Below are positions 1 through 64,000 of a stretch of DNA of 64,000 nucleotides, one piece after another. The position numbers and the translations under genes were made by a program. The first letter of the stretch is position 1, and each line of letters starts with the position of its first letter. Location of the stretch: the NCBI GenBank assembly GCA_965209055.1, contig OZ242374.1, forward strand, positions 1,952,001 through 2,016,000, written 5' to 3'. Source of the stretch: Acidobacteriota bacterium. GTDB lineage: Bacteria; Acidobacteriota; UBA6911; RPQK01; JAJDTT01. The notes below the pieces were generated by a model that ran no database searches, had not been told where the DNA came from, and saw only the letters and a program-made list of their open reading frames with translations.

Positions 1-1
1 C

Positions 2-586
2 GGCCTGTGGCCTCACGGGTTCGTTCGGGTCGGTCTTGAGGATGTGAGCGATCCCATGATCGCCATCTTCGGGGCTCTACTGCTGTTCGCGCTTTCCGTA
101 CGGCAGCCCAAGCTCCTGGAATGGTCCGACGCCAAGGAGATTCCCTGGGGGGTGCTGATCCTGTTCGGCGGAGGGCTGGCCCTGGCCAACGGGATCCAGG
201 GATCGGGCCTCGGCGCCTGGATGGCCGACCGGTTGTCGATTCTGGAAGGGTTTCCGCATGCCGTGCTGGTCTTGGCGGTGACTCTGGTGGTGATCTTCCT
301 GACCGAACTCACCTCCAACACGGCGACGGCGACCATTTTCATCCCCATCATGGCGGCCCTCGGCGCGGCCACGGGGGAGGAGCCCTACCCGCTGATGCTG
401 GCCGCCACCACGGCGGCATCCTGCGCCTTCATGCTGCCGGTGGCCACACCGCCCAATGCGATTGTCTTCGGATCGGGGCATCTGAGGATCGGAGAAATGA
501 TCCGCGCCGGATTGGCTCTGAACCTGTTTTTTGCCGTTCTACTGTTCGCGGCGGCCACCTGGTGGCTCCCTCTGATCTGGAGTTGA
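2..586 (+). CDS. DASS/SLC13 family sodium:dicarboxylate/sulfate symporter, C-terminal part (5' end outside window)
   Basis: Frame is open from base 2; motifs IPWGVLILFGGGLALA, TELTSNTAT and AFMLPVATPPNAIVF are SLC13/DASS signatures. Confidence 0.9.
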   Translation, partial: GLWPHGFVRVGLEDVSDPMIAIFGALLLFALSVRQPKLLEWSDAKEIPWGVLILFGGGLALANGIQGSGLGAWMADRLSILEGFPHAVLVLAVTLVVIFLTELTSNTATATIFIPIMAALGAATGEEPYPLMLAATTAASCAFMLPVATPPNAIVFGSGHLRIGEMIRAGLALNLFFAVLLFAAATWWLPLIWS

Positions 587-687
587 TCTCGACCCCATCC
601 ATGTCGCCGGCGTTCGCCGGGGCCTGATAAACGACCGGATCTGTGGCGACTCTTCCTGGGTGCACTTAGAGTAAACTCCTTAAATTC

Positions 688-1803
688 ATGGTGAAGACGA
701 AGTCCGCAGACGTCGTTGTCGTAGGCGCGGGGGTCATCGGCTGCGCCGTCGCCTACCATCTGGCCAAGGTGGGAGTGTCGGTCCTGGTTCTGGAACGGGG
801 CCGGGTCGGACGAGAAGCCTCCTGGGCTTCCGCCGGCATCCTGACCCACGCACGTCCCGCGAGCACCCATCCCTACGAGCGCCTGGCGACGTTGAGCCGG
901 AGTCTGTTCGAACCGCTGGTCCAGGAGCTCATTGAGCTGAGTGGAGTCGATCCCGAGTATCGGCCCACCGGCGGCGTTCATGTCTTTCTGGACGACGAAG
1001 GAGTCGAGAGAGCCAGGAACTACTATCGGGGTTCCGTTCTCACGGGCCTCGAGGTCGAGTTCCTGGAGCCGGCCGACCTGTTCGAGCTGGAGCCGGCGCT
1101 CAATCGGGAGGCCCGGGCCGCGATCCGTTTCCCCGGAGACAGCTCGATCCGGCCTCCCCGCCTGGTGCGGGCGCTGTCGCTGGCGGCCCAAAGGCTGGGA
1201 ACGCGGATCCTGGAGCACAGTCCGGTGGTGCAAATGCAGGTCCGGTCCGGACGCGTGACCGACATTCTGACTCCCGAGGAGCGAATCCAAGGGGGAAGCT
1301 TCGTCCTGGCCACGGGCGCCTGGTCCGGTCTGGTGGGCGACCGGGTGGGAGTCAACCTGCCCGTCTATTCCTCCAAGGGCGAAATCGTGCTCCTGGAGTC
1401 GCTGCCGGGAAAATTGGGTCAGATCGTGAACAACAACGGCCACTACCTGGTGCCGAGAAGCGACGGCAAGCTCCTGGTCGGCGCCACCGAGGAAGCGGTC
1501 GGTTTCGACAAAACGAGTACGGTGCACGGAGTCCTGGAACTGCTCGAATGGGCCTATCACGTGGCTCCGGGCCTGTCGGATGCCACGTTCGTGACCTCAT
1601 GGGCCGGCCTGCGGCCGGCCGTTCGCCGGGGTGGACCCTATCTGGGACGCCTCAAGGACTTCGAAAACCTCTATGTCGCTACGGCGCACAACAGCAACGG
1701 TATGCTGCTTTCGCCGGCCTCCGGTCTGCTCATGTCCCAACTGCTGACGAACCGTCCGACCTCTCTGTCCCTGGAACCCTTCGCCGTCCCCGAAACGGGC
1801 TAA
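688..1803 (+). CDS. thiO: FAD-dependent glycine oxidase (DAO family)
   Basis: GAGVIG dinucleotide-binding motif, ASWASAGIL, YLVPRSDG, WAGLRP, H-x-x-NG-x-LL-x-P motifs. Confidence 0.8.
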   Translation: MVKTKSADVVVVGAGVIGCAVAYHLAKVGVSVLVLERGRVGREASWASAGILTHARPASTHPYERLATLSRSLFEPLVQELIELSGVDPEYRPTGGVHVFLDDEGVERARNYYRGSVLTGLEVEFLEPADLFELEPALNREARAAIRFPGDSSIRPPRLVRALSLAAQRLGTRILEHSPVVQMQVRSGRVTDILTPEERIQGGSFVLATGAWSGLVGDRVGVNLPVYSSKGEIVLLESLPGKLGQIVNNNGHYLVPRSDGKLLVGATEEAVGFDKTSTVHGVLELLEWAYHVAPGLSDATFVTSWAGLRPAVRRGGPYLGRLKDFENLYVATAHNSNGMLLSPASGLLMSQLLTNRPTSLSLEPFAVPETG

Positions 1804-2994
1804 GGAAGGTCTGATTAAGTCGAGTCAGCGTTCTGCACGATAATTCTTTCATCATCACTGCGTTGGGGGGAAAGACGATGTCGCAACGGACGTTCGCAGA
1901 TCTGGAATACGACACCAAGAAGCGGGTGACCCGTCGAGAGAAGTTTCTGGCCCGCATGGACGGGTTGATTCCGTGGGAGCATTTGGAAGCCCGGATTGAG
2001 CCGTTTTACCCGAAAGCGGGACGGGGCCGGCGTCCCTACCCGCTCTCGACGATGCTGCGGGTTCACTGCGTGCAGCTGTTTTACAACCTGAGCGATCCGG
2101 GGATGGAAGATCTGCTCTATGAGGTGGAATCGGTGCGGCGGTTCGTGGGCCTGAAGCTCACGGGGCCGCTGCCGGACGAGACGACGATTCTGAAGTTCCG
2201 TCATCGGCTGGAGGAGCATGGTCTGGGGGAGGCGCTGTTCGAGGAGATCGGTTCTCACCTGCAGCGGCAAGGCCTGCGGCTGAGCCGTGGGACGATCGTC
2301 GACGCGAGTATCCTGGCGGCGCCTTCCTCGACGAAAAACAAGGATCGGGCGCGGGATCCGGAGATGCACCAGACGAAAAAGGGAAAACAGTGGTATTTCG
2401 GAATGAAGGCCCACTTGGGGGTGGACGCCCAGACGGGGGTGGCGCACACGGTGGTGACGGCTCCGGCCAACGAGCATGACGTGACGCGGGCCTCCGAATT
2501 GCTGCACGGCTCGGAGTCGCAAGTTTGGGGGGATTCCGGATACCAGGGAGTGCAGAAGCGGTCGGAGAATCGAGATCGGCCGATGGATTGGCAGGTGATG
2601 ATGAAGCCCGGGAAGCGTTGGCAGCTGTCGCCGGAGAGTGAGGCGGCGTTGGCCGAGCGGCGCAAGGCATCGGTTCGGGCGAAGGCCGAACATGTGTTCG
2701 GGTACCTGAAACGGCATTTCGGCTACGCCAAGGTGCGCTACCGCGGGCTGGCGAAAAACACCCAACGGATCTATCTGCTGGTGGGATTCGCCAATCTGAT
2801 GATCGCCGAGCGCTCCGGTGTGACCGCCTGATCGGAATGCGGCACGGCTGTGTTTGAGGCTGGGGAAACCGTCTCGCAATCGCTTGGTCAAGACCAATTC
2901 AGGGTTGCAAATCCCACGTTACAACGCCTGGATCCGAAAAAGGCAGAGATACAAGGTCTGTTTCGCCCCGTATGAGGACTTATTCAGACCTTCC
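1804..2994 (+). mobile_element. IS5-family insertion sequence, 1191 bp, apparently intact
   Basis: IRL GGAAGGTCTGATTAAGTC (1804-1821) matches the reverse complement of 2977-2994 at 17/18; CTAA target duplication at 1800-1803 and 2995-2998 (YTAR target). Confidence 0.95.
1878..2831 (+). CDS. IS5-family DDE transposase
   Basis: Motifs TRREKFL, PDETTILKFR, IVDASI, WYFGMKAH, GDSGYQG, RAKAEHVF, VRYRGLAKN; ATG 1878 chosen over TTG 1863. Confidence 0.95.
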   Translation: MSQRTFADLEYDTKKRVTRREKFLARMDGLIPWEHLEARIEPFYPKAGRGRRPYPLSTMLRVHCVQLFYNLSDPGMEDLLYEVESVRRFVGLKLTGPLPDETTILKFRHRLEEHGLGEALFEEIGSHLQRQGLRLSRGTIVDASILAAPSSTKNKDRARDPEMHQTKKGKQWYFGMKAHLGVDAQTGVAHTVVTAPANEHDVTRASELLHGSESQVWGDSGYQGVQKRSENRDRPMDWQVMMKPGKRWQLSPESEAALAERRKASVRAKAEHVFGYLKRHFGYAKVRYRGLAKNTQRIYLLVGFANLMIAERSGVTA

Positions 2995-3375
2995 CTAAGC
3001 TTGCATCGTGCGCACGCCGTAGAGTGGAATTCGGGCATCCCGGGTGACGATGGTGAGGCCCTCGATTTGAGCCTGGGCGATCAGAAACCGGTCGAACGGG
3101 TCCCGGTGATGCATGGGAAGCTGCGCCGCATGTTCTGCATGATGGAAAGTAAGCGGCAGATGCTCGAAACCCCTTGCCTCAACCTCTGCCGCCAAATTGT
3201 CCGGGGCATCCATACGTCCTTTCGCCACCTTGGCAGCGATTTCCCATGCGGTTATGGCACTGACGAAGACACGATTGCGTGGACTAGCGATAGCTGTATG
3301 CGCCATGGTCGTTAGTCGCGGCACGTTCGACAGGCACCATACGAGCACGTGGGTGTCCAATAGGAGCCGTCGCAT
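2995..3375 (-). CDS. vapC: Type II TA toxin, PIN domain
   Basis: LLLDTH N-terminus, VSAITAWEI, HRDPFDRFLIAQA, TRD. Confidence 0.9.
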   Translation of the reverse strand: MRRLLLDTHVLVWCLSNVPRLTTMAHTAIASPRNRVFVSAITAWEIAAKVAKGRMDAPDNLAAEVEARGFEHLPLTFHHAEHAAQLPMHHRDPFDRFLIAQAQIEGLTIVTRDARIPLYGVRTMQA

Positions 3376-3377
3376 TC

Positions 3378-3629
3378 CTATTCCTCATCCGGGAAGATCT
3401 TCGGGTTTTCGATCAGCTCGATGAGTTCCTCGTCTTCCTCGTCGAAGTCTGGAGACATCCAGAATTGCCCTTCCATACCTCCCATTTTTCGTTCTTCCAA
3501 GCGCTCCCGATAAGGCGTCAAACGCAGCCACGGTTCGCCGGCCCTGGCGATCACGATTTCCTCTCCTTCCCAGGCCAGTTTACCCAGGCGCGACAGTTGC
3601 GATTTCGCCTCGTGCATGTTCACCTGCAT
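3378..3629 (-). CDS. Type II TA antitoxin, Phd/YefM family
   Basis: VNMHEAKSQLSRL...GEEIVIARAGEP; lies directly upstream of the PIN toxin. Confidence 0.9.
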   Translation of the reverse strand: MQVNMHEAKSQLSRLGKLAWEGEEIVIARAGEPWLRLTPYRERLEERKMGGMEGQFWMSPDFDEEDEELIELIENPKIFPDEE

Positions 3630-3639
3630 CTTTGAATCC

Positions 3640-3670
3640 TCTATTAGCTAAGTTTAGCTTAGTCTAGCAG
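3640..3670 (-). promoter_or_regulatory. Putative TA promoter/operator
   Basis: Minus strand reads TGC-TAGACT (extended -10), then the near-palindrome AGCTAAACTTAGCT, then the RBS GAGGA. Confidence 0.5.
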
Positions 3671-3721
3671 AGTCCGCGAATCTTCTCAAGAAAATGAGCA
3701 GGAATTTCAGTCAGGACCGCC

Positions 3722-4804
3722 TCAGCGGGTGAAGAAGGTGCGGCTCAGGTTGTTGCGGCCGTTGGTGACGGTGTAGGTGGAAGCGTCCGCGCTCACCGAC
3801 ACCTTCACCAGGTGACCGGCGCAGTCCTCGTCGCCCCCCAGGTTGGCGATGAAATCCTCCGGGGCGTTGCCGCCCGGACCGGAATCCAGGTTCTTGTGGA
3901 CCTGGAAGATCGCGTCGACGGAGGGGAGCGACTTCAGCAGTCTGAAGACCTCCGGGGCGGCCCCTTTGCGCGAGCCGTTGTTGAAGACGGCCACCCGTGG
4001 GGCGACGGCGGAGACCAGGACCGGGTTGTTGCTGTTGGCGAGCCCGTGGTGGGTGGTCTGGTAGAGGTCGACCTGTCCCAGCAGGTTGGAGGGACACGCC
4101 AGGCGCGATTCCACGTTCCAGGTCAGGTCGCCCAGATCCAGAAACTCGAAGGCCCCGTAGCTCAGGAGCAGGCCCACGCTCCTGGCATTGTCCGTGGTGT
4201 CCTTTTTCTTCCGGGTGAGCTTCCCGCAGGCGGGATTGGAGGGGCCCTCCCCCTCGAGCGTATCGCCGGCCGCAGACACGCACAGGAGTTTTAGGGGCAC
4301 CTGAAGGCTCCGCAGGGGAATCGTGTCTCCAGGCCGGATCCGCTGCCGGTTCCCCCGTGTGGCCCGGATGTACTCCGTGTAGTAGAAGGGGAATTGCGGG
4401 TCCTCCTTGAGCTCGTCCATGGGCCCGTGATCCAGGAAATTGTCGACGGGGATCAATTGAACCAGGCGTCCGATGCCGCCGTAGTGGTCCCGGTGGAAGT
4501 GGGTCGTCACCACGTAGGTGATTCGTTCGAGGCCCGCCGCCCGGGCCACGGCCTCGATTCTCTTGGCGTCCCGGCCGTCCTCTCTCCTCCATCCCGTGTC
4601 GATGAGAATCGATTCCTTCAGCGGGGTGACGATAAACGTCGCGGCGCCCCCTTCGGCGTCGATGAAGTAGATGTCCAAGGTTCGGGCAAGCAGGTGTGGA
4701 CCGGGAAGCAGGAGGAACCCGATCAGCAGCGTTCCCGTGGACCAGCGCCTGGAAGGGATCCGGCAATACCTGCCGAAGCGCGTCGCGAAGAGTCGAAGAA
4801 TCAT
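3722..4804 (-). CDS. Secreted ComEC/Rec2-like MBL-fold metallo-hydrolase
   Basis: Signal-like N-terminus; FIDAEGG, LIDTG, THFHRDHYGG, LGDL, HHG motifs. Confidence 0.85.
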   Translation of the reverse strand: MILRLFATRFGRYCRIPSRRWSTGTLLIGFLLLPGPHLLARTLDIYFIDAEGGAATFIVTPLKESILIDTGWRREDGRDAKRIEAVARAAGLERITYVVTTHFHRDHYGGIGRLVQLIPVDNFLDHGPMDELKEDPQFPFYYTEYIRATRGNRQRIRPGDTIPLRSLQVPLKLLCVSAAGDTLEGEGPSNPACGKLTRKKKDTTDNARSVGLLLSYGAFEFLDLGDLTWNVESRLACPSNLLGQVDLYQTTHHGLANSNNPVLVSAVAPRVAVFNNGSRKGAAPEVFRLLKSLPSVDAIFQVHKNLDSGPGGNAPEDFIANLGGDEDCAGHLVKVSVSADASTYTVTNGRNNLSRTFFTR

Positions 4805-4971
4805 AGCCTTACACCTTAGCACCCCGTATCGGACGACGCCACGGAATCCCGCCGTTCAAGGCATACGGCGCCCGCGGGAAGAGCCTTCGGACGACGGTCC
4901 CGCCCCGGATCCTCATGCCGGGGCCCAAGGCCCATCTGCTATGATCGCCTCCCGGAATCGGGTGAAGTGTC

Positions 4972-6372
4972 ATGTTGAGCCGCGGCGATATTGTGGAGCT
5001 GGAAGTCGAGTCGGCCGCCTACAAGGGGGTCTCGGTGGCGCGCCGGAACGGACTGGTCATCCTGGTCCGGAACGGAGTCCCGGGAGACCGGGTCCGGGCC
5101 CGCGTCGTCAAGAAGAAACGCCAGCATGCGGAAGCCGTGGTGGAGCAGGTGCTGGAGCTGTCTCCCTGCCGGGTCTCGCCGGCCTGCCGCTATTTCGGCA
5201 CCTGTGGAGGATGCAGTTGTCAGAATGTGGACTACCGGAGCCAGCTCTCCTTCAAAAGGGCGCAGGTGGAAGAGACGCTGCAACACCTGGGAGGGATCAC
5301 CGGGGTCGAGGTGAAATCCACGGTGCCCTCTCCCAGCGTCTTCTATTACCGCAACAAGATGGAGTTCACCTTCGGGCCCAACCGGTGGTTGATGCCGGAA
5401 GAGATCCAAAGTGGAGTTCCGCTCAGGAAGGGTTTCGCCCTGGGCCTTCACATCCCCAAGCGCCACGACAAGATCCTGGATCTGGAAACCTGTTTTCTCC
5501 AGAGTCCGGTCAGCGTCCAGGTGGTCAATCGGGTCCGAAGGCTCGCCATGGACGAGGGCTGGCATGTCTACAGCTCGTATTCGGGTGAAGGGTATCTTCG
5601 CAACCTGGTGATCCGAACCGGCTCCAACACGGGCGATTTCATGGTTAATCTGGTGACCCGCCGCCGCCGCCCGGAACGCATGAAGCTGTTGCGTGCCGAA
5701 CTGTTGCGTGAGTTTCCCCAGATCACCACCATCGTCAACAGCATCAACGAGACCCTTTCGCCGGTGGCCTCGGGCCAGGAGGAAGTGGTCTACCACGGCG
5801 ACGGAGTCATCCGGGAGCGCATCGGCGACCTGGAATTCCGGATCGCTCCCACGACTTTCTTTCAGCCCAACACGGCCCAGGCCCGCAATCTGTTCGACGT
5901 GGTGCGGCGGCATGCCGGTCTCACCGGACACGAGATCGTCTACGACCTGTACTGCGGGATCGGGACCATCGCTCTCTTCCTGGCCCGGAGCTGCCAAAAG
6001 GTCGTGGGCATCGACAACCACGCGGCGGCCATTGCCGCCGCCCGGTCAAACGCTCTTGCCAACGGGATCAGGAACTGCACCTTCGTGCTCATGGATGCGG
6101 CCAAGGCGCTGAACCGGAACCTGGTTCTGCGGCAGGGACGTCCCGAGGTCCTGGTGGTGGACCCGCCCCGCGCCGGAATGCACAAGGAGACCTGCCGGTC
6201 CATCCTCCGATTGGCGCCGGAACGGGTCGTCTACGTCAGTTGCAATCCCGCCACCCAGGCCCGCGACCTCAAGATCCTGGCCCAGCGCTACCGGGTGGAG
6301 AGCGTGCGCCCGGTGGACATGTTTCCCCAGACCTACCACATCGAGAACGTCGCCTGCCTGGTCCGGACCTGA
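4972..6372 (+). CDS. rlmD: 23S rRNA (uracil-1939-C5)-methyltransferase
   Basis: TRAM N-terminus, CxxFxxCGGC Fe-S motif, FFQPN, DLYCGIG, DPPRAG, YVSCNP, DMFPQTYHIE. Confidence 0.93.
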   Translation: MLSRGDIVELEVESAAYKGVSVARRNGLVILVRNGVPGDRVRARVVKKKRQHAEAVVEQVLELSPCRVSPACRYFGTCGGCSCQNVDYRSQLSFKRAQVEETLQHLGGITGVEVKSTVPSPSVFYYRNKMEFTFGPNRWLMPEEIQSGVPLRKGFALGLHIPKRHDKILDLETCFLQSPVSVQVVNRVRRLAMDEGWHVYSSYSGEGYLRNLVIRTGSNTGDFMVNLVTRRRRPERMKLLRAELLREFPQITTIVNSINETLSPVASGQEEVVYHGDGVIRERIGDLEFRIAPTTFFQPNTAQARNLFDVVRRHAGLTGHEIVYDLYCGIGTIALFLARSCQKVVGIDNHAAAIAAARSNALANGIRNCTFVLMDAAKALNRNLVLRQGRPEVLVVDPPRAGMHKETCRSILRLAPERVVYVSCNPATQARDLKILAQRYRVESVRPVDMFPQTYHIENVACLVRT

Positions 6373-6377
6373 CGGAC

Positions 6378-7358
6378 TCAACAGGTCAGGACGATCTTGC
6401 CGAAGTTCCCGTTGCTCTCCATGAAGGAATGCGCCTCGGCAGCCAGCTCCAGGGGAAACTCCCGGTCGATGACCGGTGTGAGGACGCCGTTTTCGAAAAA
6501 GGGCAGGATTCGTCGCCGGAACTCCTGGTTGAGACGGATCTTCTCCTCCACCGGACGGGGACGCAGGACCGTCCCGCGAATCCGCAGGCTCTGCTTGAGG
6601 ATCCGCGAGAGGTCGATGGGGGCCGATGGTCCGCCCAGCAACCCGATCAGGATCAGCCGGCCCCGGGGAGCCAGGCAGGAGAGATTCTGCTCCAGATAGG
6701 GCGCGCCGACCATGTCCAGGATCAGGTCGACCCCTCTTCCTCCCGTCAACTCGAGCACGGCTTCCCGGAACTCCCCGCGTTTTGTGAGAAGGGGGTGATC
6801 CAGGCCCAGCTCCCGGCAGCGGTCCAGTTTCGGCCGGGACCGGGAGGTGCCGATGCTCGTGGCCCCGCTCAGACGGCACAGTTGAAGCGCCGCGGTTCCC
6901 ACGCCGCTGCCGGCCCCATGGAGCAGCAGGGTCTGGCCCGGTCCCAGTCCGCCCTGCAGATGGAGGGCGTCGAAGGCGGTCAGGAAGACCTCGGGGATCC
7001 CGGCCGCCTCCTGAAAGCTGAGACAATCCGGTATGGGCAGCGCCAGGCGCTCGGGAGTGACCACCTTCTCCGCATAGCCCGCACCCGGCAACAAGCCCAT
7101 GACCCGTTGTCCCGGCCGGAATTCGGTGACTGCGGGACCGGCCGCTTCCACGGAACCCGCAAACTCGAGACCGGGAATCCGGGGATGGACGCCGGGAGGG
7201 GGCGGATAGAGGCCGCGCCGTTGGAGCAGGTCGGCCCGGTTCAGGGCGGTGGCGCGGACCCGGACCAGGATTTCTCCGGGTGACGGCGCCGGGTCGGGGA
7301 CCTCGCCCGGGCGAAGCGCTTCCGGACCTCCGGGTTCTTGGATCAGGACTGCTCTCAT
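6378..7358 (-). CDS. NAD(P)H-quinone oxidoreductase, PIG3/MDR family
   Basis: ALNRADLLQRRGLYP, PGLEFAG, HGAGSGVGTA, GKIVL. Confidence 0.9.
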   Translation of the reverse strand: MRAVLIQEPGGPEALRPGEVPDPAPSPGEILVRVRATALNRADLLQRRGLYPPPPGVHPRIPGLEFAGSVEAAGPAVTEFRPGQRVMGLLPGAGYAEKVVTPERLALPIPDCLSFQEAAGIPEVFLTAFDALHLQGGLGPGQTLLLHGAGSGVGTAALQLCRLSGATSIGTSRSRPKLDRCRELGLDHPLLTKRGEFREAVLELTGGRGVDLILDMVGAPYLEQNLSCLAPRGRLILIGLLGGPSAPIDLSRILKQSLRIRGTVLRPRPVEEKIRLNQEFRRRILPFFENGVLTPVIDREFPLELAAEAHSFMESNGNFGKIVLTC

Positions 7359-7421
7359 GCCTCTCACGAAACGGCCGGATGCGGGCCAAACCGGTTCCCG
7401 CAGCCGCGCGGTGGGGCTGGG

Positions 7422-7451
7422 GGAGTTCGGCGGTTAGGAATCCGCCGCTCC
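7422..7451 (-). repeat. GGAG-tagged REP-like hairpin
   Basis: Reverse complement GGAGC-GGCGGA-TTCCTA-ACCGCC-GAACTCC; near-identical to the copies at 20301 and 36743. Confidence 0.8.
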
Positions 7452-7594
7452 GCCGTTCCCGCGGCGGGGCTCCGGTGGAAGGGTGCCGGAGGGCTATGCT
7501 AGGAGCCTGCGCCGCAGAAATCAAAATCTTTCAAGTTGCTCCGGCCCCGCAAAGTCTTGGGGCCGGACGCCGGGTCAACTGGTAGACTAGCAAC

Positions 7595-8323
7595 GTGGAC
7601 CTGTTTTCCTTTCTCCGAGGATCGCCGGAGAGACAGATCAGAAGGGCGCGCAAGAAGGTGAAGGAGCCTCACGGGGATCCGGCCGTCCGGATCAATGCCT
7701 GCCGGCGCCTGTACGAGATGGGCACGCCCGAAGCCCTGCTGGCGCTCTTGGACCGCTACACCATCAGCACGTCTCCCCTGATTCGGGACCAGGAGGAAAA
7801 GGAGGAACTGCTCTCCTGGATCGTCCGAATCGATCGGAAAGCCGTCCCCTCCCTGCTCACGTTCCTGAAGCGGGAGAGGCAGGTCTACTGGCCCCTGCGG
7901 GCGCTTCAGGAAATCCTGCCCAGCGACGAATTGGCGGCGCGCATCGACGAGATCCTCCGCTACCATTGGGAATACCCTCCGGCCAGTTCCGAGCCCAAGA
8001 CCCAGTTGATCCGGTCGCTGGAGGAGATTCATTCCGCCGGATTGCTGGAGACGGTGCGGCTGTTCCTGGAGGACGAGGACGACGACGTCTGCCTGGCGGC
8101 GGCGGACTATCTCTTCGGCCGTCCCCAGGAGGAGGGCCGCGAATCGGTGTTGAAGTGCTACCTGGACGCGGAGGACCGCCCCCGGGTCCGCGCCCAGATC
8201 CTGGAGCGTCTGGCGGAGCATGGTTGGAAGGTGACGGGATTTCGAGCCAAGGTGGAGGAGTCCCTTCCGCCGGGATATACGCTCAGCCGCGGCGGCACCT
8301 TGAGGGTGCTGGGTACTCGGTAA
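7595..8323 (+). CDS. HEAT-repeat-like hypothetical protein
   Basis: Helical repeats (DPAVRINACRRL, DEDDDVCLAAADYL, RVRAQILERL); host-like codon usage. Confidence 0.65.
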   Translation: MDLFSFLRGSPERQIRRARKKVKEPHGDPAVRINACRRLYEMGTPEALLALLDRYTISTSPLIRDQEEKEELLSWIVRIDRKAVPSLLTFLKRERQVYWPLRALQEILPSDELAARIDEILRYHWEYPPASSEPKTQLIRSLEEIHSAGLLETVRLFLEDEDDDVCLAAADYLFGRPQEEGRESVLKCYLDAEDRPRVRAQILERLAEHGWKVTGFRAKVEESLPPGYTLSRGGTLRVLGTR

Positions 8324-8357
8324 CCATCCGGTTTGCCGGAGAAAGGATGCGCGTCCC

Positions 8358-8816
8358 TTGATCGAAGGCGTTTCAGTCACGGAGCTGGTGACCCACACCG
8401 ACAGCCGCGGCTTCTTCCGGGAGATTCTCCGGGTGACGGACCATCACTTCCGGGAGGGGTTCGGCCAGTGGAGCCACAGCCTCATGTACACCGGAGTGGC
8501 CAAGGCCTGGCACGTCCACGGCAAGCAGACCGACTGGTGGTACGTGGCGGGCGGCGTTCTGAAGGTGGCCCTGCACGACCGCCGCGGCGGGTCCCCCACC
8601 GAGGGGGAGACCATGGAGCTGTTCATGGGCGACGGATATCCGCCCATCCTGCTGGGAATCCCGCCCGGTGTCGCCCATGGCTGCAAGTGCCTGGCCGGTC
8701 CGGCCCACCTCCTGTATGTGACATCCCGCGTCTACGACCCCGGCGACGAGGGACGGATCCCGCACGACGACCCCGAGATCGGCTATGACTGGGTCGCGGG
8801 ACCGCCCATCCGGTAG
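8358..8816 (+). CDS. dTDP-4-dehydrorhamnose 3,5-epimerase-like cupin (RmlC family)
   Basis: MIEGV...DSRGFFRE, KAWHVH, DRR..SPT, IPPGVAHG, YDP.DE. Confidence 0.85.
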   Translation: MIEGVSVTELVTHTDSRGFFREILRVTDHHFREGFGQWSHSLMYTGVAKAWHVHGKQTDWWYVAGGVLKVALHDRRGGSPTEGETMELFMGDGYPPILLGIPPGVAHGCKCLAGPAHLLYVTSRVYDPGDEGRIPHDDPEIGYDWVAGPPIR

Positions 8817-9326
8817 GGGCAGACGTTGTGGCCGACATCTTCGCTCCGCACCAACTTTCCGACGTTGGCGTGGACCCAGGAGCCGACCAGAAGCGGCGAA
8901 TCTCCAGTCGTCCATTTCACCCACGGTGGTGCCGATTCTCCTTCATGTGCTGCCTTACAGCTGGATTTCTCCGTCTGAAACTGATCCTTACTCCAACCAA
9001 GATGCTTTTCACCCGCATCGCTGAGATAATGGAGAATTCCTGGATCTCGCGTCCAGCATTGTTCGATTCAGACCCATACAGTATGTTGTGATTAGAAACT
9101 TATTCCAGACCCATGGATCCTGGCATCGAAATCTGGACATCCAGGGCGTGGAAATCAGGCGCGAAACACCGTCTCCTGATCATGTCTTCGGTTCCACAAC
9201 CGTTCTTGCAACATATGGGCCGGAGTTCCGAAGCCAGGGACTCAGGGATCTCCCCTGAGAGTTCGTGCCAATCCGCCGTCTCGAAGAATCTCTGCCAACA
9301 GAAACAGAATCACCTGAGGAGTAAGG

Positions 9327-10304
9327 ATGGCTCGTAGCGACCTCCTTGTTTCGCTCGTTCGAGCGGGCGCTTCAGGGAACAGGAAAAAACTCACTGCCGC
9401 CGTTCACGCGATAATCGCAGAAGAGCGTGCAAAACGACACAATATTCTGGCCGAGCGCTTGACCCGCGCATTGCACAACGGCAACGGTAAACGTACCGGC
9501 TTCCTCGAAGTGCAGCCTTCTGCCAGTGCCCGCGACTACGTTCTCGAAGTCACGCCGCGGAAACGACTTGAAGACCTTTTTCTTTCCGAGCTCTGTGAGC
9601 GGGCGTGCCGCGAACTCATTGAGGAACAACACCGCGCTGGTCTTTTGCGTTCGCACAGCCTGGAGCCACGTCACCGCATACTCCTCGTAGGTCCGCCCGG
9701 CAACGGCAAGACTTCATTAGCCGAAGCCATTGCAGAGGCGCTCGCGGTACAGTTTTTCGTCGTTCGCTACGATGCAATCATCGGCAGTTTTCTTGGTGAG
9801 ACGGCGACCCGTCTGCGTCGCATCTTTGACTACGCGCGAACAACACCGTGCGTCCTTTTCTTCGACGAGTTCGACGCCGTGGGTAAGGAACGTGGCGACG
9901 AGAACGAAACGGGGGAAATCAAGCGTGTCGTAACTTCGTTGCTGATGCAGATCGATGACCTGCCCAGCTATACGGTCGTGGTCACGGCATCCAACCATTC
10001 TGAGCTTCTCGACCGCGCTGTCTGGCGGCGGTTCCAACTATGTCTGGAATTGCCAGCGCCGACGCGAGCGCAAATCAGCCGTTACCTGAAAGCGTTTTCC
10101 AGAAGGATGGACGAGCCCCTGGGTGTCTCCCCGGAAAAGATGGCCGAATCCCTTGGCAGGATCAGCTATGCAGAAACGGAAGAGTTCTGCTACGGCATTC
10201 TTAGACGCCATGCACTGTCCATGGGCGAGAAACGCCTAAAGGCCATCGTCGCCGAACAATTGAAGCAGTGGCGGGCAAGAGCGCGTCAACCGGACGTTAG
10301 CTGA
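9327..10304 (+). CDS. AAA+ ATPase of an ietAS-like ATPase/S8 protease system
   Basis: GPPGNGKT, FFDEFDA, GEIKRVVTSLL, SNH..LLD.AVWRRF; N-terminus MARSDLL; directly upstream of an S8 protease. Confidence 0.88.
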   Translation: MARSDLLVSLVRAGASGNRKKLTAAVHAIIAEERAKRHNILAERLTRALHNGNGKRTGFLEVQPSASARDYVLEVTPRKRLEDLFLSELCERACRELIEEQHRAGLLRSHSLEPRHRILLVGPPGNGKTSLAEAIAEALAVQFFVVRYDAIIGSFLGETATRLRRIFDYARTTPCVLFFDEFDAVGKERGDENETGEIKRVVTSLLMQIDDLPSYTVVVTASNHSELLDRAVWRRFQLCLELPAPTRAQISRYLKAFSRRMDEPLGVSPEKMAESLGRISYAETEEFCYGILRRHALSMGEKRLKAIVAEQLKQWRARARQPDVS

Positions 10305-10311
10305 GCCGCGC

Positions 10312-12903
10312 ATGACCGAATATCCCCTTCTGCCCTTGCCGGCATTCGAGCCGGGCGAGTTGCCGACCTCGCAGGGATTCCCGCCAGGTAGCCCATATCC
10401 AGTATTGTCCGCGGAGAGGCAGAAATCCCGTCTCGGTCCGAAATTCGATCGCCTGAGAAGTGTTTTGGAGTCGGATCGGGGTGGCTTATCACTGCGTGAC
10501 GATCCTTCGAGCATCGCGCCTGAGCGGGCACTCGTACTGGAGGTGACCGGATCGATTGGTGATTTCTACTCACTCGTGAGGAGAGTGGAGGGACTGGAGT
10601 TTCTTGGCGATGAAGAAATGGAGTTTGAGCCCGACGAGGATTTCTTCCTTTTAGACACTCGGGTAGGACGGAAGGGGGATCCTCGACCGGACAAACCGGT
10701 CGGCGGCCGTCTCTATCTGGCGATGCCCGATGTTCGTGCGCTGAGGGAATTGCTGGGGCTGTGGAATCGTTGGCAGCGCGGAGAGGATCTTCCAACTGGT
10801 CGGACGCCGTGGCGGGATCTATTTGCGAGTTTGCGTGATATTCGACCCTGGGGACCGGCCGATAGGCTTACGGATACAACTATTGAGCGCTGGCTCGAAG
10901 AGCTTGAAACCGACCCAACAGCCGTGTGTCGCATCGAAGCGGAATTGTGGTTTCGTGGGACCATGTCGCTCGGAGATTCACCTTACCGGCGATTGGAGGC
11001 AGCTGTTTCCAATGCCGCCGGCAAGATCGTCGATCATGCTGTAATCGAAGAAATTGGTTACGAAGCGGCTCTCATAGACTTGCCCGCTACTGAAATCAAG
11101 CGTTTGATTGCGCGCGAGGAAATCCATCTCGCGATCTGTGACGAGGTGATGTATCTGCGCCCACAGTCTTCGGTAGATATTCCGGAACCGAGCGATGAAA
11201 CCGGATTCGGATGGGATCTTCCCATCGAATTACCAGCCGGACTGCCCGCAGTTGTGGCGTTGCTCGATGGTTTTCCGGTGCAGAATCATCAACTGTTGCG
11301 GGGGCGCATTGATGTTGATGACGCAGACGATCTGGAGCCTATGAGCGTCGTTAGCGACCGTTATCACGGTACGGCAATGGCGTCGCTGATTTTGCACGGA
11401 GACAGAAACCGTCAGCAGCCATCGATTCAGCGTAGGCTTCACGTACGGCCGGTCCTTTACGCACCGGGAAACGGGGTTCGTGAGGAGCCAAAGCGGGATC
11501 GTCTTTTCGTCGATACGATCTACCGTGCAGTCAGACGCGTGAAGGAAGGAGATATGTCCGGTGGTCCGACGGCCCCGGAAGTGTTCCTGATCAATCTCTC
11601 CATATGTGATCTGAATCGGCCATTCGCTGGTCCCATGAGCCCCTTTGAGAAGCTTCTCGATTATCTTGCCGAACGCTATGGAATTCTTTTTCTGGTAAGC
11701 GCTGGCAACATAGTGCTTCCTCTGCCCATAGACGACTTCCCCGACTGGACAAGTCTCGAAAACGCATCGCCTGAAGAACGTGAGCGAGCAGTGCTCTCGG
11801 CTCTCGCCGAACACAAGTGGGAACGGACACTCCTATCACCGGCCGAAGCACTGAATGTGGTGACGGTAGGCGCCCTGCATCACGACTCGGTTGTGACGTC
11901 TCGAGGCGCGTTGGTAGTAGACCCTTATGCCAATGCGGACCTTCCTAACATCAGTTCCGCATTGGGCCTCGGCCACCGAAGGGTCATCAAACCCGATATC
12001 CATCTTCCGGGAGGCCGTGAACAAATCAGTTTTCAGGGCAGTGGCCAGACGCTCATAGTCGTTCCCGGCGGACGATCTGGCTTAAGTACCGCGTCTCCGG
12101 ATCCCGATGGAAGGCTTGATAGCCTCCACCTGACACCGGGAACCAGTGCTGCTACCGCCCTCGCCACAAGAGCGGCACATCGAATATTCGAAGCGCTGAT
12201 GGATCGATCCGGTGGGTCTATGCTCACGAAAATGGACCCACGATTCTATGCCGTCGTGATCAAGGCGCTGCTGGTGCATCGGTCGAGTTGGGGAAATCGC
12301 GCCCAGGTGCTAGACTAGCTTTATGGACCGCATGGACGGGGACAGCACGTAGCAAGAAGCGACAACATCGCGCGTCTTTTGGGGTATGGGTTCCCGGATG
12401 TGGAAGAAGCCATCGCCTGTGCTCCGAATCGGGCGACGCTGGTGGGCTATGGGACCATCAAAGCCCGGGAAACTAACATCCATCGAATTCCTCTTCCGCC
12501 GAGCCTGGAGATGGTCACCGAGCCCAGAGCGATCACGGTGACGGTGGCTTGGTTTTCGCCGATCAACCGTTTTCATCAGGCATATCGTCGTGCGAAGCTG
12601 GAAGTGACGGCCGTTAATAAATTTCCCGCCGCCGCGGGGGTGACGAGGGCGAGCCTCCAACCCTCGTATCATTCGGTTTTACGCGGCACGCTTTTCCATA
12701 CCCGGTATGAAGGCGGAGACGCGGTGCCATTCATCGATGGCGGATACGTGCTATTGCGCGTGATGTGCAAGGAGCAAGCTGGTTCCCTGGATCAGAGCAT
12801 TAACTACGGAGTTGCGGTGACCATCGAGGCAGGCGAAGGCATTCACGTCTACCAGGAGGTTCGGGACCGGCTCGCCGTGCTGGTAAGACCTCGGGTCCCT
12901 TAG
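10312..12903 (+). pseudogene. S8 (subtilisin-like) protease, IetS-like, interrupted by one in-frame TAG at 12316-12318
   Basis: Catalytic D (LLDGFP), H (HGTAMAS), S (GTSAAT); the same frame continues after the TAG (LYGPHG...LLGYGFP) to 12903. Confidence 0.85.
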
Positions 12904-13147
12904 GAGGCTGTCTCCATGCTCTCCATGGTATTCGACTCGGTCCGTATTCCGGCTGACTGTTTTGTTCATGGGTGTAACGATCCGGGTTGTTCTTCTGTCG
13001 GGTATTGTCACTCCAGACGCCGGCGGGTGGCCCAGGATTACAGACACCGACATCGCTCAATCCGAGTCGATTAGTATCGAGAACCGCGACGGGCGCGGAC
13101 GAAAACGGTTGAGATTCGGCGGGATTCCCGATTGCGAGAGGAGAAGC

Positions 13148-13558
13148 ATGGCTCAATACTGGTTGCTCAAATCCGAGCCCAAAGATTATTCATACGAGGA
13201 TCTGGAACGGGACCAGCATACGGTCTGGGACGGAGTGGCCAACCGGCTGGCACTGAAACACCTGAACCGGATGGGTCCGGGGGATCAGGCCTTCATCTAC
13301 CACACGGGCCGGGTCCGGGCCATCATCGGCATCGCCGACGTGGTCTCGTCCCCCTATCCCGATCCTGAGAAGGACGATCCCACGTTGACGGTGGTGGACG
13401 TGGAGGCGCGGAAGCGGCTGGCCCGGCCGGTCACACTGAAAGAGGTCAAGGCGGACCCTCGCTTCGCCGGTTTCATTCTGGTCCGGCTTCCCCGGCTCTC
13501 GGTCATGCCCGTGTCCGAGACCCAGTGGCGTCAGTTGCTGGAAATGTCCGGCACGTAG
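13148..13558 (+). CDS. EVE domain protein
   Basis: YWLLKSEP..YS, WDGV.N..A, GD..FIYH, RLSVMPV; ATG 13148 follows a GAGGAG RBS. Confidence 0.92.
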   Translation: MAQYWLLKSEPKDYSYEDLERDQHTVWDGVANRLALKHLNRMGPGDQAFIYHTGRVRAIIGIADVVSSPYPDPEKDDPTLTVVDVEARKRLARPVTLKEVKADPRFAGFILVRLPRLSVMPVSETQWRQLLEMSGT

Positions 13559-13589
13559 AATCGCGAGACCCCTCACCGGACGACTGGAC

Positions 13590-14798
13590 GTGCCGCCGCC
13601 GGACTGGCTCATTTTCCTGGCCCTGCTCTCCCTGCTGGAAGGTCTGTATTCGCTGAGGGGAGGCCTCCGGTTTCTGCGGATGTTCCGCGGGGCGTCGGAT
13701 GCGGTCCCGGGATCGTATGCCCCCCCGTTGACGTTGATGGTTCCGTGCCGGGGACTGGATCCGGGCCTGGACCGGAACCTTTCGGCGTTTCTGGATCTGG
13801 AGTACCCCGACTGGCAGTTGCTCCTGGTCACCGATGACCAGGCCGACGCTTCCGTACCGGTGATCCGGTCCCTGCTGGAACGCTCTGCCCACAACCGGGT
13901 CCGGCTTCTGTTCTCGGGGAAAGCCCGGGGGAGGAGCCAGAAGGTCCACAACCTGCTCCATGCGCTGGACCACCTTCGGCCTCGCGACCGGGTGCTGGCG
14001 TTCGGCGACTCGGACATCCGGCCCGACCCCCTCTGGCTCCGCCACCTGGTGGCGCCCCTGGAAGATCACGAGGTGGGAGCCAGCACCGGTTATCGCTGGT
14101 ATCTCCCCCAGAAGGGGGGCTTCGGATCGGTCCTCCGATCGGTCTGGAACGCGGGCATCGCTTCCCTGATGAGCGAGGGCAACAGCTACTTCGCCTGGGG
14201 AGGGGCCATGGCGATCCGCCGGGAGGTCTTCGACTCCTGCGCCGTCGCGGACCACTGGCAGCACACGCTCAGCGACGACCTCTCGCTGAGCCGGGCGGTG
14301 AAAGCCGGCGGGCGGTCCATCCGGTTCCAACCCAAGTGCCTGAGCTTTTCCTACGAGGACGCGAGCCTCAGGGATCTGCTGGGGTGGAGCCGCCGGCAAC
14401 TGGCCATCACCCGGGTCTACCATCCGAACCTCTGGAGAGCCGCATTCGCCACGCAATTGGTCTATCTGGTGGCCGTGTGGGGGGGAGGCGCCTGGGCCCG
14501 GACCAGCCTCAACCTCTACGGTCCGGATCCCCGGTCGGTGGCGCTTGCGGCCCTGGTGATCGCCATCCTGGCGGCCGGAGCCGTCAAGGCCTGGCTCCGG
14601 CTTCGGGCCGTGGCCGTGCTCTTTCCCGAGGCGCCGCTCCCGAGAGGGTGGCTGGTCATCCCCCACACCTGCTGGGGGGCGCTGGCCAACCTGGTCACGG
14701 TGGCCGCAATGGTGGGGTCGCTGTCGACCCGAAACCTGCGCTGGCGGGGGATCACCTATCGCATGGTCTCTCCCACCGAGACCCGGGTGTTGGATTGA
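13590..14798 (+). CDS. Family 2/21 glycosyltransferase (ceramide glucosyltransferase/HpnI-like), membrane-bound
   Basis: VPCRGLD, KVHNL, FGDSD, WGGAM, DDL, W.RRQ, C-terminal WRGITY. Confidence 0.8.
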   Translation: MPPPDWLIFLALLSLLEGLYSLRGGLRFLRMFRGASDAVPGSYAPPLTLMVPCRGLDPGLDRNLSAFLDLEYPDWQLLLVTDDQADASVPVIRSLLERSAHNRVRLLFSGKARGRSQKVHNLLHALDHLRPRDRVLAFGDSDIRPDPLWLRHLVAPLEDHEVGASTGYRWYLPQKGGFGSVLRSVWNAGIASLMSEGNSYFAWGGAMAIRREVFDSCAVADHWQHTLSDDLSLSRAVKAGGRSIRFQPKCLSFSYEDASLRDLLGWSRRQLAITRVYHPNLWRAAFATQLVYLVAVWGGGAWARTSLNLYGPDPRSVALAALVIAILAAGAVKAWLRLRAVAVLFPEAPLPRGWLVIPHTCWGALANLVTVAAMVGSLSTRNLRWRGITYRMVSPTETRVLD

Positions 14799-14832
14799 TC
14801 GGGACCCCGGCTTCCTGTAAAACGGGAACACC

Positions 14833-15885
14833 GTGGATCTGAACACCCTGATCCTGTTCGTCACCAGCCGCTGCAACGCTCGCTGCGAGACCTGCTTCTA
14901 CTGGGAGGACCTCAATCGTCCCGGGGACCTGACCTTCGAAGAGATCGAAGCGCTCTCGGCCGGCATGCCCCGATTCCATGAACTCTGGCTCTCGGGCGGC
15001 GAGCCGATGATGCGCCCCCGTTTGGCGGAAATCCTGGGGATGTTCTACCACCGCAACGGCGTGCGCACACTGAACCTTCCCACCAACGGACTCTTCGCCG
15101 AGAGGACCTTGGAACTCATGGAGTACACCTCCCGGGAACTGCCCGGGATGGAGGTGAATCTGAACCTGGCGCTGGACGGGTTCGCCTCGACGCACGACCG
15201 GATCCGGGGCGTGCCGGGCAACTTCGATCGAGCGTTGGAGACCATCCGGCTGCTCACGGACCGGGAGTCCCGCCTCCCCGGGGTGAGGGTCCACGTGAAC
15301 TCGGTGGTCACCGCCGACAATATCCATGAACTGGAGGACCTGGGGTGGTGGCTGGCCCGGAACACGGACCTGAACGGACACTACTTCCAGGTGATCCGGG
15401 GAGAGGCCAAGGACCCGGAACTGAAGCGGATCACCCGGGCGGACCTGGGGGATTTCTACCGGACGGTCAAGCCGATCCACGAGCACTACGGCCGCAAGCT
15501 GGCCCGCCGCAAGGGGGGGAGCCTCCGGGGTTGGATCAAGAAGCTCTACTACACGCAGACCATCTACTTTCACTACACGCTCCAGGAGCGGAACTTCGAG
15601 GCTTCCGACTCTTGGCCCATGGCCTGCACGGCAGGCAAGACCATCCTGGTGGTGGACTACAACGGCGACCTGCGCGCCTGCGAGCTGCGGGAAAAAATCC
15701 TGAATCTCAGGGACGTGAATTTCGATTTCCGCAAGGCGTACTCCTCACGGCCGGTGCGGGAAGAGACGGAGCAGATCGTCAAGGACGCCTGCTGGTGCAC
15801 CCACGTCTGCTTCATCCACGACAGTCTCAAGGCCAGCCCCCGCGCCAAGTTCTTCGACATCCCCCTCGGCGCCAAGGTCGTCTGA
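14833..15885 (+). CDS. Radical SAM protein with SPASM/twitch-like C-terminus
   Basis: CNARCETC, SGGEP, HDRIRG, C.AG...G....CE, C-terminal CWC..C. Confidence 0.9.
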   Translation: MDLNTLILFVTSRCNARCETCFYWEDLNRPGDLTFEEIEALSAGMPRFHELWLSGGEPMMRPRLAEILGMFYHRNGVRTLNLPTNGLFAERTLELMEYTSRELPGMEVNLNLALDGFASTHDRIRGVPGNFDRALETIRLLTDRESRLPGVRVHVNSVVTADNIHELEDLGWWLARNTDLNGHYFQVIRGEAKDPELKRITRADLGDFYRTVKPIHEHYGRKLARRKGGSLRGWIKKLYYTQTIYFHYTLQERNFEASDSWPMACTAGKTILVVDYNGDLRACELREKILNLRDVNFDFRKAYSSRPVREETEQIVKDACWCTHVCFIHDSLKASPRAKFFDIPLGAKVV

Positions 15886-15896
15886 TCGAGCGCCCG

Positions 15897-15919
15897 GGAG
15901 AGGCGGTTTTCCTGCCGCC
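15897..15919 (+). repeat. GGAG-tagged REP-like hairpin
   Basis: GGAGA-GGCGGT-TTTCCT-GCCGCC. Confidence 0.65.
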
Positions 15920-15962
15920 CCGTGAACAGGGAACTTCCAGTCCCGGCTGTCCCACAGTCGGG

Positions 15963-18152
15963 CTAAGCCCCATCCCATCCCAGGGCACGCCTCAGGAACC
16001 CCACCGCCCGCGCAATGGCGCCCCTCAGACCGAACAGGTCGTGTCCTCCGCCCTCGTAGATGAAGGCCTCGAACGCGGGAGGCTCGCGTCCCAGGGCCTC
16101 CATGGCACGGATCATCGAGTACGCTTGGCTGACGGCGACGGTCTGGTCGGAATCGCCATGGTGCAGCTGGACGGACGGCAGGTCTTCAGCGAACAGGACG
16201 GAGGAGCGGCGCACCAACTCCAGGCGCAGTTCAGCCATTTCGATCTCGCCTCTCAGGTAGGGCTGAACGAAGGTGGAGTCCATGTAGGCCACGCCCGTGA
16301 GCTGGCGCGGACGTCCCAGGGCCGCCTCGCGCACGATTTGCCTCACCCAATCGTCGTAGAAGTCGGTGGGGCCGAAGAAGGCGACGATGTTCTCGATGCG
16401 CTCGTCGCGGATGCCGGCCAGCATGGCGACGCCCGCTCCACGGCTTCCGCCGATGATGCTCACACCTTCGGACTTCGCCTGCGGAGTCAGCTCCAGAGCC
16501 ACGTTCAGTAGCGCCAGGGCGTCGTCCACATCGTAGTCCCAGTGACCGCCGGGGCCGGTCGAAACCCACATCCTGTCGCCATACTCAAGCCGTTCGGTCC
16601 GAAAAGAGGGGATGACGTAGACGAAGCGGTCTCGCAGGTCGCCCAGGAAGTGCCCGATGATATCGACGTCGCCCACGTCGACACCGCTTTCGCCGCCGTG
16701 CAGGTACATCAGGACGGGCAGGGTGCCGGCTGCCGCGGAGTCGGGCACAAGGATCGCCCCGTAGTGGCGCGCCTCCCCGACCTGATGCGACACAATGCGC
16801 AGCATCGCCGGCGTGCCGTTCAGGGAATACGCCTCCGTGAGTTCAACGAACGCGTCAACCGACGAGGTGTCGCGCACGGCCCAGTCTGCTCGAACCGCCT
16901 CGATTTCCGCGGCGTTCGGCGCGGCAAAAATGGCGTCGAGTTCCTCCTCCAGGTCGATGGCGTAGACGTTGACAGCCGCGCCGGCCAGACCGGCGGCGAT
17001 GACGAGCGTCTGGATGCCGGCCTCGGAGCCCATGGTCCACTCCACCTCGACCTCGCCGTTCCCGTCGGTGGCTGCGGTGGAGGGATCCACCCGGCCGCTT
17101 CCCGGCGCTGGCGCAAAGTTCACGGGCACCCCGGCAACGGACCGGCCCGACGGATCGAGAACGCGAACGACCAGGGGCTTGTCCAGGGTGCGCCCGGTGA
17201 ACGCGCGCTTCCCCCCACCTGCCACGATGCGGATCGCAGCCGCCTCGACCCCGTCGCCGATCCTGTCGCATCCCGTCAGGACAGGCTGTCCGTCCGCTCC
17301 TGTCACCGCGATGGGGCAGGTTGCCGCACTCGTGGACGACCACGTCACCGTCGGTGGGGGGAGACGGCCGCCGTCGCGGCCGGGTCCGTCCGGGACGCGA
17401 ATCACCGGCAGCGCCGAGAGTGAAGAGATCTGCTTCCCAAACCGCAGCCCAAGCGGAGCGAAGGGGTTGTCGTCCTCGCTTCGCAGGAACAGGAAACCGC
17501 GAAAGTTCCCCAGGAACTCCGTATCGACTCCTTCCACCGTGAACCATTCCGGGAGCGTCCGCGCCGCCTGGTGGGAATCCCTCCAGGAGACGAACCCGCC
17601 GTTCAAGGGGTCGGTCCCCTCCGCGTCGCGGATTCGGAGTTCGATCCCGGAGGAAGATTCCGGCTTGAAAACGGCGACGCCGGCACCGGAACTCGGCGAT
17701 TCTTCGACGAATAGCGCGAATCGGGATCCCAACTCGACCGGTTTGACGCCGGCTTCGATTCCCGGCGGGGCGTGCCGGTAGATCAACAATCCACCGACTG
17801 TGTCCGCATCGGCCTCGACCTGGATCCAGCCCCGCCGAATGGCTCCTGATCCGGGACTCCCCAGCACTCGGCTGCCCAGGGACGGAATCTCGAAACGGGT
17901 CCCGGAGTCGAAGAATCCCGAAACCTCCCGGCCTTGGGGGTCGTAGGCGGTCACCGCCACCACTGCGTTCCGGCTTGCATCCGGATTGCTGAGCGCCAAC
18001 TGTACGGACCATCCATCCCCGACCACGTAGTCGGGAAAATAGAGCGTTGTCCCGGACGGCGTCACGTTTTCCGGCGCCCGCATGGATCCTGCCGCTGCAG
18101 GCAGGGTGGCCAACAGCAACCCCATCCCGAAACAGGTGCAGAGTTTCTTCAT
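15963..18152 (-). CDS. Secreted modular protein: unnamed N-terminal module + Ig-like (Big_1-like) domain + S9/alpha-beta hydrolase
   Basis: Signal peptide MKKLCTCFGMGLLLA; V.D..G..V.GV.V.F and TD.NG Ig-like motifs; YLHGG, GGSRG nucleophile elbow, HHGDSD, GGGH. Confidence 0.75.
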   Translation of the reverse strand: MKKLCTCFGMGLLLATLPAAAGSMRAPENVTPSGTTLYFPDYVVGDGWSVQLALSNPDASRNAVVAVTAYDPQGREVSGFFDSGTRFEIPSLGSRVLGSPGSGAIRRGWIQVEADADTVGGLLIYRHAPPGIEAGVKPVELGSRFALFVEESPSSGAGVAVFKPESSSGIELRIRDAEGTDPLNGGFVSWRDSHQAARTLPEWFTVEGVDTEFLGNFRGFLFLRSEDDNPFAPLGLRFGKQISSLSALPVIRVPDGPGRDGGRLPPPTVTWSSTSAATCPIAVTGADGQPVLTGCDRIGDGVEAAAIRIVAGGGKRAFTGRTLDKPLVVRVLDPSGRSVAGVPVNFAPAPGSGRVDPSTAATDGNGEVEVEWTMGSEAGIQTLVIAAGLAGAAVNVYAIDLEEELDAIFAAPNAAEIEAVRADWAVRDTSSVDAFVELTEAYSLNGTPAMLRIVSHQVGEARHYGAILVPDSAAAGTLPVLMYLHGGESGVDVGDVDIIGHFLGDLRDRFVYVIPSFRTERLEYGDRMWVSTGPGGHWDYDVDDALALLNVALELTPQAKSEGVSIIGGSRGAGVAMLAGIRDERIENIVAFFGPTDFYDDWVRQIVREAALGRPRQLTGVAYMDSTFVQPYLRGEIEMAELRLELVRRSSVLFAEDLPSVQLHHGDSDQTVAVSQAYSMIRAMEALGREPPAFEAFIYEGGGHDLFGLRGAIARAVGFLRRALGWDGA

Positions 18153-18223
18153 GGAAAACGCTACTGCTTTGAAAAAGGAGGTGACTCTCAATTGCCGAGT
18201 CCTCGTCGTCAAGTTGGCGCATT

Positions 18224-18253
18224 GGAGTTCGGCGGTAAGAAAGCCGGCGCTCC
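18224..18253 (-). repeat. GGAG-tagged REP-like hairpin (degenerate)
   Basis: Reverse complement GGAGCGCCGGCTTTCTTACCGCCGAACTCC. Confidence 0.65.
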
Positions 18254-18265
18254 TTGGGCGGCACA

Positions 18266-19456
18266 TCACACCTTGTCGGGTCGGACGATCGCATCTTGCA
18301 ACGGTGTGGTGACCTCCGGTCCTTCTTCCCCCATGTAGACGTTGATCTCGCTCCGGATGCCGAAGTCGTCCAGGTAGACGCCCGGCTCGATGGTGCAGAG
18401 GACCCCCGGGATCAGCCGGCGTGTGTCGTGGGTCTCCAGGTTGTCGAAGTTGACCCCGTTGCCATGGATCTCCTCTCCCAGGCTGTGACCGGTGCGGTGG
18501 ACGAACGCCTCGCCGTACCCCAGGCCGGCGATGGTCCGTCTCACCGCGTCGTCGACCTCCCACCCTTGCGGCAGCTCGCCTGCGGCCCGGCGCCGTTGAA
18601 GGAACTCGACTCCCGCGTCCCGCCCCCGGCGGACCACCTCGAACACCCGTCTCATCCGCTCGTCCGGCGTCCCGCCGAAAAAGGCGGTCCAGGTGATGTC
18701 GGCGAAGACGGACCCGGGAGTGTCCGTCTTCGCCCAGAGATCGATGAGGAGCAGGTCTCCGGCGTTGATCCGCGTGACCTTTCCCGACGCGGTCTCGTAG
18801 TGGGGATCGCCGCTGTGTTGGTTGACCGCCACGATGGGGCCCGAATCGGTCACCAGATTCCGGTCCCGGAACCGTTTCAGGATGTAGTCGCGGACTTCCG
18901 CTTCACTGGAGCTGCCGCGCCGCCGGATTGCGGACGAAGCGAAGCGGAAGGCGTCGAGCACGATGGCGGAGACGGCCCGGGACGCCCGGTGGTGTTCCCG
19001 CAGTTGGCCGGGAGCCAGGACGGCCTCGAAGGACTGGACCAGGTCCGCCGATGAGGTCACCGTCTTGCCCAGGCCCCGAACCAGCTCGATGGTGCCGGCG
19101 TCCACCTTGGAGACGTAGGGGATGGCCCCCTCGGGAGAGTACTGCATGGCCACGCTGGAGAACTCTTTCAGCATCTCCCCGAGCCCCGATTCCAGGTCCT
19201 GCCAGCGCAGGTAGACGAGTTTCTTCCCGGGAAGGTGATCCAGCATGGAGGACTCGATCCGGTGCACCAGCTTGGTGGGGGTCCCTTGGGCAGGGACCAG
19301 ATAGAACCAGCGCCTGGTGGAATGCCGCGACTCGTGGATGCCCAGGATCCGGTTGGCCAAAGGGTCCGTGAAACGGAAGTCGTAAAAGAGCCAGGCGGGG
19401 ACGCCGAGCCGTTTGAGGGACTCCTGAATTCGCCCGGCCAGAGAAGCGTCATTCAT
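18266..19456 (-). CDS. M24 family (Xaa-Pro) aminopeptidase
   Basis: PHY, LLIDLW, ADITW, HRTGHSLG..IH, TIEPGVY, GIRSE; real start ATG 19456 (MNDASL). Confidence 0.9.
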   Translation of the reverse strand: MNDASLAGRIQESLKRLGVPAWLFYDFRFTDPLANRILGIHESRHSTRRWFYLVPAQGTPTKLVHRIESSMLDHLPGKKLVYLRWQDLESGLGEMLKEFSSVAMQYSPEGAIPYVSKVDAGTIELVRGLGKTVTSSADLVQSFEAVLAPGQLREHHRASRAVSAIVLDAFRFASSAIRRRGSSSEAEVRDYILKRFRDRNLVTDSGPIVAVNQHSGDPHYETASGKVTRINAGDLLLIDLWAKTDTPGSVFADITWTAFFGGTPDERMRRVFEVVRRGRDAGVEFLQRRRAAGELPQGWEVDDAVRRTIAGLGYGEAFVHRTGHSLGEEIHGNGVNFDNLETHDTRRLIPGVLCTIEPGVYLDDFGIRSEINVYMGEEGPEVTTPLQDAIVRPDKV

Positions 19457-19461
19457 GGTTC

Positions 19462-20184
19462 TCACCCCACCTGCCGATAACTCTCGACGACGGTCCGCCG
19501 GACCTGCCGGGACAGGGCGTCGAGCTTCAGGTTGCGGTAACTGTTCCTTGGGATCGGCTGGTGGATGATGATCTCCATCTCCCCCGGCCGGATCAACACC
19601 GACCCCCGGGGCAGGCGGCGGTGAGATCCCACGATGGTCACCGGGACGATTGCAGCGCCGGTCTGGCGCGCCAGCAGGAAGCTGCCCCTCTTGAAGGGGG
19701 CGACCGTCTCGCCCCAGGTCCGCATCCCCTCGGGAAAGATGACCATGGAGGCGCCGGAACGAATCTGGTCGCCCGCGGCGCGGAAGGCCCGAAGCGTCTT
19801 CCGGGGACTCCGGCGGTCCACGCGGATGTAGCCCGCTCGCTTCAGATGCCAACCCACGAACGGCCACTGGAACAGAGAGGCCTTGGCCACGAACCTGAAG
19901 TCGAAGGGCAGCCGGCCCAGAATGGCGAAAATGTCGAACATGCTCAGGTGGTTGGAGGCGAAGAGGTACGCGCCCTCCGGATCCAACTTCTCCAGCCCCC
20001 GAACCTGGACCTGAACCCGGGAGATTCGCAGGACCATCCGGCTCCAGAGTCGCGCACACGAACTCTGCCGTTTCCCCCCCTCGGCGCCCAATGACAGGAT
20101 CAGGCCCAGCGTCGCCATGACGGCGGTGAGAGACAGGATGAGAGGGACCCGCCAGATCGCATTGACGCAAGCCAGCGCGGACAT
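19462..20184 (-). CDS. plsC: 1-acyl-sn-glycerol-3-phosphate acyltransferase
   Basis: SNHLSMFD, IFPEGMR, FKRG motifs. Confidence 0.85.
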   Translation of the reverse strand: MSALACVNAIWRVPLILSLTAVMATLGLILSLGAEGGKRQSSCARLWSRMVLRISRVQVQVRGLEKLDPEGAYLFASNHLSMFDIFAILGRLPFDFRFVAKASLFQWPFVGWHLKRAGYIRVDRRSPRKTLRAFRAAGDQIRSGASMVIFPEGMRTWGETVAPFKRGSFLLARQTGAAIVPVTIVGSHRRLPRGSVLIRPGEMEIIIHQPIPRNSYRNLKLDALSRQVRRTVVESYRQVG

Positions 20185-20300
20185 GGACGCCATCGTAGTG
20201 GACGACCCCTCCCCCCGGCAAGAAGTCGTGTTGCAATGTCCTCGGAACGCATCCGGCCGCCATTGTTTGCCGCCACCGGTTCAGGGGCGGCGGTGCGACC

Positions 20301-20329
20301 GGAGTTCGGCGGTTGGAATCCGCCGCTCC
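20301..20329 (-). repeat. GGAG-tagged REP-like hairpin
   Basis: Reverse complement GGAGCGGCGGATTCCAACCGCCGAACTCC. Confidence 0.8.
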
Positions 20330-20347
20330 TGGTAAGATCAGTGGGCT

Positions 20348-22942
20348 GTGCCCGCTCCTCGACTCTACCTCATCGACGGCATGTCCCAGTTCTACCGGGC
20401 CTATTACGCCATCCGGAGGCTGACCAACCGGGAGGGGCTTCCCACCGGCGCCGTCTTCGGGTTCACCAACATGCTCCGCAAGCTGGTCGAGGACGAGCAC
20501 CCGGACTATCTGGCCGTGGCCATGGATCTCCCCGGGCCCACGGTCCGGCACGAACAGTTTCCCGACTACAAGGCGACCCGGCCTCCCATGCCGGAGGACC
20601 TGTCGCGGCAGATCCCCTATCTCCATCGGGTGTGCCGGGTCTTTCGGGTGCCCATGCTCTCCCACCCGGGATACGAGGCGGACGACATCATCGCCACCGT
20701 CACCCGGCAGGCGGATGAATCCGGGTTGGAGGTGGTCATCGTCAGCGTCGACAAGGACCTGTTCCAGATCGTGGGCTCGAACGTCACGATTCTCGATACC
20801 CGGACCATGACCCGGTTCGATCCGGCCGGGGTGGAGAAGAAATTCGGGGTCGCTCCCCACCAGTTGGGCGACCTCCTGAGTCTGGTCGGCGACACCTCCG
20901 ACAACATCCCGGGGGCCAAGGGAATCGGCGCGAAGGGGGCCGTGCAACTGCTCCGGACCTATGGAGACCTGGAAAACCTGCTGGCCCACAGGGACGAGGT
21001 CAGGCGCAAGACCTATCGGGAGAGTCTCCAGCAGAACGAAGCCGTGGTCCGGCAGAGCCGCGAGCTGGTGCGGATGTACGATCGGATTCCTCTGGATCTT
21101 GACCTGGAGACCCTCAGGGTTGCGGAACCGGACCCGGACAAGGCCCGGGAGCTCTTCCTGGAGCTGAACTTCACCAGGCTCCTGGAGGAGTTCCTGCCCG
21201 AACCGGAGACGGCCGGCGGCGAATACGAGCGTTACGAGAGCGGCTCGCAGTTGGACGCCCTCATGACCCGGTTGAAGGGGGCCGAGGCCGGCTTGGCGTT
21301 GCTTCCCGGCGCCACCGGGGAAACGCCGGTCCAGGGCATCGGCGTCTCGACGGGACAGGGGCAGGGGATTCACCTGCCTGGCGACCTGCTTGAGAGTGAC
21401 TCCAACCGCCTCCTCGCCGTCCTGAACCGGCCCAAACGGTGGATCATCCACGATTTGAAGCCTCTGCTCATGCTCGCCGGCAGACAGGGTTGGCAGTTGA
21501 AGCCCCAGTTTGCCGATACCCGTCTCATGGCCTACCTGTTGACGCCCAACCAGAACGATTTCTCGTTGAAACGCCTGGCGACCCAGCGTCTCCAGACCCG
21601 GCTGGCCGAGTCCGGCGCAGGCCTCTTCCCGGATGAAGAGGAACTGCTGGCCCGGTCGGCCGACCTGACCGTGCGGCTCTTCCGGGTGCTGGAGGCGGAC
21701 GTGAGAACTCACGGGTTGGAGGATCTGCTCACCGAGGTGGAGATACCCCTGGTCGGGGTGCTCGCCGACATGGAGGCCGCCGGCGTGAAGGTGGACCGGG
21801 AAATGCTCGAGTCCATGTCCCGCCGAATGGGCCGGGAGATCCAGGTTCTGGCGGACCGCGTTACCGAACTGGCCGGGGAGAAGTTCAACCTCAACTCTCC
21901 CAAGCAGTTGGGGACGATCCTGTTCGAGAAGCTGGGACTCCCTCCACCCAAGAAGACTCCCAAGGCGAAGCACTACTCCACCGGGGTCGAGGTTCTGCAG
22001 CGGCTGGCCGGCGAGCACGAGATCGCCGGGCGCATCCTCGAATACCGGGAACAGACCAAGCTGAAGAATACCTATCTGGACGCGCTGCCCGGGCTGGTCG
22101 ATTCCGATTCGGGAAGGATCCACACCTCCTACAACCAGATGGTGGCGGCGACGGGGCGCCTCTCGTCCAGCGACCCCAACCTCCAGAACATCCCCATCAA
22201 GACGGAACTGGGCCGGAAGATCCGGCGAGCCTTCGTGGCCGAGGAGGGGTACCGGCTCTTGGCGGCCGACTACTCCCAGATCGAGCTGCGAGTCATGGCC
22301 CACCTGTCCGAGGATCCCGTCCTGGTGGAGGCTTTCCGCCAGGGAGAGGACATCCATGACCGGACCGCGGCCGAAGTCCTGGGGGAGCGTACCGATCTGA
22401 CTCCCCGGGAACGTCGCCGCTACGCCAAGATCATCAATTTCGGGATCCTCTACGGGGTCAGCGCCTTTGGCCTGGCCCGGAATCTGGAGATCGGACGGTG
22501 GGAGGCCAAGCGTCTCATCGACGAGTACTTCGAACGTTACCAGGGCGTCAAGCGCTGGTCGGAAGCAACGCTCGCCGAGGCCTACGAGACGGGCTGCGTA
22601 CGAACCCTGTTCGGCCGCATCCGCCAGATACCGGAGCTCAAGAGCAAGAACTGGAACCTCAGGAGCTTCGGAGAGCGGACCGCCGTCAACGCCCCCATCC
22701 AGGGCACGGCCGCGGACCTGATCAAGAAGGCCATGGTCTCGACCCACCGCTCCCTTTCCCGAAGAGGGCTCTCCAGCCGGCTCATCCTGCAGGTGCACGA
22801 CGAACTGGTGGCGGAGGTGCTGGAAGCGGAGATGGACGAAGTCCGGGAACTGGTCCGGGAGAAGATGGAAGGGGTGGCCGCCCTGCGGGTGCCGCTGAAA
22901 GTGGACATGGCCACCGGCCAATCCTGGTACGAAGCCAAGTGA
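20348..22942 (+). CDS. polA: DNA polymerase I
   Basis: 5'-3' exonuclease motifs LIDG..YRAY, EADD, GD.SDNIPG; polymerase motifs TGRLSS.DPNLQNIP, DYSQIELR, K..NFG..YG, QVHDEL. Confidence 0.98.
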   Translation: MPAPRLYLIDGMSQFYRAYYAIRRLTNREGLPTGAVFGFTNMLRKLVEDEHPDYLAVAMDLPGPTVRHEQFPDYKATRPPMPEDLSRQIPYLHRVCRVFRVPMLSHPGYEADDIIATVTRQADESGLEVVIVSVDKDLFQIVGSNVTILDTRTMTRFDPAGVEKKFGVAPHQLGDLLSLVGDTSDNIPGAKGIGAKGAVQLLRTYGDLENLLAHRDEVRRKTYRESLQQNEAVVRQSRELVRMYDRIPLDLDLETLRVAEPDPDKARELFLELNFTRLLEEFLPEPETAGGEYERYESGSQLDALMTRLKGAEAGLALLPGATGETPVQGIGVSTGQGQGIHLPGDLLESDSNRLLAVLNRPKRWIIHDLKPLLMLAGRQGWQLKPQFADTRLMAYLLTPNQNDFSLKRLATQRLQTRLAESGAGLFPDEEELLARSADLTVRLFRVLEADVRTHGLEDLLTEVEIPLVGVLADMEAAGVKVDREMLESMSRRMGREIQVLADRVTELAGEKFNLNSPKQLGTILFEKLGLPPPKKTPKAKHYSTGVEVLQRLAGEHEIAGRILEYREQTKLKNTYLDALPGLVDSDSGRIHTSYNQMVAATGRLSSSDPNLQNIPIKTELGRKIRRAFVAEEGYRLLAADYSQIELRVMAHLSEDPVLVEAFRQGEDIHDRTAAEVLGERTDLTPRERRRYAKIINFGILYGVSAFGLARNLEIGRWEAKRLIDEYFERYQGVKRWSEATLAEAYETGCVRTLFGRIRQIPELKSKNWNLRSFGERTAVNAPIQGTAADLIKKAMVSTHRSLSRRGLSSRLILQVHDELVAEVLEAEMDEVRELVREKMEGVAALRVPLKVDMATGQSWYEAK

Positions 22943-22943
22943 A

Positions 22944-23019
22944 GGAGCGGCGGTTTTCCTACCGCCGAATAGGACCGGCGACTTTCCTGTCGCCGGGAGC
23001 GGCGACATTCCTGTCGCCG
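22944..23019 (+). repeat. Three tandem REP-like hairpins immediately after the polA stop
   Basis: GGAGC-GGCGGT-TTTCCT-ACCGCC; GGACC-GGCGAC-TTTCCT-GTCGCC; GGAGC-GGCGAC-ATTCCT-GTCGCC. Confidence 0.85.
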
Positions 23020-23107
23020 AAAGAGGCGATTGGCGGGACGATAGTCCCCCCTTTACACTTTCCTCCACACTTCCCTCCCGCCAAATCACCAAAAATCAAA
23101 TTTGTTT

Positions 23108-23135
23108 GGAACAAATCGCCCCTTTCTGCCGTCTT
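23108..23135 (+). promoter_or_regulatory. Putative autoregulatory ECF sigma promoter
   Basis: GGAAC (23108-12)-N17-CGTC (23130-33) upstream of the GGGAGG RBS and the ECF gene. Confidence 0.7.
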
Positions 23136-23158
23136 AGTTAGAAAGGGAGGTTGAAAAA

Positions 23159-23743
23159 TTGGCCACCACTCTGACATTCGCCGATAACGCCCTCATCGTC
23201 GCCTATCTGAAGGGCGATGATTACGCCTTCAAGGTTCTGGTAGACCGCTATCAGGACCGGCTTGTCAACTACATCTACAACCTTATCCGCGACTACGATC
23301 AGGCCGTGGACATCTCCCAGGAAACCTTCATCCGGGTTTTCCGTCACGCTCACCGGTACAAGGGCAACTACCAGTTCTCGACCTGGATCTACAGGATCGC
23401 CACCAACCTCGCTCTGGACGAGATGCGGCGGCGAAAACGGAAGGGTTTCTTTCTGACCCAGCGGCTCTTCGGCAACTCCGAACAGGGGGAGACGGAGATT
23501 CAGGTCAGCGACAACCGGCCGTCGCCCGAAGCCCATCTGGGGAGCAAGGAGAAGGCCCGGTTGCTGCGCACCGCCATCGATTCGCTGCCCCCGCGGTATC
23601 GCCTGGTATTCGTTCTCAAGGAGGTCCAGGAGCTGTCGCTGGAGGAGACGGGCAACGTGCTGAACCTGCGGGTGGGGACCGTCAAATCGAGGCTTCACCG
23701 GGCCAAACGGATCTTGCGGGACAAGCTTTCCAGATTTCTATGA
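23159..23743 (+). CDS. ECF RNA polymerase sigma-70 factor (RpoE/SigW-like)
   Basis: D..QETFIR, FSTWIYRIATN, GTVKSRLHRA; TTG start with a good RBS. Confidence 0.93.
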   Translation: MATTLTFADNALIVAYLKGDDYAFKVLVDRYQDRLVNYIYNLIRDYDQAVDISQETFIRVFRHAHRYKGNYQFSTWIYRIATNLALDEMRRRKRKGFFLTQRLFGNSEQGETEIQVSDNRPSPEAHLGSKEKARLLRTAIDSLPPRYRLVFVLKEVQELSLEETGNVLNLRVGTVKSRLHRAKRILRDKLSRFL

Positions 23744-24294
23744 ACTGCCGGGAGATCGAAGAAAAACTTCTGGATGAGGGGACGAACGTCCGGGATTCCA
23801 GGATCCTGTCCCACCTTCATGAATGCTCCGGTTGCCGCGGACTCTATGAGGACCTCGCGGGCCTGGAGAAAATGAATCGTTCTCTCAGACGGGGGGTGAA
23901 AGCGCCGCCGGACTTCTACCGCAAGATTGCGGGAGGTTCCATGTCCGGCGGTGACTTGGGACGCCTGGTTCTGGGAGGGCTGGCTTCGGTGATGCTGTTC
24001 GTGACCAGCGGGGCTGTGGTTCCAACGGAGTCGGCCGAGCATTCCGGCGGCGGTGAGCGCCCGGCCTTGGAGTCGCGGCGGTCGGAGAGTTCCCGGGATC
24101 GACTCCGGAACCGTCCGGGTCGAGAAAATCTTCACCGTTGGGTCAAGGAAGACCAGCCGGCGGCCTCCTCCTACGTCGAGCTTCGAGTGGAGGACTCTTC
24201 CGGCACGCCGGTTCTGGTCCGGGTGCCCCGCACCGTCGAGGTGCGCACCAGCGACCTGCATCACGGACTCTACTGGCAACGGGTCAGCCATTAG
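23740..24294 (+). CDS. Zinc-finger (HxxxCxxC) transmembrane anti-sigma factor
   Basis: MNC...HLHECSGC, one hydrophobic segment, ATGA overlap with the sigma gene. Confidence 0.8.
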   Translation: MNCREIEEKLLDEGTNVRDSRILSHLHECSGCRGLYEDLAGLEKMNRSLRRGVKAPPDFYRKIAGGSMSGGDLGRLVLGGLASVMLFVTSGAVVPTESAEHSGGGERPALESRRSESSRDRLRNRPGRENLHRWVKEDQPAASSYVELRVEDSSGTPVLVRVPRTVEVRTSDLHHGLYWQRVSH

Positions 24295-24313
24295 GAACTA
24301 GCCGCTGGTTCGA

Positions 24314-25723
24314 TTGGATCCCATGGCCTCCGTTGTCTTCGGCGAAACCAATCTCCTGAATCGCTCAAAAAGGCCGGCTCGCCGGATGTCCTCCTGGTTG
24401 GCGCCGGTCGTGATTCTGGCTCTGGTCTGCCCTCTTGCCGTTGATGCCGCACCGTCCGAACCGGTCCGGGACTCGCTGGTCCGGATCTCCTTGAAACGTC
24501 AATTCCACGGCGTCGTTTTCCGGGACGGGCTGCTGCCTGGTGTCCAGGTTCACGAGAAGATCCTGTTGGAAGGGGCTTATCTCGACTCCGGCCACATCGT
24601 CTCCTATCTGGGCAGCCACGGAATCGATCTGGACCACCCGACCGTGGAGATCGTTCTGAGGCCGGGAGAGGAGGGTCAGGCCCCACTTCGGCTGGTGGGG
24701 GTGGACGAACGGATCAGCCTGGCGGTTCTGGAACACGCCGCTTCTTCCCCCTCGGCCCGGTCCGCGCCGAGCGATTCCAATCCGAACCAGGTCCACATGG
24801 CCTACGCGGGAGAGTCCGGCTGGAACCTCCTCTCCTGCAAGACTCTCCGCTGGGAACCGGTACGGACAGGCCCCGGCAGGACAGTCCTGTTGCGGCCCCG
24901 GGATGCGCCGCGCGAGGCGGACCTCTGGGAGGGCGGATTCCTGCTGGATCTCAACCAGCGAGTCCTGGGGCTGGTGACCCGCGTGAGCCGTCATCCGTTG
25001 GGGCGGAGTCTCAATTGCCGGTTTCTCCCCTGGTCGATGGTGCGCGAGTCCGCCCGGCAGGTGGTATCCAGAAACGGTCACATTCGTTCGGGTTGGCTGG
25101 GAGTCTATGTAACAGGCGGGGACGGCGGACCGGTGATCGACGGGATCGAGCCCGGAAGCCCGGCGGCTCTCGCCGGACTTCAATCGGGGGACGTGATATT
25201 GAAGGCGGGTGAGGTCGAAGCTCCGTCCCTGGAGGGTCTGCTGCAGGCCATCCGCCGGAACGAACCCGGATCACAGCTGGATCTGGTGGTGCGCCGGGGA
25301 GACGCGACCAGAGAAGTCGAGGCGACGTTGGCCCTGAGGCCGCCCCTGCATTCTCATCTGGCTTGGCGGATGGAGTTGCCCGGCGTCGTCGGCGGCCGTT
25401 TGATCGAGGAGATGTTTCTGCAGAGGGTGCTGGTGCCGATTCCACCCGGTCTGGGACTCGTGGTCGATCCCTGGGTGCCCGATGGCGCGGGAGGCGTTTC
25501 AGGCTCCATCGACAGAGGACTCCGGGTAAGATCGGTGGGAACCCGGAGCATCGGATACCGGGCGGGTCTCCGCAGTGGGGATATCCTGATCCGGATCAAC
25601 GACCAGCCGGTGGGATCATCGGGCGACCTGCGCCGTTACTCCCGGGCGGGTGTGGATGGATTCCTGATTCTCCATTATCTTCGGGGGGGCCAGCTTCGAA
25701 CCTTCCGCCTCCGGCTGCCTTGA
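24314..25723 (+). CDS. Secreted DegP/HtrA-like protein with two PDZ domains and a degenerate protease domain (start uncertain)
   Basis: GWLGV...GSPAALAGLQSGDVI and GLRSGDILIRIND PDZ motifs; trypsin-like scaffold lacking the canonical catalytic motifs. Confidence 0.7.
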   Translation: MDPMASVVFGETNLLNRSKRPARRMSSWLAPVVILALVCPLAVDAAPSEPVRDSLVRISLKRQFHGVVFRDGLLPGVQVHEKILLEGAYLDSGHIVSYLGSHGIDLDHPTVEIVLRPGEEGQAPLRLVGVDERISLAVLEHAASSPSARSAPSDSNPNQVHMAYAGESGWNLLSCKTLRWEPVRTGPGRTVLLRPRDAPREADLWEGGFLLDLNQRVLGLVTRVSRHPLGRSLNCRFLPWSMVRESARQVVSRNGHIRSGWLGVYVTGGDGGPVIDGIEPGSPAALAGLQSGDVILKAGEVEAPSLEGLLQAIRRNEPGSQLDLVVRRGDATREVEATLALRPPLHSHLAWRMELPGVVGGRLIEEMFLQRVLVPIPPGLGLVVDPWVPDGAGGVSGSIDRGLRVRSVGTRSIGYRAGLRSGDILIRINDQPVGSSGDLRRYSRAGVDGFLILHYLRGGQLRTFRLRLP

Positions 25724-25724
25724 C

Positions 25725-25747
25725 GGAGCGGCGGTTTCCAACCGCCG
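25725..25747 (+). repeat. GGAG-tagged REP-like hairpin
   Basis: GGAGC-GGCGGT-TTCCA-ACCGCC-G, one base after the stop codon. Confidence 0.8.
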
Positions 25748-25804
25748 GCCGCGAAGCGGCAGCCGAGCGGCAGCAAAACATAACCCGGCAAGTTTGCAAA
25801 AACC

Positions 25805-28606
25805 GTGACAGACATCCTCTCCATCCGCGGAGCCCGCCAGCACAATCTGAAGAACGTCGACCTGGACCTGCCCCGAAACCGGATCACCGTCATCACCGGT
25901 CTCAGCGGCTCGGGAAAGTCGAGCCTGGCCTTCGACACCCTCTACGCCGAGGGACAGCGGCGCTACATCGAATCGCTCTCCACCTACGCCCGCCAGTTCC
26001 TGGAGAAGATGGAGAAGCCGGACGTCGACTCCATCGAAGGGCTGTCGCCCGCCATCTCCATCGAGCAGAAGACCACCACCCGGAGCCCCCGCTCCACCGT
26101 GGGGACCATCACCGAAGTCTACGACTACCTCCGTCTCCTCTTCTCCAGCATCGGCACGCCCAGTTGCCCTCGTTGCGACCGCCCCATCACCCGCCAGTCG
26201 GTGGATCAGATCGTCTCCCGGATCCTGGCCGACGCGCCGGGTAAACGGGGCATGATCCTGGCTCCCCTGGTCCGGGACCGGAAGGGGGAGTTCAAGAAGT
26301 TGTTCGAACGGTACCGGAGGGAGGGATACCTGCGGGCGCGGGTGGACGGGCTCATGGAGTACCTGGAGGAACCTCCGCAACTGGACAAGCGGAAGAGCCA
26401 CACGGTGGAGATCGTCGTGGACCGGGTTCAGGTTCTGGAGCAGGCCCGGGCCCGAATCCGCAACTCGGTTCAACACGCCGTGGAGATGGCCGAAGGGTTG
26501 GTGGCCTTCTCTCCCTGGGGCGGGTCCGACCTCCTCTTCTCGGAGCGGGCCGCCTGTGTTCGCTGTGGCATCAGCATGCCGGAGTTGGAGCCCCGCAGCT
26601 TCTCCTTCAACAGCCGTTTCGGCGCCTGCTCCGAATGCGAGGGATTGGGGATTCGGCTTCGAGTCAACTTGAGGCGCTTGATGCCGGACCGGGACGCCAC
26701 TCTGGAGACCCTCTCTCCGGAGCTGCCCGACCGGGACCTCAAGCAATTCATGCGACAATCTCTGCAAGCCCTCCTGGAACACTTCTCCCTGGATCCCGGA
26801 ATCCCTCTCCGGGAATATCCCGACCGTGTCTGGAAGGCCCTGCGTGCCGGTCTCGACAAGCCCATACTGTTCCGTTACGGCGAACTGACCTATCCGGCGC
26901 GTTTCCCGGGATTGGAGCGATGGTTTCAGAAGAAGCTCCGTGCCACGGGAAGCGAGAAGAGGAAGCAGCGGCTTCTCAGCTTCATGGTCGAGGGCGACTG
27001 CCCGGCCTGCGGGGGAAGCCGGCTCCGTCCCGAGAGCCGGGCGGTGCGCATTCAGGGGCGCTCCATTTCGGAATACTGCCGGATGCCGCTGGACGAGTGC
27101 CTGCCTGCTCTGGAGGCCATCCGGCTCACCCCCCGGCAGGAGTCCATCGCAGGCCCGGTCCTGGATGAAATCCATCACCGGGTCCGGTTTCTGCTGAAAG
27201 TGGGGCTCTCCTACCTGACGCTGGACCGGAAGGCGGCTTCGCTGTCGGGCGGGGAAGCGCAACGAGTGCGGCTGGCCACCCAGGTGGGCTCCCGGCTCCG
27301 GGGAGTCCTCTACGTCCTGGACGAGCCCTCCGTGGGTCTCCACCCGCGGGACGTGGCCAGCCTCCTGGGCAGCCTGCGGCAACTCCGGGACCTGGGGAAC
27401 ACGATCCTCATCGTGGAGCACGACGAAGAGACCATCCGCAATGGCGACTTCGTTGTCGACCTGGGACCGGGCGCGGCCAACCACGGCGGGCGGGTGGTTG
27501 CGGCGGGAAGCCTCCAGGAGATTCTGCGCCATCCCGATTCCCTGACCGCTTCCTACCTGCGGGGCACGCGCCGCATCGAGCCTCCCCCGAGGAACCACAC
27601 CGGGGAACCCCGGTCCATTGAAGTCGTAGGCGCCACCCACAACAATCTCCGCGACATCGACGTCAGCTTTCCGCTGGGACGTCTGGTCCTGGTGACGGGC
27701 GTCTCGGGCTCGGGCAAGTCGTCCCTGGTGAGCGAAGTGCTCCACCGCGCCCTGAGCCGGAACCTCTACGGCTCCTTCGCGGAGCCGGGTCCCCATCGGG
27801 AGATCCGGGGGCTGGAGCATGTGGACAAGGTCATCGAGATCGACCAGTCTCCCATCGGCCGCACGCCGCGGTCGAACCCGGCCACCTACACCGGCGTCTT
27901 CACTCCCATTCGGCAGTTGTTCTCCCTCCTGCCCGAGTCCAGGTCCCGGGGCTACAAGGCGGGACGATTCAGCTTCAACGTCTCCGGCGGCCGGTGTGAA
28001 GCCTGCCGGGGAAACGGCTTGAGCAAGATCGAGATGAACTTCCTCCCCGACGTCTACGTGGTGTGCGAGAGCTGCAACGGCACCCGTTACAACCGGGAGA
28101 CCCGGGAGATTCGCTACCGCGGCTATTCCATCTCCGATGTGCTGGACATGACTGTGGAGGAGGCCTGCGAGCTCCTGGAGAACATCCCCACCATCAAGTC
28201 GCGGCTCAACACGTTGGTGGAGGTGGGGCTGGGCTACATCCGGCTGGGCCAGTCGGCGCCGACGCTCTCGGGCGGCGAGGCCCAACGGGTGAAGCTGGCC
28301 AGCGAACTCAATCGGCGGGCGACGGGCAACACCATCTACATCCTGGACGAACCCACCACCGGCCTCCACTTCGAGGACGTGAGGCGCCTTCTGGACATCC
28401 TCCACCGCCTGGTGGACGTGGGGAATACGGTCATCGTCATCGAGCACAACCTGGAGGTGGTGAAGAGCGCCGACTGGATCATCGACCTGGGACCCGGCGG
28501 AGGGAAAGCCGGCGGAGAAGTGGTCTGCACCGGTCCGCCGGAAGCCGTGGCCGGGTTTCCCGGCTCCTACACCGGCCAGGCCCTGCGCCAGGTTCTGGCT
28601 GGATGA
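25805..28606 (+). CDS. uvrA: Excinuclease ABC subunit A
   Basis: [18 protein letters not shown], two LSGGEAQR and LDEP motifs, zinc fingers. Confidence 0.98.
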
Positions 28607-30090
28607 CGGGCCCACCGCCCGCGCCGTCCGGAAGCAGAGTGGTGATCGGGGAACTCTGGAGCCGGAGGGGTTGGCTTGCGGCCTCTCTTCTGGTTGTTCT
28701 CTCGTGCGCCGCCTGGACCTGGATCAGCTTTCAATTCCGCTACGGCGAGGGGCACGCCGACCGGCCCATCCCGACTTTCGTCCTGCTCTACGCGTGCGCC
28801 TGGGCGGGATTCTTCCTGGGCTACCTTCAGCTTCGCCGGGGGGACCGTCAAGCGCCGCTTCTCCTGATCGTGGCGACTGCCCTGGTCGCCCGCGTCCTGC
28901 TGCTCGGCTCCGGCCTGATTCAGGAGAATGACGTCTACCGTTACGTCCTGGACGGACAGGTCCTGCTGGCGGGAGCGAATCCATACGAGCAGTCCCCTTT
29001 GGAACTGTCGCTCCTTCCTCCGGAGCCTGTGGAACGGGCGCTGTCGGACCCGGCGGCGGAGGAGGTCATCTCCCGCATCGGGTACGCCGAGATTCCTACC
29101 CTCTACCCTCCGGCGGCTCAGGCGGCGTTCGCCGCCGGAGGCCTGATCAGCGGATGGAACTGGATCGGACTCCGGATCCTCTTCACCCTGTTCGATCTGG
29201 CCCTGATCGGGCTGATCGTCCTGCTGCTTACCCGTATCGGCTCGTCCCCGGCCTGGGTGCTCCTGTACGCCTGGAACCCGCTGGTGTTGAAGGAGGTCGC
29301 CAACTCGGTCCACGTGGACGTCCTGCCCGCCTTCTTCGTCGTGCTTCTGATGGTGAGCCTGGAACGGACCCGGCCTCATGGGGGCTGGAGGTGGCTGTTG
29401 ATGGCCGCCGGGTCCATGGCTGCAGGAGTGCTCTCGAAGCTGTATCCCATCCTCCTGTTGCCGGCCGCGTTCCGGTTCATCTCCCTGGTTTCGGGCGGGA
29501 AGAAGGCCGTCACCTTCGCGGCCGCGTCTCTCGCCGGGATCGTGCTTGGGTACCTGCCCTTCCTGTCCCTGGACGCGGACCGGCTCACCGACGGTCTCAG
29601 GAGCTATGCGGAACGCTGGCGGATGAACCAGGGCGCCTTCGACCTGCTGGAAGTTCTGCTCCCCCAGCCTCGGCTCGCCTGCGGCATCCTGATCCTGGCG
29701 GTCGCCGTGGCCGTGCCCTGGATCCGCCTCCGGTCCCGCGGATCGCCGGCGGAGCTGATGGGAGTCTGCCAGTGGGTCCTGCTGCTCTGGTTTCTCCTTC
29801 TGCCCGCGCCCTTTCCCTGGTACGCGGTAGTTCTCGCGGCACTGTTGCCGGCGACGCCGCGATTCGCATGGACGGCGCCCGCCGTCGTCGCGCTCTCCGG
29901 CGCGGCCGGCCTCTACTACCTCAGCTTCTACTACGAGTACCAGCGGTTTCCGGAAGCCTGGTGGACCTGGACCCGGCTGGCCGAGCACGCCTTGATCTGG
30001 GGAACCCTGGGATTCGCTTGGCTACAGTCCCGGCGGAGAGGCGGTTTCCAATCGCCCTCCGGGAGGGGGACTGGTGGTCCCCCTCAGTAG
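28603..30090 (+). CDS. GT-C fold membrane glycosyltransferase (GT87/DUF2029-like)
   Basis: ENDVYRY..DG, G.NPY, T.YPP.AQ, YAWNPL, K.YP, PWY; ATGA overlap with uvrA. Confidence 0.8.
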
Positions 30091-30105
30091 GGGGGACTTT
30101 CCTGG
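30035..30105 (+). repeat. Cluster of REP-like hairpins overlapping the GT87 3' end
   Basis: GGAGAGGCGGTTTCCAATCGCC, GGAGGGGGACTGGTGGTCCCCC, GTAGGGGGGACTTTCC. Confidence 0.7.
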
Positions 30106-30208
30106 TAGGCAAGCAAGTGAGATTGCGTGTAGCATACGATTCATCGACGCATACCGTCTGGGTCAGGACGCAGGGTGCCGGCTGCGTCCCATAAATGAGG
30201 AGAATGCG

Positions 30209-31903
30209 ATGAGATTGAACTGCAAGGGAGCGCTGTCTCTCGCCGTTCCGGCATTGGTCATGTTGGCGAGCGGGTTTGCCGAGGCCAAGACAACCGCCGG
30301 CGAGGTCAAGGACGATGCAACCCTCGAGGCCTTCGTCTTGGGGGCGAAGGCGGAAATCGAGGCGATCACGGACGTCAACGAAGGAGCAAAGCTCAGGGAG
30401 AGGCTGAGAACCGAGGGCGACTGGAAGTCCGGATCGATGTTCCTCATCATCTTCCTCCCGACCGGGGAGCCGTTCATCCACGGGGACGATGTGACGGCTG
30501 AGAGGAAGAATCTACTGGAGGTCGAGGACGACAACGGACTCAAGGTCGTCCAGGAACTCCTCGCGGCTGCTGCCCAAGGCGGCGGTTTCGTCAGGTATCA
30601 CGACGGGGAGCCGAAGACGGCATACGCTGTCGCATACACCTCGGGGATCACCGGAAGAGGATTCGTGCTGGTCGGCGGCTACTCCCAGGATGTCTCCCAT
30701 GTCCCCATCCTGATCCCGGATCTGCCGAAGCCGGCCGTAACCGCATCGCAGGTCGTGGACCGCGAGACACTCATCACCTTCGTCGAGGACGCGGCCAGGG
30801 TGTACCGCGAAGCCGTCCTGTCCGAAGGCTACGCCACTCTTACCGGGATCAGAAACGCCTTCCGGTTGGAAGGAGGGGACTGGAAGTCAGGTTCCATCTA
30901 CCTGTGGGTCGTGAGTGGCGGGGGCTTCATCCTGTTTCACGCAACCGAGCCGTTTCGCGAAGGCAGGCGCACGGACCTGACGAGGACGGACATCAACGGG
31001 GTGAGGTTCGCCGAGGAGCTGATCGGAGGCGCGCGGGGCGAGGGTCGGAAGTTCCTGGAGTACTACTACGACGACCCCACCATCGAGGGAGATGAGGACA
31101 CCGGTTCCCCGAAGCTGGGTTACGCGGTCAGCTTCCCGGTGCCCAACTCGCAGCAGAAGGCCGTCATCGGCTCCGGCATCTATCTGGGAAATCAGGTCGC
31201 GCTGGACTTCGCCCATTTCGGCAACGGGTCCGCCATCAGTTCCGATGTCGTGTTGGTGAATCTGGCCGCCACGCCAATCCGGCCTTTGGTCTACTTCTAC
31301 GACAAGAAGGGAGACCTCATCGATCCGGGATCGGTGGTGGACGTCGGCGGAAACCTGGACGCCACGGATTACGGGGCAATCACGCTCCAGTCCGAATTGG
31401 AGTCCTTGGGAGAAGTCACGATTTCGACCAATGGCCGGGGAGAGACGGTGACCGGCTCGGTGAAAGTGATCTCCGAAGGTCCCGACAGTCCCATCGGCGG
31501 GGTCTTGCGCTTTGACATTCCCGGCGCCGGCGTGGCCGGAGTCGGCGCCGGTCGCCCGGTCCGAGACGCCCTCTTCCCGGCGCGCCGCCAAGACGGAGGC
31601 ATCGACACCGGGGTGGCGCTCCGCAACCTGAGCGAGTCGGAGTTGACCTTGACCTGTCATCTGATGATGGGGGGCGAGGTGGTGGAGGAGAAGGAAGTCC
31701 CGCTGCCGGGCAACGGTCAGGACGCCATGTTCATCAGTGAGATGTTCGAATACGATACGTCGAACTTCACGGGATCGGTGCGCTGCGTGGCGCCGGGAAT
31801 CACGCAGAGGTTCACGGGTGTCGCGGTGGAATTGGATTCCATGAACGGTATCTTCACCACGCTGCCGATGATTCCTCTGGACGCCGATATGCCTTCCGAG
31901 TAG
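30209..31903 (+). CDS. Secreted protein with two tandem single-Cache-like domains plus an unnamed C-terminal module
   Basis: Signal peptide; internal repeat L..FV..A...GDWKSGS..L....G....H...D.NG....EL..A...G..F..Y...PK..YAV; GAGGAG RBS. Confidence 0.75.
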   Translation: MRLNCKGALSLAVPALVMLASGFAEAKTTAGEVKDDATLEAFVLGAKAEIEAITDVNEGAKLRERLRTEGDWKSGSMFLIIFLPTGEPFIHGDDVTAERKNLLEVEDDNGLKVVQELLAAAAQGGGFVRYHDGEPKTAYAVAYTSGITGRGFVLVGGYSQDVSHVPILIPDLPKPAVTASQVVDRETLITFVEDAARVYREAVLSEGYATLTGIRNAFRLEGGDWKSGSIYLWVVSGGGFILFHATEPFREGRRTDLTRTDINGVRFAEELIGGARGEGRKFLEYYYDDPTIEGDEDTGSPKLGYAVSFPVPNSQQKAVIGSGIYLGNQVALDFAHFGNGSAISSDVVLVNLAATPIRPLVYFYDKKGDLIDPGSVVDVGGNLDATDYGAITLQSELESLGEVTISTNGRGETVTGSVKVISEGPDSPIGGVLRFDIPGAGVAGVGAGRPVRDALFPARRQDGGIDTGVALRNLSESELTLTCHLMMGGEVVEEKEVPLPGNGQDAMFISEMFEYDTSNFTGSVRCVAPGITQRFTGVAVELDSMNGIFTTLPMIPLDADMPSE

Positions 31904-31935
31904 GCAAGGGCGGTTGCGGTCGACATCTTCGCCAC

Positions 31936-32051
31936 GGTAGGAGGGGGGACTTTCCAGTCCCCCCGTCTTCTTCTTCGTTGCTACGGGATTCGGTGAACCG
32001 AAGGTGCAGAGGGAGGACGATCATCCGCCAATCCCCCATGTCGGCGACAGG
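31936..32051 (+). repeat. ~115-bp REP-containing direct repeat, copy A
   Basis: Aligns with 36553-36670 with only scattered mismatches; contains GGAGG-GGGGAC-TTTCCA-GTCCCC. Confidence 0.9.
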
Positions 32052-32170
32052 GTCTGGCTCTGCCGGCACCAGCTCTGAAGCCCGTCATTCTCATGGGCAT
32101 TCTAACCGGGACGGGAATGGTGTTGTCCTGGTCCGGCCTGGCACTCCTGGACCCGGTAGGCAAGTGCAAC

Positions 32171-33451
32171 TTAACGCCCGGGTGGAGAGTTGGGGGACAG
32201 GCTGTCTTCGCCGTTGGTCAACCACTCGATATCGAAATGGGCGAAAGTGATTTTTTCGTATGGCGTCTCATCACCGCGCTCATAAAGGCAGCCGATCGTC
32301 ATGTCCGACAAAACGGTCAGGCACGAATAGGCTGAGGGACCCCCATGAAGTTGTTTGGCAACCGGCCAGCTTTTTCCCTCGTCGTAGCTGAGCCGAACGG
32401 TCATGTTTCGCCTTTCCCGATCAGCAGGATTGGAGAACAAGATTCGATCTTTGGCGTAAAGGAGTCGGTCCGTGAATCCGAGCAGGCTGGCCTGGCAACG
32501 GGGCTCGATAAGGGTCGGGTCCATGCTGACCTCACGCCAACTCATGCCCCCGTCAATGCTTCTGGCGGTCTTTCGGTGATTTTCAAATTGACCACGCATG
32601 TTGATCAGCAGCGAACCGTCGGCCAACTCCACTAGCTGACTTTCATTTGTCTTCCCTTCCGCCTGCACCTCGCCGCCAATCCTCCACGTCTCTCCGTGGT
32701 CATCGCTGTACATCACGTGCGATCCGTAATAGTCGAGTCCGACAAGATAGTAGCGCGGGATGATCAATCTGCCGCTCCGCGTCTGTATCCCTACCCCCGG
32801 GCCGGGGGAACCGGCCTGCCATTCGGGCTTCTTGACCATGGCGGTGACATCGATCGGCTTCGACCACGTCTGGCCGTTGTCTTCGCTCTTGACAGACCAC
32901 AACATCACGGTGGGACCGTAGAGGCCGGGCCGGGCGTTCCGACTTCCGATACCCACCGGATAGTATCCGAAGAAGACCCGGATCGTTCCCGTGTGCCGGT
33001 CGACCACGGCACAGGAATCCGCAGCGGCTCCCTCTCCCACGTCCGCCAGCACCTTGAGCGCACCCCAGGACCGGCCGCCATCCATGCTGCGTTTCATGAC
33101 TATATCGATGTTGTTGGGAGCATCACCCGTGCGATTGACTCGAGCATCGCAGATCGCCAGCAGGCTTCCGTCGTTGGCTGTGACCAGCACGGGAATTCGG
33201 TATTCGGTCACCCCATCTTCACCCGCGACAAAGACATCCGTCTGTTCGAAGAGTTGGTCCTGAGCGGTCAGTGGTGCTGAGGCCCTTGCTGCAAGCACGA
33301 GGAACGCGATCGTGGCCAGACGCGGTGTTCGTCCTGCCTTTGTTTTGGTCCGTGGGCTGAAGCCCACGGCTCTGTGGGATAGCGGCGACTCCTTCAGAGC
33401 CGCAAACTTCAGCCTGCGGGCCCCGTGCACCACTGGATTTTTCTTTTTCAT
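32171..33451 (-). CDS. GH33 exo-alpha-sialidase family protein
   Basis: YRIP motif, several Asp-boxes (SMDGGRSW, SEDNGQTW, SDDHGETW, SYDEGKSW), TNE, AYS, LYE. Confidence 0.88.
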   Translation of the reverse strand: MKKKNPVVHGARRLKFAALKESPLSHRAVGFSPRTKTKAGRTPRLATIAFLVLAARASAPLTAQDQLFEQTDVFVAGEDGVTEYRIPVLVTANDGSLLAICDARVNRTGDAPNNIDIVMKRSMDGGRSWGALKVLADVGEGAAADSCAVVDRHTGTIRVFFGYYPVGIGSRNARPGLYGPTVMLWSVKSEDNGQTWSKPIDVTAMVKKPEWQAGSPGPGVGIQTRSGRLIIPRYYLVGLDYYGSHVMYSDDHGETWRIGGEVQAEGKTNESQLVELADGSLLINMRGQFENHRKTARSIDGGMSWREVSMDPTLIEPRCQASLLGFTDRLLYAKDRILFSNPADRERRNMTVRLSYDEGKSWPVAKQLHGGPSAYSCLTVLSDMTIGCLYERGDETPYEKITFAHFDIEWLTNGEDSLSPNSPPGR

Positions 33452-33466
33452 CAAACGTTGCCTTCC

Positions 33467-35881
33467 TTAGTTGCCCACCGGAGGTAGATCCGACGGCAGC
33501 ACGTACGTCCCCCGAATCCAGGAACAGCGATATAGATAAGGACTGGTGGCCGGCCAGGCGACTGCGGTATCGTCCGTGTAGTTCACCACGAAGATCCGTC
33601 CGTCCGGCAAAGTGGTCCATCCGGAGTATCCCTGGTCGATACCGAACACACTGGCCTCGATCTCGATCACATGATCGAGCTGATACTGGTCCGGGAATCC
33701 ATCTCTTTCCGCCACCCAGGACGTTCGGTGCAGCTTGCCGTTGAGATCCGTAACGGTCGCCTCCACCCGCTTCCACAGGCTAAGACCCGTCACCTCGGGC
33801 ACGATTTGCGGGGCAAACATCTGCATCCGCACCCACTCCGACGTCGGCAGGTAGACATCGGGCTGCGGATAGTTGCCAAAGGAGAGAAGAAGGGGGCTGG
33901 CGGGAGGTGGAGACCAGCTGTGCTTGAGGCGACGACTGTCGAGCTTGGAGGTTTCGAGCTGGAGTTTGTCGTCTATGAGAATCTCCACCTGTCCCCGGTC
34001 ACTCGTCACACGATAGGTGTGGTACTGGCCAGGAGTAATCGCTGCCGAAATCGTCTCGTCCCCCACGAAATCGACGCGATCCGGAAAAATCCGCAATTGT
34101 CCAGCAAAGGGAATTGCGATGGTGGCCGCCTGACCCCGATTCTCTTTAACCAGGACTTCGGCCGTCAGCTCGATTCGGCCTTTCGGACCGTGTGGTGGTC
34201 GCAACAAGTACCTCGTGAACTGGCCACTGCGCCCATCGCTGTCGATGTAAAGAGCTCCATCCTTGAGGCCCTTGCTGGAGCGATCGTTGAAGTGGATCCC
34301 GCCAATCTGAAAGCCGACCCTTTCCATGGGATCCTCCACCCAGGCCCGCAGTGCTGGACGGCCCATGTAGCTTCGGGTTGTCAGCATGATCCGCCCGTCG
34401 GAGAGAAAGTCCGCTTTTACGCGTCCTGATATTGGAATTGGCAAATCCTCGGGCTGAGACCAGGTCTTGCCCCCGTCCTGGGAGAATATGCGAAACGCCG
34501 GATAGCCATCCTCTCTGCTCTCTCGGGCGTAGATAACCAGTCGCCCGTCCGGTATCTCCAGGATGCTGGCTTCGCTCCCGGAGTGGCCGCTTGCGGAGTA
34601 GGTGTCCAGTAAGGCACGAAGCTCCCAGCTTTGGCCCAGGTCGGTGGATCGGAACACCTGGAGCCTCTCCCGGGGACGATCTTCCGAATCCGTCTCTGAG
34701 CGGGGCACGAGATCGGAGCTGGCCAGGAACCAGGTCCCGTCGGATGCTTCCAGGAGATGGCTCACAGCGTAGTGAGTCTCGAGTCCCAGTGTTCGCACGT
34801 CGAAGCTCCCGACGACGGTCCAGGTCTCGCCCTCGTCACGACTCCTTTTGATCTCGATGATCGGGACTTTCTCACCACTGATGAAGAGAAGGGATCCGTC
34901 ACGAAGGCGCTGAAGACGCTCATTGGTTCCATAGGAAGCCACCATCAGTCTCTCCGGTCCCCAGGTCTTGCCCAAGTCGTCGCTGATCCTGATGACCGAC
35001 TTGCCGAGACCGCCGTGTCGGAATCCGTCGCAATAGGTTGCGAGGAGCCTGCCGGAAGAAGTCGCAACGACGTCGGCAAAACCTTGCCAGCGATTCTGGT
35101 CTCGCGAGATTGTCACGTGGCGGCCGGGACGTCGCCAAAGCGATCGCATGCTTTGAAGCCTGAAACCGGAATCCGGCTTGACGACCCGGTTTTTTTTCGC
35201 CTGAGGGTGAGGCCTCACGCTCTCTCCCGTCGCCCATGGCTCTCCACGGATCAGCAAACTCTCGATGTCCGTCGCCTGCGGAAACTGCTCGACACGCGCC
35301 TCATTGATCTCGGAAACCGGGCTGATCAGAGGCGCGTTTTCGACCAGCAGAAACCAATCATCGTCCCCGCGCCCGCTGCTGGAAACATTCACTTCTCCGG
35401 CCCGAAGGTCGAGCTTGAGCTTGAAATCGTAAGGTGTTTGCGGACGGGCATAGCCCCCGAAATAATCGAGGCGCCCGTCGGAGGCCCAGGGAACCAGCTG
35501 CGACTGTTCTCCCGGCAAACCGCTGCCGTCGCGAATTCCGAAACGTACCGCAGGGTAGAATACGCCGGCCCTCCTCTCTCCCACCGTGACGATCTGAGCG
35601 GCCTGCGGATGGCCGTCCTGGTGGGGAACGGGATTGGCAGGCGTCATCATGAAAGTCGCGTAGACATAGGCGTCACCTCGAACCCCTTCGACGTCCACCC
35701 GGTGCGTTCGGACGTCCAGAGCGTGTTCCAGCGACTTCCCGTGGCGGTACCGGAACGAGTGGGAGCCGGTCTGCTCGGGCGTTTTCCTGGCAGACTCCTG
35801 AGCCTGGATCCCCAACCAGCCGCTCGCCAGCGCCGTGGCCAGTCCCAGATTGCGGATCCAGGCACCCCTGAATCGCTTCAC
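33467..35881 (-). CDS. Secreted BNR/Asp-box (sialidase-like) multidomain protein
   Basis: Signal peptide; Asp-boxes SDDLGKTW, SRDEGETW, STDLGQSW, SQDGGKTW; C-terminal DQGYS. Confidence 0.75.
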   Translation of the reverse strand: MKRFRGAWIRNLGLATALASGWLGIQAQESARKTPEQTGSHSFRYRHGKSLEHALDVRTHRVDVEGVRGDAYVYATFMMTPANPVPHQDGHPQAAQIVTVGERRAGVFYPAVRFGIRDGSGLPGEQSQLVPWASDGRLDYFGGYARPQTPYDFKLKLDLRAGEVNVSSSGRGDDDWFLLVENAPLISPVSEINEARVEQFPQATDIESLLIRGEPWATGESVRPHPQAKKNRVVKPDSGFRLQSMRSLWRRPGRHVTISRDQNRWQGFADVVATSSGRLLATYCDGFRHGGLGKSVIRISDDLGKTWGPERLMVASYGTNERLQRLRDGSLLFISGEKVPIIEIKRSRDEGETWTVVGSFDVRTLGLETHYAVSHLLEASDGTWFLASSDLVPRSETDSEDRPRERLQVFRSTDLGQSWELRALLDTYSASGHSGSEASILEIPDGRLVIYARESREDGYPAFRIFSQDGGKTWSQPEDLPIPISGRVKADFLSDGRIMLTTRSYMGRPALRAWVEDPMERVGFQIGGIHFNDRSSKGLKDGALYIDSDGRSGQFTRYLLRPPHGPKGRIELTAEVLVKENRGQAATIAIPFAGQLRIFPDRVDFVGDETISAAITPGQYHTYRVTSDRGQVEILIDDKLQLETSKLDSRRLKHSWSPPPASPLLLSFGNYPQPDVYLPTSEWVRMQMFAPQIVPEVTGLSLWKRVEATVTDLNGKLHRTSWVAERDGFPDQYQLDHVIEIEASVFGIDQGYSGWTTLPDGRIFVVNYTDDTAVAWPATSPYLYRCSWIRGTYVLPSDLPPVGN

Positions 35882-35943
35882 TGCCGAACCTCCGTTCTCC
35901 TTCCTTGGAAAAGCATCAGAAGTAGGAAAAGACGAGTAGAAGG

Positions 35944-36300
35944 CTATCCCGCTTTATGGGTATCTGTATAGCAGACAGCGTAGCCGAAAGACCATAGGTC
36001 GCTCTGCCGGATCGGATTCGCGGCCTGAGGTGTCAAGTGCCAGGACACATTGCCGGACAACCCCACTCGCACCACCGTGATCCCCTTGCCATAGTCCCAA
36101 CCCCGAGGCCGGGCCTGATAGGCTCGACGACTGGGCTGACAGCGTTGGGCCGGCACCTGCATCTGCAGCGCTTCATGGGGGCGAACCGGATTGTATTCCT
36201 GACGAAAATCCGCCAGCAGCGGGGCCCATTGGTTCAACTGCTGCGGTAGTCCTCCCCGATGACGGATCCCCGCCGACAGACTCCGATGAAACCGTTCCAC
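35944..36300 (-). pseudogene. IS481-family transposase C-terminal fragment
   Basis: VERFHRSL...FRQEYNPVRPHEALQMQVPA...PS.R.Y; no N-terminal part present. Confidence 0.7.
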
Positions 36301-36552
36301 TGCCCCTTGGCGGCGGCGGCCCGCGGGTGGCGTGCGGAGTCATACTTGCCACGGGGAACTAAGCGGTGTCGTTCGCATACCTGGCGCTGGGGTGGGTGTA
36401 ATCGATGTCAACGCCGGCTCGAGTCTCGAGTGCCTCCCGTACACTCGCGGCCACGCGGACCGTGCAACCGCCCGCCTCACCGCGGAGGGCGACGACCAGG
36501 AAACGGATCGTCGGCCGGGCTAAGTTGGTGAGTCCGATGTTCGCCACACCCC

Positions 36553-36772
36553 GGTCGGAGGGGGGACTTTCCTGTCCCCCCGTCTTCTTCTTGGTTGCTA
36601 CGGGATTCGGTGAACCGACGGTGTAGAGGGAGGACCATCGTCCATCCAATCCCCCCAGGTCGGCGACAGGAAAGTCGCCGTTTCTATCGAAAGGAGGGGC
36701 GATTTCCAATCGCCCATTCTTCGTCGCCAAGATTGTCGCACCGGAGTTCGGCGGTTAGGAAACCGCCGCTCC
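36553..36772. repeat. Direct-repeat copy B plus a BIME-like cluster of four REP hairpins in alternating orientation
   Basis: Hairpins at 36557 (+), 36661 (-), 36693 (+) and 36743 (-). Confidence 0.85.
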
Positions 36773-36858
36773 TTTCCTTTTTCTACCGGGCGTCCGCCGG
36801 ACTGGGCCGGTGAGGGAGTTCCTATCGAAAAAATGTAGGGGCCCCCTTGTGGTTGCCC

Positions 36859-37470
36859 TCATTCGGCAAGTTGCAACAGCTTCCGGTGCACCTCCCGGAC
36901 CCGTTTCCGGGTCCGCCCCCGATCCCTGCTGCTGTCGATGACGAAATCGGCGAACCGGACCTTCTCCCCGACGGGCATCTGGGAGTCGATTCTCGCCTGG
37001 GCTTCTTCTCTCGTCAGTCCTCCCCGGCCCAGGAGGCGCTCCAACTGCTGCTCAGGACGGCAGGAGACCACCACCACGCAGTCGTATTTCCGATAGGAGC
37101 CCGTCTCCACCATGAGCGCGGCGTCCACCATGGCGAGGGCCGGCTCCGATGCAGCCTCCCGTTGCAACCGGGCCAACCGGCGGTCCAGTTCCTGGTGTAT
37201 TCGCGGGTGCACGATTCCGTTCAACCGCTGCCGCTGCTGCTCGTCCCCGAAGACGGCGGCGCCCAGCTTGGTCCGATCGATGACGGAGTCTTCTCCCAGG
37301 ATCCCGGTCCCGAAGTGTTCCACGATGTCCCGGTAGGCCGGCTCGCCGGGAAGGATGACCTGGTGGGCCACCTCGTCGGCATCGATGCAGCGGACTCCCA
37401 ACCGGCGGAACTCGTTCAGGGCAAAGCTCTTGCCGCAGGCGATCCCTCCCGTGAGTCCGATCTTGAGCAC
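36859..37470 (-). CDS. coaE: Dephospho-CoA kinase
   Basis: IGLTGGIACGKS, IDAD, IDR..LG..VF, LNGIVHP, RIDSQM; GTG start at 37470. Confidence 0.95.
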   Translation of the reverse strand: MLKIGLTGGIACGKSFALNEFRRLGVRCIDADEVAHQVILPGEPAYRDIVEHFGTGILGEDSVIDRTKLGAAVFGDEQQRQRLNGIVHPRIHQELDRRLARLQREAASEPALAMVDAALMVETGSYRKYDCVVVVSCRPEQQLERLLGRGGLTREEAQARIDSQMPVGEKVRFADFVIDSSRDRGRTRKRVREVHRKLLQLAE

Positions 37471-37510
37471 GGGAGGATGATAGCAGCCTGGAGGACACCA
37501 CTCTTTTTTT

Positions 37511-37538
37511 GCAACCGGACAGACAAAGATGCCGTCTA
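37511..37538 (+). promoter_or_regulatory. Putative ECF-type promoter for tmRNA
   Basis: GCAAC-N17-CGTCTA about 22 nt upstream of the mature tmRNA; same architecture as 23108. Confidence 0.5.
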
Positions 37539-37559
37539 GTACACTACGGACAAGGAAAG

Positions 37560-37916
37560 GGGGGCGACTGGATTCGACGGGAGTAGTTGAGGTCGTAGAT
37601 GCATGCCGAGGTGCCACCACCTCGTAAAACCGTGGCAAAAAACAACAAGTGCCAACGATGAGTTCGCACTCGCCGCGTAATTGACGCGGCCGTTCCGGCC
37701 TTCAGGCCCGCAGGGAGGTTCGGGGCGTCATTTCAGCGGGCTTGCCGGTTCCTTGCCCCTCCCTCGGCGGGGAACCGAGACCTCAATGAGGGACGATCCG
37801 GCTGGCGGCTTTTCCAGTTTCCATGCCAACTGGATCGGATCGGGAAACTGGATAAGCATGTAGATTCTGCCGCCGAAGGCTTCCGGACGTGGGTTCGATT
37901 CCCACCGCCTCCACCA
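37560..37916 (+). ncRNA. ssrA: tmRNA; tag peptide (A)ANDEFALAA at 37651-37680
   Basis: Acceptor stem GGGGGCG/CGCCTCC-ACCA with G3:U, GATTCGAC motif, T-arm GTGGG-TTCGATT-CCCAC, tag ending ALAA-stop. Confidence 0.97.
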
Positions 37917-38081
37917 ATTCCGCATCCAATACCGTCCAAATAATTCCATTTAAGTCTTATTTATCAGGTATTTAGGGTATTTCCTTGCCTAGACCGGTCC
38001 AGTAAGTTCCCTTGACAGCCGGGGGCATCTAGGGGCAATATTGGGGGCAGATCAGAAACATTTTATAGGAGTTGCCCCCAA

Positions 38082-39332
38082 ATGCCCCTTACCGCCACTG
38101 CCATCCGTCATGCGAGACCCTCTGCGAAGACCCGAAAAATGTTCGACGGAGGCGGTCTGTACCTGGAATTATCCCCCCGCGGCAACAAGTGGTGGCGGTT
38201 GAAATACCGCTTCGCAGGCAAGGAGAAACGGATTTCCCTCGGGGTCTATCCCGACGTGTCGCTGAAGGAAGCCCGGACTCGGCGCCATCAAGCCCGCCAA
38301 CTGTTGGCCCGAGAGATCGATCCCAGCGAGCACCGCAAAGCGCAGAGGGCGGCGTGGGTGCAACGGTCCGCCAACAGTTTCGAAGCCGTGGCTCGGGAAT
38401 GGTTCACCAAACATGCTCCAAACTGGGCCACGAGTCATGCCAACCGTGTCCTCAGCCGACTGGAGCGGGACATCATTCCGTGGATGGGCGGACAGCCGAT
38501 TGCCGACATCACCGCCCCTGAGTTGCTGGCGGTGGTGCGCCGGATCGAAAACCGGGGGGCTCTGGAGAGTGCCCACCGAACCCTTCGGATCTGCGGTCAG
38601 GTGTTTCGCTATGCAGTGGCGACGGGACGGGCGAAGCGTGACCCCTCCAGTGACTTGCGAGGCGCATTGCCGCCGGTCAAGAGAACCCACTTCGCCGCCC
38701 TGACCGAACCCAAGCAGGTTGGACCCTTGTTGCGGGTCTTGGACGGCTACCAAGGAACGCTGATCGTGCGCTGCGCCCTGCGCTTTGCCCCTTTGGTCTT
38801 CGTGCGGCCCGGGGAGTTACGCCAAGCCCAGTGGTCGGACATCGACCTGGATGCGGCCGAGTGGCGCTACACTGTCCGCAAGACCGACCTCCCGCATGTC
38901 GTTCCGCTTTCCCGTCAAGCGGTCGAGATCCTGCGCGAACTGCATCCCCTGACCGGGCAGGGACGCTATGTTTACCCCAGTGCCCGCACTCCGAACGGAG
39001 ATCGACCCATGAGCAACAATGCCGTTCTGGCCGCCCTGCGGCGCATGGGGATCGGCAAGGAGGAGATGACGGGCCATGGGTTTCGGCCGATGGCGAGAAC
39101 GATCCTGGATGAGGTGCTGGGCTTTCGTCCCGACTTCATCGAGCACCAGTTGGCCCACGCGGTGCGGGACCCCAACGGGCGGGCTTACAACCGCACGGCC
39201 TATCTGCCGGAACGGCGAAAGATGATGCAGGAGTGGGCCGACTACCTCGATCAACTGAAGGCTGATGTCGTTCCGATGCATCCAAAGCGACTGGATCAAG
39301 ACTCAGGAATCCACCTGAGCGGCGGTCTCTAG
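38082..39332 (+). CDS. P4-type tyrosine integrase with arm-binding domain
   Basis: DGGGLYL, W.LKYRF.GKEK, LGVYP.VSL..AR; catalytic motifs RPGELR, HGFR, LAH, AYNR intact. Confidence 0.96.
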   Translation: MPLTATAIRHARPSAKTRKMFDGGGLYLELSPRGNKWWRLKYRFAGKEKRISLGVYPDVSLKEARTRRHQARQLLAREIDPSEHRKAQRAAWVQRSANSFEAVAREWFTKHAPNWATSHANRVLSRLERDIIPWMGGQPIADITAPELLAVVRRIENRGALESAHRTLRICGQVFRYAVATGRAKRDPSSDLRGALPPVKRTHFAALTEPKQVGPLLRVLDGYQGTLIVRCALRFAPLVFVRPGELRQAQWSDIDLDAAEWRYTVRKTDLPHVVPLSRQAVEILRELHPLTGQGRYVYPSARTPNGDRPMSNNAVLAALRRMGIGKEEMTGHGFRPMARTILDEVLGFRPDFIEHQLAHAVRDPNGRAYNRTAYLPERRKMMQEWADYLDQLKADVVPMHPKRLDQDSGIHLSGGL

Positions 39333-39443
39333 TGTCAGCTCGTTTCCCGTTGAAAAAACCCAAGACATCCAGAGATCGCCTGCAAGGGAAGGGAACCGGC
39401 TTTCAATCTCTTGGGCGGCCTGTGGCGAGCGGCTTTCAAAGAG

Positions 39444-39530
39444 TGCCCGGGGTGGGAGTCGAACCCACATGGAGGGAGAACCTCCACAGGATTTTAAGTC
39501 CCGCGCGTCTGCCGGTTTCGCCACCCGGGC
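39444..39530 (-). tRNA. tRNA-Leu (anticodon TAA), no encoded CCA
   Basis: Cloverleaf: acceptor GCCCGGG/CCCGGGC-A, D-stem GCG/CGC, anticodon stem CGGGA/TCCTG with loop CTTAAAA, long variable arm TGGAGG/CCTCCA, T-arm GTGGG-TTCGACT-CCCAC. Confidence 0.93.
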
Positions 39531-39717
39531 ATCCATCCACCCCTCCACCGGGGACCGGCGGACCGATCATATCCAGGAAGCGCGCCCGGAAGCCATGGCC
39601 GACGAATCCGTCGCCAGCCACCAGGGAAGATCCCGGCAAGGGTTTTCTCCGGTAGTGTATTCTCAACCTACGAGATCCCGGTTCCGGACCCGCACTCCCG
39701 GAAGAGGTGCGATCCTC

Positions 39718-41667
39718 ATGCTCTGGCGCCGCCGAGTCCCACGCCCCGAACCCCGGCCGGTCCTGGAGACCTTCGTCCGGTGGGTCCTCGGCCAGCTCCG
39801 CAACCGCCGGTCCCCCTGGCAGCAACACCAGCCCTCCAAGGACTGGATCTGGCCCGAGCGCTTCCCTTCCCGCCAGCCCTACGACGGGGTCCAGGGACTG
39901 CACCTTCTCTGCCGGGCCGCCGAGCGGGGATACTTGGACCCCCGCTGGGGCACCCGGGCCCGGATCGAAGCCGCCGGGGGCCGGATTTTCAAGGACCAGA
40001 CGGGCGTCCTCCCCCTCCCGGCCGGGGACCTCGATTCCCCGCCGGCACATGACGGCTCCGAAGAGAGCTCGGCCGCTCTTTTCAACGTCGGGCAGGCCGG
40101 GGACCTGCTCCTCCCGCCGCGCGACGGCTGGCCCCCGCCTTCCTGGGAGGTCCACGAACGGGTCGAGCGCCTGCTCGAAGCCAGCGGCGTCGGCCGCCGC
40201 CACGAACCCGGCGACCGGGCCTACTACGACCTGGGAGAGGACCGGATCGTCCTGCCGCCACCCTCCCAATTCGTCGGCGCCCAGCGCTATTACCAGACCC
40301 TTCTTCACGAACTCGGCCACGGGACCGGCCACCCGGACCGGTTGAACCGACCGGGCCTCGCCGCCGCCCTTCGGGACGGGACCGCCTCGACCGCGGCCGC
40401 CCGCGAGGAGCTCCGGGCCGAGATCGCGGCCCTGATGACCGGCGTCCGGATCGGACTTGGCCACCGGCCCCGCAATGGGGAGTTCTACACCAAGCAATGG
40501 ATCCAGCTCCTGGAGTCCGATCCCCGGGAACTGGTCCGCGCCGCTGCCGACGCTTGGCGCATGAGCGAGACCCTGCTCGCCGGCGCCCGCGAGGTGAAGG
40601 AGCGGACCGCCGAGCCGTCCTCCGGCCGGCCCGGCGTCCGGGAGGCGCCGCGAATCCGGATCCGCCGGGTTGCCCCGGCGCTCGTCTCCCCTCCGCTCCC
40701 CGCTCTGGGACCGGCCCGTCCGGCGCCCGGCGCCGGCGTGCTGGAGCGCTTCGGCTGGCACGGACCCGAGGCCGAGTGGATCGCCCTGGTCTGCCGCCAC
40801 GGCGGCTGGTTCACCCGCGCCCAGTTCTGCGCCCATTTGCGCTGCCGGAGAAACCGCGCCCTGCGCTTCGTCCGCCGCCTCGTCGCACGCCGCCACGGCG
40901 TCGAGGAGGACCTCGACGGCCTGCCCACCACCACCCGGACTTGCCGCATCGCCGCCAAGGCCCTGTACCGGGCGCTGGGCCTGGACCGCGTCCCCCACCC
41001 CGGATCTTCCGGCTGGGTCCGGTTCCGCCGTCTGCTCTCGCTCGATTTCGTCCTGGATCACCCCCAGCGGCGGTGGCTTCCCACCGGGCGGGAGAAGGCC
41101 AGGGCGCTGGAGGCGCTGGGCCTTTCCCGCCTGCTGTTCCCCTGCCGGCACTATGCCGGCCATGCCCAGGGACGGAGCCGGTATTTCCCCCGCAAGCTCC
41201 CCCTGGCCCTGGAGGAGGACCGGGCGACCTTCGTATACGTCGATCCCGGCCGGGACACCGACTCGGAACTGCTCTCGTGGGGGGCGGAGCACGCCCGGCT
41301 CTGGACCGCGCTGCGCGCACAAGACCATCCGGTGCACGTGGTCGCGGTGGCCCGCGACGACCTCCGGCGGGAGCGGGCCGGGAAGGTGCTGCGGCGCTGG
41401 TCCGGTCCGGGTCCCGAGGCCGAGTTCGAGCCCCTGTCCCCGGAGGAGGAGCAGGTCATCCGCATCATCGGGCAGGCCGTACGGACCAACGACCGGGAGC
41501 GCCTCGCCCGCTACGGTGGCTTTTTGAACGCCCTGGACCACCGCCAAGCGTTGCTGGAGCGGGCCACCGCCCCCATCCCCCAAGGCCGCATCCGCATCGA
41601 CCGGGGCCGGACCTGGCTCTCGGTCCGGCTTCCAGCGGAAACCGGGGGAGGGTTGTGGAGCGCCTGA
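39718..41667 (+). CDS. Fusion of ArdC-like ssDNA-binding + zincin (HExxH) domains with a C-terminal wHTH/replication-relaxation-like domain
   Basis: PW, Y.G...L.L, Y.DPRW.T, GGRI.K, FNV.Q, AYY...DRI.LP...F, TLLHELGHGTGH..RLNR, EELRAEI; C-terminal half FGW...EAEWIALVC.HGG.F.R.QF...FVYVDPG; ATG 39718 follows GAGG. Confidence 0.72.
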   Translation: MLWRRRVPRPEPRPVLETFVRWVLGQLRNRRSPWQQHQPSKDWIWPERFPSRQPYDGVQGLHLLCRAAERGYLDPRWGTRARIEAAGGRIFKDQTGVLPLPAGDLDSPPAHDGSEESSAALFNVGQAGDLLLPPRDGWPPPSWEVHERVERLLEASGVGRRHEPGDRAYYDLGEDRIVLPPPSQFVGAQRYYQTLLHELGHGTGHPDRLNRPGLAAALRDGTASTAAAREELRAEIAALMTGVRIGLGHRPRNGEFYTKQWIQLLESDPRELVRAAADAWRMSETLLAGAREVKERTAEPSSGRPGVREAPRIRIRRVAPALVSPPLPALGPARPAPGAGVLERFGWHGPEAEWIALVCRHGGWFTRAQFCAHLRCRRNRALRFVRRLVARRHGVEEDLDGLPTTTRTCRIAAKALYRALGLDRVPHPGSSGWVRFRRLLSLDFVLDHPQRRWLPTGREKARALEALGLSRLLFPCRHYAGHAQGRSRYFPRKLPLALEEDRATFVYVDPGRDTDSELLSWGAEHARLWTALRAQDHPVHVVAVARDDLRRERAGKVLRRWSGPGPEAEFEPLSPEEEQVIRIIGQAVRTNDRERLARYGGFLNALDHRQALLERATAPIPQGRIRIDRGRTWLSVRLPAETGGGLWSA

Positions 41668-41689
41668 GGGGCCGCGCGCCCGGTCCCGG

Positions 41690-42070
41690 GTGGACCCTGT
41701 GGACGTCGTGGACCCACGGGCTGCGAAGAGCACGGAAAGTCCCATTGACGGCAATGTGGCGGACCGCTCCCGGGCCGTGTTCCACCTCCGGGGGGCGTGG
41801 CCGGCGAAGTCCCAGGATGTGAAGCACACATGGGGGGGTGTGTTCCACTCTCGGAGCGGCGAGTGTTACAAGCTCCCTTTCCGCCAACTTGTTGAGCCCC
41901 TTCGGGTTGTCCCCGCCCTTCGGGAGGAGGCGCACCCGGACTGGGAGTCCGGGTAGGAGAAGTGAGCGACCCCCCTGTTTTCGTGCCTCGCACGTCACGC
42001 AAGCGCTGCCGGTGTTCCACTCCGTTGGACACCGGCGCGGCATGCGCGGGGGGGGGTCGCTCACTTCTAC
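41690..42070. other. Structured non-coding region, candidate oriT/replication origin
   Basis: GTGGAC x3 (41690-41713), GTGTTCCAC x3 (41777, 41840, 42012), perfect 18-bp inverted repeat 41958-41975/42051-42068 enclosing the hairpin 42008-42036. Confidence 0.55.
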
Positions 42071-42175
42071 ATTGATCCCTGCGGGAAGGCGCAGTCTCCG
42101 ATAACACGTGGATGTTGTCGACTCCTCCTAACGCAGAAAGGGAAATTTCTTTTTCGGTAAAATGTCAGTTGCCAT

Positions 42176-42500
42176 ATGTTGATAATCAAGGTCCGAGAAT
42201 ATGTGGACCCCGAGGGTCGTAGTTCTTACGCGAGATGGTTCGACGGTCTTGACCGCGATCGGCGGCCACGGCGGCGGCGACTCTGGTTCAGGTGGCGTGA
42301 GGCAACCTCTCCAACGCCAAGAGCATCGGAGATGGAGTCGTCGAATGCTGGGGGATTTCGATCCCGACTACCGGATCAATTCGGAAGAGTTGAGCACGAA
42401 CTGGTCGTCCTGCGCGACGGCGGGATGAGAAGCGCCAGCAAAAGGATATCGAAGTTGCTGAAAATCTTTGGCCGGAGTACAAACGGGGAAACAAATGGAG
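42176..42500 (+). pseudogene. RelE/HigB-like addiction-module toxin, frameshifted
   Basis: Fragments in different frames: EYVDPEGRS.YARWFDGLD, GNLSNAKSIGDGV.E, DF.PDYRI, KRQQKDIEVA..LW..YK. Confidence 0.75.
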
Positions 42501-42510
42501 CCCTAGAACA

Positions 42511-42828
42511 GTGCCTTGGACACGAGAATTCTGGGAGACGTTCCAGGCGCGGGTCGAACGTGAGCAGGCCTACCGCGAAGCATTACTCATGGAAGGGGTC
42601 GAATTTCTGATTGCCGAGGACATCGACACGGGCAAGGCTGTGTTGCGCGACTACATTAGCGCGATCATCGGTTTTCAGGAGCTTGGCGGACTGACCGACA
42701 AATCGCTGAAGAATCTGATGCGCTTGTTCGGCCCAAGGGTCCACCCCCAAGCCCGCAACCTGTTCGAGATCATTGGCTGGCTTCAGGAGCGGGAGGGACT
42801 ACACCTAAAGGTGCAGGCGGTCTGGTAA
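42511..42828 (+). CDS. Addiction-module antidote / HTH regulator
   Basis: TR.F.ET..AR...YR.ALL.E, GKA.LRDYI.A.IGF..L, K.LMR.FGP...P.A.NLF; follows the dead toxin. Confidence 0.75.
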   Translation: MPWTREFWETFQARVEREQAYREALLMEGVEFLIAEDIDTGKAVLRDYISAIIGFQELGGLTDKSLKNLMRLFGPRVHPQARNLFEIIGWLQEREGLHLKVQAVW

Positions 42829-42941
42829 CCGGCACCTAGCCCCAGAGCCTTAAATGCATGATCCTGGAGACGATGATCGCACGAGGATAAGAGCGTCCTA
42901 CGATCACCACCGGCGGACGACGAAGAAGTCGAATCGGAGCG

Positions 42942-45900
42942 ATGAACGCTATTGTTGACAACAGGCAACGTCGTGTCGGCGAGTTTCTCCGGAAACGAAT
43001 CGAGGCGGGGTCGAACCTTTCCATCGTTTCCGCGTATTTCACCATCTACGCCTATGAAGCTCTGCGGGATGTCCTGGAGGCCACCGCCGATACTCGGTTT
43101 CTGTATGGCGAGCCCCGGGGAGTCGGGGCCATGGACCCTGCGGCCGGTCAAGCCAAGGCCTTTCGGCTGACGCAGGACGGCGGTATCGACCTGAAACAGG
43201 TTCTGGCCCAAAAGCCCCTCGCCCGGGCCTGCGCCGCTTGGATCGAAAATCAGGTCAATATCCGAACCGTCAAACAGTCCAATTTCCTGCATGGCAAGCT
43301 CTATCACATCTCGGGAGCGAATGGCGATGACGCCGCCATTGTCGGCAGCTCCAATCTTACTCGGCGTGGACTAGGGTTCGGCACTACTCCTAACATTGAG
43401 CTCAATCTGGAGGTTCGCAACCAAGAAGACCGAAGGCCGCTCATCGATTGGTTCAACCAGTTGTGGAGCGACGAGACTCTCACCCGCGACGCCAAGCCGG
43501 AAGTGCTGGCAGCTCTGGAACGCCTTGGTAGGGTCTACGCACCAGAATTCGTCTACTACAAGACCCTGTTCCATATCTTCGAAGAGGGGCTTGCGGAGCG
43601 CGGAGCGCGTGACGGCCTGCTGCATGATATCCATCTCTATGACACCGAAATCTGGAGAGCTCTATACGAGTTTCAGAAGCACGGAGCCACCAGCGCGGTC
43701 AATCGTTTGTTGCGCCACAACGGCTGCATCGTGGCCGACAGTGTGGGGCTGGGCAAGACTTGGACAGCGCTGGCCGTCATCAAGTTTTTCGAGTTACGCA
43801 ACGAGCGGGTTCTCGTGCTCTGCCCCAAGAAGTTGGAGGACAACTGGGTTCGCTATACGTCCTGGGCGTCCTGGCGCAACAATCCCTTCCAGAAAGATCG
43901 TCTGAACTATACGGTGCTGGCCCACACTGACCTGAGCCGTTACCAAGGTAGGGCGGGAGTGATCGACCTCGCCCAGTTCAACTGGGGCGCATTCGATCTC
44001 GTCGTCATCGACGAATCGCACAACTTCCGCAATGAGGGGGGCGACCGGACGGACGAGTCGGGCAACATCATCCGGCGCAGTCGCTATAACCGATTGTTGG
44101 AGGAAGTCATCAAGGACAGTATCCGGACGAAGGTGCTGATGCTGTCGGCAACACCCGTCAACACCAGTCTGCGCGACCTACGCAATCAGATCTACCTGAT
44201 GACCGAAAAGCAGCAGGATGCCTTCCGGGATTCGCTCGGCATCGGCGACATCCAGACCTTGTTCGGTGTTGCCCAGCGCCAGTTCACGCAGTGGGAGCAG
44301 GAGCGGCGCGCCGGAGGGAAAGCAGATAAGCACAACTTGCTCGAAAAGCTGGGCGCGGATTTTCTGGCGCTGCTGGACGCAGTCACCATTGCCCGATCTC
44401 GCACTCACATCCGCCGCTTCTATCCGGAGGTAAACGAGAGGATCGGCGGTTTTCCGGAACGAGGCAAACCGGAGAACCTGTATCCGCCGACCGACCGGAA
44501 GGGAGTGCTCTCCTATGACGACCTGCACGCTCGGATCGGAAACTTCCGGCTGGCGGTCTACATGCCTTCCCGGTATGTAAAGGACACGTCGGCATTGGAC
44601 GAGGAGAAGGCAAGGCTACGTTTCGATCAGCGCGACCGGGAGCACTGGCTGATCGGAATGATGCGCACCAACCTGCTCAAGCGCCTGGAAAGTTCAGTGC
44701 ATGCCTTCCGGCTGACAATGGCGCGTATGCTGGAAAAGATGGATGAACTGGACCGGCGCATGGAAACGTGGCGAGAAAAAGGGGGAGGTGAAACCATCGA
44801 AGTTCAGCCTGACCAGGATGAAGAAGACGAAGAGTTCACCGTCGGAAAAGGGCATCCATATCGATTCGACGAACTCGATATCGATCAATGGCAGAGCGAC
44901 CTGCGGGAAGACCGGAAAAACTTCCGAGAACTGTATCACCGAACGGAAGCGGTCACGATCGATCGGGACGTCAAGCTAGCCCAACTCCGGACGGTTCTGG
45001 CAGAAAAGATCCAAAATCCGACCACCGACAAGGATGGTCGCCGTAATCGTAAGGCGCTAGTCTTCACCACTTTTGCCGACACCGCCCGCTACCTGTATGA
45101 CGATATCGCCAACTCGCACATCGCGAGGGATCTCGGTGCTCAGGTCGCGCTGGTTACCGGCGGCAATGGAAACAAAAGCACGTTGGAAAGCACGGATTAC
45201 AATGCCATCCTGGAGCAATTCGCCCCCAAAGCACAGCAGAGGAAAGGCACGGGCCAAGAATTAGACATCCTGATCGCGACCGACTGCCTGTCGGAAGGCC
45301 AAAACCTCCAGGACTGCGACTTGGTGGTGAACTACGATATTCACTGGAATCCGGTGCGGCTGATGCAGCGCTTCGGGCGCATCGACCGGCTCGGAAGTCG
45401 GAACTGGCAGGTCGATATGACCAATTTCTGGCCGACAAAAGATCTGGACCGTTATCTGGATCTGAAGAACCGCGTCGAGGCCCGCATGGCCTTGGCGGAC
45501 GCGGCGGCCACGGGTTTCGACGATCTGCTGGACATTGAGTCCCAGTCCGTCGAGGACGGTGAGGGATTGGTCCAAGGGGAATTGGCCTTCCGCGACCAGC
45601 AGTTGAAACGCTTGCGCGACGAGATTCTGGATATCGAGGAGGCGGACGACGGCGTGAGCATGAACGATCTCACGCTCGACGATTTCATCGCCGATCTGCT
45701 GCGCTATATCCAACGGAACCGCGCCGAGCTGGAAGCCGCGCCTTTTGGTATCTATGCCATCGCCCGACTCGACGCCACAACTGCGGTCGAATCAACCCGG
45801 AACACTCGCCCGGCGGGCCGCCCACCCGATCCGATCCGCCCCGGCGCCATTTTCTGCCTGAAGCAGCGCACCGTCTCGGGCGAACGCGCGTCCAACCTCC

Positions 45901-46280
45901 TGCAGCCCTACTACCTCCTTTATGTCCGTGACGACGGGTCCGTGCGTTACACGTTCCGGCAGGCCAGACAGATCCTCACTCTGTTCCAGGCGCTAGCCTC
46001 CGGGCATCCAGAGGCCCGGATGGAGTTGGAAAACGCATTCGATCAGGCCACGGATCATGGCAAACGGATGGAGAAATACGATCGCCTCGTTGACTCTTCC
46101 CTGCGGAACATCGCCGCGACGTTTCGAGCGGCGGAGTTGCGGCAGCTCACCCAATCGCGAGAGGCCAAGCTCACGATCAAACGCAAACGGCCGGTCGCAG
46201 AAGAATTCGAATTGATCACGTGGCTCGTCATCATGGATGGAGAACGAGCAGCCGAAAATGGACCCGATAGCGACTCGTGA
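42942..46280 (+). CDS. PLD-nuclease/SNF2 helicase fusion
   Basis: HGKLY...GSSNLT (HKD-like), ADSVGLGKT, DESHNFR, LSATP, TDCLSEGQNLQD, WNPVRLMQRFGRIDR. Confidence 0.9.
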   Translation: MNAIVDNRQRRVGEFLRKRIEAGSNLSIVSAYFTIYAYEALRDVLEATADTRFLYGEPRGVGAMDPAAGQAKAFRLTQDGGIDLKQVLAQKPLARACAAWIENQVNIRTVKQSNFLHGKLYHISGANGDDAAIVGSSNLTRRGLGFGTTPNIELNLEVRNQEDRRPLIDWFNQLWSDETLTRDAKPEVLAALERLGRVYAPEFVYYKTLFHIFEEGLAERGARDGLLHDIHLYDTEIWRALYEFQKHGATSAVNRLLRHNGCIVADSVGLGKTWTALAVIKFFELRNERVLVLCPKKLEDNWVRYTSWASWRNNPFQKDRLNYTVLAHTDLSRYQGRAGVIDLAQFNWGAFDLVVIDESHNFRNEGGDRTDESGNIIRRSRYNRLLEEVIKDSIRTKVLMLSATPVNTSLRDLRNQIYLMTEKQQDAFRDSLGIGDIQTLFGVAQRQFTQWEQERRAGGKADKHNLLEKLGADFLALLDAVTIARSRTHIRRFYPEVNERIGGFPERGKPENLYPPTDRKGVLSYDDLHARIGNFRLAVYMPSRYVKDTSALDEEKARLRFDQRDREHWLIGMMRTNLLKRLESSVHAFRLTMARMLEKMDELDRRMETWREKGGGETIEVQPDQDEEDEEFTVGKGHPYRFDELDIDQWQSDLREDRKNFRELYHRTEAVTIDRDVKLAQLRTVLAEKIQNPTTDKDGRRNRKALVFTTFADTARYLYDDIANSHIARDLGAQVALVTGGNGNKSTLESTDYNAILEQFAPKAQQRKGTGQELDILIATDCLSEGQNLQDCDLVVNYDIHWNPVRLMQRFGRIDRLGSRNWQVDMTNFWPTKDLDRYLDLKNRVEARMALADAAATGFDDLLDIESQSVEDGEGLVQGELAFRDQQLKRLRDEILDIEEADDGVSMNDLTLDDFIADLLRYIQRNRAELEAAPFGIYAIARLDATTAVESTRNTRPAGRPPDPIRPGAIFCLKQRTVSGERASNLLQPYYLLYVRDDGSVRYTFRQARQILTLFQALASGHPEARMELENAFDQATDHGKRMEKYDRLVDSSLRNIAATFRAAELRQLTQSREAKLTIKRKRPVAEEFELITWLVIMDGERAAENGPDSDS

Positions 46281-49200
46281 AGCTTTGACCGAAGCCCTGT
46301 CCGGTCTCGCCGCCGGGGGACCGTTGCGTGGTGGGGCAATGGCGCTGTTCGAGGTACTTGGATACCGCAGCCGACGGACGCAGGATGTGGGAAGCGTTGA
46401 CGAGTTCCTCGAATGGCTTGAGGCTGAGAAGCCGCTGACCGAACGACAGCGCCGATGGTTCGGTTTCTGGCGCTCAGTCGAGATCATATTTCAGGTCACA
46501 GATGAAGAAATCGACGGTCAAGCGAGTTTGTTCCAGAGCTTCGAGCAAGGACGGAACAAATCGTTCCTGTTCCTGGCTGTGGAGTTGGCCCACGGTTCCT
46601 ACAGCCGCACCTTCTTGGCCGACACGACCCGTGCCGTCAACGGGAGATTGGCGATGCCGGTCATTGTCTTGTTCCGGCACGCTTCGACCCTGACCTTGGC
46701 CGTAATCCATCGCCGCGCCCACAAACGGGACTCGACGCGCGACGTGCTGGAGAAGGTGACGCTGGTCAAGGACATTCGAGTTGATGGAACACACCGGGCA
46801 CATATCGACATTCTCACCGAACTGGCTTTGCCCCGGCTGATCCATGTAGGCGTCCGCAACTTCGACAGGCTTCACGCCGAATGGGAGAAAACGCTCGATA
46901 TCGAGGAACTCAACCGGCGCTTTTACCGCAAACTGTTCGTATGGTTCGATCGCGCGGTGAAACAATGCAGGTTCCCGGACGACGGTGCCGGTCCCGGGAA
47001 TCCGGAACGGCACGTCATCCGGTTGATCACGCGGTGTCTGTTCATCTGGTTCCTGAAGGAAAAAGGTTTAGTGCCCGACGAGTTGTTCGAGGAAAGCTTT
47101 GCCGACTCCAAGCTTAGAAACCATGCTCCTGACCGGACGGATTACTACCGCGCCGTGCTCCAGAACCTGTTCTTCGCCACGCTGAACACCGAGATTGACA
47201 AACGCGTCTTCAGTAGGAAGGCCCACTGCGCCCGGCGCGATTTCAACAAATATCAGTACCACGCCTTGCTGACCGACCCGGAGGGCTTCGTCGCCAAGTT
47301 GAAAACCGTCCCCTTCGTCAATGGCGGTCTGTTCGACTGCCTGGATGATATCGAGAAAAAAAAGGCCGTGGGGCAGCGCGGTGATACCTTTGCCGACTAC
47401 ACGGTCCAGGGCCGGAACCTGCACGTACCGGCGCACCTGTTTTTTCATCCGGATGAAGGACTGTTTCCCCTGTTCCGCCATTACAAGTTCACGGTCGAGG
47501 AAAACACCCCCGTCGATCGGGAAGTCGCCCTCGACCCCGAACTGTTGGGACGAGTCTTCGAGAACCTGCTGGCCGCCTACAATCCGGAGACGCGGGAGAC
47601 GGCGCGCAAGGCCACCGGCTCCTACTACACGCCCCGCCATATCGTGGACTACATGGTCGACGAGGCACTAGTGGCGGCGCTGGCGGAGAACAGCCGACCG
47701 ACGGATGCCGACAGCGAATTCTGGCGAGATCGACTGAATTACCTTCTGGATTATGAGGATGCTTTCGATGATGCTGGAGAATTGTTCGATCCGTACGAAA
47801 CGGAATCCGTGGTCCGGGCCATCGCCGGGCTGCGGGTGCTGGACCCGGCGGCCGGCTCCGGCGCCTTCCCGATGGGAGTGCTCCACAAGCTGACCCTGGC
47901 GCTACGGAGACTCGATCCCGACAATTTGCACTGGGAACGGTTGCAGAAGGAACTGGCCACCGGAAAAGCGGGGGCAGCGTTCGAGGGTAACGAGCACCAG
48001 GAGCGGGATAAGGAGCTGTTGGAGATCAGCCGGATTTTCGAGATCTACCGGGATTCGGACTTCGGGCGCAAGCTCTACCTGATGCAGAATTGCATATACG
48101 GCGTGGACATCCAGCCAGTCGCCTGCCAGATCGCCAAGCTGCGTTTCTTCATCTCCCTTGTGATCGAACAGGATACCAACGAAAACCCGAACGACAATTA
48201 CGGCATCCGACCGCTTCCCAACCTGGAAACCCGGTTAGTGGCGGCGGACACCCTGGTCGGATTGGGCGCCAAGAAACAATCCGTCTTGGGAAGCGATGTC
48301 GTCAAGACGATGGAGGACCAACTCCGCCACGTACGAGAACGCTATTTCAACGCCAGCACAAGACAAACCAAGCTCCGGCTGCGAAATCAGGACAACGCGC
48401 TCCGGGCGGAACTGGCGGGTCTGCTGGAGGAGTTGGATTATGGACATGAGAACGCCGAGGCCGTTGCCAACTGGGACCCCTACGATCAGAACTCGCATGC
48501 CGCCTGGTTCGATCCCGAATGGATGTTCGGCCTATCCGAGGGTTTCGATGTCATGATCGGCAATCCTCCCTACATCCGGGGCGAGAAGATCCCGGACAAG
48601 GCCAGATTGCACCCGGAGTTCGGCGACTTCTACCGGGGGACGGCCGATCTCTACACCTATTTTTTCCGGAAGGGGCTGGATCTCCTGGGAGAAGCCGGAT
48701 TGCTCTGCTTCATCACCTCTAACAAGTTCATGCGTGCGGCCTACGGGACGCCGTTGCGTCGCACATTACTACATGAGGCGCCGCCTCGCCTGATCGTGGA
48801 CTTCGGCGAGCTGCCGGTATTTGAGGCCGGAGTCGACCCGGCAGTCTTCCTGGTAGAGAAAGCCGGTGCGCATAGGAAGCTGAAAGCTGCGGCCATTAAG
48901 ACGAAGGAAGAAATAGGCGACCTGAGAAAAGCGCTCGACCAGCGGGCTTTTTCCATGCCCGTTTCCAGCCTTTCTCCTACCGTCTGGACGTTGGTCCCTC
49001 CCCGCGTCCAGCGCCTGCTGGACAAGATCAAGGCCGGCGGGACACCACTCAGCGATTATCTGAAAGCGGGAATCAATTGGGGTATCAAGACGGGCCTGAA
49101 CAAGGCCTTCGTCATCGACGCGGGTACGCGCGGAGAGTTGATCGCCGAGGATCCAAATAGCGCCGAACTGATCAAGCCCTGGCTGCGCGGCAAGGATGTC

Positions 49201-49860
49201 CGGCGCTGGCGCGTGAATCAGTCAGATTTGTACGTGGTCGCCATTGCCAGCAGCGCCAACACGTCATGGCCTTGGTCTTCCGAAGCAACGGAAGCCGATG
49301 CCGCCAGTATTTTCAAGACGACCTATCCATCCATATACCGCCACCTTTTTCAATTTGAAGACAAACTCCGCAAACGACAAGACAGGGGAAAATTTTTCTG
49401 GGAACTGCGCTCCTGTGCCTATTATCACGCCTTTGAACAACCCAAGATCGTCTATCCGGAGATCGGGCTACGGATGAGGGCGCTGTTCGATCGGAAAGGT
49501 CATCTGACAAACAATAAGTGCTTCATTGTTCCCGGCGGCGGCGCCTACTTGCTTGCCCTCCTAAACTCGAAGCTCCTGGATTTCTATTTTCGCATCTCCA
49601 TGCCTTGCTTAGGCGATCCGTTCAACGGCGGACGCATGGAATTTCGAGGGGTTTTCATGGAGCGTGCACCCGTCGCACCGGCGAAACAGGAAACGAGAGA
49701 GTACCTGTCCCGACTTGCTATGAAAATCCAGACCGCAAAGGAAGCCGACCCCAGCACTGATACGCCATCCCTGGAACGGCAGATTGACGAAATCGTTTAC
49801 GATCTCTACGGCCTCGATGAGAAGGAAATCGCGCTGATCGAAAAGTCCGTGCCGTCATGA
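46258..49860 (+). CDS. Type IIG/Eco57I-like N6-adenine DNA methyltransferase with TaqI_C-like TRD
   Basis: VPF.NGGLF, LLGRVFENLL, GSYYTP, LDPAAGSGAF, YGVDI, IGNPPY, ITSNKF, KIVYPEI; overlaps the helicase stop. Confidence 0.9.
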   Translation: MDPIATREALTEALSGLAAGGPLRGGAMALFEVLGYRSRRTQDVGSVDEFLEWLEAEKPLTERQRRWFGFWRSVEIIFQVTDEEIDGQASLFQSFEQGRNKSFLFLAVELAHGSYSRTFLADTTRAVNGRLAMPVIVLFRHASTLTLAVIHRRAHKRDSTRDVLEKVTLVKDIRVDGTHRAHIDILTELALPRLIHVGVRNFDRLHAEWEKTLDIEELNRRFYRKLFVWFDRAVKQCRFPDDGAGPGNPERHVIRLITRCLFIWFLKEKGLVPDELFEESFADSKLRNHAPDRTDYYRAVLQNLFFATLNTEIDKRVFSRKAHCARRDFNKYQYHALLTDPEGFVAKLKTVPFVNGGLFDCLDDIEKKKAVGQRGDTFADYTVQGRNLHVPAHLFFHPDEGLFPLFRHYKFTVEENTPVDREVALDPELLGRVFENLLAAYNPETRETARKATGSYYTPRHIVDYMVDEALVAALAENSRPTDADSEFWRDRLNYLLDYEDAFDDAGELFDPYETESVVRAIAGLRVLDPAAGSGAFPMGVLHKLTLALRRLDPDNLHWERLQKELATGKAGAAFEGNEHQERDKELLEISRIFEIYRDSDFGRKLYLMQNCIYGVDIQPVACQIAKLRFFISLVIEQDTNENPNDNYGIRPLPNLETRLVAADTLVGLGAKKQSVLGSDVVKTMEDQLRHVRERYFNASTRQTKLRLRNQDNALRAELAGLLEELDYGHENAEAVANWDPYDQNSHAAWFDPEWMFGLSEGFDVMIGNPPYIRGEKIPDKARLHPEFGDFYRGTADLYTYFFRKGLDLLGEAGLLCFITSNKFMRAAYGTPLRRTLLHEAPPRLIVDFGELPVFEAGVDPAVFLVEKAGAHRKLKAAAIKTKEEIGDLRKALDQRAFSMPVSSLSPTVWTLVPPRVQRLLDKIKAGGTPLSDYLKAGINWGIKTGLNKAFVIDAGTRGELIAEDPNSAELIKPWLRGKDVRRWRVNQSDLYVVAIASSANTSWPWSSEATEADAASIFKTTYPSIYRHLFQFEDKLRKRQDRGKFFWELRSCAYYHAFEQPKIVYPEIGLRMRALFDRKGHLTNNKCFIVPGGGAYLLALLNSKLLDFYFRISMPCLGDPFNGGRMEFRGVFMERAPVAPAKQETREYLSRLAMKIQTAKEADPSTDTPSLERQIDEIVYDLYGLDEKEIALIEKSVPS

Positions 49861-49963
49861 GCTCTGCTGGCACCGAAGGGAGTCTCCTAGATCGTTCGTC
49901 TGTGCCCGAACTGCCGCCACACACGATCTGTGCTAAGATCGCCGATGATCGTTGCCAGTCTTG

Positions 49964-50728
49964 ATGGAACTGGACATGCTGGGTAAAGAGTCCCCTTGGC
50001 CTATAGCCACCGATTGGTCTACTGAACATCTGCGCCTGACGGTTTTCGCAGAGGCAGAGAGGCCATATGGTCGGGCACGAGAGCTGTGGCAGTCTTTAGT
50101 CGGTGGAACGCCTGCCGAAGTGACTGAGAATCCGCAAACCAATACGATTCAGCTCCAGCGGCAAGATGGTCAGTCTGTCCTACACATGCTTGCTGACACC
50201 GCCAGGATGGATCTTCGGCAGTTTTACCGTCCACTGGACGAGAAGCAGATTGGTGGACCGCCGTTTCTCAGTGCTCAGAAACAGTTCGCACGCTTGGTGA
50301 AGAGATGGCTTCGAATAAAGCCCCTCAACAATGTGCAGAGAGTAGCCTTCGGCTCTACTGTGCTCAGACGCTGTGCCAAGCTTGAAGACTGCCATGATGC
50401 GTTGCAGGCATTCGTACCAATTCAGGGAGTGCCTGCATCGTCCCTTGAGGATTTCCTTTACCAGACCAACCGATGGCGCAGATCAAGACTCGTCACTGGC
50501 CTCCGCATCAACCGTCTAGTAAAATGGTCTGTGCAACATGTTGCTCGTTTGCGGATTGATGCAGGCGCACGTATGGGGTCTACTAGTTTTTCTGCTTACA
50601 ACGCCCAACTGGAGTTGGACGTAAACTCGGCGCCTGAACACGCTGACCTGCTAATACCCCATCGCCTTGAGACATTGTTCGGGGAACTTGTTGAGTTGGC
50701 CATTCGGTTTCATAGCTCAGGAGAGTAG
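49964..50728 (+). CDS. Hypothetical protein, possibly TIGR04255-like (start uncertain, 49952-49976)
   Basis: Long ORF in lower-GC DNA; beta-rich pattern R.DL, RVAFG, LELDVNS. Confidence 0.6.
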   Translation: MELDMLGKESPWPIATDWSTEHLRLTVFAEAERPYGRARELWQSLVGGTPAEVTENPQTNTIQLQRQDGQSVLHMLADTARMDLRQFYRPLDEKQIGGPPFLSAQKQFARLVKRWLRIKPLNNVQRVAFGSTVLRRCAKLEDCHDALQAFVPIQGVPASSLEDFLYQTNRWRRSRLVTGLRINRLVKWSVQHVARLRIDAGARMGSTSFSAYNAQLELDVNSAPEHADLLIPHRLETLFGELVELAIRFHSSGE

Positions 50729-50732
50729 AGAA

Positions 50733-51350
50733 ATGATCACCCATAAGGAAGAAATTTTAGCGGCAAGTACTTTCAAACCGCTCGAACCGATGCCGCAGGA
50801 ACGCCTCAGCAATGGGTTCCAATACCTTGCCGGATCCCAAATAGTCATCACAGAATTGGCTATGCCACAGACCCAAAAGGTCACCCACTATGTCGCAGCC
50901 CTACCGGGCGCCAGCTCGGTGGAACCGACATGGGATACCTATAGCGTCGTCCGCGACCTTGTAAGTCTCAATCTGAATGACGCTACGCTTTATGTCCATT
51001 CTGGTCGTTTCCCAGCAGCACTCGCCCCTATGTTTCAAGAGCTTGTGGAACGATGGTACGAAGAGAGGAAGAATGCCTTGTCCTCAATGGCCGAAATGAT
51101 AGCGTGTCCATCGTACCTTAGAATCATAGGGCTGGGACCCGATGTACTTCCGCTCATAATTGAACAGTTGAAAAGAGAGGGAGATAAACCTGATCATTGG
51201 TGCGCGGCGCTTGAAGCAGTAACGGGGGCAAATCCGGTTCCAGAGGACGCTCACGGGAACACAGTGAAGATCGCAAAACACTGGATCGCATGGCACACCG
51301 ACCGTACTCGGCAGACTTTCCTCGACTCACCCGAAGAAATCACAGGATAA
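50733..51350 (+). CDS. Hypothetical protein with a conserved helical C-terminal domain
   Basis: GGAG RBS; F.ELV..W..E...SS...P.Y.RIIG.G...LPLI...L....HW..AL..VTG.NPV...G...W..W. Confidence 0.7.
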   Translation: MITHKEEILAASTFKPLEPMPQERLSNGFQYLAGSQIVITELAMPQTQKVTHYVAALPGASSVEPTWDTYSVVRDLVSLNLNDATLYVHSGRFPAALAPMFQELVERWYEERKNALSSMAEMIACPSYLRIIGLGPDVLPLIIEQLKREGDKPDHWCAALEAVTGANPVPEDAHGNTVKIAKHWIAWHTDRTRQTFLDSPEEITG

Positions 51351-51760
51351 CCAGTAGTCGTGACCTGGATTACAACTGCATAGCTTGGGCCGCAGGTCGT
51401 ACTACAGAATGGTGGTGGCCCAAAACGGGGCCAGCGTCCCGTAGCTACTGGCCTCCTGGCGCATGCAACAAAGTCTCTCTTCGGTCGTTTGTTCAGGCGT
51501 TCCAACTGCTGGGCTATGTGAAGTGCGATGATGGCTCCTTGGAGCCTGGGTATCAGAAGGTTGCAATCTTCATCGCTGATAACAAACCCACCCACGCGGC
51601 AAGACAGTTGCCCAACGGGAAATGGACGAGCAAGCTTGGCAATCTTGAGGATATTGAGCATATCTCCGTCGAAGATGTGAATGGCCCTCTGTACGGGGTC
51701 CCCGCGCAGTTCATGAAAAAATCGCGTTCGGGGCCATCTTCTCAAGTTGCAAAAAGCTGA
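51290..51760 (+). CDS. DUF7689-like protein with a putative Cys-His (papain-like) active site
   Basis: TS..D..YNCIAWAAG...WWWP...YWP, KVAIF...THAARQ...G.WTSKLG..EDIEH. Confidence 0.72.
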   Translation: MAHRPYSADFPRLTRRNHRITSSRDLDYNCIAWAAGRTTEWWWPKTGPASRSYWPPGACNKVSLRSFVQAFQLLGYVKCDDGSLEPGYQKVAIFIADNKPTHAARQLPNGKWTSKLGNLEDIEHISVEDVNGPLYGVPAQFMKKSRSGPSSQVAKS

Positions 51761-52025
51761 GCCTCAGCCACCAAGATTAATTGACTGACGGCGGGATGAC
51801 TCCCCTGCACGTCGCAACCTTGGAATCCGATGGATGCGTTGAAATTCAGGACCTTGGGGTCGATGGCCGCGAGACGTGAAATTTGTGCCGCAGAATGTCC
51901 CAACCGAGTGACAGCCATCCAACGGCCCCAGATAAAAGCGCATCACAAATCTCATCTGCGCCCTGATTCAACTATTCGCAGGCAGGGCCATCCCAGTCCT
52001 TGTCCGTCATTCACTTGTAGGCGGG

Positions 52026-52600
52026 ATGGTCCTTCTTCACCAGGCCTTCGTAATCGACGTGGCCCATGTGGAAGTAGAGTACATTCGAGACAAAATGGAG
52101 TTCGTCCAGGCAGTCCGGGTGCAACTGATGAAACGCGCCGCCGGTGATGCGCGGGCGCAAGCGCAACTGCGACGAGTTCATCTTCTACGAAGAGTTGGAC
52201 CAGGTCGCCACCAATCCGCCGCAAGAACGCCGTCCTGGCCGGATCATTGGACCGGATGCTGGAGCGAACCCTCCGCCGATCTCACAACTGGGTCGTCGAG
52301 GCCGCACAGGTCATCGAGGAACTAGTCCAATTGGCCCGAGGGATGCGTAAAGCCAACGCCCATGGCGAAAGACTAGGCTTTTCCGAAGACTTGCTGGCTT
52401 TCTACAACGCGCCGGAAACCAATGTCAGCCTGGTGAAAGTCATGGGAGACGAGACGCTGCGGAAAGACGTGCGAGCGCTGCTCACGAACATCCTGCGCAA
52501 TAATGGTTGCTCACCGGATCGACAAGAAAATCACGATGCGGACCGCCTTAGAACAGGTCGGGATGCTGTCGGCCAAGTGGGCTGCCTGGCCGGTCGAGGC
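52026..52600 (+). pseudogene. hsdR: Type I restriction subunit R C-terminal (DUF3387-like) remnant
   Basis: IRD...F.QAVR..L.KRA; [42 protein letters not shown]; ILR..G..PD.QE; frameshifts and deletions. Confidence 0.8.
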
Positions 52601-52740
52601 CAACTCAAGATTTGGGGGCATCTGTGGGGGCAACCCAACACCTATACCGAACACTAGCCTTGTAAATTCAGTCAGTTACAGTAGATATTTGGTTGCCACC
52701 GCCTCCACCAATCTCCCAAGAATAGCAACGCGGGCACCCT

Positions 52741-52803
52741 GGGAGCCGGGACAGTCTTGTCCCGTCTTCGTCCCCGACTGGGAGCCGCGGCTTTCTCGCC
52801 GCC
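52741..52803 (+). repeat. Two degenerate GGAG REP-like hairpins just outside attR
   Basis: GGGAGCCGGGACAGTCTTGTCCCG and GGGAGCCGCGGCTTTCTCGCCGC. Confidence 0.5.
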
Positions 52804-52888
52804 GACCTCCGCCGGAGCAGGGGCCAGTCGCCTTTTCTTCCTTTCGTCAGAGGAGATTCTAGTCTCGACCTACGGCGGCGCTTCCCGG

Positions 52889-53998
52889 TCAGTAGAAAAG
52901 ATTTGCTTGAAAATCGGGCATCCTTCCGGCCGCCGCAAGCTCTCCCCATTCGTCCAACCGGCCGCGATGAGACTTCCAGAACTTTGAGCAGAGTTCGAAG
53001 AACTCAAGAACGATCTCTCGTTCGCCAATCTCCAGGAGCGCTTTGGCGAGCATCATATTCGGCCCGAATGATCGGAGCACGGGTGAGCCTGGTGTCATAC
53101 CAGCCGCAATCAGGCGGGATTTCGCTTCCTCGATTTTGCCCTCGCGTAAGGCAATTCGGCCCATCACCAGGTTGCCTTGGTGGACTCGATCTCCGTAATT
53201 CCGACCAGCATTCGTGTTTTGCAGCATGATTTCTGCAAACTGCCGAGCCTTGTCAAGCTCATCCGCCGCGAATGCCGCTTTCGCGAGATCCTCCAATAGC
53301 AAATCTCGCCCCGATTCCCCTGAGAGTTCGTATGCTAGTTCCAGTTGCTCCAACTGCTCTTCGGAGATTTCTTGGTCCATTGCTCCGGACCCCAGATTGG
53401 CCAACACGCCATAAGTGCGCGCGAGTTCCTTCGGCCATTTCGGATTGGACGGATCGAGAGATCGGGCGTGCTTCAGAAATTTGATCGAAGTCCTGCGGTC
53501 GCCATGCATGAAGAATTGTTCTGCGTTCTCTAGCACCATTGGGTTTTCAGGTTGGCTTTCGACTTGATCCATCCAAGCTTTCTCGGCCTGCAAAAAACCC
53601 TCCGGGTCACGAAAATGATCAATGCCTGCTTCGGGATGTACCAAGACTTCCGATTCCGGCGAGTTTCGGATGAGCCACAGTACGTGTCGGCGTATTGCGG
53701 ACTTGGCCGAGTCCTCGTGGATAGATCGTATCCCGTCGTAGTAGCCGAGAAGCAGCGTTCGTGAAGTCACGTCATTCGGATCGAATGCCAGTTTCTCTTC
53801 GAGTTTCGCAGCCTGTTCCGAGCTAAGCTCGCTGCCGGTTTTCAGGTCGAAGTAGACCCACTTCTCGCCGGATGAACCCTCAGGGTTACCCTTGGGCGGT
53901 TCAGTGGATTGTGGCCCAAGACCCACTGGGCCGAGAACAATGGCCATAATGGTGACCAGGGACACAATCAGGAATGCCAGGAACACTTCCTTTCGCAT
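52889..53998 (-). CDS. Membrane-anchored/secreted TPR-like protein
   Basis: N-terminal hydrophobic helix; helical repeats; C-terminal H.GNLV.GRIAL.EG...FGPNM.LAK.LL..GER..VL..F.LC.KFW. Confidence 0.75.
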   Translation of the reverse strand: MRKEVFLAFLIVSLVTIMAIVLGPVGLGPQSTEPPKGNPEGSSGEKWVYFDLKTGSELSSEQAAKLEEKLAFDPNDVTSRTLLLGYYDGIRSIHEDSAKSAIRRHVLWLIRNSPESEVLVHPEAGIDHFRDPEGFLQAEKAWMDQVESQPENPMVLENAEQFFMHGDRRTSIKFLKHARSLDPSNPKWPKELARTYGVLANLGSGAMDQEISEEQLEQLELAYELSGESGRDLLLEDLAKAAFAADELDKARQFAEIMLQNTNAGRNYGDRVHQGNLVMGRIALREGKIEEAKSRLIAAGMTPGSPVLRSFGPNMMLAKALLEIGEREIVLEFFELCSKFWKSHRGRLDEWGELAAAGRMPDFQANLFY

Positions 53999-54116
53999 TT
54001 TCTCTCCTTTCCTACTCTGCACCCTATTCTGGGTCTCTATCCTAAGCCAGAGACATCTCCCTCATAATGGGCTGCATGAACCAGGCCGCTGGCGACTGGG
54101 CCGGCTCCGGCGTCAA

Positions 54117-54842
54117 TCAGTAATAAAGATTGCCGCGGAAATTCGGGATTTTTCCCTCTTTGACCGAAACGGCCCATTCGTCCATCCGGTCATCGCGCCA
54201 GAACTTTGAACAGAGCCGGAAGTACTCGAGTACGACCTTTCGCTCACCCTTATCCAAGAGCTCTTTGGCGAGCATCATATTGGGGCCGAATGTATCGAGG
54301 TTGAATGCGCCGGGAACGTCGGCGGCCGCAAGCAGGCGCGACATTGCTTCGTGGATGTCTCCCTCGCGCAAAGCGATACGACCCAGGACGAGGTTGCCGT
54401 GGTGGATACGGTTTGCGTAAAACGTTCCTGACGGGGAATAAGGAGCACCGGGACGAGCCTGAAGCGCGAGTTCCGCATGATGCCGAGCCTTGTCGAACTG
54501 ACCCGCTTCGAATGCCCCCTTTGCCAGACTCACCGAGAGTCTGGCTCTGGCCAATTCACCCCCAACTTCATACGCCTCTTCGAATTGCTCCAGTGCCTTC
54601 TCAATGAGGAGCTTGGCAACCTGGGGAGATTTTCCGCGAGCCGAGAACAGATACGCGTTCCCTAGCTTCTTCAGCAATAGCGTCTTTCCGCTCGAATCCG
54701 CTTCGGAGAGGAGACTGCTACTCCTCGGACTCTTTGCATGGACACCTTGCGCGCCCATCGGGAAATGCAGGACGAAGAGGGTAATCGCAGCAAGAATCGA
54801 AAGACAGGAGCGGAGTGTGATGGGATTTAATGAGTTAGGCAT
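54117..54842 (-). CDS. Shorter paralogue of the adjacent TPR-like protein
   Basis: Signal peptide; C-terminal ~150 aa clearly homologous to 52889-53998. Confidence 0.75.
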   Translation of the reverse strand: MPNSLNPITLRSCLSILAAITLFVLHFPMGAQGVHAKSPRSSSLLSEADSSGKTLLLKKLGNAYLFSARGKSPQVAKLLIEKALEQFEEAYEVGGELARARLSVSLAKGAFEAGQFDKARHHAELALQARPGAPYSPSGTFYANRIHHGNLVLGRIALREGDIHEAMSRLLAAADVPGAFNLDTFGPNMMLAKELLDKGERKVVLEYFRLCSKFWRDDRMDEWAVSVKEGKIPNFRGNLYY

Positions 54843-55316
54843 AATATTCAAGATACGCCGGACGCCCGAAATGATCAACGGGTCGGACGTTTCCGGGGGC
54901 GCATGGACAAGGGGAGAAAGGGACAGTCACTTTTTCTTCTCGTCGTTATACGTTGCTATGCTCGACGACACCTGTTGGCTCCCCACCCACCTCGGGTCTG
55001 ATCGGCGAGGCTTGCGGCATCACGAGCGATGCACTCCTGATTAGCGAAGGCCCCAGGGCAACATCCGGGTGCTCTTCGTCGGGCTCTACTACAGGGGTCA
55101 GCGCCACTCGGATCTGGAGCGTGAGTACGTTGAAATCAACGATCCAATCGACGAACGCATGCCGCGCATCCGGCGACTGTCTGACAGTCTACTGGTGCAC
55201 GTCACCAACCTGACATGGCCGAGGAGTTGAAGACTTCGCCGGCCTACAACGAGGCGCTACTTCGAGCCAAGCTCCAAGATCCGTTCCTTGATCTTCCGGA
55301 CCTGATCGCCTCTTGA

Positions 55317-56990
55317 CTACGCACGGGTCTTGAAAAACAAACCAACTGGAGATCTTCGAAGGTCTTGGTACTGTTTGATCAGCGCTCGAATCTTCGCTGG
55401 AAATTCCTTGAGCTTAGGAACATCAAGAAACTGGTTCCCAGCTATCGCCGCCAAGCCGTAGAGAGGCATCCCGGTGGCTGCAGCCGCGACTTCAACTCCA
55501 CCCACCATTAGCCACGACCCCACGTCTTTGAAGCCAAATTGCAGCAGCGCGTCGGTCACCCGCTGTATCTGTTGCTGATGGTCAGCCATCATCTTGTCCA
55601 GGTTTGCCACGACCAACTCTGTGGTTTGAGCGAAATCCTCGGGCCCAGCCATGGATAGCCCTGCGACACCGTCACTCAGTGTCTTCCGTATCTCCCGAAC
55701 AGCATGTCGCCTGCGCAGCTGGATCAGGGCCGCCGTCGGAACTCGGCCGAGCCAAGATACACGTCCGTTGTTCACCGCCGCCTGAAGGGCTCGTACGACG
55801 AGAAGGTCGGAAAGATGGGAATCCCCATCGGAAAAGCGTGTTGTGTCGTACTCCAATTTCCACTGGAAGTAACGCCACGAAGTGGGCGCTTGAATCAGTG
55901 GAACGCCACGTAGTTGTTGAGTCCGTAGCAGGAGATCATTGGCCTGTGCCATGCGGCCGACAGCCTGCGAGAGCGCGACCCGTCCAGGTTTGTCGCCGAC
56001 CAGCGTCTGGAGTTCCGGCTGCTCAGCTAGGACGCGCTTGATCTGGTTTTGAAGCGGACCCTGCCACTCAACATCAAAAAGAAGCCGATTCGGCCTGTCC
56101 AGAGCCCGCACAACGGCATCTACGTCTCGAAGACTGTCCGCGAAGTCTTTGACCTCGTCCAGATTCCTGAATGACCTCCCGAAAAGGACTCCGGTGTGCG
56201 TGACAGCATCGGCCTTACTAACTGCTGCGATGACATTTGGTTCGTTAGGATCAATGCTGCTTCGGTCAGGTGCGACTACAATGATCGGTGGGTCAACGTC
56301 CGCTATAGCGAGTTCTCGATACTTCAGTATATTCAGGGCGTGCTTGACGACGTAATGGACCCGTCGCTCAGGTGACCAGAATTCGAAGAGAGCTGCCGAG
56401 CGAAGAAACGGGTCTGGCAGCACGATCGTGTCCACGTACAGGCCACACGTGGAAGCTATATTCTGGCTCGGGGATGGAAAAAGGTCGCCACCGAATACGG
56501 CTTTGAGTTGCTGTGCATCTTCCAAGTGAACGTGAGTTGCCTCCCCAAGATTTGTCCAAAACTCTGACAGTACCTCCAAAAACCTCGGGATCACGCTATC
56601 CATTTCGGCAACGAACGTCGCATCGGCTGCAGCTGTCCTACCCGCCCGCTCAGGGTCCAATCCGATGCGCGACATGCGCTTGAAGATGTGTCCGAAGTTG
56701 TCATGCAGCCACTCGAAATACTCGCGTTGTATTTCCGCCAACGAAACTTGTCGCTTGATGTCGGATCGTACTTTCGCCGTGGACACTGCCAAAGCCATTG
56801 CACGTACACGGCTATCGACTGTATCGAGATCAATCTCGCCGTCGGATCCATATCGGACGGCTTCAAGGCTTTTCCTTATGCTCTCCGCCAAGTGCGGCGC
56901 GAACACAACCCGCCCCGCTTGAAGTTCGTCTCTCAGGACGATGAGCCGTTTGCGCAATCTGCCCTGCTGTTCTTCAGTTTGGCTCGTCAT
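55317..56990 (-). CDS. Hypothetical protein; N-terminal Avs1c-like segment and C-terminal hydrophobic hairpin
   Basis: 557-aa ORF in lower-GC DNA; motif SL.AVR..SDG.IDL.TVD..VR..A; LY.DTIVLPDP. Confidence 0.65.
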   Translation of the reverse strand: MTSQTEEQQGRLRKRLIVLRDELQAGRVVFAPHLAESIRKSLEAVRYGSDGEIDLDTVDSRVRAMALAVSTAKVRSDIKRQVSLAEIQREYFEWLHDNFGHIFKRMSRIGLDPERAGRTAAADATFVAEMDSVIPRFLEVLSEFWTNLGEATHVHLEDAQQLKAVFGGDLFPSPSQNIASTCGLYVDTIVLPDPFLRSAALFEFWSPERRVHYVVKHALNILKYRELAIADVDPPIIVVAPDRSSIDPNEPNVIAAVSKADAVTHTGVLFGRSFRNLDEVKDFADSLRDVDAVVRALDRPNRLLFDVEWQGPLQNQIKRVLAEQPELQTLVGDKPGRVALSQAVGRMAQANDLLLRTQQLRGVPLIQAPTSWRYFQWKLEYDTTRFSDGDSHLSDLLVVRALQAAVNNGRVSWLGRVPTAALIQLRRRHAVREIRKTLSDGVAGLSMAGPEDFAQTTELVVANLDKMMADHQQQIQRVTDALLQFGFKDVGSWLMVGGVEVAAAATGMPLYGLAAIAGNQFLDVPKLKEFPAKIRALIKQYQDLRRSPVGLFFKTRA

Positions 56991-57059
56991 CAGACACGTG
57001 CCTGTCGTGCCGGGCCCGCTTGTTCGGATGCGCCGGGCGTCGGCACTGCTTCAGCGGCC

Positions 57060-57215
57060 CCATGTGGATGAACCATGATCTGCACGTCTACGTACTCGCC
57101 GAGCATATTGATAACGGTCATCAGACGGTCAATGGTGAAGCGGTCAAGCTGTACGTTGCGTATGCAGGTAAAGTCCGCATGACTGACACCGGTCCGGCTC
57201 TAAGCATTGCGCGCG
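57060..57215 (-). pseudogene. XRE-family (HTH_37-like) regulator/antitoxin remnant
   Basis: RTG..HADF..IRN..L.RFTIDRLM...N.LG..V.V, preceded by an in-frame TAG. Confidence 0.65.
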
Positions 57216-57607
57216 GCCCTGATCCAAGAAATTTGCCCGCGTATCAGTGCGTCTCATAAGTGTGGTGGCAAATATAATACCATCCGTCAAGCGGGACAAA
57301 TGTTCCTTTGTTAGCGCCTACAGCGGGATCCGCAATTCGCCTCGTCGGCCTTTGCCGACCGTATGCCAGGTTTGAGGCATGCTATTCACCGCTTGACTTC
57401 GCCGGGTCGGGTGAGTCCGACGCACACTCGCGCCAGAACGGCTTTCTCACCTTTTCGGCGTCTGTCATTCGCTGTTGCTTTTGTCGGATCGCCTCTTTAT
57501 CGACTTGTCGGCGCTGTTCCTCCCACGTCAGGGTTTGGACGTTTCCGCCAGCCGCGGTTGAGCGAAAACGCTCACAAACCCGTAACTGTTTTTAGGAGGG
57601 ATACATC

Positions 57608-57845
57608 ATGGCTAACCCGAAACCCGTTGCTGAAGTCCGAATCGGTTCCGTCAAGGCTGCGATCTGGCGAAACGAAACCGCCAACAGCACGAGGTGCAAC
57701 GTCACCTTTTCCCGCCTTTACAAGGACGGCGATCAGTGAAAGACGACACAAGCTATGCTCGCGATGATTTGCTGTTACTAGCGAAAGTGGCCGATCAGGC
57801 CCATTCGCGCGTTTTCCAGCTCCAGCCGGAGGAACAGCCTGAGCC
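57608..57845 (+). pseudogene. Small mobile-element protein (KPV.EVR.G..KAAIW.NE family) with a nonsense mutation and frameshift
   Basis: AGGAGG RBS; MANPKPVAEVRIGSVKAAIWRNET...NVTFSRLYKDGDQ then TGA (57737, expected W); continues in another frame as RDDLLLLAKVADQAH. Confidence 0.7.
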
Positions 57846-58376
57846 GTGGCGAGGCAGACCTCGCATTGACGCGCGGTGCGAGTGCCGCCTGCATGGTGTC
57901 GTGCTGCTACGGTAGGGTGAAAGGGAACGGTGGCCGCCGCCCCTATTCCGGTCAGGCTTGCCCTCTCCGCGGTGTGATCCGAGTCCCGGGCGCCCTCAAA
58001 CGGAGGTCGACTTGACGGCTATGCGGATACGGGCGGGCCGTCGAGGTTCCCAAACGATGCTTGTGGCAAGCAGAAGTCGTGCTTCCCGACGGGCACCGGC
58101 GGATACGGAAAGAACCCCGAAGGCTCTAGGATCGATTCGTAACGCTCGTATTCGGTGCTATAAGCTAATTTCGATGACAGTTGCTCGCGGAACCCGGATT
58201 GCAGACGTAGATGGTTTTTATGTAAGACTGTTCGCAACCGAGAGCGTCCGGACCGGGCGTTTGGGAACGATCTACGGAAATATACAAATTGCTCTTTTGT
58301 ATTTGGCGACCACTCCCGACTGTCCTGGGTTCCTGTCGGCGAAGGCGTTCGGAATACGCTTTGGTTGTAGGAGAGA

Positions 58377-60209
58377 GTGGTGAAGATTGCATCCATTACC
58401 ATACATAACTATCGGAGCATCCGGCATTGTGATCTGCTGTGCCGCGACATGCTCGTTCTGCTCGGCCAGAATAACCACGGAAAATCGAATGTCATCAGTG
58501 CCTTGGATTTTGCGCTCAACTCGTCGGTGAAGCCGGAAATAAACGAACTCTTTGCCTTCGCTGGGCCTGATGACAAGACGATGTGGGTGGAAGTCTCCTT
58601 TGATCGGCTAACTGAGCAGGAAAGTACGACGTGGAAAAAGTATGTTCGACCTGATGGCACTTTCCGCTTTCGGAAAACAGCCAAGTATGATGATGAAGGC
58701 AAGATTGTCGTGGCATACAACGGCTACGTGTCGGAACCTGAGGAAGAATGGCTGAAGGCCGACAACGCACGCAACTACACGAAGCGCGGCGCAGTTTCTG
58801 AAACGCCGCTGAGCGCCCATGTCCCGAATTCAGGACGACTAACCAAAGCCCATATTGAAGAGGCCCAACGGCAGTACATCGAAGATCACCGCGCAGACTT
58901 GATTTTCCACGAAGCCCTTGAGGAAGGCCCGTTGCTCGGCCAGAGAAACGTCGCGGCAGGTGTCCTGCCAGAGTTCTTCCTTGTTCCCGCTGTCCGGGAT
59001 TTGAGCGACGAATCGAAAGTCAAGAGCACGGCACTCTTCGGAAAACTCATTACCTTTGCAGTCACGGAAATGGCCTCCGCAGACCCACGCTTCCGTCAGA
59101 TTCAGGAACAGCTCAGCGAGCTGATCGGGGTTCTCAATGCGGCACCGGACAGCGAAGACCGTCCCCAGCAGCTAACCGACCTTGAATCTTCCATCGAGCA
59201 AGAACTATCTGAATGGGGCGTGCGTGTGTCTGTGGAAGTGACGCCGCCGGACATCTCTAAAATCTTCGAATTGGGCACGGATATCCATCTCGACGACGGC
59301 CTCAAGACCTTGGCCGAGCGCAAAGGACATGGTCTGCAGCGTGCCTTGATCTTTGGCCTCATGAAAGCATGGGCAAAGGCCATGCGCCGGGCTGTCCCAG
59401 CAGCGCTAGGCACCAAAGCCCGCAAAGCGTCTGAATCTGTCGTCTTCGCGATAGAAGAACCGGAGCTCTTCTTGCACCCGCATGCACAACGTACTTTGGA
59501 CACGGCCCTTCGAGTACTTGCCCGCAGTGACAACAGTCAGGTTCTCGTTTGCAGCCACTCCACCCATTTCGTGAACTTGGATGATTACCGAGGTATTGCC
59601 CTGATTCGAAAAGCCTCTGCCGAGGAAGGCACCACCTTGGTGCAATGCACCGAGGACTTGTTCGAAGGCGAAGGCGATCCTGACCGCAAACGCCGGTTCC
59701 ATATGGCTGCATGGGTGAATCCGGATCGCGGTGAGATGCTCTTCGCTCGCCGTGTAGCATTCGTCGAAGGCGAAACTGAAAAATCGGTCTTCCCATATCT
59801 CGCCAAGAAAATGGGTTGCTACGCAGAGGATGTTTCCGTAATCGACTGCGGTTCGAAGCACAACATCCCGCTCTACGTGGCCATAGCCGAGGCCTTTCAT
59901 CTCAATTACATCGTTGTGCATGATGAAGACCCGTTGCCCGCTCCGATTCCCGAAGACTGGAGCAAAGACAAGACGCGAGCGAAGAGACGCACCTTTAAGT
60001 TGAACGATGAAATCCAAACGACTGTAGGTGAATCAGGTTCGGTCGCAGTCTTGCGGCCGGATTTCGAGGGCTGTAGCGGGGTGCCCCACGCTAAAGCTAA
60101 ACGAAAAGGAAAAGCACTCGCTGCCTTGGACTACTTTGATTCAGTTGCGACCGTTGACATCCCACAGCACCTCGCTGACACGATTCGGATGGTTTACGGA
60201 GATGCATAG
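58377..60209 (+). CDS. OLD-family ATP-dependent nuclease (ABC ATPase + TOPRIM)
   Basis: GQNNHGKS, KGHGLQR, IEEPELFLHP, CSHS, FVEGETE, HDED. Confidence 0.9.
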   Translation: MVKIASITIHNYRSIRHCDLLCRDMLVLLGQNNHGKSNVISALDFALNSSVKPEINELFAFAGPDDKTMWVEVSFDRLTEQESTTWKKYVRPDGTFRFRKTAKYDDEGKIVVAYNGYVSEPEEEWLKADNARNYTKRGAVSETPLSAHVPNSGRLTKAHIEEAQRQYIEDHRADLIFHEALEEGPLLGQRNVAAGVLPEFFLVPAVRDLSDESKVKSTALFGKLITFAVTEMASADPRFRQIQEQLSELIGVLNAAPDSEDRPQQLTDLESSIEQELSEWGVRVSVEVTPPDISKIFELGTDIHLDDGLKTLAERKGHGLQRALIFGLMKAWAKAMRRAVPAALGTKARKASESVVFAIEEPELFLHPHAQRTLDTALRVLARSDNSQVLVCSHSTHFVNLDDYRGIALIRKASAEEGTTLVQCTEDLFEGEGDPDRKRRFHMAAWVNPDRGEMLFARRVAFVEGETEKSVFPYLAKKMGCYAEDVSVIDCGSKHNIPLYVAIAEAFHLNYIVVHDEDPLPAPIPEDWSKDKTRAKRRTFKLNDEIQTTVGESGSVAVLRPDFEGCSGVPHAKAKRKGKALAALDYFDSVATVDIPQHLADTIRMVYGDA

Positions 60210-60801
60210 GAAATAGCGGCACGTCGAAATAGAGGACGGACGCAACACAGGTTCAGAAACAAACTACTATTCAGCCAGTGGCTTGTGAGCCTGCTCGGGA
60301 TCGATCTGCTTCGCGAGCACCAGCGCTCGAACTCGAACACGCGACTGTGCTCACGCTGCTCTCGGAGCGGTGACCAGGCAGGTGCTCAAAACGGTGGACC
60401 AAGCTGAAGACACGCCAAATTGAACGAGGATGGGACCTCGTCGTCGCGAGTGTAGAGAGTGGTGGATGGTTCAGGGATTCTCGACCTTTACCACGGATCG
60501 ACGCGCATCGCCAACGATGCAAGAGACTGTACCGGATTGTTTCAGAATTCGTGTGTAGTCGAAATCCGGTGGTCCGCAACAGAGTCGCACCCGCCCATCT
60601 TGAACCTGAGCCAGTTGAAGGCCGCGATGCCATTGACGTTCTGTGTCGCACCCATGGACAAGGAGGGTGGTATGGCGAACGGGGCGCTGGCTTTACTGCG
60701 AAAGCCGACGAAAAGGCGGTGCCCTTGGTGAAGCTGGGCATCGCCATGGGGTTGATGGGCGCGGGAGAGGGGAGAACGGCAATGCGGGGCAGGGACGGAG
60801 C

Positions 60802-62208
60802 ATGACGGCGGAAGAGTTCGATGCCGGCCGTTGGGGCGAGCGTGTGGCGGCGGCACTCGCGGCGCTGGCACGGGCCCAGGAGCCTTATCTTCAGGAGTAT
60901 TGGCAGCGCAATCCGCGTGAGCGGCTAATCGTCGACGGCAAAGACGAGACTCCGTTTCCGCTGGACGACCTGCGCATGGTCTTTGCCGAGGCGCGCCACA
61001 GCCAGAGGTTCGGCAGAGAGGCGGAGTACGCGCCCCTTCGCGCGTTGCTCGATCCGACGCGCCACGCCGTGTTGTCGCATCCGAAACTCGAGCGTGTGGC
61101 GGTATCCGGGCGGATAATCGGAGAGAATGATTTCTGGATGCGGCTGGTGAATTCAGGTACATCGATCTCGGCTGGGGACCTGATTGCGGGGCTGATGGCA
61201 AGGGCCGCAGAGCTGTCTGGAGACTGCTTCCGCGCGGCCGCCTGTGAACTGAACGCTTTCCTGTCGCCGGCCCAAGATGAAGGGGCGTCGGATGTGCTGG
61301 GCGACCTCGATGAGGGTTGCGACGCGCTCCTGTTCTACGGCCTGACCGTAAGTGAGAGGATCGAAATTGGAAACGGCATGGCGATCCTCCCGTACGGAGA
61401 AGTGCGGCGCTTCCTGGACCGGGAGATTGTGGAAGAACTCGATCCTCGGGGTGCTGGCTTCCACGGGCGGCGCTCGATGGGCGCAATCATACGACCGTTC
61501 CGGTGGCGGCCGGTATTCCGCCGGAGGGGCAGCGTGAACGAACCGATGGCATACCCGCCAGCAACGTTTTTCCCACGCGCGCGGGCATTCCTGGACCTGT
61601 TTGCCGTGAGCCACGCAGCACCGGTTCTGCCGCTCGCAGCGATATCGGATTGCATCAGCCGTTCGGCGGCCCATCTTTTCGGCGTGGAGCGCCAGGGACT
61701 AGGGATGAACGAGAGGTGGGCGGCGGTTGGATTCGACGGGTTTTCCGAGTGTCCGGTGCTGAAGCCGGCGGCGTTCCACGAGGCGCGGGAGGCGTTCCAA
61801 CACTGGGAGAGTGCACGTTACCAGCGAATGGCGCCCTTCGTGGCGCGGCTGGCCGAGGCGCTTGGTCGGAACGGTCGGTTCGCAATGAGTGACAAGGTCG
61901 TAGACGTAGCGATCACGATGGAGGGCATGTTCGAGTTGCCAAGATGGAAAAAGCTGCGGAAGTTGGAGGAACGAGTTTCTGGCTTTCTCGGAAACGATGC
62001 GGGCGATAGGCAAGGCATCAGGGACGACGTCCGAAATCTGTACGAGGCCCGCTCTGATATCGTTCACAGCGGATCAAGCGAGGTGTCGCCGTTCAGAAAC
62101 GGCGCGGCGTTCGTCACGGGTTTCGACCTCGCTAGGAGGTCGCTCTTCAAGCTGCTACGCGAGGGCATCCCCGAGAATTGGGACGAGGGAGCGGCTGAAG
62201 GCGAGTGA
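60802..62208 (+). CDS. HEPN-domain protein (ApeA-like C-terminus)
   Basis: DVAI.MEGMF ... LYEARSDIVHSG (RX4H HEPN motif); ATG 60802 overlaps an upstream TGA. Confidence 0.78.
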   Translation: MTAEEFDAGRWGERVAAALAALARAQEPYLQEYWQRNPRERLIVDGKDETPFPLDDLRMVFAEARHSQRFGREAEYAPLRALLDPTRHAVLSHPKLERVAVSGRIIGENDFWMRLVNSGTSISAGDLIAGLMARAAELSGDCFRAAACELNAFLSPAQDEGASDVLGDLDEGCDALLFYGLTVSERIEIGNGMAILPYGEVRRFLDREIVEELDPRGAGFHGRRSMGAIIRPFRWRPVFRRRGSVNEPMAYPPATFFPRARAFLDLFAVSHAAPVLPLAAISDCISRSAAHLFGVERQGLGMNERWAAVGFDGFSECPVLKPAAFHEAREAFQHWESARYQRMAPFVARLAEALGRNGRFAMSDKVVDVAITMEGMFELPRWKKLRKLEERVSGFLGNDAGDRQGIRDDVRNLYEARSDIVHSGSSEVSPFRNGAAFVTGFDLARRSLFKLLREGIPENWDEGAAEGE

Positions 62209-62865
62209 GCCGTGTGAGAGCCAGATGTTGGAAAGAACGCAGGGTCGGCCGCGACATGGGGCTGTAGTGGCATTCGCGTAGGTTGGGTCTGATTCCAGGC
62301 GGTGAAATGCCAAAAGGTCCAGGCATGCCTCTCGAATCGTCATGCTGTCCTATGCTTCCCGTATCGTAATGAGCTTGAGAAGATCTGCCTTGTCAGGGAG
62401 TTCGACGCGCTGCCCGCCGACCTGCGGGAGAACCCATCGATTTAACCGCCAACCGGGAAGACGAGGCGAACTGGTGAGGACGTGGGTGGAAACTGGCTAT
62501 CTGCAGCAACGACTGCGCCGCCGTCGACATCTGTGTTATCCGTCCCGAGCGTGTGTCACCAGGGATGAACCTAATCGCCTTGAAACGCCGCAAGGGTGAT
62601 TCCGGCGTTTGGCAGAAGCCGGCGTTCCAGTTCGGCGATTACGGCTAGGCAGTTGTCGGCGAAGTGTCCCGTGCCTTCGCCAGTCAGACTTACCGTGACC
62701 TTCCCCCGGAATTAGGTCCACTCTCTACGTGATAGTCTAACGTCATTGAGAGGCCCCCCATTTCTTGGGCCAGTGCCTCAGCGAATTTCTGACCTTTCCT
62801 GACTTCGACAAATTATCGGCGCTGAGGCTCGGAAACGTTTGAGCCCATTGAGGTTGAGTTTTGGG

Positions 62866-64000
62866 CCCGTCTGTAGTGTACCTGGAATATTGATATTATC
62901 TTATTGTTCTGTTAGACTTTCCCCATGTTTGTGCGACAGATTCGCCGCCGACACACGCCCAATGTCGTCGTCCAAATTGTCGAGTCTTACCGCAACGAAC
63001 ACCGTCAACCCCGCCAGCGCCTGATCCGCTCCATGGGTTCCGCTCCCGAGGGGCCCGCACTTGAGGAACTCCTCCGGGTCGCCGAGTACGAGAAGGTGCG
63101 CCTGCTGGAGCAACGGCAGCCCGCGCTGTTCCCGCCGGCGTATCTGGCCGAGCAGGCGGTGGCCGCGCGGCGGGAGCGGAAGGCTTTGGGGCCGATCCCG
63201 ATTGCCGACGCCCGGAAGCTCCAGGGAGAAAAGGATCTGAAGCTGGGCTTTCACGAGGTCTTCGGCCAACTCTACGACGATCTCGGTCTGGCTCGCCTCT
63301 GGCCCCGGAATCAACGGGGGTCCGAGCGGGTGTTCCGGCAGTTGATGCTGGCGCGCCTGGCTGCGCCCGGCAAAAGCAAGCGCCACCTGGCGGCGGAGTT
63401 GTCCGAGCAGGGGGTGAACCTCCCCCTGGAGCGGGTCTACCGGATGATGGATCGCCTGAATCGTCAGCGGCAGAGCCGATTGCTGAAGCATTTGGACGGA
63501 ACCGTCCGGGGCTTGTTGGGAGGGCCGGTGCAAGTCGTGTTCCTGGACACGACGACGCTCTCCTTCGCGACCGAAGTGGAAGACGATTTGCGACGCAAGG
63601 GATACAGCAAGGACGGGAAACCGTATCGCTCGCAAGTGGTGCTGGCGTTGATGCAGACGACGGAAGGGTTGCCGGTCGGGTATCGCTTGTTCCCGGGGAA
63701 CACGACGGAGGTCAAGACGCTGTTGCCGATGCTTCAGGAGTTGCGAGAGCAGTTCGAAGTTGGACGGGCGGTGGTGGTGGCCGACGCCGGGTTGCTGAGC
63801 GACAAGAACCTGCGGGCGCTGACAAAGGCGGGGTTGGACTGGGTGGTCGCGGCACGGCTCCGGCAGCTCAAGCGGGCCGACTTCGCTGCCCTGGGCTCTC
63901 CGCAGGAGTGGACTCCACAGCCGCTGGACCGGAAGGGACGTCTGAGGCGTCTGACCGAACGGCAAGTCAACGGTCGCCGGCTGGTGGTGCGGTACTGTCC
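62866..64000 (+). mobile_element. IS1634-family element; transposase from ATG 62925 runs off the window end
   Basis: MFVR...QIVESYR...RQR.I..G, FLDTTTL.F, GYSKDGK, LFPGNT.E..TL, VVADAG; left end near CCCGTC at 62866 is approximate. Confidence 0.88.

Follow-up and report, generated by a model that had tools for sequence, protein, structure and literature searches.

An accessory tRNA-Leu(UAA) gene in the backbone of a small tmRNA-targeting island

The 64,000-nucleotide stretch of an Acidobacteriota genome analyzed here (the window) contains a tRNA-Leu(UAA) gene which is a genuine accessory gene on a mobile island: attachment-site repeats flank it, and a separate core copy is conserved in its place among relatives of the same genus. 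The initial annotation had proposed that the island supplies or gates the translation of its own integrase and defence genes by means of this tRNA, or replaces a tRNA cut by anticodon nucleases. It correctly described a tRNA that decodes the rarest codon and is distinct from the host's own copy; its proposal of a dedicated gate, or of a role against nucleases, goes too far. Our preferred explanation, in which we have about even confidence, is that of a captured, probably functional accessory tRNA, which would serve general codon compensation for the mobilome and not as a switch of specific genes.

The island and its tRNA gene

The 14.8-kb island has the 3' end of the tmRNA gene (ssrA) as its insertion site and lies between two direct repeats of this end (Table 1). 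Its tyrosine integrase contains an arm-binding domain, the two repeats match at 22 of 25 positions, and across the cargo (42-53 kb) the GC content drops to 0.52-0.60, compared to about 0.63 before it; it is thus a tmRNA-targeting island with a P4-type integrase, and the repeats together with the drop in GC content place the tRNA-Leu(UAA) gene inside it. The tRNA and integrase genes are convergent and 110 nt apart, and on the opposite strand the ORF of an ArdC-like protein starts 188 nt upstream of the tRNA gene. The N-terminal half of this 649-aa protein consists of ArdcN and MPTase-PolyVal zincin domains, and the C-terminal half belongs to a family of about 310 aa with a winged-helix start. 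Small unassigned ORFs located after the methyltransferase gene complete the island cargo. A consensus of the loose end behind 37916, used as a test for the empty attachment site, had no match in the genome, which is uninformative with respect to excision.

Table 1. Position and assignment of features in the window
Feature	Position	Strand	Basis
tmRNA gene (ssrA), chromosomal integration target	37560..37916	+	ARAGORN, tag ANDEFALAA; Rfam RF00023, 187.5 bits
attL, tmRNA 3' end, left direct repeat	37894..37918	+	Direct-repeat search
Backbone common to all three genome copies, ~90% identity	38026..42090	+	blastn, 100-nt identity profile
P4-type tyrosine integrase, 416 aa, TTA at codons 30 and 246	38082..39332	+	Pfam Arm-DNA-bind_3, Phage_int_M, Phage_integrase
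Long hairpin followed by a run of six U, terminator-like, oriented for the tRNA	39353..39415	-	MFE fold of 39333-39530 (-)
tRNA-Leu(UAA), type II, long variable arm, discriminator A73, CCA unencoded	39444..39530	-	ARAGORN, Rfam, alignment
TATGAT, candidate -10 box	39566..39571	-	Sequence; comparison with other tRNA promoters of the genome
ArdC-like fusion gene, 649 aa	39718..41667	+	Pfam; PHROG anti-restriction match
Cargo, HKD(PLD)+Snf2 helicase	42942..46280	+	Pfam; PADLOC C3a139 'HKD+Snf2', E=7e-114
Cargo, Eco57I/type IIG-like methyltransferase	46237..49860	+	Pfam; PADLOC REase_MTase_IIG, E=5e-111
attR, degenerate copy of tmRNA 3' end, 22/25 match	52688..52712	+	Direct-repeat search

ARAGORN detected two RNA genes in the whole window, the tmRNA and the tRNA-Leu(taa), and both were confirmed by Rfam. 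The tRNA was called at 39443-39530 on the minus strand with the anticodon taa at position 35, and the Rfam match (RF00005, 39444-39530, minus strand) covers the full model (1-71) with 55.4 bits compared to a gathering score of 29. In an alignment of 15 tRNA-Leu(UAA) genes, all 26 consensus pairs are formed in the window tRNA, eight of them with compensatory double changes. The gene encodes a 7-nt anticodon loop (CTTAAAA), a 5-bp variable stem, and an A directly 3' of the acceptor stem; work on E. coli identified a 7-nt loop with UAA, a long variable arm and the discriminator A73 as identity elements for LeuRS. The cloverleaf which the initial annotation had placed inside the attachment sites is thereby confirmed. 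The terminator-like hairpin with its run of six U, located 3' of the tRNA, is kept in all three copies of the backbone; it was missed by a simple terminator scan because its loop is bigger than the limit of the scan.

The proposed -10 box TATGAT is also present, but its geometry is atypical. It lies 35 nt upstream of the mature 5' end of the tRNA, compared to 8-22 nt for the ends of the good sigma-70-like promoters (TTGnnn-17/18-TAnnnT) found at 15 tRNA genes of this genome, and it achieves 8 of 12 promoter matches, with a best -35 partner of 3/6. One of the three backbone copies has TACGAT at this position, and a general promoter scan of 37400-42400 found none. Transcription of the island tRNA-Leu(UAA) is plausible, and the TATGAT box would predict its start near 39559. 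Among the sequencing runs searched, four runs of one sample contain 48-83% of the sampled words of the region, as fragmented contigs of DNA type (118.8 kb for the longest), and five RNA runs contain 5%. Across the genome, many tRNA genes have textbook sigma-70-like promoters (TTGnnn-17/18-TATAAT-like), and the core tRNA-Leu(taa) gene has no recognizable sigma-70-like promoter.

Several other features of the island and its surroundings were noted. Three GGGGGCA motifs are located just upstream of the integrase gene (38021-38079) and two at 56-74 nt to the left of attR (52614-52632); these clusters include five of the 12 motifs in the window, where the overall count is not enriched, and they may be arm-type binding sites of the integrase. 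A block, TTGACA...GGGGGCAATATTGGGGGCAG, is kept upstream of all five integrase paralogues. A third repeat similar to the tmRNA 3' end (three mismatches) was found at genome position 2016887, 887 nt past the end of the window, which suggests that another island follows in tandem on the right side of attR. The region from 52712 to 64000 contains TPR-protein paralogues at 52889-54022 and 54117-54878, and, at 62793-64000, the beginning of an IS-like element that contains an ORF of 559 aa; three other genome copies of this element are 99.9-100% identical. A repeat of 81-130 nt at 36690-36830 is found in more than 70 places of the genome, some of which form tandem arrays around 3.249 Mb and 3.686 Mb.

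Copies, alleles and relatives

The genome consists of one contig of 6,077,182 bp with a GC content of 62.8%. Six of its 68 ARAGORN calls are tRNA-Leu(taa) genes, and each of the six also exceeds the Rfam cut-off, which 58 matches in the genome do. One of them, at genome position 1381642, is the core copy, and the other five are accessory copies on mobile DNA, so that the island gene is an extra copy, as the initial annotation had suspected, and not a sole gene conserved in relatives. When 16-kb loci around the tRNA-Leu(taa) genes of relatives were compared by tblastx with three contexts (20-30 kb) of the host genome, all six loci of the same genus (G001-G005 and G007) were syntenic with the core copy, with collinear flanks showing 76-92% amino-acid identity over kilobases, and none of the six was collinear with the copies at 2104898 or 3018716. 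The locus of another genus (G009) had only the tRNA in common with the host contexts.

The accessory contexts are the three backbones, the copy at 2104898, which has repeats around it and an Abi_alpha gene after it, and the copy at 3018716 beside a Replicase-family gene, whose Rfam score is weaker (42.8 bits). The flanks of the 2104898 copy are repeats, which defeat synteny at the DNA level. This copy is 93% identical to the island allele, and its Abi_alpha (abortive infection) gene lies 127 nt downstream, the pair being located at 2104898-2105924. The genes neighbouring the tRNA-Leu copies include members of the Pfam families PSCyt1, PSD1 and DUF1501. A small cluster elsewhere in the genome, Gly(GCC)-Ser(AGA)-Ser(AGA) at 2737867-2738174, may be another set of mobile-element tRNAs because the anticodon AGA is unusual for bacterial tRNA-Ser.

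A comparison of window positions 36000-64000 with the genome (blastn) showed that 37911-42090 recurs at 2,526,398-2,522,184 (90.1% identity over 4,224 nt) and that 38026-42090 recurs at 475,821-479,905 (89.4%). A common backbone of about 4.2 kb therefore spans the P4-type integrase, the tRNA-Leu and the ArdC-like fusion gene. The second copy abuts tRNA-Ile(GAT); in the third, the integrase gene is frameshifted and only a degenerate remnant of a tRNA-Ile 3' end is found. Two further integrases belonging to this family, with 84-91% amino-acid identity, are located at tRNA-Ala(TGC) and tRNA-Phe, there without a tRNA-Leu. The 3' part of the backbone, 41103-42090, has roughly eight additional occurrences in the genome, with about 90-93% identity, each near a member of a second P4-type integrase family that is 31% identical to the island integrase, and this part is therefore a module common to two island families.

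Among the backbone copies the tRNA shows two substitutions, one in the D-loop and one changing a G-U to an A-U pair, and both keep the structure. Between the window tRNA and the copy at 2524782 there is no difference over 88 nt, and the flanks of the two agree at 95-96%. Compared to the core allele (blastn), the island allele shows 85.7% identity, with about 12 differences, among them the compensatory change of A7-U66 to G7-C66, and the core allele itself is 100% identical in two relatives (G003 and G006). Outside the host genome, the best match of the island allele is 88.6% identical (G013), and a second, accessory tRNA-Leu(taa) gene of G007 has the T-loop and part of the 3' flank in common with it. 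A 27-nt word from the T-arm and acceptor stem of the island allele matched at least 118 contigs, mainly of Acidobacteriota and Actinomycetota; 70 of the 77 tRNAs extractable from these matches are tRNA-Leu(taa). As whole tRNAs they are 84-85% identical to the island allele and thus no closer than the genes of host relatives, and therefore point to no particular donor.

Separate genes 5-10 kb apart encode the N- and C-terminal halves of this 649-aa protein in other genomes of the order, for example G010, G012, G021 and G048, and at 1.828/1.832 Mb of the host genome. The ArdC-like gene of the backbone is therefore a deletion fusion, and since it joins in frame genes that are otherwise kilobases apart, the island backbone appears to have arisen by deletion from a larger ICE-like element. 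No relative of the 649-aa protein was found in a search of genome contigs, and only six distant relatives of its C-terminal half (27-33% identity) were found in metagenome contigs; one metagenomic protein of 492 aa is a similar fusion. The C-terminal half on its own (window 40738-41667) belongs to a large family of about 313 aa with 698 matches at E<=1e-5, usually adjoining island integrases. It has no Pfam, PHROG or PADLOC match. Its structure model (pLDDT 85.6) starts with a MarR/HlyU-like winged helix, with matches over about 80 residues; a Foldseek search against the PDB yielded no match at E<=0.001, and the rest of the fold has no confident match.

Relatives of the backbone show that the tRNA is not an obligate component of this element family. 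The ssrA island of G001 consists of the tmRNA gene, an integrase that is 93% identical to that of the window and a C-half gene, without a tRNA, and the host islands at the tRNA-Ala and tRNA-Phe sites lack it as well. An island of G005 located beside tRNA-Ala(CGC) contains a decayed tRNA-Leu (L053, 7815-7883) 51 nt upstream of a C-half homologue, in the same divergent orientation; its anticodon loop is mutated and its 5' acceptor strand is lost. At 28 loci in other genomes with homologues of the ArdC half or the C-half, no tRNA-Leu was present within 1.5 kb. Isolated copies of nucleotides 30-88 of tRNA-Leu(UAA), the usual footprint of elements integrating in the anticodon loop, are scattered in many genomes of the order. 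Taken together, these islands, remnants and loci suggest that the tRNA came into the element lineage via attachment-site recombination and is not essential to it. The tallies of the partial copies, the synteny of the 2104898 copy and the arrangement of the half genes include one unpublished genome, G016, on which no specific claim depends.

TTA codons in island and genome

Codon usage was analyzed for 4,239 genes covering 82% of the genome, called by a simple codon-likelihood method that under-calls genes of atypical composition. In these genes, TTA is the rarest sense codon, as expected from the initial annotation, with 877 of 1,657,414 codons (0.53 per 1000; the next rarest, CTA, occurs 2,376 times), and it is present in 682 of the 4,239 genes. 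Its rate drops steeply as the GC content of the gene rises (Poisson regression), from 2.1 per 1000 at a GC content of 0.55 to 0.45 at 0.63.

All ten TTA codons listed for the island by the initial annotation are in frame in the named ORFs, and an eleventh is located at 42583. The eleven ORFs of the island thus contain 11 TTA in 4,515 codons, compared to 2.39 expected at the genome mean, which is an enrichment of about 4.6-fold over this mean; compared to the 5.95 expected for genes of matched GC content, the excess is weak (P=0.04, uncorrected and derived from a crude gene caller), and the enrichment is not specific to the island but mostly a matter of base composition. The integrase is the only island gene that deviates clearly (two TTA with 0.19 expected, P=0.016); the values for the helicase (two with 1.23 expected) and the methyltransferase (four with 1.50 expected) are not significant. 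The 29 genes called to the left of the island (window 1-37560) contain three TTA in 9,776 codons (0.31 per 1000).

Ranked by TTA density within +/-10 kb, with ORFs added in uncalled regions, the five accessory tRNA copies are found at the 82nd to 94th percentile of the genome and the core copy at the 41st. For 20 other P4-type integrases, which have no tRNA-Leu nearby, the median rank of the surroundings is the 90th percentile. TTA richness is therefore general to mobile DNA in this genome and not specific to regions with the tRNA.

Within the integrase family, codon 30 is TTA in five of six members (ATA in the copy at the tRNA-Phe site), and codon 246 is TTA in all three integrases next to the tRNA and TTG in all three without it, including that of the G001 ssrA island. 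Members of the family contain two to three TTA per approximately 416 codons, with 0.19-0.24 expected, and eighteen other, more distant P4-type integrases of the genome contain no TTA. The TTA pattern of the integrases next to the tRNA is suggestive; it comprises a few synonymous sites in related genes.

Possible roles and known systems

According to our preferred explanation, the tRNA-Leu(UAA) is a fixed part of the 4.2-kb backbone of small islands targeting tRNA and tmRNA genes; its allele does not stem from the resident core gene, and it is present three times because the backbone has spread. Capture during recombination at attachment sites is its probable origin because tRNA-Leu(UAA) is a frequent integration target in the order. 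The accessory copies would provide a bigger supply of the tRNA decoding the rarest codon of the genome, a codon that is several-fold commoner in acquired DNA of lower GC content and about ten-fold commoner in the integrase family. Against compensation stands the equal TTA richness of islands without the tRNA described above, and the correlation at integrase codon 246 concerns a single synonymous site in related genes. The gene numbers are likewise not those that demand alone would predict: six tRNA-Leu(UAA) genes face approximately 900-1300 TTA codons, compared to one tRNA-Leu(CAG) gene for 83,828 CTG codons.

The main rival, which we consider unlikely but deserving of serious weight, is that the gene is a neutral hitch-hiker, the relic of a former tRNA-Leu(UAA) attachment site, which would be of no benefit, perhaps still encode a working tRNA and persist because the backbone is young. 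The tRNA-Leu(UAA) 3' fragments common in the order, the decayed gene upstream of the homologous C-half gene in G005, and the related islands without the tRNA all fit this explanation, as does the finding that tRNA-bearing islands are no richer in TTA than others. Moreover, the tRNA is barely better conserved than its 3' flank (97.7-100% versus 94-97%). However, all three copies are intact and differ solely by changes that keep the structure, and the gene is followed by its own terminator-like hairpin. In addition, it is specifically a tRNA-Leu(UAA), decoding the rarest codon, that is found in four separate mobile contexts (the backbone, 2104898, 3018716 and the second copy of G007).

Alternatively, the island tRNA might set the level of the integrase and thereby couple recombination to its own transcription, a self-supplied licence following a logic similar to that of bldA. 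The unexpected TTA codons of this integrase family, their absence from the other 18 P4-type integrases of the genome, TTA30 in five of six members and TTA246 only in the three next to the tRNA would agree with such a role, and so would the lack of a recognizable sigma-70-like promoter at the core gene. It is nevertheless improbable: the core gene and the other accessory copies are always in the cell, integrases that retain TTA30 work, or have at any rate been maintained, where no tRNA adjoins them (in G001 and at the tRNA-Ala site), and because the integrases are related, the TTA pattern amounts to approximately one evolutionary observation. To the broader version, in which tRNAs supplied by the mobilome would license the recombinase and TTA-rich cargo across roughly 25 islands, a bldA-like control invented by mobile DNA, we likewise attach little probability.

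Very improbable is a role as anti-defence cargo, in which extra copies would replenish tRNA-Leu(UAA) cut by nucleases and form a module with the ArdC-like anti-restriction gene. The tRNA is indeed divergently adjacent to this gene, an Abi_alpha gene follows another accessory copy, and there is precedent in phage tRNAs described as evading or neutralizing tRNA-targeting defences (PMC10264068, PMC11464382, PMC11555353). Yet the anticodon loop CTTAAAA is identical in all six host copies and in 17 tRNA-Leu(UAA) genes from relatives, which rules out a nuclease-escape variant and deprives the idea of the sequence signature of nuclease evasion. A search with Pfam AAA_13 (the PrrC/RloC-type ATPase) yielded one partial match only (genome 4962792-4963370), and an integrated island is spared the acute pressure of an infecting phage; the initial suggestion of a replacement for tRNAs cut by anticodon nucleases is not supported, and replenishment keeps a small probability. 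That the tRNA serves as a portable extra attachment site for elements targeting tRNA-Leu(UAA) is extremely improbable, since for all the frequency of this target in the order, the host genome contains full-length copies only (blastn), none of the six genes having a partial duplicate of its 3' end next to it, and in the three backbones the integrase of the backbone itself already lies on the 3' side of the tRNA.

The gene thus represents a clean natural case for two rival ideas, namely that tRNAs of mobile elements earn their place through codon compensation or that they are debris of attachment sites, and the approximately 12 differences between the island and the core allele make an experiment straightforward. 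If the tRNA proved to be inert, this would be a caution against inferring function for island tRNAs. In a literature search at the level of titles and abstracts, we found no precedent for an island-borne tRNA-Leu(UAA).

In Streptomyces, the tRNA-Leu(UAA) encoded by bldA acts as a translational switch. The similarity to the situation described here consists of the same anticodon, a high-GC genome and TTA as the rarest codon. However, bldA is a single chromosomal gene, and TTA is confined there to few genes of regulation and secondary metabolism. With six tRNA-Leu(UAA) genes and TTA in 682 of 4,239 genes, both of these defining features are absent here; the island tRNA is therefore not a switch of this type, and gating of translation in the sense of bldA is not supported. 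Like the phage tRNAs acting against defence systems, the island gene is an extra tRNA on a mobile element, here next to an anti-restriction-type gene; unlike them, it has the anticodon loop of the host gene, and its element is integrated and not lytic. As an element, the island resembles CP4-57 of E. coli, an ssrA-targeting island with a P4-type integrase, in the duplication of the tmRNA 3' end as attachment-site repeats and in the integrase gene located immediately downstream in the same orientation. It differs from CP4-57 by the tRNA gene and the ArdC-like fusion, and its sister copies target tRNA-Ile, tRNA-Ala and tRNA-Phe.

It is well known that phages and large plasmids carry accessory tRNAs, and ICEAfe1 of Acidithiobacillus has a tRNA cluster. 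The tRNAs of plasmids are reported in a preprint to match the codon usage of plasmid genes (10.64898/2026.09.01.748738), and long tRNA arrays on mobile elements have been described (PMC8421152). With tRNAs of mobile elements and codon compensation already established, the island tRNA belongs to a known kind, and most likely it is an ordinary type of cargo rather than a dedicated switch. Like the tRNAs of plasmids, phages and ICEs, it is located on a mobile element and redundant with a chromosomal gene; a higher use of the cognate codon than in the host, as in the elements bearing those tRNAs, applies to the island relative to the genome mean and weakly at matched GC content. In contrast to them, it stands alone on a very small island (15 kb) with a P4-type integrase, as a fixed part of the backbone instead of a member of an array, there are five accessory copies for a single codon, the rarest one, and the cargo is no richer in TTA than that of islands without the tRNA. 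It is this fixed place in a tiny integrase backbone, together with the five-fold amplification, that is unusual for the tRNA-Leu(UAA) described here.
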